DNA from: Ranitomeya imitator
Lineage: Eukaryota
Reading direction: 5' to 3'
Length of the DNA stretch: 64,000 nucleotides
Assembly: GCF_032444005.1 (NCBI RefSeq)
Contig: NC_091282.1
Location: 495,504,001 to 495,568,000, forward strand
The position numbers were made by a program, and so were the translations under genes. Every line of letters begins with the position of its first letter. The stretch's first letter is position 1. Below, piece after piece: positions 1 through 64,000 of the stretch. The notes beneath the pieces were generated by a model that was not told where the DNA came from, did not search any database, and worked only from the letters and a program-made list of their open reading frames with translations.

Positions 1-199
1 GCCGACTTTTGGCAAAGTTGGGTTTCATGAAACCCGACCCGACCCCTGTGTGGGGTCGGCCATGCAGTACGCGACTTTCGCGCCAAAGTCGCGTTTCAAT
101 GACGCGAAAAGCGCCATTTCTCAGCCAATGAAGGTGGACGCAGAGTGTGGGCAGCGTGATGACATAGGTCCTGGTCCCCACCATCTTAGAGAAGGGCAT

Positions 200-270
200 T
201 GCAGTGATTGGCTTGCTGTCTGCGGCGTCACAGGGGCTATAAAGAGGCGTTCCCGCCGACCGCCATCTTA
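200..270 (+). promoter_or_regulatory. Probable hAT transposase core promoter
   Basis: Reverse CCAAT (GATTGG, ~206), TATAAA at 238-243 and YY1/initiator-like CGCCATCTT at 261-269, upstream of the transposase ORF. Confidence 0.45.
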
Positions 271-689
271 CTGCTGCTGATCTGAGCCTAGGGAGAGGTT
301 GCTGCCGCTTCGTCAGAAGCAGGGATAGCGTTAGGCAGGGTCCATTAACCACCAAACCGCTTGTGCTGTAGTGATTTCCACTGTCCAACACCACCTTTGT
401 TTGCAGGGACAGTGGAAGCTACATTTTTTTTTCCTCAGCGCTGTAGCTCATTGGGCTGCCCTAGAAGGCTCCCTGATAGCTGCATTGCTGTGTGTACGCC
501 GCTGTGCAAACCAACTGCTTTTTTCAAAGCACAAATCCTGTTGTTCCTTCCTTTCTGCACAGCTATCTTGTTTGTTTGTCCACACTTTTTATTTAATTTG
601 TGCATCAGTCCACTCTTTATTGCTGCCTGCCATACCTGGCTGAGATTACTGCAGGGAGATAGTAATTGTAGGACAGTCCCTGTTTTTTT

Positions 690-1800
690 TTTTTTTTTTA
701 AATTCTCCCTAAAAAAATAAGTTGTGGGAGATTAAGATTGGCATTTCTGCTAGAGTGCCATCCCTGTGTGTGCCATCTCTCTCACATAGTGGGCCATAGA
801 AAGCCTTTTTATTTTTCTGTTTTTTTTTTGGGGGGGGTGTTATAAATTCTCCCTGAAAAAAAAAACAGTGGGAGATTAATATTGGCCTTTGGGCTTGTGT
901 GCCAGTCCTGAGTGTGCCATCTCTCTCTCAAATAGTGGGCCATAGAAAGCCTATTTTTTTATTTTTATTTGGTTTCTAAATTCTCCCTGAAAAAATAAAA
1001 AAAAATCAGTGGGAGATTAATATTGGCCTTTCTGCTTGTGTGCCATTCCTGACTCCTGGGTGTGCCATCTCTGTCTCTCAAATAGTGGGCCATAGAAAGC
1101 CTATTTTTTTTTTATTTGGTTTCTAAATTCTCCCTGAAAAAATAAAAAAAAATCAGTGAGAGATTAATATTGGCCTTTCTGCTTGTGTGCCAGTCTTGAC
1201 TCCTGGGTGTGCCATCTCTCTCTCTCAAATAGTGGGCCATAGAAAGCCTATTTTTTTTTTATTTGGTTTCTAAATTCTCCCTGAAAAAATCATTTTTTTT
1301 AATTTGGTTTCTAAATTCTCCCTGAAAAAATCATTTTTTTTAATTTGGTTTCTAAAGTCTCCCTGAAAAAATAAAAAAAAATCAGTGGGAGATTAATATT
1401 GGCCTTTCTGCTTGTGTGCCAGTCTTGACTCCTGGGTGTGCCATCTCTCTCTCTCAAATAGTGGGCCATAGAAAGCCTATTTTTTTTTTATTTGGTTTCT
1501 AAATTCTCCCTGAAAAAATCATTTTTTTTTAATTTGGTTTCTAAATTCTCCCTGAAAAAATCATTTTTTTTAATTTGGTTTCTAAATTCTCCCTGAAAAA
1601 ATCATTTTTTTTAATTTGGTTTCTAAATTCTCCCTGAAAAAATCATTTTTTTTAATTTGGTTTCTAAATTCTCCCTGAAAAAATCATTTTTTTTAATTTG
1701 GTTTCTAAATTCTCCCTGAAAAAAAAAAAAAAGTGGGAGATCAATATTGACATTTGTGCTTGAGTGACAGTCCTGCGTGTGTGGCATCTCTCTCATTTGG
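690..1800. repeat. Hierarchical tandem array inside the hAT left arm (~145-190-bp units plus ~45-bp subunits)
   Basis: Repeated AAATTCTCCCTGAAAAAA...ATTTGGTTTCT and GTGGGAGATTAATATTGGCC...GTGGGCCATAGAAAGCC blocks. Confidence 0.9.
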
Positions 1801-1955
1801 TGCCACCGAAAACAGAGTGTGTAACATTGTGCCTGATTTTCCTTGCGGTCTCACCCACCTGTAAAGGGATATCTAAATCATACTGAAGTTATAGCTCACC
1901 GTGTAAGTTGTTTGACAGCAACAAATACCGTTACTTTGGTTAAGTTTTCAAAACA

Positions 1956-4900
1956 ATGAGGAAGTCTGGTGGAAGAGGTCGTGGCCGTGGGCGTTCATTG
2001 TCAGCTGGTAATGATGGTAGTGGAGCATCAGGTGGTCGTGGGAAAAAAAATATTGCACCTAAGTCTGGAGCTGTGGAGCCAGGTTCGTCGTCTGGCTACA
2101 GAAGGCCTCGAACGCTCCCTTTTCTGGGAGTAGGAAAACCGCTTTTAAAGCCGGAGCAGCAAGAGCAAGTTTTGGCTTAACTTGCTGACTCAGCCTCTAG
2201 CTCTTTTGCCTCCTCTTTTGAAACTGGTAAATGTAAAAGCAGCGCGTCGTTAGTGGATGTTCACGGTCAGGGACAAGTCGCTTCCTTGTACTCTTCAGCA
2301 AAAACAACAACAGAGAAGGATGCAGCAGGCGACACAACGGGTTACTCCATGGAGCTCTTTACACATACCGTCCCTGGCTTAGAAAGTGAAACAGTTAACA
2401 GGCCATGCCCATTACAAGTTGAATCTGACATGGAGTGCACTGATGCACAGCCACAGCCAGACTACTATGCTGGTCCTTTGACTCAGACCATAACATTGCC
2501 CTCGCAGGGTACTGATCCAGAATCAGACCCTGATCAGACTATGTTACCCCGTCACGAACGCTCTACCACCGACTTACACGGTGACACAGACGAAGTTGCG
2601 CACGAGCTAGAAGAGGAGGTTATAGATGACCCAGTTGTTGACCCCAATTGGCAGCCATTGGGGGAACAGGGTGCAGGCGGCAGTAGTTCTGAAGCAGAGG
2701 AGGAGGAGGGGCCGCAGCAGGCATCAACATCGCAACAGGTTCCATCTGCCGGGCCCGTAGATGGGACAAAACGCGTGGCAAAGCCAAAACCTGTTGGAGG
2801 ACAGCGTATCCATCCGGTTAAAGCTCAGTCTGCAATGCCTGAAAAGGGATCCGAGGCTCGAAAGAGTGCAGTCTGGCATTTTTTGTAAACAACATCCAAT
2901 TGATCAGCGCAAAGTCATCTGTCAAAAATGTTCAACTACCTTAAGCAGAGGTCAGAATCTGAAAAGTCTCAATACAAGTTGCATGCATAGACATTTAACC
3001 ACCATGCATTTGCAAGCCTGGACGAACTACCAAACGTCCCTTAAGGTTGTAGCACCCTCGGCCAATGAAGCTAGTCAGCAACACTACATCCCTGCCGTCA
3101 CTCTAAGGCCACCATTTTCCGCACCACCTGCAGTATCTGTGCAGGTTTCTTTGCCAGGCCAAAGCAGTCAGGGTCAGGGAATCACCAGTTTTGTAGTAGG
3201 AAACACTGTATCTAGGGCACCGGCGGAAAAAATACCGTCTCCAACCGTCTCTCAGTCTGCCATGTCCACCAGCACACCCGCTAGTTCCACGATCTCCAGC
3301 TCTCCAGTCCAGCTCACCTTACATGAGACTCTGGTTAGAAAAAGGAAGTACTTATCCTCGCATCCGCGTACACAGGGTTTGAACGCCCACATAGCTGGAC
3401 TAATCTCGTTAGAGATGATGCCCTACCGGTTAGTTGAAAGCGAAGCTTTCAAATCCCTGATGGACTACGCTGAACCACGGTACGAGCTACCCAGTCGACA
3501 CTTCTTTTCGAGAAAAGCCATCCGAGCCCTCCACCAGCATGTTAAAGAGCGCATCATCCATGCACTCAGGCAATCTGTGAGTACAAAGGTGCACCTGACA
3601 ACAGATGCATGGACCAGTAGGCATGGCCAGGGACGTTACGTGTCCATCACGGCACACTGGGTGAATGTGGTGGATGCAGGGTCCACAGGGGACATCAATT
3701 TCGGGACAGTTCTGCCTAGCCCACGGTCTAGGAAACAGTTGGCTGTAGGTGTTCGCACCCCCGCCTCCTCCTCCTCGTCCTTCTGCAGAAGCGAGAGCTC
3801 GTCCACAGACCGCAGTCGCCCAACCACTCCATCCGCAGCTGCCACTGTTGCACACCAGTTGTCCCATTATGGGCCAGCTACTGGCAAGCGTCAGCAGGCT
3901 GTATTGGCTATGAAGTGTTTGGGCGACAACAGACACACCGCGGAAGTTCTGTCCGAGGTCTTGCAGAGAGAAACGCAGTCGTGGCTGGGCACAGTAGATC
4001 TTGAGGCAGGCAAGGTAGTGAGTGATAACGGAAGGAATTTCATGGCTGCCATCTCCCTTTCCCAACTGAAACACATTCCTTGCCTGGCTCACACCTTAAA
4101 CCTGGTGGTGCCGTGCTTCCTGAAAAGTTATCCGGGGTTATCCGACCTGCTCCTCAAAGTGCGCGGACTTTGCTCACATATCCGCCGTTCGTCCGTACAC
4201 TCCAGCCGTATGCAGACCTATCAGCGGTCTTTGAACCTTCCCCAGCATCGCCTAATCATAGACGTTGCAACAAGGTGGAACTCAACACTGCACATGCTTC
4301 AGAGACTGTGCGAACAGAGGCGGGCTGTTATGTTTTTGTGGGAGGATACACATACACGGGCAGGCAGTAGGATGGCAGACATGGAGTTGTCAGGTGTGCA
4401 GTGGTCGAAGATACAAGACATGTGTCAAGTCCTTCAGTGTTTTGAGGAATGCACACGGCTGGTTAGTGCAGACAACGCCATAATAAGCATGAGCATCCCC
4501 CTAATGCGTCTGCTGATGCAAAGTTTGACGCACATAAAGGAGCAGGCATCTGCAGCCGAGGAAGAGGAAAGCCTTGATGACAGTCAGCCATTGTCTGGTC
4601 AGGGCAGTGTACAGGATGAGGTAGCGGGCGAACAGGAGGAGGAGGACGAGGAGGATGATGGGGATGAGTATTTTTTTAAGGAGGAAGCTTCTCCGGGGCC
4701 ACTGGAAATTGGTGGCGTGGCAAGGCCGGGTTCTAGTTTTTTGAGGGACACAAGTGACGTAGATTTGCCTGAAACTGCCTCTCAACCAAGCACAACCGCA
4801 GATTTGACAACTGGAACTTTGGCACACATGGCGGATTATGCCTTACGTATCCTCAAAAGGGACACACGCATTACGAAAATGATGAACGATGACGATTACT

Positions 4901-5520
4901 GGTTGGCCTGCCTCCTTGGTCCTCGCTATAAAGGCAAATTGCAAAATATTATACCACATGAGAACTTGGAACTAATATTCGCAACCAAACAATCAACTCT
5001 TGTTGACCGTTTGCTTCAGGCATTCCCAGCACACAGCGCCCGTGATCGTTCTCACACGAGCTGCAGGGGGCAGCAGACCAGAAGTGTTAGAGGTGCAGAA
5101 ATCAGAAGTGGCGTTGGACAGAGGGGTTTTCTGACCAGGTTGTGGAGTGATTTTGCTATGACCGCAGACAGGACAGGTACTGCTGCATCAATTCAAAGTG
5201 ACAGGAGACAACATTTGTCCAGTATGGTTACTAACTATTTTTCATCCCTTATCGATTTTCTACCTCAACCGTCATTCCCATTTGATTACTGGGCATCCAA
5301 ATTAGACACCTGGCCAGAATTGGCAGAATATGCATTGCAGGAGCTTGCTTGCCCGGCAGCTAGTGTCCTATCAGAAAGAGTATTCAGTGCTGCAGGTTCA
5401 ATATTAACCGAAAAAAGGACTCGTCTGGCTACCCAAAATGTTGATGATCTAACCTTCATTAAAATGAACCACAACTGGATTTCGAATTCTTTTGCCCCAC
5501 CTTGCCCGGCCGACACCTAG
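1956..5520 (+). pseudogene. hAT transposase (ZBED-like), disrupted by one in-frame stop (2178-2180) and one frameshift in a T-run (~2880)
   Basis: ORFs 1956-2180 and 2253-2888 share a frame. BED finger AVWHF..VICQKC..MHRHLTTMH spans the shift. Catalytic motifs LTTDAW, VVSDNGRN, CLAH (CxxH), TRWNS and SERVFS are present, plus the hAT C-terminal dimerisation region (YW..WPELA..A..L.CPAASV.SER.FS). Confidence 0.93.
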
Positions 5521-6239
5521 CTTTCCTATGAAAAGGTCTTGCCTGTGGACTACTCTGAGTGACTTTACCAATCTCGTAATTTGCAGCAGCTGATTGTCCA
5601 GCATACGACATGTTTACACCTCCCTAAATGGCCAAACTCCCCACACGGGGCCGTGGTATAGCCACTTGGCGCAAGCACCCGTGAGAGTGCTGTTTGTCTG
5701 AAGAGGTGGGTGTGCCCACTTTTGGTCGACGGCACTGCCACTGGGTCCCTCATAGTACAATAAAGTGTCTCTGGCGGTGGTGGTGCGCACCCAACGTCAG
5801 ACACACTGTTGTAACATGAGGGGCCCTGGGCTTGTACCGCCGGCCACAAGAGAGTTCCCCCACCCCCAGCTCAAACATTGCTCTACCACTTGCACAATTA
5901 TCTCTCACAGTTCCACCAATGTTTAGTCTATGCGCTGACATCCTTAAATTCCAGCCACTGACAATACCATTGTGTTGACATGTATGATGGTACTTAACAT
6001 AATCAGGGGCCGTGTCCTATATTTACCCAAGTAAATACTTTGCGCCAAATTACTAGGTCTGAAACTACGCAGAGGAGCCCACCCCTGTACCTAATGATTG
6101 CACCCTTTTGTGTTTTCGTTTTGTTGTAATGCGAGACATTAACATGTATTTATTGTTTGGGACTACTAACTGGCAGACACTCATTACAATCGGTCTACGC
6201 TGACAACACCAATGCTGCCTGTGTACCCCTGCAAGAGAA

Positions 6240-8140
6240 TTCAAAGTGCCTACAGCCAAATTTTATTATGTTAGGCCTTCGAAGCCTGTCTGCGGTCCCT
6301 CCTTCCACTAGGCCTCCACTGACCTGTCTACTGCTGCCCGTGTGCCCCTGGAACCAATTTTAAAGTGCCTACAGCCACATTTTATTATGTTAGGCCTTCG
6401 AAGCCTGTCTGCGGTCCCTCCTTCCACTAGGCCTCCACTGACCTGTCTACTGCTGCCCGTGTGCCCCTGGAACCAATTTTAAAGTGCCTACAGCCAAATT
6501 TTATTATGTTAGGCCTTCGAAGCCTGTCTGCGGTCCCTCCTTCCACTAGGCCTCCACTGACCTGTCTACTGCTGCCCGTGTACCCCTGGAACCAATTATA
6601 AAGTGCCTACAGCCACATTATATTATGTTAGGCTTTCGAAGCCTGTCTGCAGTCCCTCCTTCCACTAGGCCTCCACTGACCTGTCTACTGCTGCCCGTGT
6701 ACCCCTGGAACCAATTATAAAGTGCCTACAGCCCAATTTTATTATGTTAGGCCTTTGAAGCCTGTCTGCGGTCCCTCCTTCCACTAGTCCTCCACTGACC
6801 AGACCACTGCTGCCCGTGTGCCCCTGGAACCTATTTTAAAGTGCCTACAGCCAAATTTTATTATGTTAGGCCTTCGAAGCCTGTCTGCGGTCCCTCCTTC
6901 CACTAGGCCTCCACTCACCTGTCTACTGCTGCCCGTGTGCCCCTGGAACCAATTTTAAAGTGCCTACAGCCATATTTTATTATGTTAGGCCTTCAAAGCC
7001 TGTCTGCGGTCCCTCCTTCCACTAGGCCTCCACTGACCTGTCTACTGCTGCCCGTGTGCCCCTGGAACCAATTTTAAAGTGCCTACAGCCACATTTTATT
7101 ATGTTAGGCCTTCGAAGCCTGTCTGCGGTCCCTCCTTCCACTAGGCCTCCACTGACCTGTCTACTGCTGCCCGTGTGCCCCTGGAACCAATTTTAAAGTG
7201 CCTACAGCCACATTTTATTATGTTAGGCCTTCGAAGCCTGTCTGCGGTCCCTCCTTCCACTAGGCCTCCACTGACCTGTCTACTGCTGCCCATGTGCCCC
7301 TGGAACCAATTTTAAAGTGCCTACAGCCACATTTTATTATGTTAGGCCTTCGAAGCCTGTCTGCGGTCCCTCCTTCCACTAGGCCTCCACTGACCTGTCT
7401 ACTGCTGCCCGTGTGCCCCTGGAACCAATTTTAAAGTGCGTACAGCCAAATTTTATTATGTTAGGCCTTCGAAGCCTGTCTGCGGTCCCTCCTTCCACTA
7501 GGCCTCCACTCACCTGTCTACTGCTGCCCGTGTGCCCCTGGAACCAATTTTAAAGTGCCTACAGCCACATTTTATTATGTTAGGCCTTCGAAGCCTGTCT
7601 GTGGTCCCTCCTTCCACTAGGCCTCCACTGTCCTGTCTACTGCTGCCCGTGTACCCCTGGAACCAATTTTAAAGTGCCTACAGCCACATTTTATTATGTT
7701 AGGCCTTCGAAGCCTGTCTGCGGTCCCTCCTTCCACTAGGCCTCCACTGACCTGTCTACTGCTGCCCGTGTACCCCTGGAACCAATTATAAAGTGCCTAC
7801 AGCCACATTTTATTATGTTAGGCTTTCGAAGCCTGTCTGCGGTCCCTCCTTCCACTAGGCCTCCACTGACCTGTCTACTGCTGCCCGTGTACCCCTGGAA
7901 CCAATTATAAAGTGCCTACAGCCCAATTTTATTATGCTAGGCCTTTGAAGCCTGTCTGCGGTCCCTCCTTCCACTAGTCCTCCACTGACCAGACCACTGC
8001 TGCCCGTGTGCCCCTGGAACCAATTTTAAAGTGCCTACATCCATATTTTATTATGTTAGGCCTTCGAAGCCTGTCTGCGGTCCCTCCTTCCACTAGGTGT
8101 CCACTGACCTGTCTACTGCTGCCTGTGTTCCCCTGTAACC
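6240..8140. repeat. 119-bp tandem satellite (~16 copies) inside the hAT
   Basis: AAAGTGCCTACAGCC...GGAACCAATTTT recurs with period 119 (e.g. 6362, 6481). Confidence 0.95.
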
Positions 8141-8329
8141 TTTTTTTAAACTGCATTGAGCCACATTTTTGTTTTAAGGCCTACTACCTGTGTCTGTCTA
8201 CGCCACTCAATACAGCTGTCCTCCTTTGAAAAAAGCTGAGCGTCAATAGTTTTGTTTTCAGCCTCTAGGAATTTGAAAACTGCATTGGGGCTACTACTTC
8301 GGTAGGGCCTACTAACGGTGTCTGCCGCT

Positions 8330-10112
8330 CCAAGGTGTTCCCCAGGTTTCCTCGCCATTGCTTCGATCTTCTGACTCTCGTTTAGTAGTTGTTGAAAACT
8401 ACACTGCATTAGGCCTACAAATTGGGTCTGGGGTGTAGAGACGGTGTGTTCCACTCCAAGGTGTTCCCCAGGTTTCCTCTCCATTGCTTCAATCTTCTGT
8501 CTCTCGTTTAGTAGTTGTTGAAAACAACACTGCATTCGGCCTACAAGTTGGGTCAGGGGTGTAGATACGGTGTGTTCCACTCCAAGGTGTTCCCCAGGTT
8601 TCCTCTCCATTGCTTCAATCTTCTGGCTCTCGTTTAGTAGTTGTTGAAAACAACACTGCATTCGGCCTACAAGTTGGGTCAGGGGTGTAGAGAAGGTGTG
8701 CTCCACTCCAAGGTGTTCCCCAGGTTGCCTCTCCATTGCTTCAATCTTAAAGCTCTTGTTTAGTAGTTGTTGAAAACAACACTGCATTCGGCCTACAAGT
8801 TGGGTCAGGGGTGTAGAGACGGTGTGTTCCACTCCAAGGTGTTCCCCAGGTTTCCTCTCCATTGCTTCAATCTTCTGGCTCTCGTTTAGTAGTTGTTGAA
8901 AACAACACTGCATTCGGCCTACAAGTTGGGTCAGGGGTGTAGAGACGGTGTGTTCCACTCCAAGGTGTTCCCCAGGTTGCCTCTCCATTGCTTCAATCTT
9001 AAAGCTCTTGTTTAGTAGTTGTTGAAATCAACACTGCATTCGGCCTACAAGTTGGGTCAGGGGTGTAGAGACGGCGTGTTCCACTCCAAGGTGTTCCCCA
9101 GGTTGCCTCTCCATTGCTTCAATCTTAAAGCTCTTGTTTAGTAGTTGTTGAAAACAACACTGCATTCGGCCTACAAGTTGGGTCTGGGGTGTAGAGACGG
9201 TGTGTTCCACTCCAAGGTGTTCCCCAGGTTGCCTCTCCATTGCTTCAATCTTAAAGCTCTTGTTTAGTAGTTGTTGAAAACAACACTGCATTCGGCCTAC
9301 AAGTTGGGTCAGGGGTGTAGAGACGGTGTGTTCCACTCCAAGGTGTTCCCCAGGTTTCCTCTCCATTGCTTCAATCTTCTGGCTCTCGTTTAGTAGTTGT
9401 TGAAAACAACACTGCATTCGGCCTACAAGTTGGGTCAGGGGTGTAGAGAAGGTGTGTTCCACTCCAAGGTGTTCTCCAGGTTGCCTCTCCATTGCTTCAA
9501 TCTTAAAGCTCTTGTTTAGTAGTTGTTGAAAACAACACTGCATTCGGCCTACAAGTTGGGTCAGGGGTGTAGAGACGGTGTGTTCCACTCCAAGGTGTTC
9601 CCCAGGTTGCCTCTCCATTGCTTCAATCTTAAAGCTCTTGTTTAGTAGTTGTTGAAATCAACACTGCATTCGGCCTACAAGTTGGGTCAGGGGTGTAGAG
9701 ACGGCGTGTTCCACTCCAAGGTGTTCCCCAGGTTGCCTCTCCATTGCTTCAATCTTAAAGCTCTTGTTTAGTAGTTGTTGAAAACAACACTGCATTCGGC
9801 CTACAAGTTGGGTCTGGGGTGTAGAGACGGTGTGTTCCACTCCAAGGTGTTCCCCAGGTTGCCTCTCCATTGCTTCGATCTTCTGGCTCTCGTTTAGTAG
9901 TTGTTGAAAACAACACTGCATTCGGCCTACAAGTTGGGTCAGGGATGTAGAGACGGTGTGTTACACTCCAAGGTGTTCCCCAGGTTGCCTCTCCATTGCT
10001 TCAATCTTAAAGCTCTTGTTTAGTAGTTGTTGAAAACAACACTGCATTCGGCCTACAAGTTGGGTCTGGGTTGTAGAGACGGTGTCTTCCGCTCCAAGGT
10101 GTTCTCCAGGTT
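8330..10112. repeat. 126-bp tandem satellite (~14 copies) inside the hAT; interrupted by the Foldback element and resuming at 20001-20140
   Basis: AAAACAACACTGCATTCGGCCTACAAG... recurs with period 126 (8521, 8647). The unit continues in register after 20000. Confidence 0.95.
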
Positions 10113-10916
10113 ACCTGTGTGAAGTTGGCACCCCATGTTCTCAAAAGATGAATAAAAATACACCATTCGTTTGTGCTGCGTTTGTGCTGGTTTGTGCCGC
10201 AAAAATGAACGTTTGTGCCGCTTTGGTTCCAGAGATATTGCGCGTTATATTTTTATGAAGCTCCACCCACTTTCCACCCCATGTTCTTAAATTTTAAAAA
10301 TGAATACACCATTCGTTTGTGCTGCGTTTGTGCTGGTTTGTGCTGCAAAAATAAACGTTTGCACCTCTTTGGTTTCCGAGATATTGTGCGCTCAATTTGC
10401 TGAAACTCCGCCCACTTTCCACCCCATGTTCTTAAATTTTAAAAATGAATACACCATTCGTTTGTGCTGCGTTTGTGCTGGTTTGTGCTGCAAAAATAAA
10501 CGTTTGCACCGCTTTGGTTTCCGAGATATTGTGCGCTCAATTTGCTGAAACTCCGCCCACTTTCCACCCCATGTTCTTAAATTTTAAAAATGAATACACC
10601 ATTCGTTTGTGCTGGTTTGTGCTGCAAAAATAAACGTTTGCACCGCTTTGGTTTCCGAGATATTGTGCGCTCAATTTGCTGAAACTTCGCCCACTTTCCA
10701 CCCCATGTTCTTAAATTTTAAAAATGAATACACCATTCGTTTGTGCTGCGTTTGTGCTGGTTTGTGCTGCAAAAATAAACGTTTGCACCGCTTTGGTGTC
10801 CGAGATATTGTGCGCTCAATTTGCTGAAACTCCGCCCACTTTCCACCCCATGTTCTTAAATTTTAAAAATGAATACACCATTCGTTTGTGCTGCGTTTGT
10901 GCTGGTTTGTGCTGCT
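10113..10916 (+). repeat. Left foldback arm: outer variant unit plus ~4.5 tandem 145-bp units (one with an internal deletion near 10610)
   Basis: Unit GAAACTCCGCCCACTTTCCACCCCATGTTCTTAAATTTTAAAAATGAATACACCATTCG...CTCAATTTGCT, period 145. Confidence 0.92.
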
Positions 10917-11311
10917 TTGGTTTTTGAAATCTCGCACTGAGTTTGTGCCTCAAATCACTGTAACTGATATATGGATAAAGGGAGATAAAAAGAAATGAAA
11001 AACACCGGCTAGCCATAGCAATTTTATAATAAAAAAAAATGTATAAATTGTTCCTTACTAGACCCCATACTTAATTTTGATTTCCTGCTTGTGATGCCCC
11101 TCCCCCACACACTGTAACTTGGGGAAAGGCCTAAGCAAATGTATGCCTAACAATTTGACTACTAGCTGAGAGACTCCCAGGGTAAATCAAGTGTACTTAC
11201 TTATTTGAACTGAAAATGTGCTAAACTGTCTTGGTAGATTTCTGCAAAGCTATTACCTGAGCAAAGAAACTTTAGTTCAATCATGGAGTTGTACTTTTAT
11301 CTGTCTACAAC

Positions 11312-11420
11312 AGTATTTCCCAAGCAGGGTGCCTGCAGGTGTTGCAAAACTACAACTCCCAGCATGACCGGAAAGTCAAAGGCTGTCCGGGTATGCTGGG
11401 GGTTGTAGTTCTCCAACACA
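11312..11420. mobile_element. Short hairpin MITE-like repeat
   Basis: AAACTACAACTCCCAGCATG ... ATGCTGGGGGTTGTAGTT inverted arms, a motif common in frog genomes. Confidence 0.55.
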
Positions 11421-11444
11421 TCAAGTTGTTTGTAATTACAGTAA

Positions 11445-11839
11445 GGGTACCGTCACACAGTGGCATTTTGATCGCTACGACGGCACGATTCGTGACGCTC
11501 CAGCATCGTAACAATATCGCTCCAGCGTCGTAGACTGCTGTCACACTTTGCAATCTACGACGCTGGAGCGATAATTTCATGACGTATGTGCGATGTAGAA
11601 GCCGTTGGTTACTATGCGCACATCGTATACGATATATATGTTACACCATGCGATCATGCCGCCACAGCGGGACACTAGACGACGAAAGAAAGTTTCAAAC
11701 GATCTGCTACGACGTACGATTCTCAGCGGGGTCCCTGATTGCAGGAGCATGTCACACACTACGATATCGTACCTATATCGCTCGAACGTCACGAATCGTG
11801 CCGTCGTAGTGATCAAAATTGCACTGTGTGACGGTACCC
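11445..11839. mobile_element. PIF/Harbinger-type MITE nested inside the Foldback element
   Basis: TIR GGGTACCGTCACACAGTG / CACTGTGTGACGGTACCC with long imperfect arms; TAA duplicated at 11442-11444 and 11840-11842. Confidence 0.85.
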
Positions 11840-12404
11840 TAATGCTTTAGCCCATTAAAAGAGTACTCTGCTGCAAAACTTATCCCCTATCCCACCCCCG
11901 GGGGGGGGGGGGGGGGGGGTTGGGTTTGGTACTGACCACTGGGCCCCCTGCAATCTCCTGCTCCCTGCAATCTCAGTGCTCCCCTGCATGGAGCAATCAC
12001 CGCTGTGTGCAGAGTGACTGCCAACCACAGGGCTTTGCTGTGGCAGGCGCGCCCCCACCATTTATTACTATGGGAGAGGCAGAGATACACAATACACTTT
12101 TCATTTGTAAAAGTAGAGAGAAGTGAGCGTGCTAAGAATAGGATTATTTAATCTCAGTACAGTGATCCCTCAACACATACAATGGCCCCAACATACGATC
12201 ATTTCAACATATGAAGGACTCTGTTGAATGCAGCATCACCTGCTGCTCCAGTATGGTTTTAACATACGATGATTCACCTGGAACTAATTACCATTGTATG
12301 TTGAGGGACCACTGTATCTTAACTATTAAAAATTATGTAATCAATTATTTTCCATATAATACACTGCATGTAAAACTAAAAAAAACATTTTTTGTTTTGA
12401 TCAG

Positions 12405-15400
12405 ATGCCCAGGAAGCCAGCCTGTGACTATGATGACATTATAAATGTCATCTGTTCTTCACATGAAAAAATTATTACAGGACAGGCAATAGCATTCCCC
12501 TCAGAAAAAGTATGGGTAGACTTGTGTCAAAAATTAAATAACAAAATTTCACCAAAAAACCTTTACACGTTTGTAAAGACAAATCGGCACAATGTATGGG
12601 AAGCCCTTGGTCTGTACAAAGATGTTACAAATATCCCAAAACAACCTTCCAACAGTGAGAGCTCAGAAGGAACAGAGAGTCATTCATCAGTTCAGTGCTA
12701 TGACATTCAGTTTGAGTTCAGTCTTTCTTTTCAGAGCTGGATCAAAATTTGGCCTGAAAAAGTAATTTACAATGACAAATCTATGTATGCTGATAAAAGA
12801 GAATACACAATCTTAAAACCTGGTACATGGACTCACATATTGAATGAGGAGATCTGGAAAAATATCAAGTCATCGTGCACACTTAAATTCAGGAGGGCAA
12901 AGGTTTATCCAAATGTTGTATCTAACTACATAGATATAACAGGGTGCTGCACAGAGTGTGATGCACAACTATCCATAAAAGTTGAAGAAATACCAGAGAT
13001 TGCTAAGCCAGTAGTGCTTAAGTGTATGATCTGCAATATTGATGACAGTCTCCACACAGGAAAATCAAAACGTAAATTATCAGGAGATTTAAGAAAAAGG
13101 TTGTCAAAAGAACTCTGGGAAGGACGAAAACAAGCACATGTATGGCGAGCAGCTGAGGCTTATAAAGTTATGGATGTTGGTGACCCTGAGCCTAGCCATC
13201 TACCAAATCTAGCAACGTTAAGAAAAGCCAAGCAAGAGATTGGCGAAAGAGAGTTAATGCACAAGGACCCAATTCTTTCATTACATCTCCTGAAATACAG
13301 TGTTCCTCAGACTGGAAGCATACACAACATTGGTCTAGATAAAAAATTTTTTGCCATTACTGGACCCCGTCTCAGATGCAAGTGTACCAAATAAAGTCAA
13401 AGAACTTGGATTCCTATGTAAGTTTTGATGCAACAGGTTCAGTAGTGAGAAAACTAAAAAGACCTGTTGGCATTTCTGGACACATCTTTTTGTACCAAGG
13501 GGTTTTGTGTTCGAGTGGAGATCATATCCCAGTAGTGCAGATGCTTTCTGAGAGCCATACTATTAATTCTATAGCGCAATGGCTGACAGAATGGAAACAA
13601 GCAGGTGCTACTGTTCCAAAGGAAGCAGTTTGTGATTTCTCCCTCGCTTTGCTTGGAGCTCTAGTTAAGGCTTTCACTCCTTACCCCGACTTGAAGACAT
13701 ATATAAATCAGTGCTTTGGAGTGTTGACCAGGAATGTTGCATCAAAACTACCACCATGCTTTATTAGAATTGATGTTGCGCACTGTATCAAGCTTATTAG
13801 CCGATGGGAATGTCTGAGGCAAGCTGGAAACAGAGTAAGGGAATTCTATCTCAGAGCAATGGCACAACTTCTACAGTCTACATCACTTGATGATGCGAGA
13901 GAACTCATTCATTCAATTTCAGTTGTTGCTTTTAGTGAATCAGAAGGGAATGATGACAGAGGCACACCAGTTTTATCAGAGACTAGCAAAGTTCAACTGA
14001 AGAGACGGATTGCAGAGGGACGTGTTTTACCCACTGTCACTGAAGATGACTATGGAGTAGAGATGAAAGAACAAGAGGATGAGCCAATTCAACCATGCCA
14101 AACAGACCTGAAAATATGGGCAACAGAAATTTGTGAAAGGAGTAAGATGCTTGCAGCAAATCATGGTGACCGAGACAATTTACATTTCCTTCCAGAACTT
14201 GTTCCAAATCTTTTAAGAATGGCATGTTACCTTCCACTTTGGACAGCCATAATGGTTCCACACTTTAAAAGTGTGAACATGACAGCAAGTTCTGCAAATG
14301 TTGAGGCTGAATTTAAGAACATAAAAAATGGACTCTTTAAACATGAATGTCTCCCTATTAGAACCGACCGATTTGTAATTCGTCACCTTGAATTTATGGA
14401 AGGCAAAATGAGACTTTCCTCAGTTCCCATAAAGAAAACCGAAAGCAGTGAAAATATGAGCCAAGACAATGGGCAAAAAAACAGCAACTGTGAGGAGGAT
14501 TCACAAGTTCACATAAAATTGGGTGATGAAAGTAGCTTGCAGGAGCAGCCTGTTGAAAATTGGAAAGGTCTCAGTAGTCCTCCAAAAAAGAGATTGTCCT
14601 ACCTAACCCCATGTTCCGAGTTGCTGCACATGGACACAAAATTTAACCGAAAAAAAAAGGTGAGCATTTTGAAAAATGGTAACCATCTAGCTAAAAAACC
14701 AATACAAGTAAACAAAAAGCTTATAAGTATCATTAATACCTGTGCATTTGATTCATTTTGCCAGTGTCTTTGTTGTGCATTCTGGGACAGTGGATTATTT
14801 TGCAATTATGTCAACAAAGAGAACACCATTGAAATTTTTGAATTGGTGCAGACAATTGTGACAAAGGGAGTTGGAAAGGAAGTTTATACAATGAGGGCTA
14901 AAATACTGTCTGGAATATTTGAATATGTTCAGCTGAAGTCAGGTGTGAGGCAGGTCAATGCTGAGTGTAATGTTGCACACATAATCTCAATGACAATGAG
15001 ACAGGTACCAAGCGTAATAATTAAAACACAGTGTTCTTCTGTGTACAGCAATAGAAATATAGCTAATTCAAGAGCAATCCCTCTTCTGCCAATCAATATA
15101 CATATTTTAGAAACTAATGGACTTGGTAAACTTCAGCTAGCATTGGAAGATGGGCTACACCTAAATGTTTCAAAATGTCTAAAGCCATTAAAGTCACCTC
15201 AAGAGTGTCCAGATGGCTTGAAAATTCAGGATGCATCTTCATTGAAATTCCTTTGCAGTGGTTCGGTCACGCACAGCTGCACCACTGGACAAGTACTTTG
15301 TATTGAAATAAGTGCAGAAACACAGTATACACTGTCCGAAATACCTGTGAACATACATCTGGACAGTCATTCATTTGTGCTACGAGGGGTTGTTGCCTTC

Positions 15401-15562
15401 ATTCCAGGAACTTGCAATATGTCTCTTGGTCATTATGTTGCCTATTGTAGAAGAAAATTTAATGGCTGGGAGAAATATGATGACCTGTGTGACTTTATTA
15501 CAACAGCCTCTGCAAAGACCAAGATACAACCCCATGTTGTGATATTTACAAAGGAGGAGTGA
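12405..15562 (+). CDS. NOF-like Mutator transposase with C-terminal USP-like (papain-fold) protease domain, ~1,050 aa; split by one frameshift at the A6T6 run 13341-13352
   Basis: ORF 12405-13394 joins ORF 13376-15562 through ..GLD(K)xFFCHYWTPSQMQVY. Putative DDE motifs: SFDATGS, VCDFSLAL, RIDVAH (D-x2-H) and SSANVEAEF. C-terminal Cys box INTCAFDS and His box GHYVAYCRR..GWEKYDD. No other stops are visible. Confidence 0.78.
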
Positions 15563-16669
15563 ATATGTGGAGAATCTGTCTCATCATGAGTCCCGTGGCA
15601 AGTCACAGGCTGCAAGATTGTTGTGGAAAGTTTAAAAGTATCCTGGCACCAAACAAAGTGTTAGTAGTGCTTTCCTCTAAGGTTGTTTTGGTGCTTAAAG
15701 TGTATGTTTAAAATAACCTAAAATATGCCTTACCAATATTTTTTTATTCTGTTAACATTTTGTTAATGTGGATTTCCCATTATGATTAAACCGTTTCATG
15801 GTTCTTTAAACAGTTCTGCTGTCTACAAAGTTTCATCTGTTATTGGTAATTCCATTTTTATCTGTGTTTGATTTGCAAAGATTTATTAAGCTCTGAAGGT
15901 CCTGTTTAGTTGGACAGCTATATTAAAATAACAATACTTTTGTTTTGAGCCAGACACAAAATCATGGTCTACCACGGTTTTGAGTCCAGCAAGAAAACCG
16001 CATATGGAGCAAAAATGAGCCAACTAGAGTCACTTGCGGACCCCCGCCAGATCATAGAAATGAATGGAGCGTATGCCCAGTATGCCCAAATGTAATGTTA
16101 ACCCAGCCATATTCACACTGCAATCCAAAGCCATCACACACAAAGTGGTGATGTCTACGGTCATTGCATATTTATGCAAAGATTTTCATAGAAGATGACA
16201 GTCACTTTACATAAACTGGCCAACGTCAAAAGTAATCACAATCTTTTTTTTTCCCTGGAATTCTTTTTATAGTGCAACGTAATTTGGCTAAACAATGTTT
16301 GCTAGGTATAATGGGCTTCAGGGCTGGTGCAAGGGTTTTTGCCACCCTAGGTGAAAGCTAATTTTGCTGCCCCTTGACCCCGCCCATTGGCTCCACCCAT
16401 TAACACGCCCTGCCTTACTACTGGGGTGAAAATAAATGAATGACTACAACCAATGGCACTCGTGCTTAGCTGTAGAGGTTATAAATCCAGGAGTAACCTG
16501 ACCTTGTTCCTCAGTGATGGTGCAAACTCTTTACTAGTCTGCGGTTCCCTCCAGGGTGAATGGTCTGGTGTCACGAATATGGTGGAAGCCGAAACTATCC
16601 CCACTCAATAGGTGAGAGTGTCAACTAATGCTGCTCAGGCAGTAACCTCGACTCTGCATAATGAAATGT

Positions 16670-18825
16670 AAACAGACATTAGCCGACACAGAATGCCGAC
16701 CCCTGGCTTATGGCATCACTATGACATCGCTGGAGGTAGCAGAGATGTATATACAGACATTAGCCCCCACAGAATGCCGACCCCTGGCTTATGACATCAC
16801 TATGACATCGCTGGAGATAGCAGAGATGTATATACAGACATTAGCCCCCACAGAATGCCGACCCCTGGCTTATGACATCACTATGACATCGCTGGAGGTA
16901 GCAGAGATGTATATACAGACATTAGCCCCCACAGAATGCCGACCCCTGGCTTATGACATCACTATGACATCGCTGGAGGTAGCAGAGATGTATATACAGA
17001 CATTAGCCCCCACAGAATGCCGACCCCTGGCTTATGACATCACTATGACATCGCTGGAGATAGCAGAGATGTATATACAGACATTAGCCCCCACAGAATG
17101 CCGACCCCTGGCTTATGACATCACTATGACATCGGTGGAGGTAGCAGAGATGTATATACAGACATTAGCCCCCACAGAATGCCGACCCCTGGCTTATGAC
17201 ATCACTATGACATCGCTGGAGATAGCAGAGATGTATATACAGACATTAGCCCCCACAGAATGCCGACCCCTGGCTTATGACATCACTATGACATCGCTGG
17301 AGATAGCAGAGATGTATATACAGACATTAGCCCCCACAGAATGCCGACCCCTGGCTTATGACATCACTATGACATCGCTGGAGGTAGCAGAGATGTATAT
17401 ACAGACATTAGCCCCCACAGAATGCCGACCCCTGGCTTATGACATCACTATGACATCGCTGGAGGTAGCAGAGATGTATATACAGACATTAGCCCCCACA
17501 GAATGCCGACCCCTGGCTTATGGCATCACTATGACATCGCTGGAGGTAGCAGAGATGTATATACAGACATTAGCCCCCACAGAATGCCGACCCCTGGCTT
17601 ATGACATCACTATGACATCGCTGGAGGTAGCAGAGATGTATATACAGACATTAGCCCCCACAGAATGCCGACCCCTGGCTTATGACATCACTATGACATC
17701 GCTGGAGGTAGCAGAGATGTATATACAGACATTAGCCCCCACAGAATGCCGACCCCTGGCTTATGACATCACTATGACATCGCTGGAGATAGCAGAGATG
17801 TATATACAGACATTAGCCCCCACAGAATGCCGACCCCTGGCTTATGGCATCACTATGACATCGCTGGAGGTAGCAGAGATGTATATACAGACATTAGCCC
17901 CCACAGAATGCCGACCCCTGGCTTATGACATCACTATGACATCGCTGGAGGTAGCAGAGATGTATATACAGACATTAGCCCCCACAGAATGCCGACCCCT
18001 GGCTTATGACATCACTATGACATCGCTGGAGGTAGCAGAGATGTATATACAGACATTAGCCCCCACAGAATGCCGACCCCTGGCTTATGACATCACTATG
18101 ACATCGCTGGAGGTAGCAGAGATGTATATACAGACATTAGCCCCCACAGAATGCCGACCCCTGGCTTATGACATCACTATGACATCGCTGGAGATAGCAG
18201 AGATGTATATACAGACATTAGCCCCCACAGAATGCCGACCCCTGGCTTATGGCATCACTATGACATCGCTGGAGGTAGCAGAGATGTATATACAGACATT
18301 AGCCCCCACAGAATGCCGACCCCTGGCTTATGACATCACTATGACATCGCTGGAGATAGCAGAGATGTATATACAGACATTAGCCCCCACAGAATGCCGA
18401 CCCCTGGCTTATGACATCACTATGACATCGCTGGAGGTAGCAGAGATGTATATACAGACATTAGCCCCCACAGAATGCCGACCCCTGGCTTATGGCATCA
18501 CTATGACATCGCTGGAGGTAGCAGAGATGTATATACAGACATTAGCCCCCACAGAATGCCGACCCCTGGCTTATGACATCACTATGACATCGCTGGAGGT
18601 AGCAGAGATGTATATACAGACATTAGCCCCCACAGAATGCCGACCCCTGGCTTATGACATCACTATGACATCGCTGGAGGCGGAGTTACAACTCAGGTAG
18701 CAGAGATGTACATACAGACATTAGCCCCCACAGAATGCCGACCCCTGGCTTATGACATCACTATGACATCGCTGGAGGCGGAGTTACAACTCGGGTAGCA
18801 GAGATGTACATACAGACATTACCTC
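16670..18825. repeat. 81-bp minisatellite (~26 copies) abutting the right foldback arm; open in one frame (27-aa repeat ORF 16661-18700)
   Basis: GCAGAGATGTATATACAGACATTAGCCCCCACAG...CGCTGGAGGTA, period 81 (16741, 16822). Confidence 0.95.
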
Positions 18826-18833
18826 CTCTGCCA

Positions 18834-20000
18834 GGAGTTTCAGCAAATTGAGCGCACAACATCTCGGAAACCAAAGCGGTGCAAACGTTTATTTTTGCAG
18901 CACAAACCAGCACAAACGCAGCACAAACGAATGGTGTATTCATTTTTAAAATTTAAGAACATGGGGTGGAAAGTGGGCGGAGTTTCAGCAAATTGAGCGC
19001 ACAACATCTCGGAAACCAAGGCGGTGCAAACGTTTATTTTTGCAGCACAAACCAGCACAAACGCAGCACAAACGAATGGTGTATTCATTTTTAAAATTTA
19101 AGAACATGGGGTGGAAAGTGGGCGGAGTTTCAGCAAATTGAGCGCACAATATCTCGGAAACCAAAGCGGTGCAAACGTTTATTTTTGCAGCACAAACCAG
19201 CACAAACGCAGCACAAACGAATGGTGTATTCATTTTTAAAATTTAAGAACATGGGGTGGAAAGTGGGCGGAGTTTCAGCAAATTGAGCGCACAATATCTC
19301 GGAAACCAAAGCGGTGCAAACGTTTATTTTTGCAGCACAAACCAGCACAAACGCAGCACAAACGAATGGTGTATTCATTTTTAAAATTTAAGAACATGGG
19401 GTGGAAAGTGGGCGGAGTTTCAGCAAATTGAGCGCACAACATCTCGGAAACCAAAGCGGTGCAAACGTTTATTTTTGCAGCACAAACCAGCACAAACGCA
19501 GCACAAACGAATGGTGTATTCATTTTTAAAATTTAAGAACATGGGGTGGAAAGTGGGCGGAGTTTCAGCAAATTGAGCGCACAATATCTCGGAAACCAAA
19601 GCGGTGCAAACGTTTATTTTTGCAGCACAAACCAGCACAAACGCAGCACAAACGAATGGTGTATTCATTTTTAAAATTTAAGAACATGGGGTGGAAAGTG
19701 GGCGGAGTTTCAGCAAATTGAGCGCACAATATCTCGGAAACCAAAGCGGTGCAAACGTTTATTTTTGCAGCACAAACCAGCACAAACGCAGCACAAACGA
19801 ATGGTGTATTCATTTTTAAAATTTAAGAACATGGGGTGGAAAGTGGGTGGAGCTTCATAAAAATATAACGCGCAATATCTCTGGAACCAAAGCGGCACAA
19901 ACGTTCATTTTTGCGGCACAAACCAGCACAAACGCAGCACAAACGAATGGTGTATTTTTATTCATCTTTTGAGAACATGGGGTGCCAACTTCACACAGGT
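18834..20000 (-). repeat. Right foldback arm: ~8 tandem 145-bp units inverted relative to the left arm
   Basis: Reverse complement of the left-arm unit; six-frame ORFs recur every 145 bp on the - strand. Confidence 0.93.
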
Positions 20001-21432
20001 CTCCAGGTTTCCTCTCCATAGCTTCAATCTTCATGCTCGTCTTAAGTAGTTGTTGAAACAACACTACATTAGGCCTACAAGTTGGGTCTGGGTCGTAGAG
20101 ACGTTGTCTGCCGCTCCAAGGTGTTCTCCAGGTTGCCACTTAATCGAAGCTGCATAGAGCTTATTTTGTAATTTTACGCCTACAAAGTCTTTCTGCGGTC
20201 CCTCCTTCCAATTGTCCTCCACTGAGCACAACAATGCAGAACGTGTACCCATGTAACCTTTTTTAAACCAGCGTCGAGCCAACTTTGTGGTTTAAGGCCT
20301 ACTTGTAGTGTCTGGCTGCGCCACTCAATACAGCTGTCCTCTTTACAAAAAATGACCTACAATTATCTGGTTTTCAGCCTATCCGGATTTTAAAACTGCA
20401 GTGGGCCTACTAGTTGGGTTGGGGCCTTCTATCTGTGTCTGCCGCTCCTTGCTGTTCTCCTACAGTGAACAAAGCTGTGCCGCCTGTTTACTACTCCTGC
20501 CAATTTTGAACTGCATTTAGACTACTTACAGATTTGGGCCTACTCTCTGTGTCAGCCTCTCATTCCAGTTGTCCTCCACTGAACAAAACAATGCCCCCTG
20601 GTTAGTCCTGTTACCAATTTTGAACTGCATTTAGCCCACTTTAGTCTTTGGGCCTATATCTGTGTTTCCTCCTCATCCTGCCCATTGCCCAGCCAGTGAT
20701 AGATGAGTCTGCTGGTACATTGACCCATAACGCAACATTCCCCGTGCACGCTACACTGCAAGATTGTGACCCTGCTGAAAGTCAGGTCCCCCTTCCCGCA
20801 TACCATACCACCTTACGCGGGGACAAAGAGGAAGGTGCAGATGAAGGTGCAGGTTCCTTCATCAGGTGGGGGGAGGAATACTCGTTGGCGACGTCACTGG
20901 CACAGGGCCCCTCATAGTACGCAAAAGTGTTGCTGCCGGAGGGAGGCGCCCCCGCCGTGCAAACACACCGCTGTATTTTGAGGGGCCCTGTGCCAGTGCC
21001 AATGCCAACGAGGGGGCCCCCCCTGCTTGCTCAGGATCACAGCACTTGCAAAGTTGAAATACTTACCTCTCCCTGCTCCACTGCCGTGACGTGGTCCAGA
21101 TGTCCTGGGCCCACTAATTGCTTGAACCAGCCCTACCCCCCACAACTTTAGCCAAATGACCCCCAATTTCAAATGCCTTACAATTATTATAAGCTAAATT
21201 ACGATTGACAAGCTTCAGTAGCAAGAATGGATGTTTTTGCCAATACAATGGGCTCTGTACATGTTTTCCTGGCCTCTACACACTGCCGACTATGCTCCCC
21301 CATTGACTTGCATTGGGTTTTGTGTTTCGGTCGATCCCCGACTTTTCGCGATAATCGGCCGATTCCACTCGACTCGACTTTTGAGATAGTCGGGTTTCGC
21401 GAAACCCGGCTCGACTCTAAAAAGGTCAAGGT

Positions 21433-21444
21433 CGCTCAACTCTA
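21433..21444 (-). repeat. Right terminal inverted repeat of the giant hAT (TAGAGTTGAGCG on the - strand)
   Basis: CGCTCAACTCTA; nearly identical to the TAGTGTTGAGCG terminus at 58038. Confidence 0.7.
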
Positions 21445-21790
21445 TTCAATAAAGATAATATAAGATACTTCATCAAATGCTGTTGATGCTTACATTGATT
21501 GTTTTAACACCAGTAGCTTATCATCATATCACGAATTGTCTTGTGAGCACTGGTCCAACACCCTTTCCTGTGATAAGCACCTCACTCTCTATGGACATCG
21601 TATATACAGAGCCTGATGTGGGCTGGGGCAGCTTTTCAGCACTGCTTCCGTGCTAAATCCAAAAACTCTGTGTGAGAACGACTGCACCCGGTAATCTAAG
21701 TGATACACCTTTGTATCAGCTTCTCTTTGCCTACATCACGCTGCTCTCAGATGAAGTAGTAAAATCTTGCTGACGACAGATTCCTTTTAA

Positions 21791-22122
21791 AGGGAACCTG
21801 TCACCTGAATTTGGCGGGACAGGTTTGCGGTCATATGGGCGGGGTTTTCGGGTGTTTGATTCACCCTTTCCTTACACACTGGCTGCATGCTGGCCACAAT
21901 ATTGGGTTGAAGTTCATGCTGTGTCCTCCGTAGTACACGCCTGCGCAAGGCAATCTTGCCTTGCTTGCACAGGCGTGTACTACGGAGGACAGAGAATGAA
22001 CTTCAATCGAATATTGCGGCCAACATGCAGCCAGCGGGTAAGGAAAGGGTGAATCAAACACCCGAAAACCCTGCCCATATGACCGCAAACCTGTCCCGCC
22101 AAATTCAGGTGACAGGTTCCCT
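21791..22122. mobile_element. T2-family (Kolobok-type) MITE
   Basis: TTAA|AGGGAACCTGTCACCTGAATTTGGCGGGACAGG...CCTGTCCCGCCAAATTCAGGTGACAGGTTCCCT|TTAA, with long near-perfect arms. Confidence 0.88.
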
Positions 22123-23054
22123 TTAAGGACCTATAAGGCTCTGACATGATGACAGATTTTGCTTTGATGGTCCTGTTTTGCTTATCTGCTTTACTCTTGC
22201 ATCTGGTATTTAACATTGTATAATAAAGAAATTTAATCTCAACAAAGTTGAGAAATATTACGTTTTTTTTTTTAAATTATATAGAAGTGACATTTACAAA
22301 TACAACACACAGCAGCGACTTGATCAAGGTCAGATCACTACTCTTCTTCAACCATTTAAATGCTGCTGTTAATCTATGACAACAGCACTTACATTCTGGT
22401 CTTTGTTGGACTGCAGAATATGAATGATGCAATTAATCGTCTGGGCGAAGCCATTATTTATGTTAAAAATCAATTAATCACTATTAATTCATAGATAATA
22501 TTGTGACTTTGCTAAAAGAATAAATACAAGTTGATGCTATGACAAAAGTAGTTACTATTGATTACATATCGTGAAAAGGAACCTGTCAGCTGATTAACGC
22601 TGCCCAAACCAAGTTTTATTCTGAAATGCAAAGTTTCAGAAGGAACCTGGCAGGTCCCCCATGCTCTCCAGCGTACATCCACAGCGTCCAGATGTTACAG
22701 TATAGTGGATGGGATTTCAAGAAATCCCATGCCCACTATGCATGTACGGACTCCTGCGGCTCACCTGCATAAGACGCACATGCAGCGTCTTTCCAGAAAG
22801 CAGCATGTCTATTTATGTTGTGGAGACACTCCGTCTCCGCTGCGTAAATTACCCATTCACTATCATTAGATGCGGTAAAACTGCATTATTTTTCTAGTCA
22901 CATGCGTATTAAGTACGGGAACGCAGCTTACTACGCATGTGTACTAATTTAGAAAAAGGCGTACCTTGTGACACAGCCGTAAGTTCAGGTACACTGCAGT
23001 TCTCGCGATGAACTGAGCTGATCGCAAGAACTGCCAGCTGGCGACAGGGTTATC

Positions 23055-24854
23055 TGTTGTGAATTCTGTGGCAGAGCTCCCTCCTGTGGTCACAAGTGGT
23101 ACTTCGGCTGATTCTCTCTGTGAGCTTCCGTTGGTGGAGGAAAGTGGTACTGCGGCTTCTGAGTTTCCTTCCTCAGGTGATGTGGTGAAGTCGTTAGGTG
23201 ATGTGGTGAAGTCGTTAGGTGCTGCTCTATTTAACTCCACCTAGTGCTTTGATCCTGGCCTCCAGTCAATGTTCTAGTATTGGACCTGTTTCCTCCTGGA
23301 TCGTTCCTGTGGCCTGCTGCTCTGCATAGCTAAGTTCTGCTTTGCTATTTTGTTTGCTGTTTTTTTTCTGTCCAGCTTGTCTATTTGTTTTTTCCTGCTT
23401 GCTGGAAGCTCTGGGACGCAGAGGGTGTACCTCCGTGCCGTTAGTTCGGTACGGAGGGTCTTTTTGCCCCCTTTGCGTGGTTTTTGTAGGGTTTTGTGTT
23501 GACCGCAAAGTTACCTTTCCTATCCTCGCTCTGTTCAGAAAGTCGGGCCTCGCTTTGCTAAATCTATTTCATCTCTACGTTTGTCTTTTCATCTTAACTC
23601 ACAGTCATTATATGTAACATAGTTAGTAAGGCCGAAAAAAGACATTTGTCCATCCAGTTCAGCCTATATTCCATCATAATAAATACCCAGATCTACGTCC
23701 TTCTACAGAACCTAATAATTGTATGATACAATATTGTTCTGCTCCAGGAAGACATCCAGGCCTCTCTTGAACCCCTCGACTGAGTTCGCCATCACCACCT
23801 CCTCAGGCAAGCAATTCCAGATTCTCACTGCCCTAACAGTAAAGAATCCTCTTCTATGTTGGTGGAAAAACCTTCTCTCCTCCAGACGCAAAGAATGCCC
23901 CCTTGTGCCCGTCACCTTCCTTGGTATAAACAGATCCTCAGCGAGATATTTGTATTGTCCCCTTATATACTTATACATGGTTATTAGATCGCCCCTCAGT
24001 CGTCTTTTTTCTAGACTAAATAATCCTAATTTCGCTAATCTATCTGGGTATTGTAGTTCTCCCATCCCCTTTATTAATTTTGTTGCCCTCCTTTGTACTC
24101 TCTCTAGTTCCATTATATCCTTCCTGAGCACCGGTGCCCAAAACTGGACACAGTACTCCATGTGCGGTCTAACTAGGGATTTGTACAGAGGCAGTATAAT
24201 GCTCTCATCATGTGTATCCAGACCTCTTTTAATGCACCCCATGATCCTGTTTGCCTTGGCAGCTGCTGCCTGGCACTGGCTGCTCCAGGTAAGTTTATCA
24301 TTAACTAGGATCCCTAAGTCCTTCTCCCTGTCAGATTTACCCAGTGGTTTCCCGTTCAGTGTGTAATGGTGATATTGATTCCCTCTTCCCATGTGTATAA
24401 CCTTACATTTATCATTGTTAAACCTCATCTGCCACCTTTCAGCCCAAGTTTCCAACTTATCCAGATCCATCTGTAGCAGAATACTATCTTCTCTTGTATT
24501 AACTGCTTTACATAGTTTTGTATCATCTGCAAATATCGATATTTTACTGTGTAAACTTTTTTTTTTTTTTTTTTTTTTGTGGGGGCTGCCTTTTCCTTTG
24601 GGGTATTTCTCTGAGGCAAGGTAGGCTTATTTTCTCTCTTCAGGCTAGCTAGTTTCTCAGGCTGTGCCGAGTTGCATAGGGAGCGTTAGGCGCAATCCAC
24701 GGCTGCCTCTAGTGTGGTTGGAGAGGATTAGGGATTGCGGTCAGCAGAGTTCCCACGTCTCAGAGCTCATTCTATGTTTTTGGGTTATTGTCAGGTCACT
24801 GTATGTGCTCTGACCTCTATGTCCATTGTGGTACTGAATTACCTTATCATAACA
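23055..24854 (+). mobile_element. Solo LTR (TG...CA) with a CR1 fragment inserted in it
   Basis: Starts TGTTGTGAATTC and ends TCATAACA. GTTATC is duplicated on both sides (23049-23054, 24855-24860). Confidence 0.8.
23616..24556 (-). mobile_element. 5'-truncated CR1 LINE (RT C-terminus plus 3' UTR)
   Basis: ORF 23712-24470: DLDKLETWAERWQMRFNNDKCKV...[11 protein letters not shown]...LEKRRLRGDLI. The 3' tail AACATAGT lies at the left end. Confidence 0.95.
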
Positions 24855-26544
24855 GTTATCTCCGTTCACTAGCCAAGTTCTCACAATCAGCTGACCGCGA
24901 AAACTGCAGTGCACGTGACCGCTGGGGACCAAGTGATCATCTTCAAGCTCCGCTGTGTCTGGATGTCAGGCTGAATGGTGGCATAATACCACCGTTCAGA
25001 CAAAGGCATCCAGATGTAGCAGAGCTGGAGTCGACATGGGACAGTATGTTTATCTTTTCGGCGGACAGGTAAGGATATTGTTGCATTTTTATTTTAATTG
25101 TCTTTCAGGAGACAAGGGCGTTGGTCGACTAGGCAATGCATTAAGTATGGTTTAATTAAGATCAATTAAAGGAGTCTGTCATTATTTCAATTAAAAGACT
25201 TTATTCTGGCTGTGTCTTTATTTACCATACAACCATAGGATTAGCAATGGATAGGTGTCTTACAGACGCCCTTCCATTACTAATCTGTGGGCTTGATGTC
25301 ACCTGACAATACAAAGGTGACATCAACCCCACAAATATTACCCCACTTGCCACCCCTACAGGGAAAGTGCGAAGAGTCGGGTGCCACAATTGGTGCATCT
25401 TTGGATGTGCCAATTGTGGGGCGGCTGCGGGCTGCTATTTTTAGGCTGGTGAGGGTCAAAATCCATTGGCCTCGTCAGTCTGAGAATACCAGGCCGCAGC
25501 TGCTTTTTCCTTGGCTGGTTAACAAAAATAGGGGGACCCCACGCTATGTTTTTTGGAGGGGATTCCACTATTTTTGCTAACCATCCAAGGTAAGAAGACT
25601 GCTGCGGCCCGGTATTGTCAGGCTGGTAAGGTTCATGATATTGGATCCTTACCAGCCTGAAATACCAGACCGCAGCTGAATGCTTTTACCTTGGCTGGTT
25701 AACAAATATAGGGAGACCCCACGCTATTTTTTAAAAATTATTTATTAAAAAGGAGGGGACCTCTCTCTGTGCTTTCCTCTACTTCTTGCGTCATGTACTT
25801 CTGGCTGTGTCACAAGATTCACCATTATTTAAATTAGTACACATGCTTAGTAAGCTGCGTTCCCACACTTAATACGCATGTGACTAGGAAGATAATGCAG
25901 TTTTACCGCATCTAATGAAAGTGTATGGGTAATTTACGCAGCGGAGAATGAGCGTCTCCGCTACATAAACTTGACATACTACAGTCTGGAAAGACTCGCC
26001 ACATGTCGGTCTCTGCAGGGAATCAGTGCTCACATAGTGGGCATGGGATTTCTTGAAATCCCATCCACTATGCTGTAACAGCTGGACGCTGCAGTTGCAC
26101 GCAGCATCCAACCCGCAGAATTTACTGACTGTGGGAAAATACCCCCAATATATCTGCAAACTGGAAATCACTTTTTTCCTTCCCAGAAACCAACTTTCAA
26201 TTAGCTTTATTTCAAGTGACAAAAAAAACGCATGCAATGAAAAAACGCATGTAAAAAAATCTACAAAAACGCAGGTGATTTGCCAGAGACCTTAGATGCA
26301 GATTTCACCTGCGTCAAATCTTGAGCAAATACTGAGCCATTCCTGATCATGTGTGCATATCCTCAGAAGCACACTACTCATGTCTGGAAGTGAGCAAGAT
26401 GTCATCTTCACTTCTGGACATGCACTATGTCCTTCTGAAGTTGGGAGGCCTACATCCAGCTTCAGAGGAGCAATGATATGGACGAAAGAGCCGCACGCAT
26501 GCACGAGATTAGCATATTGAAGCCGACTTGCAAGTTATGTTATA

Positions 26545-27257
26545 CAGTGGGTACGGAAAGTATTCAGACCCCTTTGAATTTTTCACTCTGTTTCATTGCA
26601 GTCATTTGGTAAATTCAAAAAAAGTTAATTTTTTCACATTATTGTACACTCTGCACCCCATATTGACTGAAAAAAACAAATGTAGAAATGTTTGCAAATT
26701 TAATTAAAAAAACCTGAAATATCACATGATCTTAAGTATTCAGATCCTTTGCTCACACACTCATATTTAAGTCACATGCTGTTCATTTCCTTGTGATCCT
26801 CCTTGAGATGGTTCTACTCTTTCATTGGAGTCCAGCTGTGTTTAATTAAACTGTAGGACTTGATTTGGAAAGGCACACACTTGTCTATATATGACTTCAC
26901 AGCTCACAGTGCATGTCAGACCAAATGAGAATCATGAGGTCAAAGGAACTGGCCAAGGAGCTCAGAGACAGAATTGTGGCAAGGCACAGATCTGGCCAAG
27001 GTTACAACAGAATTTCTGCAGTACTCAAGGTTCCTAAGAGCACAGTGGCCTCCATAATCCTTAAATGGAAGAAGTTTGGGACCACCAGAAGTCTTCCTAG
27101 ATCTTGCCATCCAGCCAAAATGAGCAATCGTGGGAGAAGTGCCTTGGTGAGAGAGGTAAAGAAGAACCCCAAAATCACTGTGGCTGAGCGCCACAGATGC
27201 AGTAGGGAGATGGGATAAAGTTCCACAAAGTCAACTATCACTGCAGCCCTCCACCAG
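26545..27257 (+). mobile_element. Tc1/mariner 5' fragment (left TIR plus transposase HTH region)
   Basis: TA|CAGTGGGTACGGAAAGTATTCAGACCCC. ORF 26913-27218: MRSKELAKELRDRIVARHRSGQGY..ISAVLKVPKSTVASIILKWKKFGTT. Cut off at 27257 by the next element. Confidence 0.9.
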
Positions 27258-29758
27258 CAGGGCCGCCATCAGGGCATTACAGCCGTTACTGCTGTATGGG
27301 GCCCGGTCAGCAGCAGTACACAGAGGGGCCCGCAGATTCGGGGCCCCACTGTTGTGCTTCTACTGATCGGGCCCTATCATGCACTAAAATACTGTGCACT
27401 GCAGCGCACACGTCGGCGCTGGGGCCCGGGAGCCTTCTTGGAGCTGTGCACGGCCGTCTCACCTAGTCGGCTGCGCAGCTCCTGCTCGGCTGTAGCTAGA
27501 ATGTATGGGCTCCCTGCAGGTCCGGACTACAGCCCATACATTCTAGCAGTCTCAGTAGTGAATGTGCTAGAATGTAGGGGCTCCTGTCAGGTCCTCTCAG
27601 CAGCCCATACATTCTAGCTGCTGCTTCACTGCTGGAAACACTAGACGCCCCGGGAACGACTGAGGTAAGTATAAAAAAAATTTTTTGTTTTTTTTTAAAT
27701 AGGTGAGGTGAGGGGGAGTGAGACTGCAGATGATGGAGTGTGTTTTAGGGAGTACTGCACATGATGAAATAATAGGGGGCTGCAAATGATAAAGTGTATT
27801 TGAGGGGGTACTGCACATGAAATGATTGGGGCTGCAAATAATGAAGTAAGGGGGACTGCAGATGAAGTGAAGGGGGGATAGGGGACTGCAAATGATGATG
27901 TGGGGGCGATGTGGCCTGCAAATGATGATGTGGGGGTGATGGGAACTGCGAATGATGTGGGGGTGATGGGAACTGCGAATGATGTGAGGGTGATGGGAAC
28001 TGCAAATGATGATGTGGGGGTGATGGGAACTGCGAATGATGTGGGGGTGATGGGGACTGCAAATGATGATGTGGGGGTGATGGGAACTGCGAATGATGTG
28101 GGGGTGATGGGAACTGCGAATGATGTGATGGTGATGGGGACTGCAAATGATGATGTGGGGGTGATGGGAACTGCGAATGATGTGGGGGTGATGGGAACTG
28201 CGAATGATATGGGGGTAATGAGGACTGCAAATGATGATGTGGGGGTGATGGGAACTGCGAATGATGTGGGGGTGATGGGAACTGCGAATGATGTGAGGGT
28301 GATGGGGACTGCGAATGATGTGGGGGTGATGTGGACTGCAAATGATGTGGGGGGACTGCAAATGATGATGTGGGGGTGATGGGGACTGCAAATGATGATG
28401 TGGGGGTGATGGGGACTGCAAATGATGTGGGGGTGATGTGGACTGCAAATGATGTGGGGGGACTGCAAATGATGATGTGGGGGTGATGGGGACTGCAAAT
28501 GATGATGTGGGGGTGATGGGGACTGCAAATGATGATGTGGGGGTGATGGGGACTGCAAATGATGTGGGGGTGATGGGGACTGCAAATGATGTGGGGGGAC
28601 TGCAAATGATGATGTGGGGGTGATGGGGACTGCAAATGATGATGTGGGAGTGATGGGGACTGCAAATGATGATGTGGGGGTGATGGGGACTGCAAATGAT
28701 GTGGGGGTGATGGGGACTGCAAATGATGTGGGTGTGATGGGGACTGCAAATGATGTGGGTGTGATGGGGACTGAAAATGATGTGGGGGTGATGGGGACTG
28801 CAAATGATGTGGGGGGACTGCAAATGATGATGTGGGGGTGATGGGGACAGCAAATGATGTGGGGGTGATGGGGACTGCAAATGATGTGGGGGTGATGGGG
28901 ACTGCAAATGATGTGGGGGGACTGCAAATGATGATGTGGGAGTGATGGGGACTGCAAATGATGATGTGCGGGTGATGGGGACTGCAAATGATGATGTGGG
29001 GGTGATGGGGACTGCAAATGATGATGTGGGGGTGATGGGGACTGCAAATGATGTGGGGGGGACTTCAAATGATGATGTGGGGGTGATGGGGACTGCAAAT
29101 GATGTGGGGGTGATGGGGACTGCAAATGATGTGGGGATAATGGGGACTGCAAATGATGATGTTGGGGTGATGGGAACTGCAAATGATGTGGGGGTGATGG
29201 GGACTGCAAATGATGTGGGTGTGATGGGGACTGCAAATGATGATGTGGGGGTGATGGGGACTGCAAATGATGATGTGGGGGTGATGGGGACTGCAAATGA
29301 TGTGGGGGTGATGGGGACTCCAAATGATGTGGGGAGACTGCAAATGATGATGTGGGGGTGATGGGGACTGCAAATGATGTGGGGGTGATGGGGACTGCAA
29401 GTGATGTGGGGGTGATGGGGACAGCAAATGATGATGTGGGGGTGATGGGGACAGGAAATGATGTGGGAGTGATAGGGACTGCAGATGATGAAGTGTGTTT
29501 GAGGGGGTTCTGCACATGATGAAATGATGGGGGCTGGAAATTATGAAGTAAGGGGGACTGCAGATGAAGTGACGGGGGGGATAGGGGACTAAATGATGAT
29601 AGGGGACTAAATGATGAAGTGGGGGTGATGGGGACTGCACATGAAGTGAGTGTGAGGGACGTGGACAGCAATTGAATTGAAGGTGGGGGTGGGAAGAGCA
29701 AATGGTGTATTGAAGGTGGGAAGAACAAAATTAATTTTGAGGGTGGGGAAGAGCAATT
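27258..29758 (+). mobile_element. hAT-type non-autonomous element (CAGGGCCGCC left end) carrying a G-rich 18/21-bp minisatellite at ~27880-29480; right end not found
   Basis: Begins CAGGGCCGCCATCAGG. Repeat unit (GAT)GATGTGGGGGTGATGGGGACTGCAAAT. Truncated by the CR1 at 29759. Confidence 0.6.
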
Positions 29759-30505
29759 ACATAGTAACATAGTAACATAGTTAGTAAGGCCGAAAAAAGA
29801 CATTTGTCCATCCAGTTCAGCCTATATTCCATCATAATAAATCCCCAGATCTACGTCCTTCTACAGAACCTAATAATTGTATGATACAATATTGTTCTGC
29901 TCCAGGAAGACATCCAGGCCTCTCTTGAACCCCTCGACTGAGTTCGCCATCACCACCTCCTCAGGCAAGCAATTCCAGATTCTCACTGCCCTAACAGTAA
30001 AGAATCCTCTTCTATGTTGGTGGAAAAACCTTCTCTCCTCCAGACGCAAAGAATTCCCCCTTGTGCCCGTCACCTTCCTTGGTATAAACAGATCCTCAGC
30101 AAGATATTTGTATTGTCCCCTTATATACTTATACATGGTTATTAGATCGCCCCTCAGTCGTCTTTTTTCTAGACTAAATAATCCTAATTTCGCTAATTAT
30201 CTGGGTATTGTAGTTCTCCCATCCCCTTTATTAATTTCGTTGCCCTCCTCTGTACTCGCTCTAGTTCCATTATATCCTTCCTGAGCACCGGTGCCCAAAA
30301 CTGGACACAGTACTCCATGTGCGGTCTAACTAGGGATTTGTACAGAGGCAGTATAATGCTCTCATCATGTGTATCCAGACCTCTTTTAATGCACCCCATG
30401 ATCCTGTTTGCCTTGGCAGCTGCTGCCTGGCACTGGCTGCTCCAGGTAAGTTTATCATTAACTAGGATCCCCAAGTCCTTCTCCCTGTCAGATTTACCCA
30501 GTGGT
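29759..30505 (-). mobile_element. 5'-truncated CR1 LINE, same family as 23616-24556
   Basis: Near-identical sequence; (AACATAGT)n tail; broken RT ORFs 29870-30136 and 30193-30474. Confidence 0.95.
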
Positions 30506-30672
30506 CAGTATTTGGTCAGTATTTTACATCAGTATTTGTAAGCCAAAACCAGGAGTGGAACAAACAGAGGGGAAAGCTATAATAGAAACATATGCACCAC
30601 TTTTGCATTTATCACCCACCCCTGGTTTTGGCTGAGAAATACTGATGTAAAATACTGACCAAATACTGCTAG
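30503..30672. mobile_element. Short hairpin MITE
   Basis: CAGTATTTGGTCAGTATTTTACATCAGTATTT..AGCCAAAACCAGG / CCTGGTTTTGGCT..AAATACTGATGTAAAATACTGACCAAATACTG inverted arms. Confidence 0.7.
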
Positions 30673-30924
30673 TGTGATGGCAGCCTAACTGGGGGTAACT
30701 CCAACTGAAAAGTCCCTGGGCTGAGAATGGCCGACACCCGATATGGCCCAATCACCCTGGAACTCCAGGTCCCAGTTGCATACGTCCACCTGATGTTTTT
30801 GGTGGACACCTATACATACTCATTCACACACAGGTCCGGACCTGAACATTTATTTCCACGCATACGTTTGCCACAAGATGGTGAATTATTTTAGGAATTG
30901 ACAACAGAGGCATCCACCTGTGTC

Positions 30925-31450
30925 ACCACACTCACACCCCCACAATGCTCAGAGGGAACCACCACCACCCTCCCCTGACCCCTCCTCCTGAGGGGACTCT
31001 GACACTCAGGGTTAACATGTGGTGAGGTTGAGTAAAAATGGAGGAAATATACACTCCCTGATTGCCTCCCTCCACATGACCAAGGGGACAAGGCTTCTTA
31101 GATGGTTCAGATATTCTAGCGCGAGCTGGGCAGACACCGATGAAATGACCAGTCTGCCCCCAGTAAAAACATGCCTCCACACCTTGGTGAACCGCAGGTA
31201 ACCCCGTTTGGGAACCAACTCCTCCCACCTGCATGGGTTCATCCGTCTGCTCAGGTGTGTCCCCCTCCCTAGCAAGGACTATCGGGGGCACATTTTGTGT
31301 ATGTCTCTCCCTCAAGCGTCTGTCTACCCAGATGTCAAGAGACATGGTGGCTTCCAACGACCTGGGGGTGGCGTACTGCACAAGAGTATCCTGCAACCTT
31401 GAAGACAGACCCTGCCTAAAATGACTCCGAAGGGCAGGACATATAGGGAG
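30925..31450 (-). mobile_element. Degenerate Ty3/Gypsy gag (zinc knuckle) fragment
   Basis: ORF 30932-31396 contains SLEATMSL..VDRRLRER, EPMQVGG and CFYWGQTGHFIGVCP (CCHC knuckle with a C>W change). Confidence 0.7.
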
Positions 31451-31578
31451 GCTATAAAGATGGACATTACCGACTCACAGCCCAGACTGCGTCCAGTGCC
31501 TTCATCTGTCTCATTATAGGGAATCTTCTGCCGAGGATTCCATCTGAATCACGTATTTCAGAGACTTACACAGGATAA

Positions 31579-32327
31579 GGCCAGTTTCACACGTCCAGAT
31601 AATTCCGATACCGGAAAAATCGGTACCGGAATCATCCGTGTCCGTGTGCCGGTGCGTTTCTGTGGCACATCAGTGTGGCACACGTGTGCCGCCCGTGTGC
31701 CCACTGGGTACCACACGCACCGTGCAGGAGACAGCGCTAAAGTTTAGCGCTGTCCCCTGCATCTGGTGCTGAAGCCGCGATTCATATCTTCCCTGCAGCA
31801 GTGTTTGCTGTAGAGAAGATATGAATAATCGTGTTTATAATAAAGGTCCATGTCCCCACCCCCCTCCCACACCCTGCCTGGTGAGTATTTTAATAACAGC
31901 GGGGGTGCGCACAGGGGGTGGAAGGGGGGTGGGGACATGGACCTTTATTTTAAACATGATTATTCATATCTTCTCTACAGCAAACGCTGCTGCAGGGAAG
32001 ATATGAATCGCGGCTTCAGCACCAGTGGGGGGGACAGCGCTTACAGTAGCGCTGTCTCCTGCACGGCACACGGACTGCACACGGACAACGTCCGTGTGCG
32101 GTACGTGTTTTACACGGACCCATTGACTTTAATGGGTCCGTGTAATCCGTGCGCTCCCACGAACACTGACATGTTTCCGTGTTTGGCACACGGAGACACG
32201 GTATGCAAAAAATCAATGACATCTGCACAGATGCATTGATTTCACTGTGCCTACGTGTGTCAGTGGCTCCGGTACGTGAGGAAACTGTCACCTCACGTAC
32301 CGGAGCCACTGACGTGTGAAACTGGCC
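31579..32327. mobile_element. PIF/Harbinger-type MITE
   Basis: TAA|GGCCAGTTTCACACGTC ... GACGTGTGAAACTGGCC|TAA. Confidence 0.88.
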
Positions 32328-32862
32328 TAAATGTGCGCCGAGTCTTACTGCGAGCTTTAGGAGGCAGCGCAGGGGGGCTGATCAGAGAGCAGAGGGGGCT
32401 CAATCGCAGCATATAAGGGGTTAAAGTGCCAGGAGCACTGCCGCACGCAAAAATCGCCATGACGTATCTACATGTGCGAGGTCGGTAAGTACCAGCCAAC
32501 TTGGACTTATGGCTATATCTAAGGTCGTAAAGGGGTTAATAGTGTCTTTTCTGGTTACAGGTTCCCTATAAATCATACCGGAAAAAAAACAGATTACACA
32601 CTGATGACACTGGTACCTTTTTTTCCCAGTACTAGTATTATATGGACATGTGAAGAGGGCCTAAAAGTTGGGAGGTTTTTTGACGTTGCTTCTTTACTGC
32701 CAAGAGAGCAGAAAAAAACTGCATAAAAGATGTAACATGTGAACACAGCCTAAGTCTTCTTGGAAGGTATATCTAATGTGTATGGGGCTGTGCTGCCTGT
32801 GTGGGGAGAAGCGAGAGATTACATCGGCAGCACAACCACTGTGCAGAGCAATAGCCGCCATA

Positions 32863-33696
32863 GGCTACTTTCACAGTAGCGTCGTATGACGGGTGTCGCA
32901 ATGCGTCGTTTTGGAGAAAAATCGCATCCCGAAAAGTTGCCCGCAGGATGCTTTTTTCTCCATAGACTTGCATTAGCGACGCATTGCGATGTATTGCAAC
33001 ACGTCGCATTCGTCGTGCGACGGATGCGTCGTGTTTTTGGCGGCCGCGATGCCCAAAAAAGTTCCATGTTAGGCTACTTTCACACTAGCGTCGGTACGGG
33101 GCCGTCGCCATGCATCGGCCCGACGTACCGATGCAAACTGCGAAAAAAATGAACAACGGGGCAGCGGATGCAGTTTTACAACGCATCCGCTGCTCCATTG
33201 TAAGGTCCGGTGAGGAGGGGGCGGAGTTTCGGCGGCGCATGCGCGGTCGGAAATGGCAGACACGACGCACAAAAAACGTTGCATGCAACGTTTTTTTGTG
33301 CCGACGGTCCACCAAAACACGACGCATCCGTCACACGACAAATGCTACGTGTGGCCATACGTCGCAATGCGTCGCTAATGCAAGTCTATGGAGAAAAAAT
33401 GCATCCTGCAACTTTGCAGGATGCATTTTTTCTCCAAAATGACGCATTGCGACATACGTCACACGACGCTAGTGTGAAAGTAGCCTAATGTTTTTTGTGC
33501 GTCGCATCCGCCATTTTTGACCGCGCATGCGCGACCGAAACTCCGCCCCCGCCTCCCCGAAACTCACAATGGGCAGTAGATGCGTTGTAAAACTGCATCC
33601 GCTGCCCACGTTGTGCTAATCAATCACACTGTCTGTCGGTACGTTGGGCTGACGGTTTGCGACGGCTCGTACCGACGGACTAGTGTGAAAGTAGCC
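32863..33696 (-). mobile_element. Harbinger-type MITE (outer) containing a same-family copy in opposite orientation
   Basis: ATA|GGCTACTTTCAC ... GTGAAAGTAGCC|ATA; the internal modules are the reverse complement of those in 33072-33485. Confidence 0.8.
33072..33485 (+). mobile_element. Harbinger-type MITE (inner, nested)
   Basis: TTA|GGCTACTTTCACACTAGCGTCG ... CGACGCTAGTGTGAAAGTAGCC|TAA. Confidence 0.85.
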
Positions 33697-33789
33697 ATAT
33701 GTACCGCTCTCACCACACAGCTGCTCTGTAATACCCTGTGTGACCGCTGTACGCCGCTCACAGCCGCCCTCCGACCAGGCAGGAGGCTG

Positions 33790-33890
33790 CGTGACGTCAC
33801 CAGTCAGCTGAGAGCAGGGAACCTGCCCGGAGACAGGTGGGCGTGGTTAGCTGCATATAAGTGCACAGGCGCCAGAGGAGTGGCATTCTT
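33790..33890 (+). promoter_or_regulatory. PLIN2 core promoter
   Basis: Perfect CRE TGACGTCA at 33792-33799, TATAAG at 33856-33861 and initiator-like CATTCT 29 nt downstream (TSS ~33885), ~130 nt before the ATG. Confidence 0.6.
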
Positions 33891-34012
33891 CCCTTCAGAC
33901 AGCACCTGAGTGCTTGGGGCTTAGCCGGCAGTGGTGGTAGTTTGGCAGCAGAGGGTGGTGTCTTTTTCCGTCATCATTGTGCTTTGCTTTTTGTAGGTTT
34001 TCACTTAGCATC

Positions 34013-34039
34013 ATGGCTGAAACAGTGCAGCAGCAACAG
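34013..34039 (+). CDS. PLIN2: Perilipin-2 first coding exon (MAETVQQQQ)
   Basis: Acceptor TTTTTGTAG at 33996, ATG at 34013, donor CAG|GTAAGT. Phase 0 matches the next exon, and the size is similar to the short first coding exon of mammalian PLIN2. Confidence 0.75.
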
Positions 34040-34556
34040 GTAAGTACTTGTTTTGTCTTATGCAATGTGCAGGGATGCTGAGGAGCTGCTGTCATTACCA
34101 TGGTGTATATATGTATTGGCATGGAGTACATGTAGTGGTCACTCTACCCCTTTAGTATTAGGCTATGTGCACACGTTCAGGATTTCTCGCAGAAAATTCC
34201 TGAGAAAAACCTGAAGTTTTCTGCAAGAAATCTGCATGTGTTTTTGATGCTTTTTTTTTTTTTTTTTTTTTTTTTTGTTGGTTTGAGTTTTTATTGGGAA
34301 AAACCCGTGAAAAAACAGCAACGTGTGAACACAGCATTATACTGCTTCAGTTTAGATGGCTGCTGTCTAACTACAGGGTTATGCTGTAGGGTCAATGCTA
34401 TGGTATCACCATGTGCTGGGAAGAACCCATGTGTACCCCACTGTGTACATAATACATGTGCCCCCTTGTCCTGTAGGAGATGCCCACTTGAGCAGGCTAT
34501 GCACCCAGGTGTGGGGCTCTGCCATACGATGGTGCACGGTGTCAGGCCCAGGATCT

Positions 34557-34945
34557 CAGTGGCGTAGGAAGGGGGGTGCGGGGGGGGCGGTCCGCCCCGG
34601 GCGGCACAATGCTGGGGGCGGCCGGCGCTGCAGGAGAAGGGGGGGGGGAAAAAAAAAAAAAAAAAAAAAAAGACGCCCCTTTAAATCTTCGGGCGGCGCC
34701 GTCCGCCGCCACGACCAGGGCCAGCTCCCCCCACCACCGGACCCCGCCCCCCGCTCTATACTCGCCTCTCTTGGTTCCTGCGGCGCCGGCAGCTGCAGCG
34801 TCCTCTGACTCTGCGACGTCTCAGAGCAGAGGGCGCGATGACGTCACTACTGTGCGCGCCGCTCTGCCTCTCTGTCCTGAGCGTCGCAGAGCCGGAGAGA
34901 CGCTGACTGCACCGGACCTGTGCTGGGAACGGGAGAGGTGAGGAT

Positions 34946-34984
<39 letters not shown>

Positions 34985-36531
34985 CTTTGTCTGACTGTCT
35001 GGGGCTGTGGCAATGCTGGAGACCATGGGGCAGATTGCTGGACACACTGGGGCAGTACTGGAGACCATGGGGCAGAATGCTGGACACACTGGGGCAATAC
35101 AGGAGACCCTGGGGCAGATTGCTGGACACACTGGGGCAATACTGGAGACCCTGGGGCAGATTTCTGGACACATTGAGGCAATGCTGGAGACCCTGGGGCA
35201 GACTTCTGGGCAGATTGCTGGACACACTGGGGGTAATATACTGGGGGTAATATACTGGACACACTGGGGCAATGCTGGACACTGGGGGTAATATGCTGGA
35301 CACACTGGGGCAGACTGCTGGACACACTGGGGAAAGGCTGGACACTGAGGGCAGATTGCTGGACACACTGGGGGTAATATGCTGGACATACTGGGGCAGA
35401 TTGCTGGACACACTGGGGGTAATATGCTGGACACACTGGGGCAGATTGCTGGACAACATGGGGGTAATATGCTGGACACACTGGGGCAGATTGCTGGACA
35501 ACATGGGGGTAATATGCTGGACACACTGGGGGCAGGACTTGAGGCATGGGCAGAATGTAGATACGGGGCATGATTGGAGACACGGGGCAGGATTGGATCA
35601 TGGGGCAGGACGGATACGATGGAGGCTGGTGGGGCAGGATGGGGAGATCATATGGGGTAGAATGGATACTCATGAGGGCAGGATACGACAACATATGGCT
35701 GGAGCCAGGAATGAGATAAACAGGGCCAGGGTGGGGAATATTATTACCATAGGGGATAATTAAGGGATATTGTTACTGCAGTGATGTATTCATTTTATTT
35801 TTTGAGTATACTGTTTTAAATGGGGGGGCGGTCCTGTTACTGTGCAGAGTGACACTATATCACCTTTTTTTCTTCATGTGGTGTAATGTAGAAGTTGTGA
35901 AAAATTAAGTAATGTGTTCTGCAAGCGGAGCTCGAGATAACTGTTATTTCCTGCAGAAACGAGTCCTGGCTGGAAGGAATGATGGCGGTCTGTGCTGGAT
36001 GAAAGATGAAGGACTTCACCTAGAGACGTCACTGGTGAGTCAGTGTTACCTATACACTGACACTATACACTGTATACTATATAGAGGTCCTGTGTATAAT
36101 GTCACCAGTGATCTCTGTATTACCTCTACACAGACACTGCATACTAAGTACAGATCTCCTGTGAATACTGGCACTTATGGTGATAGTATTGTGGTTTTTT
36201 TTTTTATTACTGATCAGTATTGTAGTATTCAGTCACTATGTGGTGGTAATATGTGGTCTGGAAATGGTGCGGTGGTATTTGTCCCTTGTATGTAGTATTA
36301 TTCGGTCACTATGTGGCCTGGTCATGGTGTGGTGGTATTAAGTCACAGGTGTGGCATGTGGGGGTGACACCATTAGGCCCAGTTTAAGTTCTACAAAACA
36401 GGAAAACCATTTTTGGTAACCTTTGTGTGTATTGAGCTGGGGGGGGGATGGGGGGATGGGGGGATGGGGGAGGGGGGGGGCGCCAAACTCGGGATCAGCC
36501 CCGGGCGGCAAAAGCTCTAGCTACGCCTCTG
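34557..36531. mobile_element. hAT-type non-autonomous element in PLIN2 intron 2, with an internal minisatellite (~35000-35530)
   Basis: TIR CAGTGGCGTAG / CTACGCCTCTG; perfect 8-bp TSD CAGGATCT (34549-34556, 36532-36539). Confidence 0.92.
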
Positions 36532-38979
36532 CAGGATCTGCTGTGTCTCCCTCAGGCTGGGTCTGGTGCAGATCTCTAGTTCTCTGCACTTACCTGTGTC
36601 CTCAGTGAGGATTATGCAGATGACTGATTGATATGTAATAATAGGGGTAAATGAGCTGTCCACCATCTCTGTATGCAGTAATGGATTGGTATTCTAGGCT
36701 GCAATGCCTGTACAATGCTATGTGGTGTGTGTGGGTTTTTTTTTTTTTTTTTGAGAGAACTACTTGCCCATAAGTAACTTGATGGCAAGATTAAAAACGC
36801 ATCACTTAAGGTACCATAAACAATTGGTTCCTCTCTAGGCTATTAATATCTGCCCTCAGTCACTGGCTTTCCCTCTGGTGGAGAAAATTGCGTGGGTGCC
36901 CACACCAGTTTTCTTTGTGAATTAATCCTTTAACACCTACAGCTTCAAAACTTTACACGCTACTAACATTATTAGTGAGGGACATATAAATCTAACAGAT
37001 ATGCACTGGTTTACTGTATGTAAATCATGTCTCATATCCTGTCGGGTTCAGTAATTCAATTAGCAGAATAGCCAACAATGATTTTACTGATGCCATCTAG
37101 CTCTGCATGAAACATAAAGAGAATATATTCTTTATATGTATAATGTATATAAATTTATTTTTATGAATATTTGAGGCCATGGATTTATTCTGTCCATTTT
37201 GCAAGCCGGCGAGAATCGTGCCATACGGATGTCACACGGATACTTTCTTTTTTTTTTTTTTTTTTGAGGGGGAAAAAAATCGTATCCTCGCATTGCACAC
37301 GGATGACACACAGATGACTGTTTGGGAACATTTCTGCGTATCTCAGCCATATAACTAAAAAAAGTGTTTTTATACATTGTGTGACGTCAGCCTGAGAGTG
37401 AAGACAGGACATAAGGATTTCTTCCAGGCACTGCACCCCCTGGAAGAAATCATTAATGTAAAGAGCATAACATAAGAAATTTCAATCCCTAATTAAGAGT
37501 AGTGGGGGGGGGGGGTTTTCTTTTAGCCCCAAAGAGGGAGTACCCATTTGACCCGGCATGTTCATTCTGGGAGAATGCACCAAAGTTTCTTTTCAAGCAC
37601 AGCGCAATCATCTGGTGATGTTACCCTATACTCACAACTGGGGTCCGCTACTATAGCTGTAATCAGGGTTTCCTGGTTAGGGGCCCAATCAGATTTTTCC
37701 ACACTCTACGACATAACTGATCTTGAGGACTTCAACTTCGCACAATTACACACATTCCAAGTGCTTCTGGACTAGCCAGATCTTTTGTCTAGGCAATCCA
37801 CACACTGCCATGTATTGATTATCTGGAAGTTCAATGCAGTGTAACTAGCATGAGACTGAAGCTGTGGCAGAAACACAGCTGTCAGATACAGCCAGACTCC
37901 ACAGAGAAGATGAACATGGTTTATACCATGTTTATCGGTCGTCCATGACAGCACTACGGAGAGAGGGGATCCGCCCTTCAGGAACAGGAAACCTACAGAT
38001 ACATAAGGGCGGCACCTCTCCCACGCATCAGTTGGTTTCCTGTTCCTGGAGGACAGGATTCCCTTCAGATACGACGACTTCGTTCACCTATCAACACCCA
38101 GGCCGGCTGTCCGACCCAGGTAGCGAGGGGGTCTCCTACCTTGGGCAGTGCGGGTCCCTGGAAGCACCACGGTAGGTCCAGGTAGGACTCCACGACAGTG
38201 AGCGGTGCAGGCTGGAGCGACGTCCGGAGGAGGTCCATCCCCAGTGGCAGCAAGGTGAGTATGTCTCCCCCCACCCCCCAGAGCGGTTCACCCTCCTGAG
38301 CCTCGGTCTTCCCCACCTCTGGCCCCCGTCAGTGCAGTGCGGTGCAGGCTTTTCGGGAGCGCCCTGTGCGCTCCTTTCGGTTCGGGGGTCGGGCGCTGGC
38401 TTCTGCCGCGATCGCCGCTGCGGTAGTGTAACGGCAGGTGGCTGGGGGTCCGGCGGAGCCGTCCCCGGCTTCCGGGAGCGTCCCTGAGCTCTCTGCCCGA
38501 AGCCGGAAGTGACGTGCAGGGGGCGGGGCCTAACCGGAAGTGAAACGCCGGCCGTTTTTTTGCTTACAGCGCCGCTGTCCTGCATGCAGCGGGGGAGGGG
38601 TGATTGGGGGTGGGGGAGCGTCCTGCACGTGGGGGGGTTGATTCAGCCACACAGCTGCACATGATCCGGGGGAAGGGCTATTTATAGCCGAACAGAACGC
38701 TGCAGGGCTGCTTGTGTGCCCATCTGCAGCTATGGATGAGCCGGAAGCTGCCGTCGGTCTGCTGGAGCAGGACAGATCCTCGGAGAAGTCCCATGCAAAC
38801 CCCCCAGCCGTAGACCCGCGGACGCAGTAATCAGCCCAGTCGCAGATCTAGACAATGGGATCTGGACCGACCCGCCCCCCCCCCCCCCAGTGATCCGGTA
38901 CCTACCGCTACTGCCTGGGTAAGAGATCTACGTGAACATACCCTGATGCAGTCTTTTTTCCTATGTTTATTTCCGTAGG

Positions 38980-41020
38980 GGAAAAAATGCGCTGGTAAAG
39001 TAAAAAACAAGGAGTGCGCACTATGCGCTTGCCCTTTGCCAGACGCCTACCCTAAGAGACTTTGTCAGTCATGTGTGCGGCAGACGGTAGGAAATTGATG
39101 GGAACACGGTTTAGCGGTAGCACCGGGGTAAAATTACATAGCCTTTTTCTCCGCTCCCATAGGTGGCGGAAGAGTCTCCTGATTTTACATCAAACCTTAG
39201 GGAGATTATCAGGAAGGAGGTGAAAGATTCCCTAAAATCCCTGTCCCGGGGGGAAACTTCCAAAAGAAGAAGGGAGCCTAGCGCCTCAGATTCGGATTCG
39301 TCCACTGGCCCTAGAAAGGAGAATGATTCAGACACTTCTGTTTCCTCAGCGTCCTCTTCAGAAGAGGATTCTAATCGTTTCTGTTTCCCGCTGGACCAGA
39401 TGGACAAGCTGATCAAATCAGTTAGATCCACCATGGGGGTGGCTGACGAAAGGCCAGAACTTTCAGCGCAGGATCTAATGTTTGGCAGTCTAGACCCAAA
39501 AAAGCGTAGGTCTTTTCCGCTTAATGACAAGGTTCAGAACCTTATCAAAAGGGATTGGAAAAAGCCAGAGAAGAAAGGCTCCTTTCCACCGGCCTTTAAA
39601 CGCAGATATCCCTTTGAGGACCCCCTGGTGAATACGTGGGATAAAGCACCAAAATTGGACGCAGCAGTAGCTAAGGCGTCTAAAAGATCATCTATCCCCT
39701 TTGACGACATGGCTTCCCTAAGAGATCCCCTCGATAAGAAGGCTGACTCTTTTCTTAAAGGTGCATGAAAAGAAGCTGCGGAGACACCATCACGTGTTTC
39801 TCGACGCAAGCAGTGAATAGCCAGGCCTTTACCCGGGAAGGAACAACCACGGGAAGGGCAGCATCCTATGAAGGAAAGCCACCTATGCCAAGCATGGTAT
39901 CCATCCACAGACAGCTGTTTCGGGGTTTTTTGCCCCTCATCAGTGTGGAGTAGGAATCTGGCTATTAGGAGCAGTGCCTAGTAAAAAGGCTATAAAGGCA
40001 CAGATGATTGGCCTCGGGGAGACCAAAACATCCAACACCGTGGAGACACCATCACGTGTTTCTCAACGCAGTGATTCCAGAACACTGCCCTCATCCCTTA
40101 TGGGAAATATGCAGGTGCATGAAAAGAAGCTGCGGAGACACCACCACGTGTTTCTCGATGCAAGCAGTGAATAGCCAGGCCTTTCCCCGGGAAGGAACAA
40201 CCACGGGAAGGGCTTTCCTTCATAGGATGCTGCCCTTCCCGTGGTTGTTCCTTCCCGGGGAAAGGCCTGGCTATTCACTGCTTGCGTCGAGAAACACGTG
40301 ATGGTGTCTCCGCAGCTTCTTTTCATGCATCTGCATATTTCCCATAAGGGATGGGGGCAGTGTTCTGGAATCACTGCGTTGAGAAACACGTGATGGTGTC
40401 TCCGCGGTGTTGGATGTTTTGGTCTCCCCGAGGCCAATCATCTGTGCCTTTATAGTCTTTTCTTAAAGGGACATGGGAGATGTCGGCGGGTGCCTTAAGA
40501 CCTGCAGTAGCGGTGACATGTGCAGCCAGATCAATGATGGTTTGGCTGGATCAGCTAGGATCCAAATTGGAAGAGGGAGTCTCCAGGGATTCTATGTTAA
40601 AATTCCTGCCAACAATTCAGAATGCCGCTGCCTTTATCGCGGACGAATCTGCAGATTCGGCAAGGATGGCGGCCAGAGCGGCTGGATTATCAAATGCGGC
40701 ACGCAGGGCCCTGTGGCTGAAATGTTGGCCGGGTGACCTTCAATCGAGATCCCGTCTGCTCTATCCCATGCGAAGGGGAATACCTGTTTGGTCCAGTCCT
40801 GGACGAACTGCTGGAGAAAGCCGGAGACGAGAAGAAAAAATTTCCCAGTCTACCGACCACTTCTTACAGGCGTCCCTTTGCAGGGAAAAGGTTCTTCCGA
40901 AGGAGAGCGGCTAGAGACCAGAGCAGATGGGACGATAAAAGGAAGAAAGGTACTGGATTTATGTTTGGAGGTGGGGGACGTCAGGAACCATCCCGGGAAG
41001 TCAAAAAACCACCCCAATGA
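38980..41020 (+). pseudogene. DIRS ORF1 (gag-like), interrupted by a ~700-bp inverted rearrangement
   Basis: CALC..CQSC finger near 39010-39080; ORF 39163-39768 (..WDKAPKLDAAV..LRDPLDKKADSFLKG) resumes at 40470 (..SAGALRPAVAVT..SNAARRALWLK.W.GD). Confidence 0.8.
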
Positions 41021-41032
41021 CTAGTCGCCCCG

Positions 41033-42927
41033 GTGGGAGGTAGACTATCTGCCTTCTACCCGGCCTGGTCCAAGATCTCCAGTAGTGATTGGATTTTGGG
41101 GATAATAGCTACGGGTCTGCGGCTAGAGTTCTCCTCTATCCCTCAGAACTTCTTCAGAATCACCCCTCTCAGGTCCTCTCCAGCAGAACAGGCGGCCCTG
41201 GAAGCGGAAGTTCACGACCTGCTCAATAAGAATGTCCTGTCAGAGGTTCCGGAAGGAGAACAGGGTAGTGGATTCTACTCTCCTCTATTCCTGATACGTA
41301 AACCTGACGGCTCCTTCAAAACAATTATTAACCTTAGAGCTCTGAATAATTTCCTGACCGTTCAATCATTTAAAATGGAAACTATAAACACCGCAATAAA
41401 GCTGCTGTTTAAAAACTGCTTTATGGTAGTATTGGATTTGAAGGACGCCTATTACCATATCCCTATTTATGCAGGTCACCAACGATACCTTAGGGTGGCG
41501 GTACAATTGGATGGGGTAGTAAAACACTTCCAGTATAGGGCCCTTCCCTTTGGTATTTCGGTCGCCCCTCGGGTGTTTACCAAAGTAATGGCGGAAGTTA
41601 TGGCACACCTGCACGAGTCTGACATTCTAATAATCCCCTACCTGGACGATCTCCTTATCGTAGGTAAAACGGCGGATCACTGTCTGGAGCAGTTACATAA
41701 AGTGATGTCGGCTCTAGAGCGTCTGGGGTGGATGCTAAACGTTAAAAAATCACGGTTACAGCCCATGACGGTGCAGCGTTTTTTTTTTTTTTTTTTTTGC
41801 CTGATCCTGGATTCCCAGGTTCAGGAATGCCGTTTGCCTCAAGAAAAAATTGATCGCCTGCACCTTCAAGTGCTGAATGCCTCTAAAAATCCCCACCATG
41901 TCCCTACGAAGAGCCATGTCTGTTAGGCGCTCTCTCTCGTCCTGTATTCCAGCGGTCCGATGGGCCCAGTATAATACAAGGATACTTCAGGGCGAGGTGC
42001 TGTTACATCAAAAAAGGTTGGGGGGGATGTCTGGAGAGCCTGCTGACCCTATCCCAAGACGCTATTGTATCTCTCGGATGGCTAGACCGAGAGAACCTGT
42101 CCACGGGGGTCCCCTGGGAATATAATGTAACTCGTATTGTCACCTCGGACGCTAGCCCTTCTGGGTGGGGGGCTCACATGGGGGATTCATTGGTCCAGGG
42201 GCTTTGGGATCGTGATCAGATGGAGATGTCTTCCAATCTAAAGGAGTTAACGGCTGTGGAACAGGCGGTTAAAACACTCCTTGTCTATCTACAGGGCCAC
42301 CACGTGTGGGTATTCTCGGACAATCGGGTCACCGTGGCATACATAAATCACCAAGGCGGGACTCAATCCAAATCCCTGATGTGTGTAGCAGATCGTCGGT
42401 TTCATCTAGCAGAGCAACATCTTCTCTCATTGACGGCTCTTCACATAAGAGGGGCAGAAAACACTACGGCGGATTTCTTAAGCCGCAACACATTAAGGCA
42501 GGGAGAGTGGTCCCTGAACGGCTCCATCTTCAACCTCATCGTGGAAAGATGGGGTCAGCCAGAGGTAGACCTGTTTGCCACAAAAGAAAACAGGAAAGTG
42601 GCACAATTCTGCTCGCTGAACCCCAGAGAAAATCCCCTGTCAGTAGACGCCCTCCTCATAGACTGGAACTTCAGGCTAGCCTACACCTTTCCTCCCCTGT
42701 CTCTACTTCCTCTGGTGGTGAGGAAAATCAGGAAGGACAAAGCCACAGTGATATTAATTGCCCCCTTCTGGCCCAGAAGGACGTGGTTTCCATGCCTGAG
42801 GGCTATGTCGGTGTCCGATCCATGGGTCTTGCCAGACATCCCGCATCTCCTATCCCAGGGCCCAGTCTACCATCCTCGGGCGGTTGGCCTTCATCTGACG
42901 GCATGGATTTTGAGCAGGCGCTGTTAA
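41033..42927 (+). pseudogene. DIRS reverse transcriptase / RNase H / N6-adenine methyltransferase-like ORF, frameshifted
   Basis: GFYSPLFL..KPDGS, LDLKDAYYH, YRALPFG, PYLDDLL, TSDAS..GWG, LKEL, SDN and DLFA..YTFPP..LIAPFWP motifs. A T20 run at 41779-41798 breaks the frame. Confidence 0.9.
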
Positions 42928-43938
42928 AAGATAAGGGGTTCTCTCCGGCCCTCATTAACACGCTGCTGAAGAGCAGAAAAATGATAACGACAAAAATCTG
43001 TCAGAATCTGGAAGAGATTTCTTCAGCACTCGGGGGCAACAGCTGGACAGTCAATACCGATTGTCCAGATCTTGGAATTCTTACAAAAGGGGTTAGATAT
43101 GGGGTTGTCCCCAAATACTCTTAAAGTGCAGGTGTCAGCCTTAGGGGCCCTCTTTGGCTGCAACATTGCTGAGAATCACTGGGTCAGCAGATTCATCAGG
43201 GCGACAAAACGGTCTAGGCCAATGGTGAAGAATAGTCATGCCTTGGGACCTGAACCTAGTCCTCTCAGCCTTGACAGAGGCCCCATTTGAGCCAATTACT
43301 TCAGCCTCTATTAAACATCTATCCCTTAAAGTAGCCTTCCTGGTGGCCATAACATCGGCGCGTAGGATAGGTGACATACAAGCATTATCCAGGGTTCCCC
43401 CTTACATGCAGCTTAGGGATGATAGAGGGATACTATCCCCTGATCTAGCATATCTTCCTAAAGTAGTGTCCAGTTTCCACAGAACACAGGAAATAGTTCT
43501 TCCATCTTTCCTCCCCAATCCTACTAACGATAAGGAAAGGAAGTTACACACTTTAGATGTAAAAAGATGTATCTTGGAATATCTACGTAGCAGTAACTGA
43601 TCCCTGGAAGATAAGATAACGCCCTATTCGTGTCCTACCAGGGTAGTAGGAAGGGTCATAGAGCTTCGAAATCTACTTTAGCTAAATGGATCAAGGAGGC
43701 TCTCGCTGGCATACATCTCAAAGGGCAAGCCGGCGCCTGAAGGTCTTAAAGCGCATTCCACTAGAGCTATGGCGGCTTTGTGGGCGGAAAGATTGGAGGT
43801 TTCGATCGACCAGATTTGTAAAGCTGCTACTTGGTCTTCCTCAAACACATTCTATAACCACTATAGATTGAACCTGGGTGCCTCTTCTGACCTCTCTTTT
43901 GGTGTAAGGGTGCTGCAAGCTGTAGTCCCTCCCTAGTT
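42900..43938 (+). pseudogene. DIRS tyrosine recombinase, broken
   Basis: PWDLNLVL, KVAFLVAITSARR, AHSTRA and WSSSNTF.NHY motifs across several frames. Confidence 0.88.
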
Positions 43939-44811
43939 AGTTACTCTCTGTAATTCTCTCCGTATTGCTGTCATGGACGACCGAATAAAGTCTTAGTTAC
44001 TCACCGGTTAACGGTGTTTCTCGGAGTCCATGACAGCACCTGTACATACCCTCCCGTCTTCTTAAGTTCTGGGTGTACACCTCTTCCTTTGTTTATATAA
44101 TTCACGGGTAGTGAATAGTTAATATTGTATTGTTTATTATGAATGCTATTAACCTTGGTGGTCCTCTTGTGCTCTGTAAACCAACTGATGCGTGGGAGAG
44201 GTGCCGCCCTTATGTATCTGTAGGTTTCCTGTTCCTGAAGGGCGGATCCCCTCTCTCCGTAGTGCTGTCATGGACTCCGAGAAACACCGTTAACCGGTGA
44301 GTAACTTTTCCTTCTGCGTTTCTGTATATTCAGTGCTGTTGCTGTGGTCACAAGGTGCTTGAGGGGAACAGGAGCTGGATGGTCCTAGGTCACTTGTTAA
44401 ACCAGCAGAAATCTGTAACATGGGCTAATATATCAACCCTAGTTATAGGGGAATAAATCAGCAATTTAAAATGTGCACCTCTTGTATCCTGAGGCTTTAT
44501 GGTCTCTTATGCCATGCTCACTTTTACAAACTATCTAAATTGCTGTTTCAATCCCTTCCACATTGCAAAGAATTTACATATTAGAAATTCTCAAAGAGGA
44601 TCACCACTTAAATTGTCATATGTACCGTAATTTTTTTTTTATTTTTTTATTATATATAACTTTGTTTAAAGTATGTGTATGATGAAGGGTTGGGCCATGG
44701 CCCAGCCAAATGGTCATACTATTTTCCTTAATGTGAAAATGACTGGCACTATGAATCTGACCTGTAGAAAAAACTCCTCAAGCGTTTGTGTTCTCCTATA
44801 AACCTGTCTAA

Positions 44812-45670
44812 GGCCTGTCCCACACGGTACCGGAATTATCTGTGGCACACGTGCGGCAGCCGTGTGCCAACTGGGTACCACACGCACCGTGCAGGTGACA
44901 GCGCCATAGTTAAGTGCTGTCCCCTGCTTTGGGTGCTGAATCCAGAATTCCTTCTTCCCAGCAGCGCTCGCTGGAGAGAAGGAAAAATCATATATATAAT
45001 TTTTTATTTTTTTTTTTTTGTTAAAATAAAGTTCCTGGTAATCTCTGCTCTCCCTCCCCTCCCCCTGTGTGCCCGCCCGCTGGCATTAAAATACTTTCCC
45101 AGCTCCCCCGATGCATCCTCTCAGCGTCGCAGCTCTTCCTGTATGAGCGGTCATGTGGTGCCGCACATTAGTGATGAATATGCGGCTCCACCCCTATGGG
45201 GGAGAGGAAACGCCAAGGGAGCTGGGTAAGTATTTTAATGCCAGTGGGCAGGCGCACAGGGGGAGGGAGGGGGGAGATTACCGAGAACTTTATTTTAACA
45301 AAAAAATGATTCTTCATTCCTTCGCTCCAGCAAACGCTGCTGGAGAGAAGAAATGAATGGGGCTTCAGCACCACAATCTGGGTGGACAGAGCTTACTGTA
45401 GCACTGTCTCCTGCATGGCACACAGACTGCACACGGACAACATCCGTGTGCGGTATGTGTCTTACACGGACCCATTGACTTTATTGGGTCCATGCGCTCC
45501 CACGAACACTGACATGTCTCCGTGTTTTCCAAACGGACACACGGTCCGTGAAAACACGCTGACATGTGCAGAGACACATTGATTTTAATGTGTCTACGTT
45601 AGTCAGTGTCTCCGGTACGTGAGGAAACTGTCACCTCATGTACCGGAGCCACTGATGTGTGAAACCGGCC
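44812..45670. mobile_element. PIF/Harbinger-type MITE, related to 31579-32327
   Basis: TAA|GGCCTGTCCCACAC ... GTGTGAAACCGGCC|TAA; internal segments shared with the 31.6-kb copy. Confidence 0.82.
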
Positions 45671-46022
45671 TAAATGTGTAGCTATAAGTAACTTCTGGTT
45701 CACACCCCTTTTGTGATCCAACATCGTCAAGTCTTGTGATTTGGAAGCGGCACTAGAAATTGGGGTAGTATCTGATTAACAATTGTTTAGGTAATATATT
45801 TGTTTGGTGCTTGGGATCAATCATCACTGTAGCATACCACTTATTTTGCTAAATAGGGGAGTGTTCAACTGATCACACATTAATGGCCTATCTCTGGAAA
45901 CACACTCCAATGCATGAAATGGTTTATTTTAATGAAACAACTTTATTATGAATGGAATTGCAAAAGCATCTGTGTACGAGTTTTTTTTTTTTTTTTTTTT
46001 TTTTTCGCTCTCTCCCCTTTAG

Positions 46023-46218
46023 AATGTTGCGGTAAGGCTGATAAACCTCCCACTGGTGAGCTCTACATATGACATGGTGTTCTCTGCCTACGTGACCACT
46101 AAAGACCACCATCCCTACCTGAAGTCTGTATGTGGCGTTGCAGAGAAAAGTGTGAGGAGTATCACATCTGTGGCCATCACTGGTGCCATGCCAATCCTGC
46201 AGAAACTTGAGCCTCAAA
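46023..46218 (+). CDS. PLIN2: Perilipin-2 coding exon 2 (PAT domain), 196 bp
   Basis: AG|[37 protein letters not shown]...LQKLEPQ|GTAGGT. Confidence 0.96.
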
Positions 46219-46810
46219 GTAGGTTTGTGGGTTTTTGCACTGTAAAATGTGTTGGCTAATGGTGTGTGGGTTCCCACCCTGGCAGTCTACATGTAAAGTA
46301 AAGGCATTGGTCCTCAAATTTAAAAAAAAAAAAGACAAATCTGAATGTTCATCTCTCACATACAGAAAAATTTCTAACACTCTGATCCAAGAAGTCTCTT
46401 CTTGCACATGGGGTGGGGGAGAATCAAAATTCTAAATTCGGCTTCTTTAGACTCGTGCTTGACTCCATTGAAGAATAGACAATCAATTCTGAGGACTATG
46501 CAATTTCCCAGGCACCCTAAACAAATTTCTGAAGTCACATGCGAAGTAGAGCCTTAGCTGCCATTCTTGGTAGCACACTGATAGAAGTGTATAAGACTCT
46601 ATTCACCATTTCACTACAACTCCAATTAGTCCAGGTTTCTTTTGCCTTGTAACCTCTACTTCTGGCTACCTCAAAGGGTTAACTAGGAAGGATGGGCCAC
46701 TACTGCATGCTTGCCTGCCAGCCCCTGCTAATAGCGTAAGTTTTGACACCTGGCTAGTATTGCTCACAAGAACTCATCTGGATATATAAGTCAGCAGACC
46801 ATTGCATTAA

Positions 46811-47590
46811 GGTACCGTTACACTAAACTATTTACCAACGATACGACCTGGCCGTGATCGTTGGTAAGTCGTTGTGTCGTTGCTGGGGAGCTGTCACACA
46901 GACAGCTCTCTCCAGCAACCAACGATTGGGGAACAACTTCGGCATTGTTGAAGACAGTTTCAACGATGTCGAAGTCCCTGGGTAACCAGGGTAAACATCG
47001 GGTTACTAAGTGCAGGGCTGTGCTTAGTAACCCAATATCTACCCTGGTTACCATTGTAAAAGTAAAAAAAGTACATGCTTACATTCCAATGTCTGTCACG
47101 TCCCCTGGTGTCAGCTTCCCTGCACTGTCAGCGCTGGCCGTAAAGCAGAGCGGTGATGTCACCGCTGTGCTCTGCTTTACGGCCGGCCGGCACTGACACA
47201 GTGCAGGGAAGCGGGGGACGTGACAGACATCGGAATGTAAGTATGTGTGTGTTTTTTTTTTTTTTGTTTTTTTGTTTTTTTTTCCACAAAGGTAACCAGG
47301 GTAAATATCAGCTTACTAAGCGCAGCCCTGCACTTAGTAACCCGATGTTTACCCTGGTTACAGGTGAACACATCGCTAGATCGGCGTCACACGCCAATCT
47401 AGCGATGACAGCGGGGTGATCAGCGACCAAAAAAAGGTCCTGATCATTCCCCACGACCAACGACCTCCCAGCAGGGGCCTGATCGTTGGTCGCTGTCACA
47501 CATAAAGATATAGTTAGCGGTATCGTTGCTACATCACAAAAAGCGTGATGTTGCAACGATATGTTAACGAAATCGTTGTGTGAAGGTACC
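46811..47590. mobile_element. MITE with GGTACC termini, related to 11445-11839
   Basis: TTAA|GGTACCGTTACAC ... GTGTGAAGGTACC|TTAA. The TSD could be read as TTAA or TWA, so the superfamily is ambiguous. Confidence 0.75.
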
Positions 47591-47616
47591 TTAAGATGTC
47601 TTTTTCTTCTCCTCAG

Positions 47617-47699
47617 TTGCTCTGGCAAACAATATGGCCTGTGTTGGACTGGACAAGATTGAGGAGAAGTTGCCTATTCTGTATCAGCCTCCTGAAAAG
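47617..47699 (+). CDS. PLIN2: Perilipin-2 coding exon 3, 83 bp
   Basis: CTCAG|..ALANNMACVGLDKIEEKLPILYQPPEK|GTAAGC; phases are consistent. Confidence 0.96.
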
Positions 47700-47776
47700 G
47701 TAAGCTGCTACAATGATGGTGACCCTTATATTTCTCTTCAGCTTGGATTACACAAGTGTCATGTTGTATATCATAG

Positions 47777-48029
47777 GTTGTGGCCAATGCCTCAGAAGCT
47801 GTTGTTGGTGCCAGAGATGCTGTAATCCATAGTATCACAGGAGTAGTGGATAAAACGAAGGGCGCTGTGCAGGATGGTGTGGAGATGACTAGGGCTGTTG
47901 TAAATGGCAGCATTAATACTGTTCTGGGAAGCCGTGTCGTGAAGATCATGAGCAACCGTGTGGATTCTGCACTAACAAGGTCCGAATCCCTTCTGGAACA
48001 CTACCTGCCACCAACAGATGAGGAACTGG
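47777..48029 (+). CDS. PLIN2: Perilipin-2 coding exon 4 (11-mer repeat region), 253 bp
   Basis: CATAG|VVANASEAVVGARDAV..GVVDKTKGAV..GSINTVLGSR..EHYLPPTDEEL|GTAAGG. Confidence 0.96.
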
Positions 48030-48716
48030 GTAAGGCAAAAACCTAGCATACTAGTAGAAAGTTGTCAACCAAATGCAATGGGCATATACTGGGGCAGTCC
48101 AAATAGTAGCCTGACTACCTAACTTTAAAGGGTCACTCCTATCTTTTATAAATGGGTGTAGAATAGTCCTTGTAAGAAGGGAGAGCATTTAAGTCTCCAG
48201 CTTATTGCCTTGGAGACTACCACTCCAATTAGATAGTAAAACAGTGCTTTTATAAAACGTTAACTTACAGATTGCATTTTATCCCTTAATGACATTCAAA
48301 AGTTGTACAGCTGCCACAGTAAAGCTTTGCTGCTTGAAGAAAGCGGAGTATCTCCCCCTCCCCCAGCAAGCTCAGGTTCTTGGTCATAAAGACTCAGCTG
48401 ACACTCCTAAATCCCTCTCATTATACACTGAATGTCAGCTTTAACCACTCCCTCACACTGACAGCCTGCTCCAGTGTATCAATAGATCTGGCTGTTGGTC
48501 TGCTGGGGTGTGGTTGTAACCACCACTCATATGTACTGAGCAGTGACTGAAACCATGCCTCAAGTAAGCGTCGGAATGGAACACTAACCTACTGAATAAA
48601 TTTGTCACAAATTGTTTTTTTAACCTTGTGTAAATTGCTGCACGCCTGATGCCAAAAATAAGTGTAGCCTGCCAAGCTGTCGAATATAAAGGGTAAAACT
48701 AATTTCTTTATCATAC

Positions 48717-48901
48717 CTATGGAAGCAACTAAAACAGAAGGTTTTGACGTGTCCCAAGATGAGCCTGGTCACTACGTGCGCCTGAGATCCCTCACTACTA
48801 AGGCCCACAAGCGTTCTTATCAACAAGCTTTGACCAGGATCAAGGATGCAAAATGCAGGAGTAAAGAAGCCATTGCCCAGCTCCAGAACATTGTTGACTT
48901 G
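48717..48901 (+). CDS. PLIN2: Perilipin-2 coding exon 5, 185 bp (acceptor reads AC, non-canonical)
   Basis: (A)MEATKTEGFDV..HYVRLRSLTTKAHKRSYQQAL..IAQLQNIVDL|GTTAGT. The 5' boundary is inferred from phase and homology. Confidence 0.85.
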
Positions 48902-50032
48902 GTTAGTACACAGAAATAGAATCTAAAGAAATTGTATGCTATACTGCAGTCAAAGTTGTATAGAATAAAATGAATGTACTTGCAAGACATTAGCCAGTTC
49001 TGGCTGGTGGGGTTGCTTCAACAAGAGGACCTTTCACTGGTGGGACCTGTAGACCCAGTATCTTAAGTTTGTAGGTTTAGTCTGGGTAACAAGTCCTGTG
49101 ATAGTGGTGTCCCACAAAGAATATTTTCATCAATGGATCTTGGAAATAAGTTACTCAATAGTGTTTTAAAAGATCTTGTAAATGTGTCCCTGTTATGTAC
49201 TGGTACAATATAAAGCTCCATGTTAAGAATTGGCACTTGCCACATCTTTAACAAAAACCCACACGTGTAAATGTGAGGACAAGAAGAAATCCAGTAAATT
49301 TTATTATACAAGTACCACTAACCTATAATAGAAGCTTCATACCTGGCAGCATTACACCATGGCTACTACAGCAATTACCTTTTGGTCCGGCTACTTACAA
49401 TATGTGGAGTTTTATGTTGCATATCTTGACATCCTCTGGTCTCATTGCCATAGGATTTACCTACTTATTGCTACTGCCACCATAATAAGGATTTATGGGT
49501 GCATTTATATTTAGCACTGCTATATGGTTGATTCACCTTGTTACCCATCTATGGAAGTCACTGAACTCCATTTCATTGTGGTTCTGTATCTATTTTCCTC
49601 ACATTTTGTTAGGCATCCCTTTACCGCATATTTCTTGGTGTGTATTTTTTTTAAATAGATTATTGATTAGTTTGGATTGCTGCTTGTCCTCACCTTTACA
49701 GTGTTTGTTTTTGTTTGTTCAATATGCGACAAAAAATAGTGCCTACTTGTGAATATTTTGATTTACCATGCCACATCTGGCCATGGGAGTATTAGGAGGG
49801 GAAATAGAAGTCACTTGTGATTGTCTCACAGCTGCTGCCTTCTGAGGTAACACGCTTGCTTAATCTTATCACAAATCAGTTTCTGGTGATCAAGCAGTTT
49901 TTGTGAGAACATACTGTCAACTACATACAAGATCATGGCTTCTGATATTAAGGGTAAATGCATTTCACTGTAAACGAATTAACCAAATTTAATGCATATA
50001 TTCATCCATGTAAATATACACATTATTTTAAG

Positions 50033-50167
50033 ATTGAATATGCAAGAGAAAATATGAATAATGCAAACCAGAAAATCCATGATGCTCAGGAGAACGTGTA
50101 CAACAAGTGGGTGGAGTGGACTAAAAGCGCAGGAGAAGAAGCTTGTGGGGACACTGAGGGTGCAGAG
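50033..50167 (+). CDS. PLIN2: Perilipin-2 coding exon 6, 135 bp
   Basis: TTTTAAG|IEYARENMNNANQKIHDAQE..WVEW..EGAE|GTGACA. Confidence 0.94.
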
Positions 50168-50240
50168 GTGACATTCCTTCATAAACTTGTGCTAGACATC
50201 ACTAATACACTAGAATTATAATATCAATTTCTCTTTTCAG

Positions 50241-50639
50241 AAAATTGAATCCCGCACACTGGCTGTTGCCCAAAATCTCACTCAACACCTGCAGACTACA
50301 TGTTTGTCTCTGGTCTCCAGCATTCAAGGTCTACCACAAAGTATTAGAAATAAGGCTCATGGTGTTGGTGCTATGGCTGCAGAAGTCTACCAAAACTTTC
50401 ACACTGCCTCATCCTTCAAAGAAATGTCTGACAGCCTATTAACCACAACAAAGGACAAGATCACCAAAATAAAGGCCAATATGGATGATGTAGTGGACTA
50501 CATCATAAACAACACTACAATAAATTGGCTGGTAGGTGCTTTTCATTACACACCAATTGGTAGCCGCCATGGGGAGCAAGAAATTCATGGGGAAGACTTG
50601 GTGAAAGAGGAGGAAAATGAAAGGCGCTTGGTTGCCTAA
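50241..50639 (+). CDS. PLIN2: Perilipin-2 last coding exon; joined CDS 1,278 nt = 425 aa
   Basis: TTTTCAG|[54 protein letters not shown]..stop. Confidence 0.96.
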
Positions 50640-50861
50640 TTAAACACTACTTTCTACTACATAACTTGCCTCTTAATTCAAACACCTTATTTTCCACCTT
50701 AATCTGAGGGCTAGTAACAGGCAATAGACCATGTCACAGATGAGAAAAAAATAAAAATTCTCACTAGACTCTTGTTTTGTTTAGTGATAACAGATTTGTG
50801 AAGATAATGTGTAAACCCCATAATGTAAAATTTCACCTGTTTGTGCACTCTTGGATGTATT

Positions 50862-50867
50862 AATAAA
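50862..50867 (+). terminator. Candidate PLIN2 polyadenylation signal AATAAA (another lies at 50750-50755)
   Basis: AATAAA ~220 nt after the stop codon, followed by GT-rich sequence. Confidence 0.5.
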
Positions 50868-51717
50868 ATGCTGCATTGACTTCAGTGTTTCAAATGTGTA
50901 TTTCTGAAGTGAACATACCAGACTTGACTCCTTGTCATTTCCTAAAATGATTCCAGATTTACATATAATGGTGGAAATGCTTAGAACTTGTTACCAAGGG
51001 GTAAGGTTTTTCCTTATGGAGAGTGACATACCAGCTCTGGCTTGTCAAGGTAAGGAGGCTTATTCGCTGTGCAATGCTCCTCTGGGAAACTTAAGAGGCA
51101 ATATAAATAACTTGTTAGTGACTAGTGGGGGGAGAATCATTCGAAGTAATGGCAACACCTCATAAACGAGGTTGGATGTTTCAAACAGGCTTTAAAGGGG
51201 TTGTCCACAAACAAATTCCCCCCCCCCCCCCCCCCACCTGAACATGCAGCTATTATATTTTTATTTATCGTATATAAATTTTCATGGGTTCCCTTGTGGT
51301 TTTGATAACCAGATGGGCAAAACTCACAGCTGCAAGCTGCCTGGCTGGTTCAAAGATACAAGGGAACCCATGCCGGTAATTTAGAGCTCAGGCTGATGGG
51401 GAGTATTCAGCAGGTGCCAGCTGATAAGACTACTACTCCAAATGGAGATGGAATTTGGAGTCCAAAGTGGCATCAAATGACCAACAGTATAAACTTGATG
51501 ATGGCACAGCAGTCAACCACGGGCCATACATGAGGTATCAGGGCCTGGCCCAGCATTTACAGCTTTGAATTTAAGTTTCAATTAAGACAAGGTGGATGTG
51601 GGACTGGTGTAGGTCTGCTGTGTTGGGAGACCTCATGCAACAGCTCAAACTGCTTTTCTACTCAGCCACACAAAGGTGGCACAAATCAGCAAGGTAGACT
51701 ACTATTAAACATTTGAA

Positions 51718-54700
51718 CCCTTTTCTGACATCGGGCATACATTTACACTGTCGGACTCCCTCCCTTTGTGGGCTCCAGCAGTGAATCCACATATTTCCAG
51801 GGACATTTCAGCTGTTCAAAACCTCTGACATGTGCCTGCAATAGCCATGGGTGGAATCGCAATCCACCTGCAGCTATTAACCAATTAAATGCCACTCATG
51901 CCTGGGTTTTTTTTCTTTTCCTCCACTCGTACTACTACCCCACCCCCAATGCCCACATCAGCAGGTGCCAAATTTTGACACTGCTCACTCATCAGAGCTA
52001 GGGCCTGCTGTTAGACATTTTTTCTTTTCACAGGCTTTTATTTTTTCATATTTGCATTTTTAGTTAGCTTTTTCTTTGGTAAAACTTGTCTAAAAAAATC
52101 ACCATCCACCCCCCCACATACAGTACCATATTCACACACAATGTCCTGACCATCACAGTCGTCCCAACAGCGCTATTCAGTGGAGGAGGCATATGCTTTC
52201 CTTGCCTCCGACACTGATAGCAAGGGAGAGGATCCCACATTTCTTTACTTCTCAGATTCTTCATCCTCTTCCTCCTCAGGTCCTGCAGAACCGCCACGCA
52301 GACATCCCAGGACAAGATGAGGCGGTGCCCACTCCTGAAGATGAACCAATGCACCCCTCTTCGGACCCCGTAAACCTAAAAAAAAAAATTGCAAGCCTGA
52401 TTTCTGTGGCAGAATCGGGAATCAAGTCTGACACCGCCAGCCTGAAACAAATAGACTTATCCAGCCTTTCTCTCTAAGGACTTTATTAACCTCATGGTGG
52501 AGCAAACAAATTTGTATGATTGGGATAATTTTTTGCCGCAAAACCCTGGTTCATCACTTTTTAACTGGTCTCCTGTAGGTGCAGTTGAAGTGATGCTATT
52601 CTGGGGTCTGGCACTTCATATGGGGATCCTGATAAAACCAGAACTTCAGCAATATTGGAATGTTATTTTATACAACACTCCAGTGTTCCAAATGGTCATG
52701 GCCTAGACATGTTTTGAGGCCATCCACAAACTTCTGCATTATACCGATAATGCAGTGTCCTGCATGAGATGACCCCCCTCCCCCCGTCTGTTCAAACCTC
52801 AGCCGGTCAAACACTTCAAACTTTTTGTTGAAGTGTACGTGCCCCAAAGGGAGATCTGCATGGATGAGTCCTTGGTTCATTTTAAGGGATGGATCAGATT
52901 TCATCAGTACCTGCCCAGCAAGAGGGCCAGGTACAGGGTCAAACTCTATAAGCTGCGTGAGTACCTCAGGGTACAGCTCTAGAGTATACGAAGGGAAGGA
53001 CACTATGATTGAAACCCCCCCCCTCCTCCAAGTGAGTGGGATTTGGTGCACCCACTGCTGGATAAAAGTTATCACCTCTACAACTTTTATACTAGCACTC
53101 CAAGCTTTAAATCCCTCTCTGCATGAGGTACCACAGCCTGTGGTACTGTCCATAAAAATCAGAGAGGCCTCCTGAAAACGCTACTTGGGCAGATGCTCAG
53201 AAGGGGTGACAGTAGAGCTTACCTGTTGATGGTCAAGGACAAGAGGGATGTCCTTATGCTCACCATACATGGTGATGGCAACGCCCTCAGCATTGTACAA
53301 GATAACGCTACAAATATGTTGTACCTTCAGTTCCAGGAGTAGTTAAGGCCCTGATACTTGGCACTCGGGAAGGAGCGGGCCCCAGTACTTCCAGAACTGA
53401 AGGTGTTCGTATCGTACCAGGTCAGCATTTCCCAGGGGCGGTCCCACCAACTGGAAGGAAAGGTAAACTGCGCAAAAGGTTCTGAGTGTTGCAAAAGGGA
53501 ATACGCGAGGACACCATTTATCAATGCAACCCCTGCCCTGACAAACCTGGCCTGTGTATGAAGGATTGCTTCAAATTGTACCACACCTCTACGCACTACT
53601 AAATTTGCAGGAAACAGTGATTAGTTCCTTAGGGGGTCTAGTTTCCAAAATGGGGTCACTTGTGGGGGGGTTTCCACTGTTTGGCAAGCCCCAGATGTGC
53701 TTAAATGAGACATGGTGTCCTATCTCAATAACAGCCAATTTTAGTTTAAAAAAGTCAAACAGCGCTCCTTCCCTTCCGAGCCCTGCTGTGTGCCCAAACA
53801 GTACTCAAGACAAATTGGACAACTTTTGGGGTCCAATTTCTCCTGTTACCCTTTGAAGGGAAAATGGTTGGTGAAAGATCATTTTTGTGACTAAAGTACA
53901 ATGTTAACTTTTTTTATGTCCTTCCACATTGCTTCTGCTCCTGTGAAACACCTGAAGGGTTAATAAACATGGATGTGGTTTTGAGGGGTGCAGTTTTTAG
54001 AATGGTGTCACGCTTGGGTATTTTCTGCCTTATGGCCCCCTTAAAGTGACTTCAAATGTGAGGTGGTCCCTTTAAGAAAAAAAAAAAAAACACTGGTTAA
54101 CTTTTAACTCCTAACATTTTAACAAGAAATTTTGGTCACAAAATTGTGCCTGAGTAAAGTAGACATGTGGGAAATGTTGTTTCATAACTATTTTGTGACA
54201 TGTTTCTGTTTTAAGGGCATAAAAATTCAAAATTTGAAAACTGCAAAAATTTCCATTTCTTACACAAACGCAAATTACATTGAAGAAATCTACCACTAAT
54301 ATGAAGTACAACATGTCATGAGAAAACAATTTTAGAATCGCTAAGATCTCTTGAAGCGTTCCGGAGTTATTACCTAATAAAGGAACAGTGGTCAGAATTG
54401 TATAAATTGCATGTTAATGACCGGGTCAAACAAGCCTCAGGGTTAAAAACATCAGCTCGGCATGCAAAAATAAGCCCTCAACCAACCCGAGGTCTTGAAA
54501 AATGGAGATGCTACAGGTATCGGAATATGGCGCAATTTGTTTTATTTTTTGTAACAAAGGTGTAAAACTTTTTTTTTTTCACCACTTTAAATAAAAAAAG
54601 AACCTAGACATGTTTGGTGTCTATGAACTCGTAATTATCTTGAGAATCATATTGGAAGGTCAGTTCTAGCATTGTGTACCTAGAATTAAAAAAAGCCAAA

Positions 54701-54912
54701 CAAAACAAGTGTGGGACTGCAATTTCACCGCACTTGGAATATTTTTTTTTTTCCAGTTTTTTTTTTTTTTTTTAGTACCTGACATGGTAAAACCAATGGT
54801 GTCATTCAAAGGTACAACTTGTCCTCCCAAGAAAACAAGCTCTCACATGGCCATATTGATGTAAAAATAAAGTTATGGCTCTGAGAAGGGGAGCAAAAAA
54901 AAGGTCCGGGGT
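51718..54912 (+). mobile_element. Decayed piggyBac-like DNA transposon
   Basis: Degenerate ends TGAA|CCCTTTTCTGACATCGG and ...CCGGGG(T)|TTAA enclose a piggyBac transposase remnant. The boundaries are approximate. Confidence 0.6.
52190..53602 (+). pseudogene. piggyBac (PGBD4-like) transposase pseudogene
   Basis: VEQTNLY, FWGLALHMG..KPELQQYW, CMDESLVHFKG..YLPSKRARY.VKLYKL, YNFYTS and KDKRDVLML motifs, and C-terminal YQCNPCPDKPGLCMKDCFKLYH. Many frameshifts. Confidence 0.88.
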
Positions 54913-55259
54913 TTAAGATGGTACACAGGTAGCTGACAAAGTGCAGGCCTGAGAACCCTACTGCTACAGGTAATACACATGCAGGAAACACAACTTGGAG
55001 TCCAGACAATATAAAAAAAAACAAAAACTGCCACACACCCCTAAAATGGTATCAAATTACCTAGAGTAGAACTAGCTCTGACACCTCTTTCACTACAGGC
55101 AGCCCACCAGATGGAGACCGAACTCGGTCTCCAAGTTTCAAAAAATTGTTAGTAACGTCAGACTGCAATAACACAAGATCAATAGAGCACATTAAACTAC
55201 ATCATTGCCCAGTCTGAAAGTGGGGTGTGAAAGTCATCAGAGAGCCATGACTTTCTAAT

Positions 55260-57900
55260 TTTCATGACAGGCGGTCTACACTTTCAGGGCACAGCTGGAT
55301 GCACTTATCCATCTGCTGAAGACTCTTTCTGAGAGAACGCTGGCTGTAGGGCATGATAACCTCCAAGGTGTGACAAGTGAGCTCAGACCACTTTTTTTTT
55401 TTGACAAATGGTCCAAACTTCCCCTTATGGCATTGGTATTTAGCTCGATACACTCCTACGCCATACTCTTCAGTCGTTCACAACCTGTCAGACTCTTAAT
55501 GCGTTCTGCTTGATGCAGGACCTCGTCTATGAAAAATGGGTGAAACAACTCACAAAAATTGCTTATGGCACTTAAACTGATGGTAATGTTTTTGCGATGA
55601 CTCCTTGATGTTTGTGTTGTTAGAAGTTTAGAACTGCGATGCACACGGTGTGCCTCACTGCTGTTTTGGGGAAAACCACTCTTAAGTTTGTCTACAAGTG
55701 TTTTGATACCCCAGCATGCATCCTTTTCTGGAGGGGAGGGGGAAGTGAAGCATCTGTCTAAAGTAGCGTGGGTCTAATAGAGTTTCAACCCAGTAATCAG
55801 CACTATTTCTAACCCTAAGATGGGCAGCAACTGATAGTTGATAGTGCAGCAAGAAGGCGCTCGTGTCGGGTGCTTCAGTGAGGTCCAAGTCCACGGTGTG
55901 TTGGAGGGGCAACATTCAAGTTTGCCTCCATCCTCTCCCACCAACCACAAATAACAAAGGGAGTCATTATCCTATTCATCTCCTTACTGTTGCGTGTCCA
56001 TCACCTCATCCTCCTCCATTTGTTCCTCTGCACCTGCCCCTTCACTAACAGTTTGTCTGGTACCATGAGCCCCCACAATCTTTATAATCCACCCTCCCAT
56101 GGCACCCTCCTGTCCGACAACTGTACTTTGAGATATTGCTATCCCTTCAGCCAAATCCTCAGCTTAATCCTGGATCACTACCTCCTCCTCAAACAGACTA
56201 TTCAAAGTGTGCCCCAGCATGTAGATGACTGGAATAATGATGCTGGTTACTGCAACCATCTTAGAAGCCATTTCAAAACTGTGCAGGATGGTGGAGGTCC
56301 TCCATCTGAGCCCCCTCCACAACCCTGATTTGATCCACATCCATGCTGTGCTGGCCCTGGCTTTGCAAAAGGACATACTGCATCAGAGCTTGTCGCTGCA
56401 ACATGTGCAGAGTGGAATTCCACAGTGTCGGAGCATTGCAAATCAAAGGGTTAACCTGTAGGCTGAAAGACCTCTGTAGCGATGCAAGTCGATGACCTGC
56501 GGGGTGTGATAGTCAGAAGTGAGCACACAGCGACCGCACATCCAGGTCGGGATAGTGGTGGAGAAATTGCTGTTCCACCAGGTTGAGGGTGTGAGCCATG
56601 CAAGGCATGTGTGTGACGTTGCCCCATTATCGCACATGGTCTTCCCTGGCTCCAGATTCAGTGGAGACAGCCATTGCTCTAGCTTCACCTAGATAGCTGT
56701 CCACAACTGTTGAGATGTGTGACTGCGATCTCCAAGGCATATTAATTTGAACAGTAATGGCAACTGGTACTGAGGGACTACAACAGCTATCAACTTGAAA
56801 CATTCTGAAAACCGTCTGTATCCACCAAGCGGAAAGGAAGGATTTCCATGGCCAACAGATTGGAGATGGAGTGCAAACTCTTAGCTTTGGCATGTGTAGG
56901 AGAAAACATTCTTTTACGTGACCACAATTGTGGGATCGAGGCCTGGCTGCTACGCTTAGGGTGGAGTACAAGACAAACTGCTAGACTGTGAGTGAGGTGG
57001 CGATGTTATGGTGGACTGAGAAATGTGTTCTACTAGGCAACACAAAAACAGCAGTCATGTAGGTTCTGTAGAAGGACGTAGATCTGGGGATTTATTATGA
57101 TGGAATATAGGCTGAACTGGATGGACAAATGTCTTTTTTTCGGCCTTACTAACTATGTTACTATGTTACTATGTCCACTTACGTAACAGCTGACTGGATC
57201 TAACTCACCCCGACTGTAGGGGGTAAACAATTGGGTTTTCTGCAATGGGAGACCTGTGTGAGAACACTTGGCAACAGTGATGGAGCAGATATGTTTCATG
57301 GGATGGCCAGTGGTTGACGAGGCCCGCTAGTCAGCATTTTAGCACAGTGAGATTCCCAGACTAATTTGTTGATCGTGCATGTGGTGGTTCTTGCATGTAG
57401 TTGTGAAATTATTGCAATTTTTGCCTCTACTGAGGTGTTGTGTTTTTTAGTTGTTTTTTTTTTTGCAAATTTCCCAGGTAACCTGAGTTGGGTCATCATT
57501 TGAGTTCTCAAAAAAGGCCCATGCTAGGCAACCCTTCCTGCCCCTGCGAACTGCACACTTACAACCGGTGCTGGCCACAGTCAGAGTTTTGGCTGAGGAT
57601 GTCATGCTTGTTGTGTTTGCATTACTTGGTGTCTGTGGAGGAAGCAGCAACGTAACTTCCTCTGCTGAGATACTTAGCTGCGTACCTCTGGGTTCAAACC
57701 AAGTGGGATCTACAACCTCATCGTCATCCTCTGTTCTCACACTCCTCAACCTGAAAGTTACCTTCCTCCTCTTCCTGCCCTGAAACCACAGTACAGTCCA
57801 TGTGCACCTCTGGTATCTGAGTCTCATCAGGATCACCTCCACCCCCGTTGTTTAACATCTGGTGACGTGGGTCTGGATTTTGCTTGGACCCTACTTTGTC
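55260..57900 (-). pseudogene. Heavily decayed hAT (ZBED-like) transposase related to 1956-5520
   Basis: Fragments EVVDPTW, AWAFFENSNDDPTQVTWEIC (BED finger start), CDNG..TCLA, DYWVETLLDPRY and PTASVLSERVFS are collinear with the 5' copy. Confidence 0.82.
57055..57175 (+). mobile_element. CR1 3'-end stub with (ACTATGTT)n tail, inserted in the decayed hAT
   Basis: Reverse complement of 23616-23715 and 29759-29875. Confidence 0.9.
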
Positions 57901-58037
57901 CGGCCCTGAATCTAAAATGATACCAATTTTGGTCATCGGTACAGATGCTTTTCTTCTGGATTCTGTGAATCTATGAAGCAGGCCTCTGATGCCCATTGAA
58001 TAATATCTGTGAACAGCTGTGCAGAATGGCCCATCAA

Positions 58038-61000
58038 TAGTGTTGAGCGATACCTTCCGATACCCAGAAGTATCGGATTGTATTGGCCGATATTCAAAAA
58101 ATATTGGATATTGCCAATACGGATACCCGATACCAATGAAAGTTAATGGGACACAATTATCGGAATGTAAATAAGCCCTTTCTGTCCTTCTTCTATATGC
58201 TGTTCCGGAGGGGGGAAGAGTGTGGGCAGTGCGTGGGCGGACACTGTGAGTGTCTGTGTGTGCGGGCGGGGTCTGTGCAGTCCTGCCAGGGATCTGTATG
58301 TGCCTATCGGGGCTCTCTGTGGGCCTAGCGGGGCTCTATGTGGCATGCCGGGGATCTATGCGGGCTGCCCGAGCTCTATGCGGTGTGCCGGGGCTGTATG
58401 TGGGCTGCCCGGGCTCTGTGCGGCGTGTGGGGTCTATGCGGCATGCTAGGGCTCTGTGCATGTGTGCAGGCATCATCCTATGGGACTACAAGTCCCATCG
58501 GACGATGCCTGCTACACTGACAGTGATTGACACATTAGCCAATGATGGGACAGTAGTAGTCCCATCATCCGGCTAATGTGTTGAAAAAAAAAAAAATTCC
58601 ATACATACTCCATACAGTACATACATATAGACATACAGTACATTAAACATAGAGTTCATACTCTCCATTACTTGTCACTTTGTTCCCCGAAGCCAGTGTC
58701 AACCTGTAAAAAAGATTAAAATAACAAACAACCAATATACTTCCTGTCCGCAGAAATCCACGAGTGTCCCACGACGATCTCCCGTGGAGAACAGCAGCAA
58801 CAGCTGTTGTGACCACTCTCCAGTGGCCCCAGAAACACAATGACGGGAGGAAGGTATTCCTCCGCCGCTGTAAAAAAAAATAGTCCCTTGTCTGACTTAT
58901 GGCATTGCTGGGTGAGACATTTTCCCACGCAGCAATTGCCATAAAGTAAGACTTTGAACTTTAGTAACCTCAGTGATGCACTGCAGGAGCCATTGTCTCC
59001 TGTCAGTGTGTCACTGAGGGTCCTATAGAGCAGTGACATCACCCGATGTCACTGTTCTATAGGGGAGATCGTCGTGGGACACTCGTTATTAATTGGACTA
59101 CGGCGGACAGGTAGTATACGGTTTTATTATTTTACGTTTTTTTGCAGGCGCTGAAGTATGGCAAGTATGGTTAAATGAAGAATATTAAAATACTTTTTTC
59201 CTAATGTGTGCGTGTTTTATTAACCTTTTCTTACTATTGGATTAATAATGGATAGGCGTCTTATTGACGCCTCTCCGTTATTAACCCGGCTTAATGTCAC
59301 CTTACAATAGCAAGGTGATATTAACCCCTTATTACCCCATATCCCACCGCTACACGGGAGTGGGAAGATAGGGGCTAAGTGCCAGAATTGGCGAATCTTA
59401 CAGTTGCGCCATTTCTGGGGCGGCTGCGGACTGGTATTTGTAGCTGGGGGGGGGCAATATCCATGGCCCCTCTCTAGGCTATGAATATCAGCCCGCAGCT
59501 GTCTGCGTAGCCTTTCTGGCTATAAAATATAGGGGGACCCCACGTTATTTTTTTGGGGTCCCCCTATTTTAATAGCCAGTAAAGGCTACGCAGACAGCTG
59601 CGGGCTGATATTCATAGCAGGCTACAAATATTGGCCCCCGGCTGTCGGCTTTCCCCCTATGGCGCAGAAAATTGCGCGGGAGCCCACGCCGTTTATCTTC
59701 CGTGTGTTTTTTTTTTTTTAAATTCAAAGCTCATAAAGGTTTCTTTCACACTTGCGTCGGTACGTGTCCATTGCTATGCGTCGGGCTGACGTACCGATGC
59801 ATGTTGTGAAATTTGTGCACAACTTGGGCAGCGGATGCAGTTTTTCGCGACGGACAAAAAAAGTACACTTGAACGTTTTCTCGTGCCGATGGTTCGCCAA
59901 AACACGACGGATCCGTTGCACGACGGATGCGACGTGTGGCGATCCGTCGCGATCCGTCGCTAATACAAATTTATGGTTAAAATACGAATCCTGCGAGCAC
60001 ATTTGCAGGATCTGTTTTTTTCCACCGGATCCGTTTTTTTCCACCAAATCATTCTTTTCCCACCGGATCCGTTTTTTTCCGCCAGGTCCATTTTTTTCTC
60101 ATAGAGTTGTATTAGCACCGGATTGCGCCTGATGGACACACATTTCATCCATTTTTTTGCAGGATCCGTCAAAAAAGCTGTTTCCGCTGGCCGGGAAAAC
60201 ACATACAGAGGAACGGTTTTTCTGTCCGGCAAAAAAGCGCACAGCGACGGATCCAACAAAAAACGGATGAAACTGAGATGTGAAATGATGAATCCGGCCT
60301 CCAAATCCATTTTTTCATGCATGTTTCCATTCAAATCATGCACATTTTCCCTTTATTTATTTCCAAAAACTGCATCAAAACCGCGCAAAAAAACGGAATG
60401 AAAGCTGCATCAAAAACCGCACCAAAAACTGCACCAAAAACTGCATCAAAAACTGCATCAAAAACTGCATCAAAAACCGCACCAAAACCTGCACCAAAAC
60501 CTGCACCAAAAACTGCACCAAAAACAGCATAAAACACACACAGGGTTAATGCCAGAGTTAACAGACCGCGGTGTAACGCACTCAATTAACGCTGCTATTA
60601 ACCCTGTGTGACCAACAATTTACTTTTGATGCTGCGTATGCAGCATCAATAGTAAAACGAGCTAATGTCAAAAATAATAATAATAAAAAAAAGGTTATTC
60701 TAACCTTCCGAGGTTGCGCGCTGTCCTCTACACGGGAGTGGGAAGATAGGGGCTAAGTGCCAGAATTGGCGAATCTTACAGTTGCGCCATTTCTGGGGCG
60801 GCTGCGGACTGGTATTTGTAGCTGGGGGGGGGGGGGCAATATCCATGGCCCCTCTCTAGGCTATGAATATCAGCCCGCAGCTGTCTGCGTAGCCTTTCTG
60901 GCTATAAAATATAGGGGGACCCCACGTTATTTTTTTGGGGTCCCCCTATTTTAATAGCCAGTAAAGGCTACGCAGACAGCTGCGGGCTGATATTCATAGC

Positions 61001-64000
61001 AGGCTACAAATATTGGCCCCCGGCTGTCGGCTTTCCCCCTATGGCGCAGAAAATTGCGCGGGAGCCCACGCCGTTTATCTTCCGTGTGTTTTTTTTTTTT
61101 TTAAATTCAAAGCTCATAAAGGTTTCTTTCACACTTGCGTCGGTACGTGTCCATTGCTATGCGTCGGGCTGACGTACCGATGCATGTTGTGAAATTTGTG
61201 CACAACTTGGGCAGCGGATGCAGTTTTTCGCGACGGACAAAAAAAGTACACTTGAACGTTTTCTCGTGCCGATGGTTCGCCAAAACACGACGGATCCGTT
61301 GCACGACGGATGCGACGTGTGGCGATCCGTCGCGATCCGTCGCTAATACAAATATATGGTTAAAATACGAATCCTGCGAGCACATTTGCAGGATCTGTTT
61401 TTTTCCACCGGATCCGTTTTTTTCCACCAAATCATTCTTTTCCCACCGGATCCGTTTTTTTCCGCCAGGTCCATTTTTTTCTCATAGAGTTGTATTAGCA
61501 CCGGATTGCGCCTGATGGACACACATTTCATCCATTTTTTTGCAGGATCCGTCAAAAAAGCTGTTTCCGCTGGCCGGGAAAACACATACAGAGGAACGGT
61601 TTTTCTGTCCGGCAAAAAAGCGCACAGCGACGGATCCAACAAAAAACGGATGAAACTGAGATGTGAAATGATGAATCCGGCCTCCAAATCCATTTTTTCA
61701 TGCATGTTTCCATTCAAATCATGCACATTTTCCCTTTATTTATTTCCAAAAACTGCATCAAAACCGCGCAAAAAACGGAATGAAAGCTGCATCAAAAACC
61801 GCACCAAAAACTGCATCAAAAACTGCATCAAAAACTGCATCAAAAACCGCACCAAAACCTGCACCAAAACCTGCACCAAAAACTGCACCAAAAACAGCAT
61901 AAAACACACACAGGGTTAATGCCAGAGTTAACAGACCGCGGTGTAACGCACTCAATTAACGCTGCTATTAACCCTGTGTGACCAACAATTTACTTTTGAT
62001 GCTGCGTATGCAGCATCAATAGTAAAACGAACTAATGTCAAAAATAATAATAATAAAAAAAAGGTTATTCTAACCTTCCGAGGTTGCGCGCTGTCCTCTA
62101 CACGGGAGTGGGAAGATAGGGGCTAAGTGCCAGAATTGGCGAATCTTACAGATGCGCCATTTCTGGGGCGGCTGCGGACTGGTATTTGTAGCTGGGGGGG
62201 GGGCAATATCCATGGCCCCTCTCTAGGCTATGAATATCAGCCCGCAGCTGTCTGCGTAGCCTTTCTGGCTATAAAATATAGGGGGACCCCACGTTATTTT
62301 TTTGGGGTCCCCCTATTTTAATAGCCAGTAAAGGCTACGCAGACAGCTGCGGGCTGATATTCATAGCAGGCTACAAATATTGGCCCCCGGCTGTCGGCTT
62401 TCCCCCTATGGCTCAGAAAATTGCGCGGGAGCCCACGCCGTTTATCTTCCGTGTGTTTTTTTTTTTTAAATTCAAAGCTCATAAAGGTTTCTTTCACACT
62501 TGCGTCGGTACGTGTCCATTGCTATGCGTCGGGCTGACGTACCGATGCATGTTGTGAAATTTGTGCACAACTTGGGCAGCGGATGCAGTTTTTCGCGACG
62601 GACAAAAAAAGTACACTTGAACGTTTTCTCGTGCCGATGGTTCGCCAAAACACGACGGATCCGTTGCACGACGGATGCGACGTGTGGCGATCCGTCGCGA
62701 TCCGTCGCTAATACAAATTTATGGTTAAAATACGAATCCTGCGAGCACATTTGCAGGATCTGTTTTTTTCCACCGGATCCGTTTTTTTCCACCAAATCAT
62801 TCTTTTCCCACCGGATCCGTTTTTTTCCGCCAGGTCCATTTTTTTCTCATAGAGTTGTATTAGCACCGGATTGCGCCTGATGGACACACATTTCATCCAT
62901 TTTTTTGCAGGATCCGTCAAAAAAGCTGTTTCCGCTGGCCGGGAAAACACATACAGAGGAACGGTTTTTCTGTCCGGCAAAAAAGCGCACAGCGACGGAT
63001 CCAACAAAAAACGAATGAAACTGAGATGTGAAATGATGAATCCGGCCTCCAAATCCATTTTTTCATGCATGTTTCCATTCAAATCATGCACATTTTCCCT
63101 TTATTTATTTCCAAAAACTGCATCAAAACCGCGCAAAAAAACGGAATGAAAGCTGCATCAAAAACCGCACCAAAAACTGCACCAAAAACTGCATCAAAAA
63201 CTGCATCAAAAACTGCATCAAAAACCGCACCAAAACCTGCACCAAAACCTGCACCAAAAACTGCACCAAAAACAGCATAAAACACACACAGGGTTAATGC
63301 CAGAGTTAACAGACCGCGGTGTAACGCACTCAATTAACGCTGCTATTAACCCTGTGTGACCAACAATTTACTTTTGATGCTGCGTATGCAGCATCAATAG
63401 TAAAACGAACTAATGTCAAAAATAATAATAATAAAAAAAAGGTTATTCTAACCCTCCGAGGTTGCGCGCTGTCCTCTACACGGGAGTGGGAAGATAGGGG
63501 CTAAGTGCCAGAATTGGCGAATCTTACAGTTGCGCCATTTCTGGGGCGGCTGCGGACTGGTATTTGTAGCTGGGGGGGGGGGCAATATCCATGGCCCCTC
63601 TCTAGGCTATGAATATCAGCCCGCAGCTGTCTGCGTAGCCTTTCTGGCTATAAAATATAGGGGGACCCCACGTTATTTTTTTGGGGTCCCCCTATTTTAA
63701 TAGCCAGTAAAGGCTACGCAGACAGCTGCGGGCTGATATTCATAGCAGGCTACAAATATTGGCCCCCGGCTGTCGGCTTTCCCCCTATGGCGCAGAAAAT
63801 TGCGCGGGAGCCCACGCCGTTTATCTTCCGTGTGTTTTTTTTTTTTTTAAATTCAAAGCTCATAAAGGTTTCTTTCACACTTGCGTCGGTACGTGTCCAT
63901 TGCTATGCGTCGGGCTGACGTACCGATGCATGTTGTGAAATTTGTGCACAACTTGGGCAGCGGATGCAGTTTTTCGCGACGGACAAAAAAAGTACACTTG
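58038..64000 (+). mobile_element. hAT-type non-autonomous element, left end only; runs off the window
   Basis: Terminus TAGTGTTGAGCG followed by multiple CCGATAC subterminal repeats; no right end in the window. Confidence 0.6.
59350..64000. repeat. ~1.38-kb tandem array (at least 3.3 copies; periods 1383, 1365, 1381)
   Basis: TAAATTCAAAGCTCATAAAGG recurs at ~59719, 61102, 62467 and 63848. The units are near-identical and include a one-ended Harbinger MITE and 12-bp AAAAACTGCA(C/T)C repeats. Confidence 0.95.

What the first reader, a model, noticed from the sequence alone, without database searches (positions are those of the whole stretch)
10113..20000. Complete Foldback/NOF-like Mutator transposon in a vertebrate (frog-like) genome
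Seen in sequence: exact terminal inversion, a perfect 9-bp TSD (CTCCAGGTT), arms of unequal length (~0.8 vs ~1.17 kb) built from tandem 145-bp units, and a ~1,050-aa internal gene. Established: long tandem-repeat TIRs of unequal length, 9-bp TSDs and a ~120-kDa internal NOF protein define the Drosophila FB-NOF element, and repeat classifications place NOF in the Mutator superfamily. Inference: the motifs SFDATGS / VCDFSLAL / RIDVAH / SSANVEAEF supply the D, D, D-x2-H and E signature and, from memory, resemble NOF-like proteins. This would be an almost autonomous Foldback-type element carrying its own transposase, a group described mainly from invertebrates. I cannot tell whether this family is already catalogued.
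Basis: partly seen in the sequence, partly recalled or inferred. Interest (0 to 1): 0.88.

Follow-up and report, generated by a model that had tools for sequence, protein, structure and literature searches.

The report
Frog-like NOF-type Foldback (Mutator) transposon
This is a young, complete 9.9-kb "foldback" jumping gene in a frog-like genome that carries its own transposase, a clear relative of the fruit-fly NOF protein, showing that this Mutator-type group is present and probably recently mobile in vertebrates.

Summary
Window 10113-20000 is a 9,888-bp insertion in a 126-bp satellite. It has a perfect 9-bp target-site duplication and exactly inverted ends. Its two arms are unequal (803 and 1,167 bp) and are built from 145-bp tandem units.

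The internal gene is split in this copy (329 + 728 codons) by a frameshift in an A6T6 run. Contigs of public DNA runs from three coded organisms carry an in-frame form of 1,051 codons.

A confident structure model has Drosophila NOF (P16320) as its best match over its whole length (E 1e-51 to 1e-53, 27-31% identity). The next matches are all of the Mutator/IS256 lineage: FAR1/FRS, K. lactis alpha3, ZSWIM and Pfam MULE clusters. The C-terminal 300 residues form a USP-type deubiquitinase fold with conserved Cys/His/Asp, as in NOF.

Four related elements from other assemblies group with fish proteins. They share the layout, the termini and an arm-specific GTTTGTGC motif, and one of them has a perfect 9-bp duplication.

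The kind is known: RepeatMasker has a class MULE-NOF, listed for zebrafish, and fish proteins are auto-named NOF-FB. This is therefore a new, unusually clean member, not a new class. The same window's USP-like domain was also noted by the scan (s1-294825).

The parts
8315..10112 (.). Host 126-bp satellite array, left of the insertion. It resumes at 20010.
   Evidence: TRF gives 14.3 copies at 95%. The 9-mer site recurs every 126 bp.
10104..10112 (+). Left copy of the 9-bp target-site duplication CTCCAGGTT
10113..10134 (+). Left terminus ACCTGTGTGAAGTTGGCACCCC. It is conserved as ACCT(C/G)(C/T)GTGAAGTTGGC.CCCC in four related elements.
10113..10915 (+). Left inverted arm: a terminal unit plus 5.5 tandem 145-bp units. 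It carries 18 copies of GTTTGTGC in + orientation (a 19th lies just inside, at 10941).
10916..12404 (+). 5' internal non-coding spacer. It contains a small inverted-repeat structure at 11444-11840.
12405..13394 (+). ORF1 (329 aa): the N-terminal third of the transposase. A helical N-terminus is followed by a beta-rich Cys-rich domain (about 12700-13075; W142, C158, C181/C182, C185, H217). This domain superposes on the DNA-binding part of MULE/FLYWCH/FAR1 proteins in the homologue model.
13341..13352 (+). Frameshift site: an A6T6 run. Contigs of DNA runs X1, X4 and X10 have two letters fewer and A13346T, which puts ORF1 and ORF2 in one frame, as in the homologues.
13376..14425 (+). RNase H-like DDE catalytic core, at the start of ORF2. 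D18 is at 13427-13429, D87 at 13634-13636, D133-x2-H136 at 13772-13783 and E310 at 14303-14305. An all-helical insertion lies between beta5 and the E helix.
14663..15562 (+). C-terminal USP-type (peptidase C19) domain. The Cys box is NTC at 14735-14743 (C456). The His box is GHY (H686, 15431-15433). The Asp is in YDD (15476-15484). The stop codon is at 15560-15562.
15563..16671 (+). 3' internal non-coding spacer
16672..18821 (.). Internal tandem array: an 81-bp unit, about 25 copies, 98% alike, with a 98-bp variant at its end. The 679-aa ORF in it is an artefact of the 27-codon period.
18834..20000 (-). Right inverted arm: 7.9 tandem 145-bp units plus the terminal unit. It carries 25 copies of GTTTGTGC in - orientation.
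20001..20009 (+). Right copy of the 9-bp target-site duplication CTCCAGGTT

Best explanation
This is a cut-and-paste DNA transposon of the NOF (Foldback) branch of the Mutator superfamily. It inserted recently into a 126-bp satellite.

Its single intronless gene encodes a protein of about 1,051 aa with three parts: (i) an N-terminal helical region plus a Cys-rich beta domain resembling the WRKY/FLYWCH-type DNA-binding domain of MULE transposases; (ii) an RNase H-like DDE core (D..D..D-x2-H..E) with a helical insertion; and (iii) a C-terminal USP-type cysteine peptidase domain.

Shown here: the anatomy, the 9-bp duplication, homology to Drosophila NOF over the full length, Mutator/IS256-lineage proteins as the next-nearest folds, and conservation of the termini and of an arm-restricted GTTTGTGC motif across elements whose transposases are only 43-56% identical.

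Inferred: the transposase binds the many GTTTGTGC sites in the 145-bp arm units, pairs the ACCTGTGTGAAGTTGGC termini, cuts with the DDE site, and integrates with a 9-bp stagger. Unequal crossing-over among the units makes the arms differ in length.

This copy is disabled by a frameshift in an A6T6 run, or that run is mis-assembled. In-frame copies exist in reads from three coded organisms, so the family is probably autonomous and recently, perhaps still, active. The role of the USP domain is unknown. Its conserved catalytic triad suggests a real deubiquitinase-type activity that serves transposition.
For: Structure and TSD.

Gene continuity with full-length homologues. The in-frame 1,051-codon form in run contigs.

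NOF homology: Foldseek against Swiss-Prot models puts P16320 first with E 1.4e-51 (window ORF2 2-728 against NOF 319-1056, 27% identity). It is first again with E 8.7e-54 (homologue P0004 1-665 against NOF 1-663, 31% identity). Sources name relatives 'NOF-FB transposable element'.

Mutator lineage: the next Swiss-Prot matches are K. lactis alpha3, FRS11/5/10/7/6/4, FHY3, FAR1, ZSWIM3/1 and IS256-family transposases. ESM Atlas shape matches with TM 0.45-0.51 over about 400 residues go to clusters carrying Pfam MULE, FLYWCH, SWIM, ZSWIM1-3_RNaseH-like and DBD_Tnp_Mut. ISCth4 (IS256 family) is among the best PDB matches. Pfam MULE is the only family hit by more than one of 47 members, but only weakly.

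Catalytic residues are invariant.

USP domain.

Cognate arms: four other complete elements share the layout, the termini and the arm-only motif.

Youth: there is 1 mismatch in the outer 502 nt of the arms and the TSD is perfect. The gene is also held in contigs of RNA-labelled runs.
Against: No Pfam transposase model reaches significance on the window's ORFs. MULE reaches only E 0.03 in 4 of 47 relatives. Placement in Mutator therefore rests on predicted-structure ranking and TSD length. TM-scores to solved transposases are low, 0.2-0.35.

Only 2 of 5 complete elements have a perfect 9-bp TSD.

This copy is frameshifted. The in-frame form is read from Logan contigs, which collapse copies and may be chimeric. 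For X1 it is pieced together from two overlapping contigs.

No binding, excision or insertion polymorphism was tested. Presence in RNA libraries does not prove transcription.

For Drosophila, a paper I could see only as a citation calls FB-NOF non-autonomous (Badal et al. 2013, cited in PMC4079207).
Confidence: 0.88

Rival explanations
1. Composite element: the foldback arms are a non-autonomous vehicle mobilised by some other transposase. The NOF-like gene would be a passenger or nested unit that does not act on these ends, as has been argued for Drosophila FB-NOF.
For: [quoted passage not shown] No biochemical link between protein and arms was tested here. This copy's gene is broken.
Against: Five elements from different assemblies keep the same gene between the same kind of arms. 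Their termini and arm motif are conserved while the proteins have diverged to 43-56% identity. No separate inverted repeats or TSD bound the gene inside the arms. The 9-bp TSD fits a Mutator-type enzyme.
Confidence: 0.07
2. A foldback-shaped element of another superfamily (P-like as in Galileo, or hAT), with the NOF resemblance superficial.
For: P element transposase is formally the top PDB match (E 2.8e-5), and Hermes, Transib and RAG1 also appear. The D-x2-H motif is shared by several superfamilies (my recollection of Yuan and Wessler 2011).
Against: NOF matches at E 1e-51 to 1e-53 over the full length. All next-best Swiss-Prot and Atlas matches are of the MULE/IS256 lineage, and none is hAT or P. 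The TSD is 9 bp, not 7-8. No THAP, BED or hAT-dimerisation domain was found.
Confidence: 0.02
3. Assembly artefact: an inverted duplication created by chimeric long reads around a single-copy gene, not a mobile element.
For: Long inverted tandem-repeat arms are hard to assemble.
Against: The arms are unequal, the termini are precise, and a 9-bp duplication restores the satellite register. The same architecture is found in four independent assemblies. The gene is held by runs of at least six coded organisms at high word depth.
Confidence: 0.02

Closest known systems
Drosophila melanogaster FB-NOF (FB4) and its 120.7-kDa NOF protein (UniProt P16320)
   Same: The protein is homologous over its full length, about 1,050 aa: N-terminal region, DDE core and C-terminal USP-like domain. 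Both have long inverted arms made of tandem repeats. Both have 9-bp TSDs (for FB this is from established knowledge).
   Different: Identity is only 27-31%. Here the arm units are 145 bp, whereas my recollection is that FB has 10/20/31-bp repeats. No separate inverted repeats bound the gene within the arms, whereas NOF is recalled to have its own ~300-bp repeats. There is an extra internal 81-bp array. The host is a vertebrate.
Fish NOF-like elements (loci L001-L004; proteins named 'NOF-FB transposable element' in Clarias, Triplophysa and others; RepeatMasker class MULE-NOF in zebrafish)
   Same: The layout is the same. The termini are ACCT..GTGAAGTTGGC. The arm units are ~133-145 bp with the same GTTTGTGC motif. 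One has a 9-bp TSD (L003). The protein architecture is the same. They form the neighbouring clade in the tree.
   Different: Protein identity is 43-56%. They are shorter (5.6-7.5 kb) and lack the 81-bp array. The window's protein sits in a separate sub-clade with unnamed database proteins (P0001 at 70%).
Mutator-like elements (MuDR/MULE, FLYWCH-bearing animal MULEs) and their domesticated or prokaryotic kin (FAR1/FHY3/FRS, ZSWIM1/3, K. lactis alpha3, the IS256 family including ISCth4)
   Same: These are the next-nearest predicted folds for the DNA-binding domain plus DDE core. The TSD is ~9 bp. The TIRs are long.
   Different: Pfam MULE/Transposase_mut models do not reach threshold. No SWIM finger was detected. 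A USP domain is appended.
Foldback-shaped elements with other or unknown transposases (Galileo, P superfamily; Tetris of D. virilis)
   Same: The TIRs carry internal tandem repeats that may multiply transposase-binding sites. They are associated with satellite DNA (PMC4079207).
   Different: Galileo's enzyme is P-like with a THAP domain. Tetris has no known transposase. Here the enzyme is NOF-type.
Peptidase-carrying Mutator relatives (plant KI-MULEs with ULP1, from memory; an ESM Atlas chordate cluster auto-named NOF-FB in which 45% of members carry Peptidase_C48)
   Same: A cysteine peptidase of the ubiquitin-like-modifier system is fused or linked to a Mutator-type transposase.
   Different: Here the peptidase is USP (C19), not ULP1 (C48).

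Membership tests
NOF family (Foldback transposase-like proteins) | Protein homologous to Drosophila NOF P16320 over its whole length | tested here: met
   Foldseek against Swiss-Prot models puts NOF first. E 1.4e-51 for window ORF2 2-728 against NOF 319-1056 (27% identity). E 8.7e-54 for homologue P0004 1-665 against NOF 1-663 (31% identity). ORF1 aligns with the N-terminus of P0004 at 46-53% identity.
NOF family (Foldback transposase-like proteins) | C-terminal USP-like domain with Cys and His boxes | tested here: met
   The USP fold is matched at probability 1.0. The profile hits USP8/Ubp8 at E 2e-9. C456 is conserved in 55/56 sequences, H686 in 52/56 and D703 in 50/56. The NOF alignment runs to residue 1056.
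Foldback-type element | Long inverted arms built of tandem repeats, often unequal in length | tested here: met
   The arms are 803 and 1,167 bp, with 5.5 and 7.9 units of 145 bp.
Foldback-type element | 9-bp target-site duplication | tested here: met
   The window has a perfect 9/9, verified against the satellite register. L003 is 9/9, L004 6/9, L001 5/9 and L002 4/9.
Mutator superfamily | RNase H-like DDE core whose nearest relatives are MULE/IS256 transposases | tested here: met
   The test was by predicted structure only. Matches are alpha3, FRS/FHY3/FAR1, ZSWIM and the IS256 family, Pfam-MULE clusters at TM ~0.5 and ISCth4 in the PDB. The secondary-structure order is b1-b2-b3-a1-b4-a2-b5, then a helical insert, then the E helix.
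Mutator superfamily | Significant match to the Pfam MULE (PF10551) or Transposase_mut sequence models | tested here: inconclusive
   The window ORFs give no hit. MULE is hit by 4 of 47 relatives, best E 0.03, below threshold. One Atlas feature hit goes to a MULE cluster at 0.87.
Mutator superfamily | N-terminal WRKY/GCM1-type (FLYWCH/FAR1-like) zinc-finger DNA-binding domain | tested here: inconclusive
   A beta-rich domain has nearly invariant W and three Cys. Structural alignments to FRS and to MULE+FLYWCH clusters start at residues ~77-105 and so include it. The domain was not searched on its own.
Autonomous element | Uninterrupted transposase ORF | tested here: not met
   The window copy is frameshifted at the A6T6 run 13341-13352. 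The family as a whole does have the feature: contigs of X1, X4 and X10 read as one 1,051-codon frame.
Active element | Excision, new insertions, or insertion polymorphism | not testable with these tools
   Only indirect signs of youth are available: a perfect TSD and 1 mismatch in 502 nt of the arms.

The most novel reading that the evidence does not exclude
The family is still transposing in this amphibian lineage. NOF-type proteins would then be the long-sought Foldback transposases, recognising the GTTTGTGC arm repeats. Their built-in USP domain would be an active deubiquitinase (or ubiquitin-like-modifier peptidase) needed for transposition. That would be a transposase with an integral DUB activity, in a vertebrate-adapted Mutator element.
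Probability: 0.2. Interest if true: 0.8.

Novelty: new member of a known kind. Interest (0 to 1): 0.52.

Why it matters
There are three reasons.

(1) A broad survey of Mutator elements could not confirm any MULE in vertebrates. [quoted passage not shown] A complete, nearly undamaged Mutator-superfamily element with in-frame copies in reads bears directly on that question.

(2) How Foldback elements move, and whether NOF is their transposase, has stayed unsettled since the 1980s. Here the gene, the termini and a repeated arm motif are conserved together across frog-like and fish elements. That gives concrete substrates for a binding and excision assay.

(3) The USP-type domain, conserved with its catalytic triad from Drosophila NOF to vertebrates, is a testable and little-discussed feature of a transposase.

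Tried and rejected
- Pfam scans of the window ORFs gave no transposase family, only a weak UCH hit.
- The 679-aa ORF at 16661-18700 was rejected as a gene: it is a 27-codon tandem repeat.
- Searching the whole ORF2 model against the PDB was swamped by USP hits. I therefore modelled the N-terminus plus core of a 54%-identical natural homologue (P0004 1-670), because the window's frame break forbids a single reference.
- Fetching P0002's 33-kb contig returned no DNA, and P0006 was not on record.
- TSDs of L001 and L002 are not clean (5/9 and 4/9). I did not force them.
- No internal inverted repeats bound the gene, unlike what I recall for Drosophila NOF.
- Synonymous and non-synonymous counts between the window copy and the run variants (1:4, 5:8, 8:14) are too few to show selection.
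- Copy number cannot be derived from the word depths (100-390), because run coverage is unknown.
- Literature searches found no paper on a USP domain in Mutator/NOF transposases, and no amphibian MULE-NOF description.
- The scan's notes hold no other copy of this element by words.


Full report
**Observation**

The region 10113-20000 is bounded by exact inverted ends. The 29-mer starting ACCTGTGTGAAGTTGGC occurs only at 10113-10141 (+) and 19972-20000 (-), with none expected by chance. The outer 502 nt of the two arms differ at a single base.

Both arms are arrays of a 145-bp unit. The left arm has 5.5 units (10129-10915) and the right arm has 7.9 units (18834-19984), so the arms measure 803 and 1,167 bp.

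The 9-mer CTCCAGGTT flanks the element on both sides. The host DNA is a 126-bp satellite (8315-10116, resuming after 20000). This 9-mer site occurs once per unit in 15 consecutive units. Deleting the element plus one 9-mer restores a normal unit: 113/126 identical to its neighbour, against 106/126 if both copies are kept. The duplication is therefore real and not a chance repeat.

**The gene**

Two ORFs, 12405-13394 (329 aa) and 13376-15562 (728 aa), lie in different frames. Together they align end to end with database proteins of 1,010-1,107 aa. The shared start is MPR(K/P)P and the shared C-terminus is ...TKE.

The break lies in an A6T6 run at 13341-13352. I laid Logan contigs of four public runs on 12300-15700. 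The three DNA-labelled runs (X1, X4, X10, from three coded organisms) carry two letters fewer at 13341 plus A13346T. Applying only the differences listed for each run gives one open frame of 1,051 codons ending at the same stop.

The window's copy therefore has either a private frameshift or a homopolymer assembly error, and the family has in-frame copies. Contigs collapse copies, and X1's stretch comes from two overlapping contigs, so this shows that the in-frame form exists, not how many intact copies there are.

Runs of at least six coded organisms hold 64-93% of the gene's 31-mers. Several of these runs are labelled RNA. That is compatible with transcription but does not prove it.

**What the protein is**

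Pfam gives no transposase hit on the window ORFs. An exhaustive HMMER search finds a large family: 2,620 cluster representatives at E<=1e-3, many of about 1,000-1,100 aa matching the whole query. A word-indexed search returns relatives that their sources name 'NOF-FB transposable element' or '120.7 kDa protein in NOF-FB transposable element', in fishes and insects.

In a 56-sequence alignment, D18, D87, R131, D133 and H136 are invariant and E310 is present in 55 of 56 (ORF2 numbering). The Cys box N454-T455-C456 and H686 are nearly invariant.

An AlphaFold model of ORF2 has pLDDT 87.8. It shows the RNase H order b1(D18)-b2-b3-a1-b4(D87)-a2-b5, then D133-x2-H136, a helical insertion, and E310 on a helix. 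A disordered linker follows, and then a mixed alpha/beta domain.

Against Swiss-Prot models the top match is Drosophila NOF P16320, residues 319-1056. The E-value is 1.4e-51 with 27% identity, covering query residues 2-728. All other matches are USP deubiquitinases aligned to residues ~430-728. Solved USP structures match in the same way. The family profile hits USP8/Ubp8 by sequence at E 2e-9.

The frame break forbids one reference for the whole protein. I therefore modelled residues 1-670 of the natural homologue P0004 (54% identical), with the window's two pieces included in the alignment. The model has pLDDT 89.4. Its top Swiss-Prot match is again NOF, residues 1-663, at E 8.7e-54 and 31% identity.

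The following matches are K. lactis alpha3, eleven FAR1/FHY3/FRS proteins, ZSWIM3/1 and IS256-family transposases. No hAT, P, piggyBac or Tc1 protein appears among the 30 matches listed. A shape search of the ESM Atlas gives a chordate cluster auto-named NOF-FB. It then gives clusters carrying Pfam MULE, FLYWCH, SWIM, ZSWIM1-3_RNaseH-like and DBD_Tnp_Mut, at TM about 0.45-0.51 over roughly 400 residues starting near residue 100. These alignments therefore include the Cys-rich beta domain.

In the PDB the best matches are DDE transposases: P element, ISCth4 of the IS256 family, Transib, RAG1 and Hermes. Their TM-scores are low. At the sequence level, Pfam MULE is the only family hit by more than one relative (4 of 47), but only at E 0.03.

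I conclude that membership of the NOF family is demonstrated. Placement in the Mutator superfamily is well supported by structure and TSD length but not by a significant sequence-model match.

**Are the arms and the gene cognate?**

I fetched four related loci from NCBI assemblies (L001-L004). Their transposases are 43-56% identical to the window's. Each has the gene between inverted arms of ~133-145-bp tandem units. Each ends in ACCT(C/G)(C/T)GTGAAGTTGGC.CCCC, close to the window's terminus.

L003 has a perfect 9-bp TSD (CAAAAACAC). L004 has 6/9, L001 5/9 and L002 4/9.

The octamer GTTTGTGC occurs 18 times in the window's left arm (+), with a 19th just inside at 10941. It occurs 25 times in the right arm (-) and once elsewhere in the 64 kb. 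In L001-L004 it occurs 9-20 times per arm, mirror-oriented, and almost never outside the arms.

A motif kept in the arms while the proteins diverged by about half is the obvious candidate for the transposase-binding site. This is an inference. The co-conservation argues against the rival view that the gene is a passenger in a foreign foldback vehicle. No separate repeats or TSD bound the gene inside the arms.

**Phylogenetic position**

A quick maximum-likelihood tree of 39 proteins pairs the window's ORF2 with the unnamed P0001 (70% identical, support 100), and then with P0002-P0004 (support 98). This group sits beside a clade (support 100) of six of the seven named fish proteins and the four assembly loci. 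One of those loci nearly coincides with a Leuciscus protein. The seventh named fish protein, from Triplophysa, sits on a very long branch, and its placement at the base of this vertebrate-associated side is unreliable. All 11 insect-named proteins fall on the other side of one branch (support 80).

There is thus no sign of recent transfer from invertebrates. Transfers among vertebrates cannot be judged without organism names.

**Known or new?**

RepeatMasker's class MULE-NOF is tabulated for zebrafish (1,159 copies; PMC4746887). It also appears in a few other genome papers. Fish proteins are auto-named after NOF. The kind is therefore known.

On the other hand, the main survey of Mutator elements could not validate any vertebrate MULE. 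It asks whether they are really absent from vertebrates and does not mention NOF or Foldback (PMC6446971). A Drosophila paper that I could see only as a citation calls FB-NOF non-autonomous. I found no paper on a USP domain in these transposases and none describing an amphibian NOF-type element.

My verdict is a new, unusually clean and young member of a known kind. It has practical value as a model for Foldback transposition.

**Limits**

The organism is coded. Copy number, activity, DNA binding and peptidase activity are untested. The arms were not checked against reads. The structure-based inferences rest on predicted models on both sides.

Noticed in passing
window 2761-5520 (+): An uninterrupted 919-aa ORF with a BED zinc finger (E 4e-5) and a hAT C-terminal dimerisation domain (E 2e-11). 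It is an apparently intact hAT transposase gene just upstream of the satellite block. Tandem repeats lie at 856-1724 on its other side.
   Followed up: partly
window 6213-8169 and 8315-10116 / 20010-20150: Two adjacent satellites, with 119-bp and 126-bp units at 95% unit identity. The NOF-type element sits in the second one. The 126-bp array seems to end about one unit after the insertion.
   Followed up: partly
window 16672-18821: A very homogeneous (98%) 81-bp x ~25 array inside the element, next to the right arm. It is absent from the shorter related elements L001-L004. Its origin and role are unknown. It may be a case of a foldback element nursing a satellite.
   Followed up: no
window 11444-11840: A small inverted-repeat structure (61-nt arms, 92% complementary, 275 nt apart) in the 5' spacer of the element. 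It may be a nested miniature element or a regulatory hairpin.
   Followed up: no
window 41033-43124 (+): Reverse-transcriptase (RVT_1, E 4e-19) and RT-RNase H fragments, i.e. a retroelement remnant.
   Followed up: no
window 27851-29490 and 35005-35532: Long degenerate minisatellites with 27/57-bp and 22/45-bp units. They produce long spurious ORFs on the minus strand.
   Followed up: no
ESM Atlas cluster (row 1); Swiss-Prot Q4W4Y0 / Q4KL13: A chordate cluster auto-named NOF-FB carries Peptidase_C48 (45% of members) and PHD (34%) instead of USP. This suggests NOF-type transposases swapped their peptidase module. Separately, mammalian 'dopamine receptor-interacting protein 1' (310 aa) is the best non-NOF match to the USP-like domain (TM by hit 0.63-0.64, 13-14% identity). 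Whether it derives from a transposon is unknown.
   Followed up: no
L004 1-7000 and 14500-22118; L001-L003 flanks: The related fish-type elements lie among retroelement genes (RVT_1, rve, RT_RNaseH). L002 lies near a PRY/SPRY gene fragment. These are ordinary repeat-rich surroundings.
   Followed up: no

Follow-up and report, generated by a model that had tools for sequence, protein, structure and literature searches.

The window, a 64,000-nucleotide stretch of the Ranitomeya imitator genome, contains between positions 10113 and 20000 a complete DNA transposon of the Foldback/NOF type, related to Mutator, which carries a single gene (Table 1). The arms of the element measure 803 bp (left) and 1,167 bp (right) and are 98-99% complementary; the element thus combines long, subrepeat-bearing terminal inverted repeats with a target-site duplication in the 9-11 bp range, as expected of this class. 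Its assignment to Foldback/NOF (MULE-NOF) is based on the fold of the transposase, which is IS256-like, on the target-site duplication, on the structure of the terminal repeats and on the names that public sources give to its relatives ('120.7 kDa protein in NOF-FB transposable element'), and it bears out the relation to Mutator elements drawn in the initial annotation of this DNA. At an E-value of 1 or better, no Pfam transposase family, the MULE model included, matched the protein encoded in the window.

Table 1. Positions of the transposon, its gene and the principal sites of the encoded protein, numbered from the first letter of the window.
Feature	Position	Strand	Remarks
Left target-site duplication, 9 bp (CTCCAGGTT)	10104-10112	.	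Same 9-mer directly abuts both inverted-repeat ends
Left Foldback-type terminal inverted repeat arm	10113-10915	.	145-bp tandem subrepeats, 5.5 copies
ORF1	12405-13394	+	N-terminal ~315 residues of transposase, then out-of-frame tail and stop
A6T6 homopolymer run	13341-13352	+	Reading-frame break in window copy; frame 0 before, frame 2 after
ORF2, 728 aa	13376-15562	+	Continuous frame spanning DDE transposase core, linker and USP-like domain
DDE catalytic core	13427-14305	+	D18 (13427-13429), D133 (13772-13774), E310 (14303-14305)
ENW[RK]G motif and basic KKR(K) patch	14552-14656	+	N-terminal to folded domain; low pLDDT in model
USP (peptidase C19-like) fold domain	14657-15559	+	Model residues 31-36 to 336
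Candidate catalytic Cys456 (NTCAFDS)	14741-14743	+	N-terminus of central helix (model helix 64-79)
'Fingers' four-Cys zinc-ribbon positions	15032-15256	+	Cys553 (15032-15034), Ser558 (15047-15049), Cys601 (15176-15178), Cys627 (15254-15256); each conserved at 90% or more in family
Candidate catalytic His686 (GHYVAY)	15431-15433	+	Start of a strand in model
Candidate third triad residue Asp702 (W..YDD)	15479-15481	+	Just past next strand in model
Internal 81-bp tandem array, about 25 copies	16672-18821	.	Interval between gene and right arm
Right Foldback-type inverted repeat arm	18834-20000	.	145-bp subrepeats, about 8 copies
Right target-site duplication, 9 bp	20001-20009	.	Identical to left 9-mer

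The intact gene product is a protein of about 1,050 aa, comprising an N-terminal region, a DDE RNase-H-like core and a C-terminal USP domain of about 300 aa. ORF1 starts with MPRKP, which corresponds to MPRPP or MPKKP in full-length homologues, and aligns with these homologues up to GLDK. In contigs from sequencing runs X1 and X4, the sequence at 13341 is two letters shorter and has T for A at 13346, and it reads as GLDKFFCHYW, unbroken across the frameshift site as in the homologues; the runs whose contigs have this unbroken frame carry two organism labels. The full protein cannot be made from the window copy as assembled, in which the frameshift severs the first ~315 residues. This copy is slightly decayed: beyond the frameshift it has a few private substitutions and a Ser at one zinc ligand, codon 558, which encodes Cys in contigs of runs X1, X3 and X4. 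None of the runs recorded as RNA contains the stretch, and run X3 is RNA by guess only.

Within the transposase core, D133 is invariant and D18 and E310 are at least 90% conserved in alignment A1, and all three columns are invariant in alignment A3. A profile search of the PDB with the transposase part gave no match, and relatives were revealed by fold search instead: a model of the N-terminal 717 aa of a homologue (pLDDT 79.9) best matched ISCth4 of the IS256 family (E = 2e-4), with further matches to the P-element, RAG1 and Hermes transposases. The model of the homologue and the conservation of the D/D/E residues together identify the core as a DDE RNase-H-like transposase related to IS256. 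The linker that follows is unconserved apart from the ENW[RK]G motif, whose E, W and G are kept with few or no exceptions across fish and insects; the adjacent basic patch, which resembles a nuclear-localisation signal, probably serves nuclear import. We considered self-cleavage at a Gly-Gly site and dropped the idea because the linker is otherwise unconserved; inspection of the alignment showed no conserved Gly-Gly upstream of the domain.

Fold and putative active site of the C-terminal domain

The initial annotation had placed a USP-like deubiquitinase domain at the C-terminus of the transposase, from position 14600. That start is approximate only, as the conserved unit begins at 14552 (ENWKG) and the folded domain at about 14657; the fold itself was upheld. 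Searches of Pfam, NCBIfam and, by phmmer, the PDB with the single window protein gave sub-threshold UCH/USP hints only (E = 0.004-0.04); the match to Pfam UCH (PF00443), for example, had an E-value of 0.004 and scored 17.2 bits, below the gathering threshold of 23.9, and only three of 22 family members reached this model at E = 0.01 or better (best 2.8e-6). Recognition of the domain took a family profile together with a predicted structure. The profile, built from 17 sequences, matched USP chains only in the PDB (about 35, best E = 8e-6), with the Cys and His boxes collinear. When the AF2 model of the domain (pLDDT 86.8, pTM 0.82) was searched with Foldseek, the top 50 matches were all USPs (E = 5e-11, the best E-value being that of USP18), and VIA-align returned 450 chains at Z = 8 or more, all of USP fold among the matches listed. 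USP30, USP46, USP12, USPL1, USP2 and CYLD aligned to the model at Z = 15.7-18.9, the highest score being that of USP30 (238 residues at 3.5 A). The domain, as modelled, is thus a divergent outlier to Pfam but a genuine USP fold, at an identity of only 11-17% to cellular USPs.

The Cys-box and His-box motifs that had been reported are present in ORF2 (nt 14732-14770 and 15428-15484, respectively), although 230 residues apart rather than the ~260 aa first given. NTCAFDS aligns with NTCYMNS of USP8, and GHYVAY...W..YDD with the His boxes of USP8, USP4 and USP2. The three putative catalytic residues, previously described as intact, are indeed present in the window copy, and the Cys/His/Asp(Asn) triad is kept in 151 of 157 domains (96%): Cys is found in 153, His in 154, and the third position is Asp in 112 and Asn in 45 (157/157). 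A set of 60 diverse family members shows no substitution of either Cys or His. We judged triad geometry by secondary-structure placement in the AF2 model, in which the domain has the fingers-palm-thumb fold of USPs, with the Cys opening the central helix and His followed 15-17 residues on by Asp or Asn.

At position -5 from the Cys the canonical oxyanion-hole Asn is not conserved, the residue being Ser, Leu, Ile or Thr, and an invariant LKNGN motif lies ~24 residues upstream of the Cys. This motif might be the source of the oxyanion Asn. LKNGN is separated from the Cys box by a hairpin of some 17 residues, and the active-site entrance is therefore unlike that of textbook USPs.

Distribution, selection and a possible host relative

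An exhaustive search with an E-value limit of 1e-3 recovered 3,631 clusters, of which 486 reached 1e-30 or better. Among the relatives fetched, each of the 143 that carry both domains has the transposase first and the USP domain after it, as do 60 of the 61 proteins of 900 aa or more, and relatives with the in-frame fusion occur in teleosts, aphids, beetles and ants. In the window copy, too, the protease domain is in cis with the transposase, as had been proposed, sharing one reading frame with the DDE core. Identity between the window clade and distant members is 27% for the USP domain, 36% for the transposase and 6% for the linker. Against a 70% identical relative (dS about 0.9), dN/dS was 0.23 in the USP domain and 0.14 in the core of the transposase, which indicates that the USP domain is under purifying selection. 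The label 'passenger', applied in the initial annotation, does not suit the USP domain, which appears to be an ancient C-terminal module that stays constant throughout the NOF-type transposases, in fish and insects alike.

C14orf28 (DRIP1) is an orphan 'dopamine-receptor-interacting protein' whose USP-like fold was noticed only recently. In the ESM-Atlas, C14orf28/DRIP1 was the nearest cluster to the domain, whether ranked by shape (TM 0.66/0.67 over 272 aa) or by language-model features (0.96 and 0.95; 189 and 184 of 256 shared), and it came ahead of all canonical USP clusters. Unlike the NOF protein, it is encoded by a host gene that stands on its own, has about 310-331 aa and lacks a transposase. 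Two word-indexed searches with the family profile, one at E-values up to 10, returned transposon fragments only and no C14orf28; all of the best 150 of the 3,631 matches of the exhaustive search were of transposon type, with no C14orf28 among the matches listed, and our literature search found no paper linking C14orf28 with transposition terms. A USP-like papain fold with the catalytic residues kept has been described independently for C14orf28 (PMC10318531). We tentatively suggest, at somewhat less than even odds, that C14orf28/DRIP1 is a domesticated NOF/Foldback USP-like module and, more broadly, that NOF elements have a distinct, catalytically competent deubiquitinase subfamily of their own, from which host genes have been seeded. 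If the link is true, it would explain how an uncharacterised vertebrate gene arose and suggest a biochemical function for it that can be tested.

Probable activity and comparison with known systems

We consider it probable that the locus is, as a whole, a complete Foldback/NOF transposon whose transposase ends in a USP fold, a predicted isopeptidase acting nearby. Catalysis itself is the somewhat likelier case: the domain would be a working thiol isopeptidase whose substrates carry ubiquitin or a ubiquitin-like (Ubl) modifier. It would act in cis or nearby. Its most likely role would be to spare the transposase or transpososome from ubiquitin-dependent degradation; alternatively, where the element excises or inserts, it may clear ubiquitin or Ubl marks off chromatin or off repair factors. 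The initial annotation had likewise put forward stabilisation of the transposase or remodelling of target chromatin as possible roles.

These proposals need to be weighed against other readings of the domain. It could have the USP fold and yet be a non-catalytic module for ubiquitin/Ubl binding or scaffolding, like PAN2 or USP39, and serve to anchor the transposase on ubiquitinated chromatin or on a host complex. The structural matches include PAN2 (Z = 16.3, 15.6) and a USP39 chain of the tri-snRNP (Z = 15.4), no conserved Asn stands at the canonical oxyanion position and the window domain falls below the Pfam UCH threshold; however, known USP pseudo-enzymes have lost triad residues, whereas the conservation of the triad across this family is hard to explain without catalysis, and we consider a non-catalytic module unlikely. 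In VIA-align the pseudo-enzymes PAN2 and USP39, and also the SUMO protease USPL1, score close to true deubiquitinases. A protease active on a ubiquitin-like modifier (SUMO, ISG15, NEDD8 or FUBI) rather than on ubiquitin would be the functional counterpart of the Ulp1 domains in other Mutator-like elements, and the closest structures include USPL1 (SUMO; Z = 17.0), USP18 (ISG15; Foldseek E = 5e-11) and USP36-Fubi, while Ulp1, a SUMO protease domain, is the usual partner of MULE transposases (PMC2836005). The top Z scores nevertheless belong to the ubiquitin-specific USP30, USP46 and USP12, with gaps of 1-2 Z units that are not discriminating, and we regard such a specificity as improbable.

Capture of host gene fragments is frequent in MULEs (PMC8277862), and the window element could have acquired the domain in the manner of a Pack-MULE, with no role in transposition. 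We reject this reading, to which we give very little credence, because the fusion is family-wide, every full-length relative, whether of teleosts or of aphids, beetles and ants, reading through from transposase to USP domain in one frame, and because dN/dS is low; the domain also forms a large clade of its own, the 3,631 clusters described above. Capture early on, by the founder of the whole family, may have occurred and is a separate matter. The weakness of the single-sequence scores would be in keeping with a chance likeness of motifs in a non-USP domain, but the family profile, the AF2 model, Foldseek and VIA-align concur on the USP fold over ~240-270 aligned residues, and we find this explanation contradicted and its chances negligible.

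With cellular USPs (USP30, USP46/USP12, USP2, USP8, CYLD and USPL1), the NOF domain shares the fingers-palm-thumb fold, both boxes and the zinc ribbon of the fingers. It differs from them in lacking Asn at position -5, in the extra hairpin ahead of the Cys box and in the Cys box itself, where NTCAFDS has Asp at a position at which most USPs carry Asn. CYLD also has Asp there.

Transposon-borne ubiquitin/Ubl proteases of the Ulp1, OTU and VTD types recur in unrelated classes of elements, and this suggests that mobile DNA generally needs to evade ubiquitin-dependent control by its host. The NOF fusion adds to this list the USPs, the largest class of deubiquitinases, in an animal-wide transposase family (fish, Ranitomeya imitator and many insect orders) of which a predicted USP-type enzyme is a fixed part. 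As a single polypeptide with one mutable Cys, it offers a clean system for studying the part played by deubiquitination in cut-and-paste transposition.

Our literature search found no description of a protease or USP domain in NOF, Foldback or MULE-NOF elements. Ulp1 (C48) domains are found in Mutator-like elements (KAONASHI/VANDAL and the MULEs of melon and rice) and in Ginger1 transposases (PMC2836005). These systems and the NOF fusion alike have a clan CA cysteine protease domain, directed (putatively, in NOF) at a ubiquitin-like modifier, within or fused to a DDE cut-and-paste transposase (PMC2836005), but the fold subtype is C48 there and USP/C19 here, and in plant MULEs Ulp1 is often a separate or captured gene, whereas the NOF USP domain is a constant C-terminal module. 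In Helitrons and Helentrons, OTU and VTD deubiquitinase domains have conserved catalytic residues; VTDs have been shown to be active, and the role proposed is protection of transposition proteins from degradation (PMC9741609). The partner in those elements is a rolling-circle RepHel protein and the folds are OTU and VTD, in contrast to the DDE transposase and USP of NOF. The only other C19-transposase fusion found in the literature searched is a Trichomonas vaginalis protein that combines transposase_11 (IS5-like) with a Peptidase C19 domain, to which the Ginger paper gives one sentence (PMC2836005); it is a single protist protein of the IS5/PIF-like superfamily, whereas the fusion described here is family-wide in animals. 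A close known counterpart of the whole element is Drosophila FB-NOF (DNA/MULE-NOF of RepeatMasker/Dfam), which shares with it the long Foldback arms built of subrepeats, the 9-bp target-site duplication and one ORF of ~1,050 aa; the element in the window lies in a vertebrate genome, and the likeness of the two proteins is drawn solely from the names given by the sources.

The transposase gene and its C-terminal domain

The initial annotation had placed two motifs of a USP-like deubiquitinase domain at the C-terminus of a transposase. Both are present in the longer of two ORFs that make up the transposase gene, and they lie 230 residues apart rather than the roughly 260 first estimated.

Features of the element and its transposase gene (window positions)
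Feature	Position	Strand	Basis or remark
9-bp direct repeat CTCCAGGTT	10104-10112 and 20001-20009		perfect; abuts outer arm ends exactly
Left arm	10113-10915		inverted repeat of 145-bp subrepeats; inverted-repeat and tandem-repeat scans
ORF1, 329 codons	12405-13394		just upstream of ORF2; overlaps its start in a different frame
ORF2, 728 codons	13376-15562	+	ORF scan; 14600-15562 is its 3' end
First motif (Cys box)	14732-14770	+	within ORF2
Candidate catalytic Cys456	14741-14743	+	in first motif
Second motif (His box)	15428-15484	+	within ORF2
Candidate catalytic His686	15431-15433	+	in second motif
Candidate third triad residue Asp702	15479-15481	+	in second motif
81-bp tandem array	16672-18821		~25 copies, 98% alike; occupies gap from gene to right arm
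Right arm	18834-20000		inverted repeat of 145-bp subrepeats; inverted-repeat and tandem-repeat scans

Taken by itself, the window domain matches Pfam UCH at E 0.004, under threshold, and its match in the PDB is USP8 at E 0.035. Run against the PDB, a profile built from 17 family domains finds about 35 USP chains (best E 8e-6), with Cys and His boxes aligned collinearly and no non-USP chain below E 0.1. Fold prediction and structure comparison agree with the proposed USP-like assignment: with the AF2 model of the domain (pLDDT 86.8, pTM 0.82), USPs account for all of the best 50 Foldseek matches (top E 5e-11), and VIA-align superposes the model on USP30 over 238 residues (Z 18.9, 3.5 A) and on USP46, USP12, USPL1, USP35, USP2, USP21, Ubp8 and CYLD at Z 15.7-17.4. 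The model has the Cys at the start of the central helix (64-79), the His at the start of strand 294-300 and the Asp beyond the strand after it (306-309), a predicted placement that is the papain/USP arrangement. The precomputed Pfam label PF00443 is present on one relative, P0017; automatic annotation thus catches the domain now and then.

The NOF-type domains differ from textbook USPs in several features. In USP7, USP2 and USP14 the oxyanion hole is formed by an Asn at position -5 from the Cys; no such Asn is conserved in NOF-type domains, and a Cys-box position occupied by Asn in most USPs is Asp. NOF-type domains also carry, unlike textbook USPs, an invariant LKNGN about 24 residues upstream, from which the Cys box is set off by a hairpin made of strands 51-53 and 56-61 of the model. 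Because of these departures, and because true deubiquitinases are structurally only slightly closer than pseudo-enzymes with a USP fold or the SUMO protease USPL1, we can only infer the activity and substrate of the domain.

Between the transposase and the USP fold (14552-14600; columns ~950-975 of the full-length family alignment) lie ENW[RK]G, a motif that does not vary between fish and insects, and a basic patch resembling KKRK. The predicted model shows this segment as disordered; it may act as a nuclear import signal or make contact with the protease or with DNA. Many insect members (e.g. P0039, P0028, P0055) have a Znf_SCAND3 zinc finger (PF23663, E 1e-6 to 5e-9) directly before the USP domain; Pfam gave no match to it in the window protein and matched only one other member of the full-length alignment.

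The element and the state of its gene

The arms are complementary at 98-99% and the 9,888-bp element is a complete Foldback-type element, inserted in a 126-bp satellite. The satellite array (8315-10116, 14 copies, 95% alike) resumes past the right target duplication, from 20001; long ORFs over it (e.g. 9028-9618) are repeat artefacts. The 81-bp array produces a spurious 679-aa ORF (16661-18700), and may be a repeat that expanded within the element or a set of additional binding sites.

In the transposase core, the full-length alignment shows D133 without variation and D18 and E310 conserved at 90% or more; none of the three varies in the transposase alignment. No Pfam transposase model matched the window protein. 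The N-terminal model of the homologue P0003 (residues 1-717, pLDDT 79.9) has as its best structural match ISCth4, an IS256-family transposase (E 2e-4, probability 1.0), followed by Drosophila P-element transposase, RAG1 and Hermes. The IS256 family is the bacterial kin of Mutator. This fold match, together with the 9-bp target duplication and the Foldback arms, supports assignment of the element to Mutator-related NOF/Foldback.

The window copy of the transposase gene is broken: the reading frame shifts within an A6T6 run at 13341-13352. In assembled contigs of public DNA sequencing runs X1 (organism A, probably the source species) and X4 (organism B), this run is two letters shorter with one A changed to T, and reads GLDKFFCHYW, as in all homologues. 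Codon 558, the second zinc ligand, is Ser in the window and Cys in contigs of the public runs, and at three further codons where contigs differ the window residue is the odd one out. Since the contigs read an open frame, Cys558 and three other differing codons, the window copy either has decayed slightly, in a family whose usual version keeps the frame open, or carries a mis-assembled homopolymer.

Near-identical copies of 12400-15600 (0.64-0.93 of sampled 31-mers) occur in public runs from six coded organisms and 11 studies, and one organism B contig has 14 differences in 3,201 bases. Either the species are very close, then, or the copies have spread between them recently. A mean word depth of ~100-390 hints at many copies.

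Conservation of the domain across the family

A protein search with ORF2 returned 116 relatives, the nearest (P0001) 70% identical, followed by P0002-P0007 at 47-54%, among them P0006 from the goby Knipowitschia caucasica. Three with teleost names (P0013, P0014, P0016) are 49-58% identical across about one-third to one-half of the query, and remoter relatives (26-38%) come from aphids, firefly, thrips, ant, gall midge, a fruit fly relative and stick insect. Sources label several of them '120.7 kDa protein in NOF-FB transposable element' or simply 'NOF-FB transposable element'. Each full-length relative is encoded by one ORF of 1,000-1,100 aa that starts like ORF1 and goes on unbroken into the part corresponding to ORF2. 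An exhaustive profile search gave 3,631 clusters at E <=1e-3 and 486 at <=1e-30.

Transposase and USP match together in 143 of the 277 fetched proteins, always in the order transposase then USP. The initial annotation had called the domain a passenger; it is instead constant in the family, both domains occurring in 60 of 61 proteins of at least 900 aa. The catalytic residues, reported as intact, are present in the window, and Cys, His and Asp/Asn are kept in 151 of the 157 domains that span both boxes. Only four columns never vary among 60 diverse domains: the catalytic Cys and His, the Asp at +3 from that Cys, and one Arg; each of the four zinc-ribbon Cys is at least 90% conserved. Identity between the window's clade and distant members is 36% for the transposase, 27% for the USP domain and 6% for the linker. 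The suggested dN/dS comparison, made with the 70% identical relative on contig L001, gave 0.14 in the transposase core against 0.23 in the USP domain (dS ~0.9). Family-wide fusion, the kept triad, low dN/dS and the cluster counts thus indicate that the USP-like domain is an old, selected and constant module, a hallmark of the family.

Relatives, proposed role and precedents

An ESM-Atlas feature search with the window domain ranked a chordate cluster first, 'Chromosome 14 open reading frame 28' (C14orf28/DRIP1; 331 aa; 0.96, 189/256 features), and did so again for a 30% identical relative (0.95, 184/256); the first UCH-annotated cluster scored 0.91-0.92 (147-158 features). C14orf28 also led the shape search (TM 0.66/0.67, 272 residues), with canonical USP clusters at 0.58-0.61. 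C14orf28 was recently recognised as having a USP-like papain fold with catalytic residues kept (PMC10318531, PMC9992864), and no paper in the literature searched carries both C14orf28 and 'transpos*'. C14orf28 may plausibly be a domesticated NOF USP module, because the module occurs in insects as well as vertebrates and the gene cluster is chordate. Directly behind C14orf28 were two mostly Basidiomycota clusters (333 and 335 aa, 0.94-0.95), which suggests relatives of the same USP subtype in fungi, perhaps on mobile elements too.

Fold, conserved triad and family-wide fusion support the proposal of a transposon-borne protease in frame with the transposase. We consider it somewhat probable that the domain is catalytically active; it would then be a thiol isopeptidase acting in cis with the transposase. 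Its likeliest role would be deubiquitination of the transposase or transpososome, allowing escape from degradation; alternatively, it may act at the break, stripping chromatin or repair factors of ubiquitin or Ubl marks.

Protease domains already described in transposons include Ulp1 (MULEs, Ginger1), OTU (Helitrons, Ginger1) and VTD (Helentrons) (PMC2836005, PMC9741609), and in one Trichomonas protein a Peptidase C19 domain is fused with an IS5-like transposase (PMC2836005). We found no account of NOF/Foldback transposases carrying a USP-type domain in the literature searched, whose coverage excludes most subscription journals and Repbase Reports. By analogy, the likeliest role would be that proposed for the Helitron VTD deubiquitinases, whose activity has been shown and for which protection from degradation was proposed (PMC9741609), and the alternative would follow what the Ginger authors suggested for Ulp1 and OTU domains (PMC2836005).
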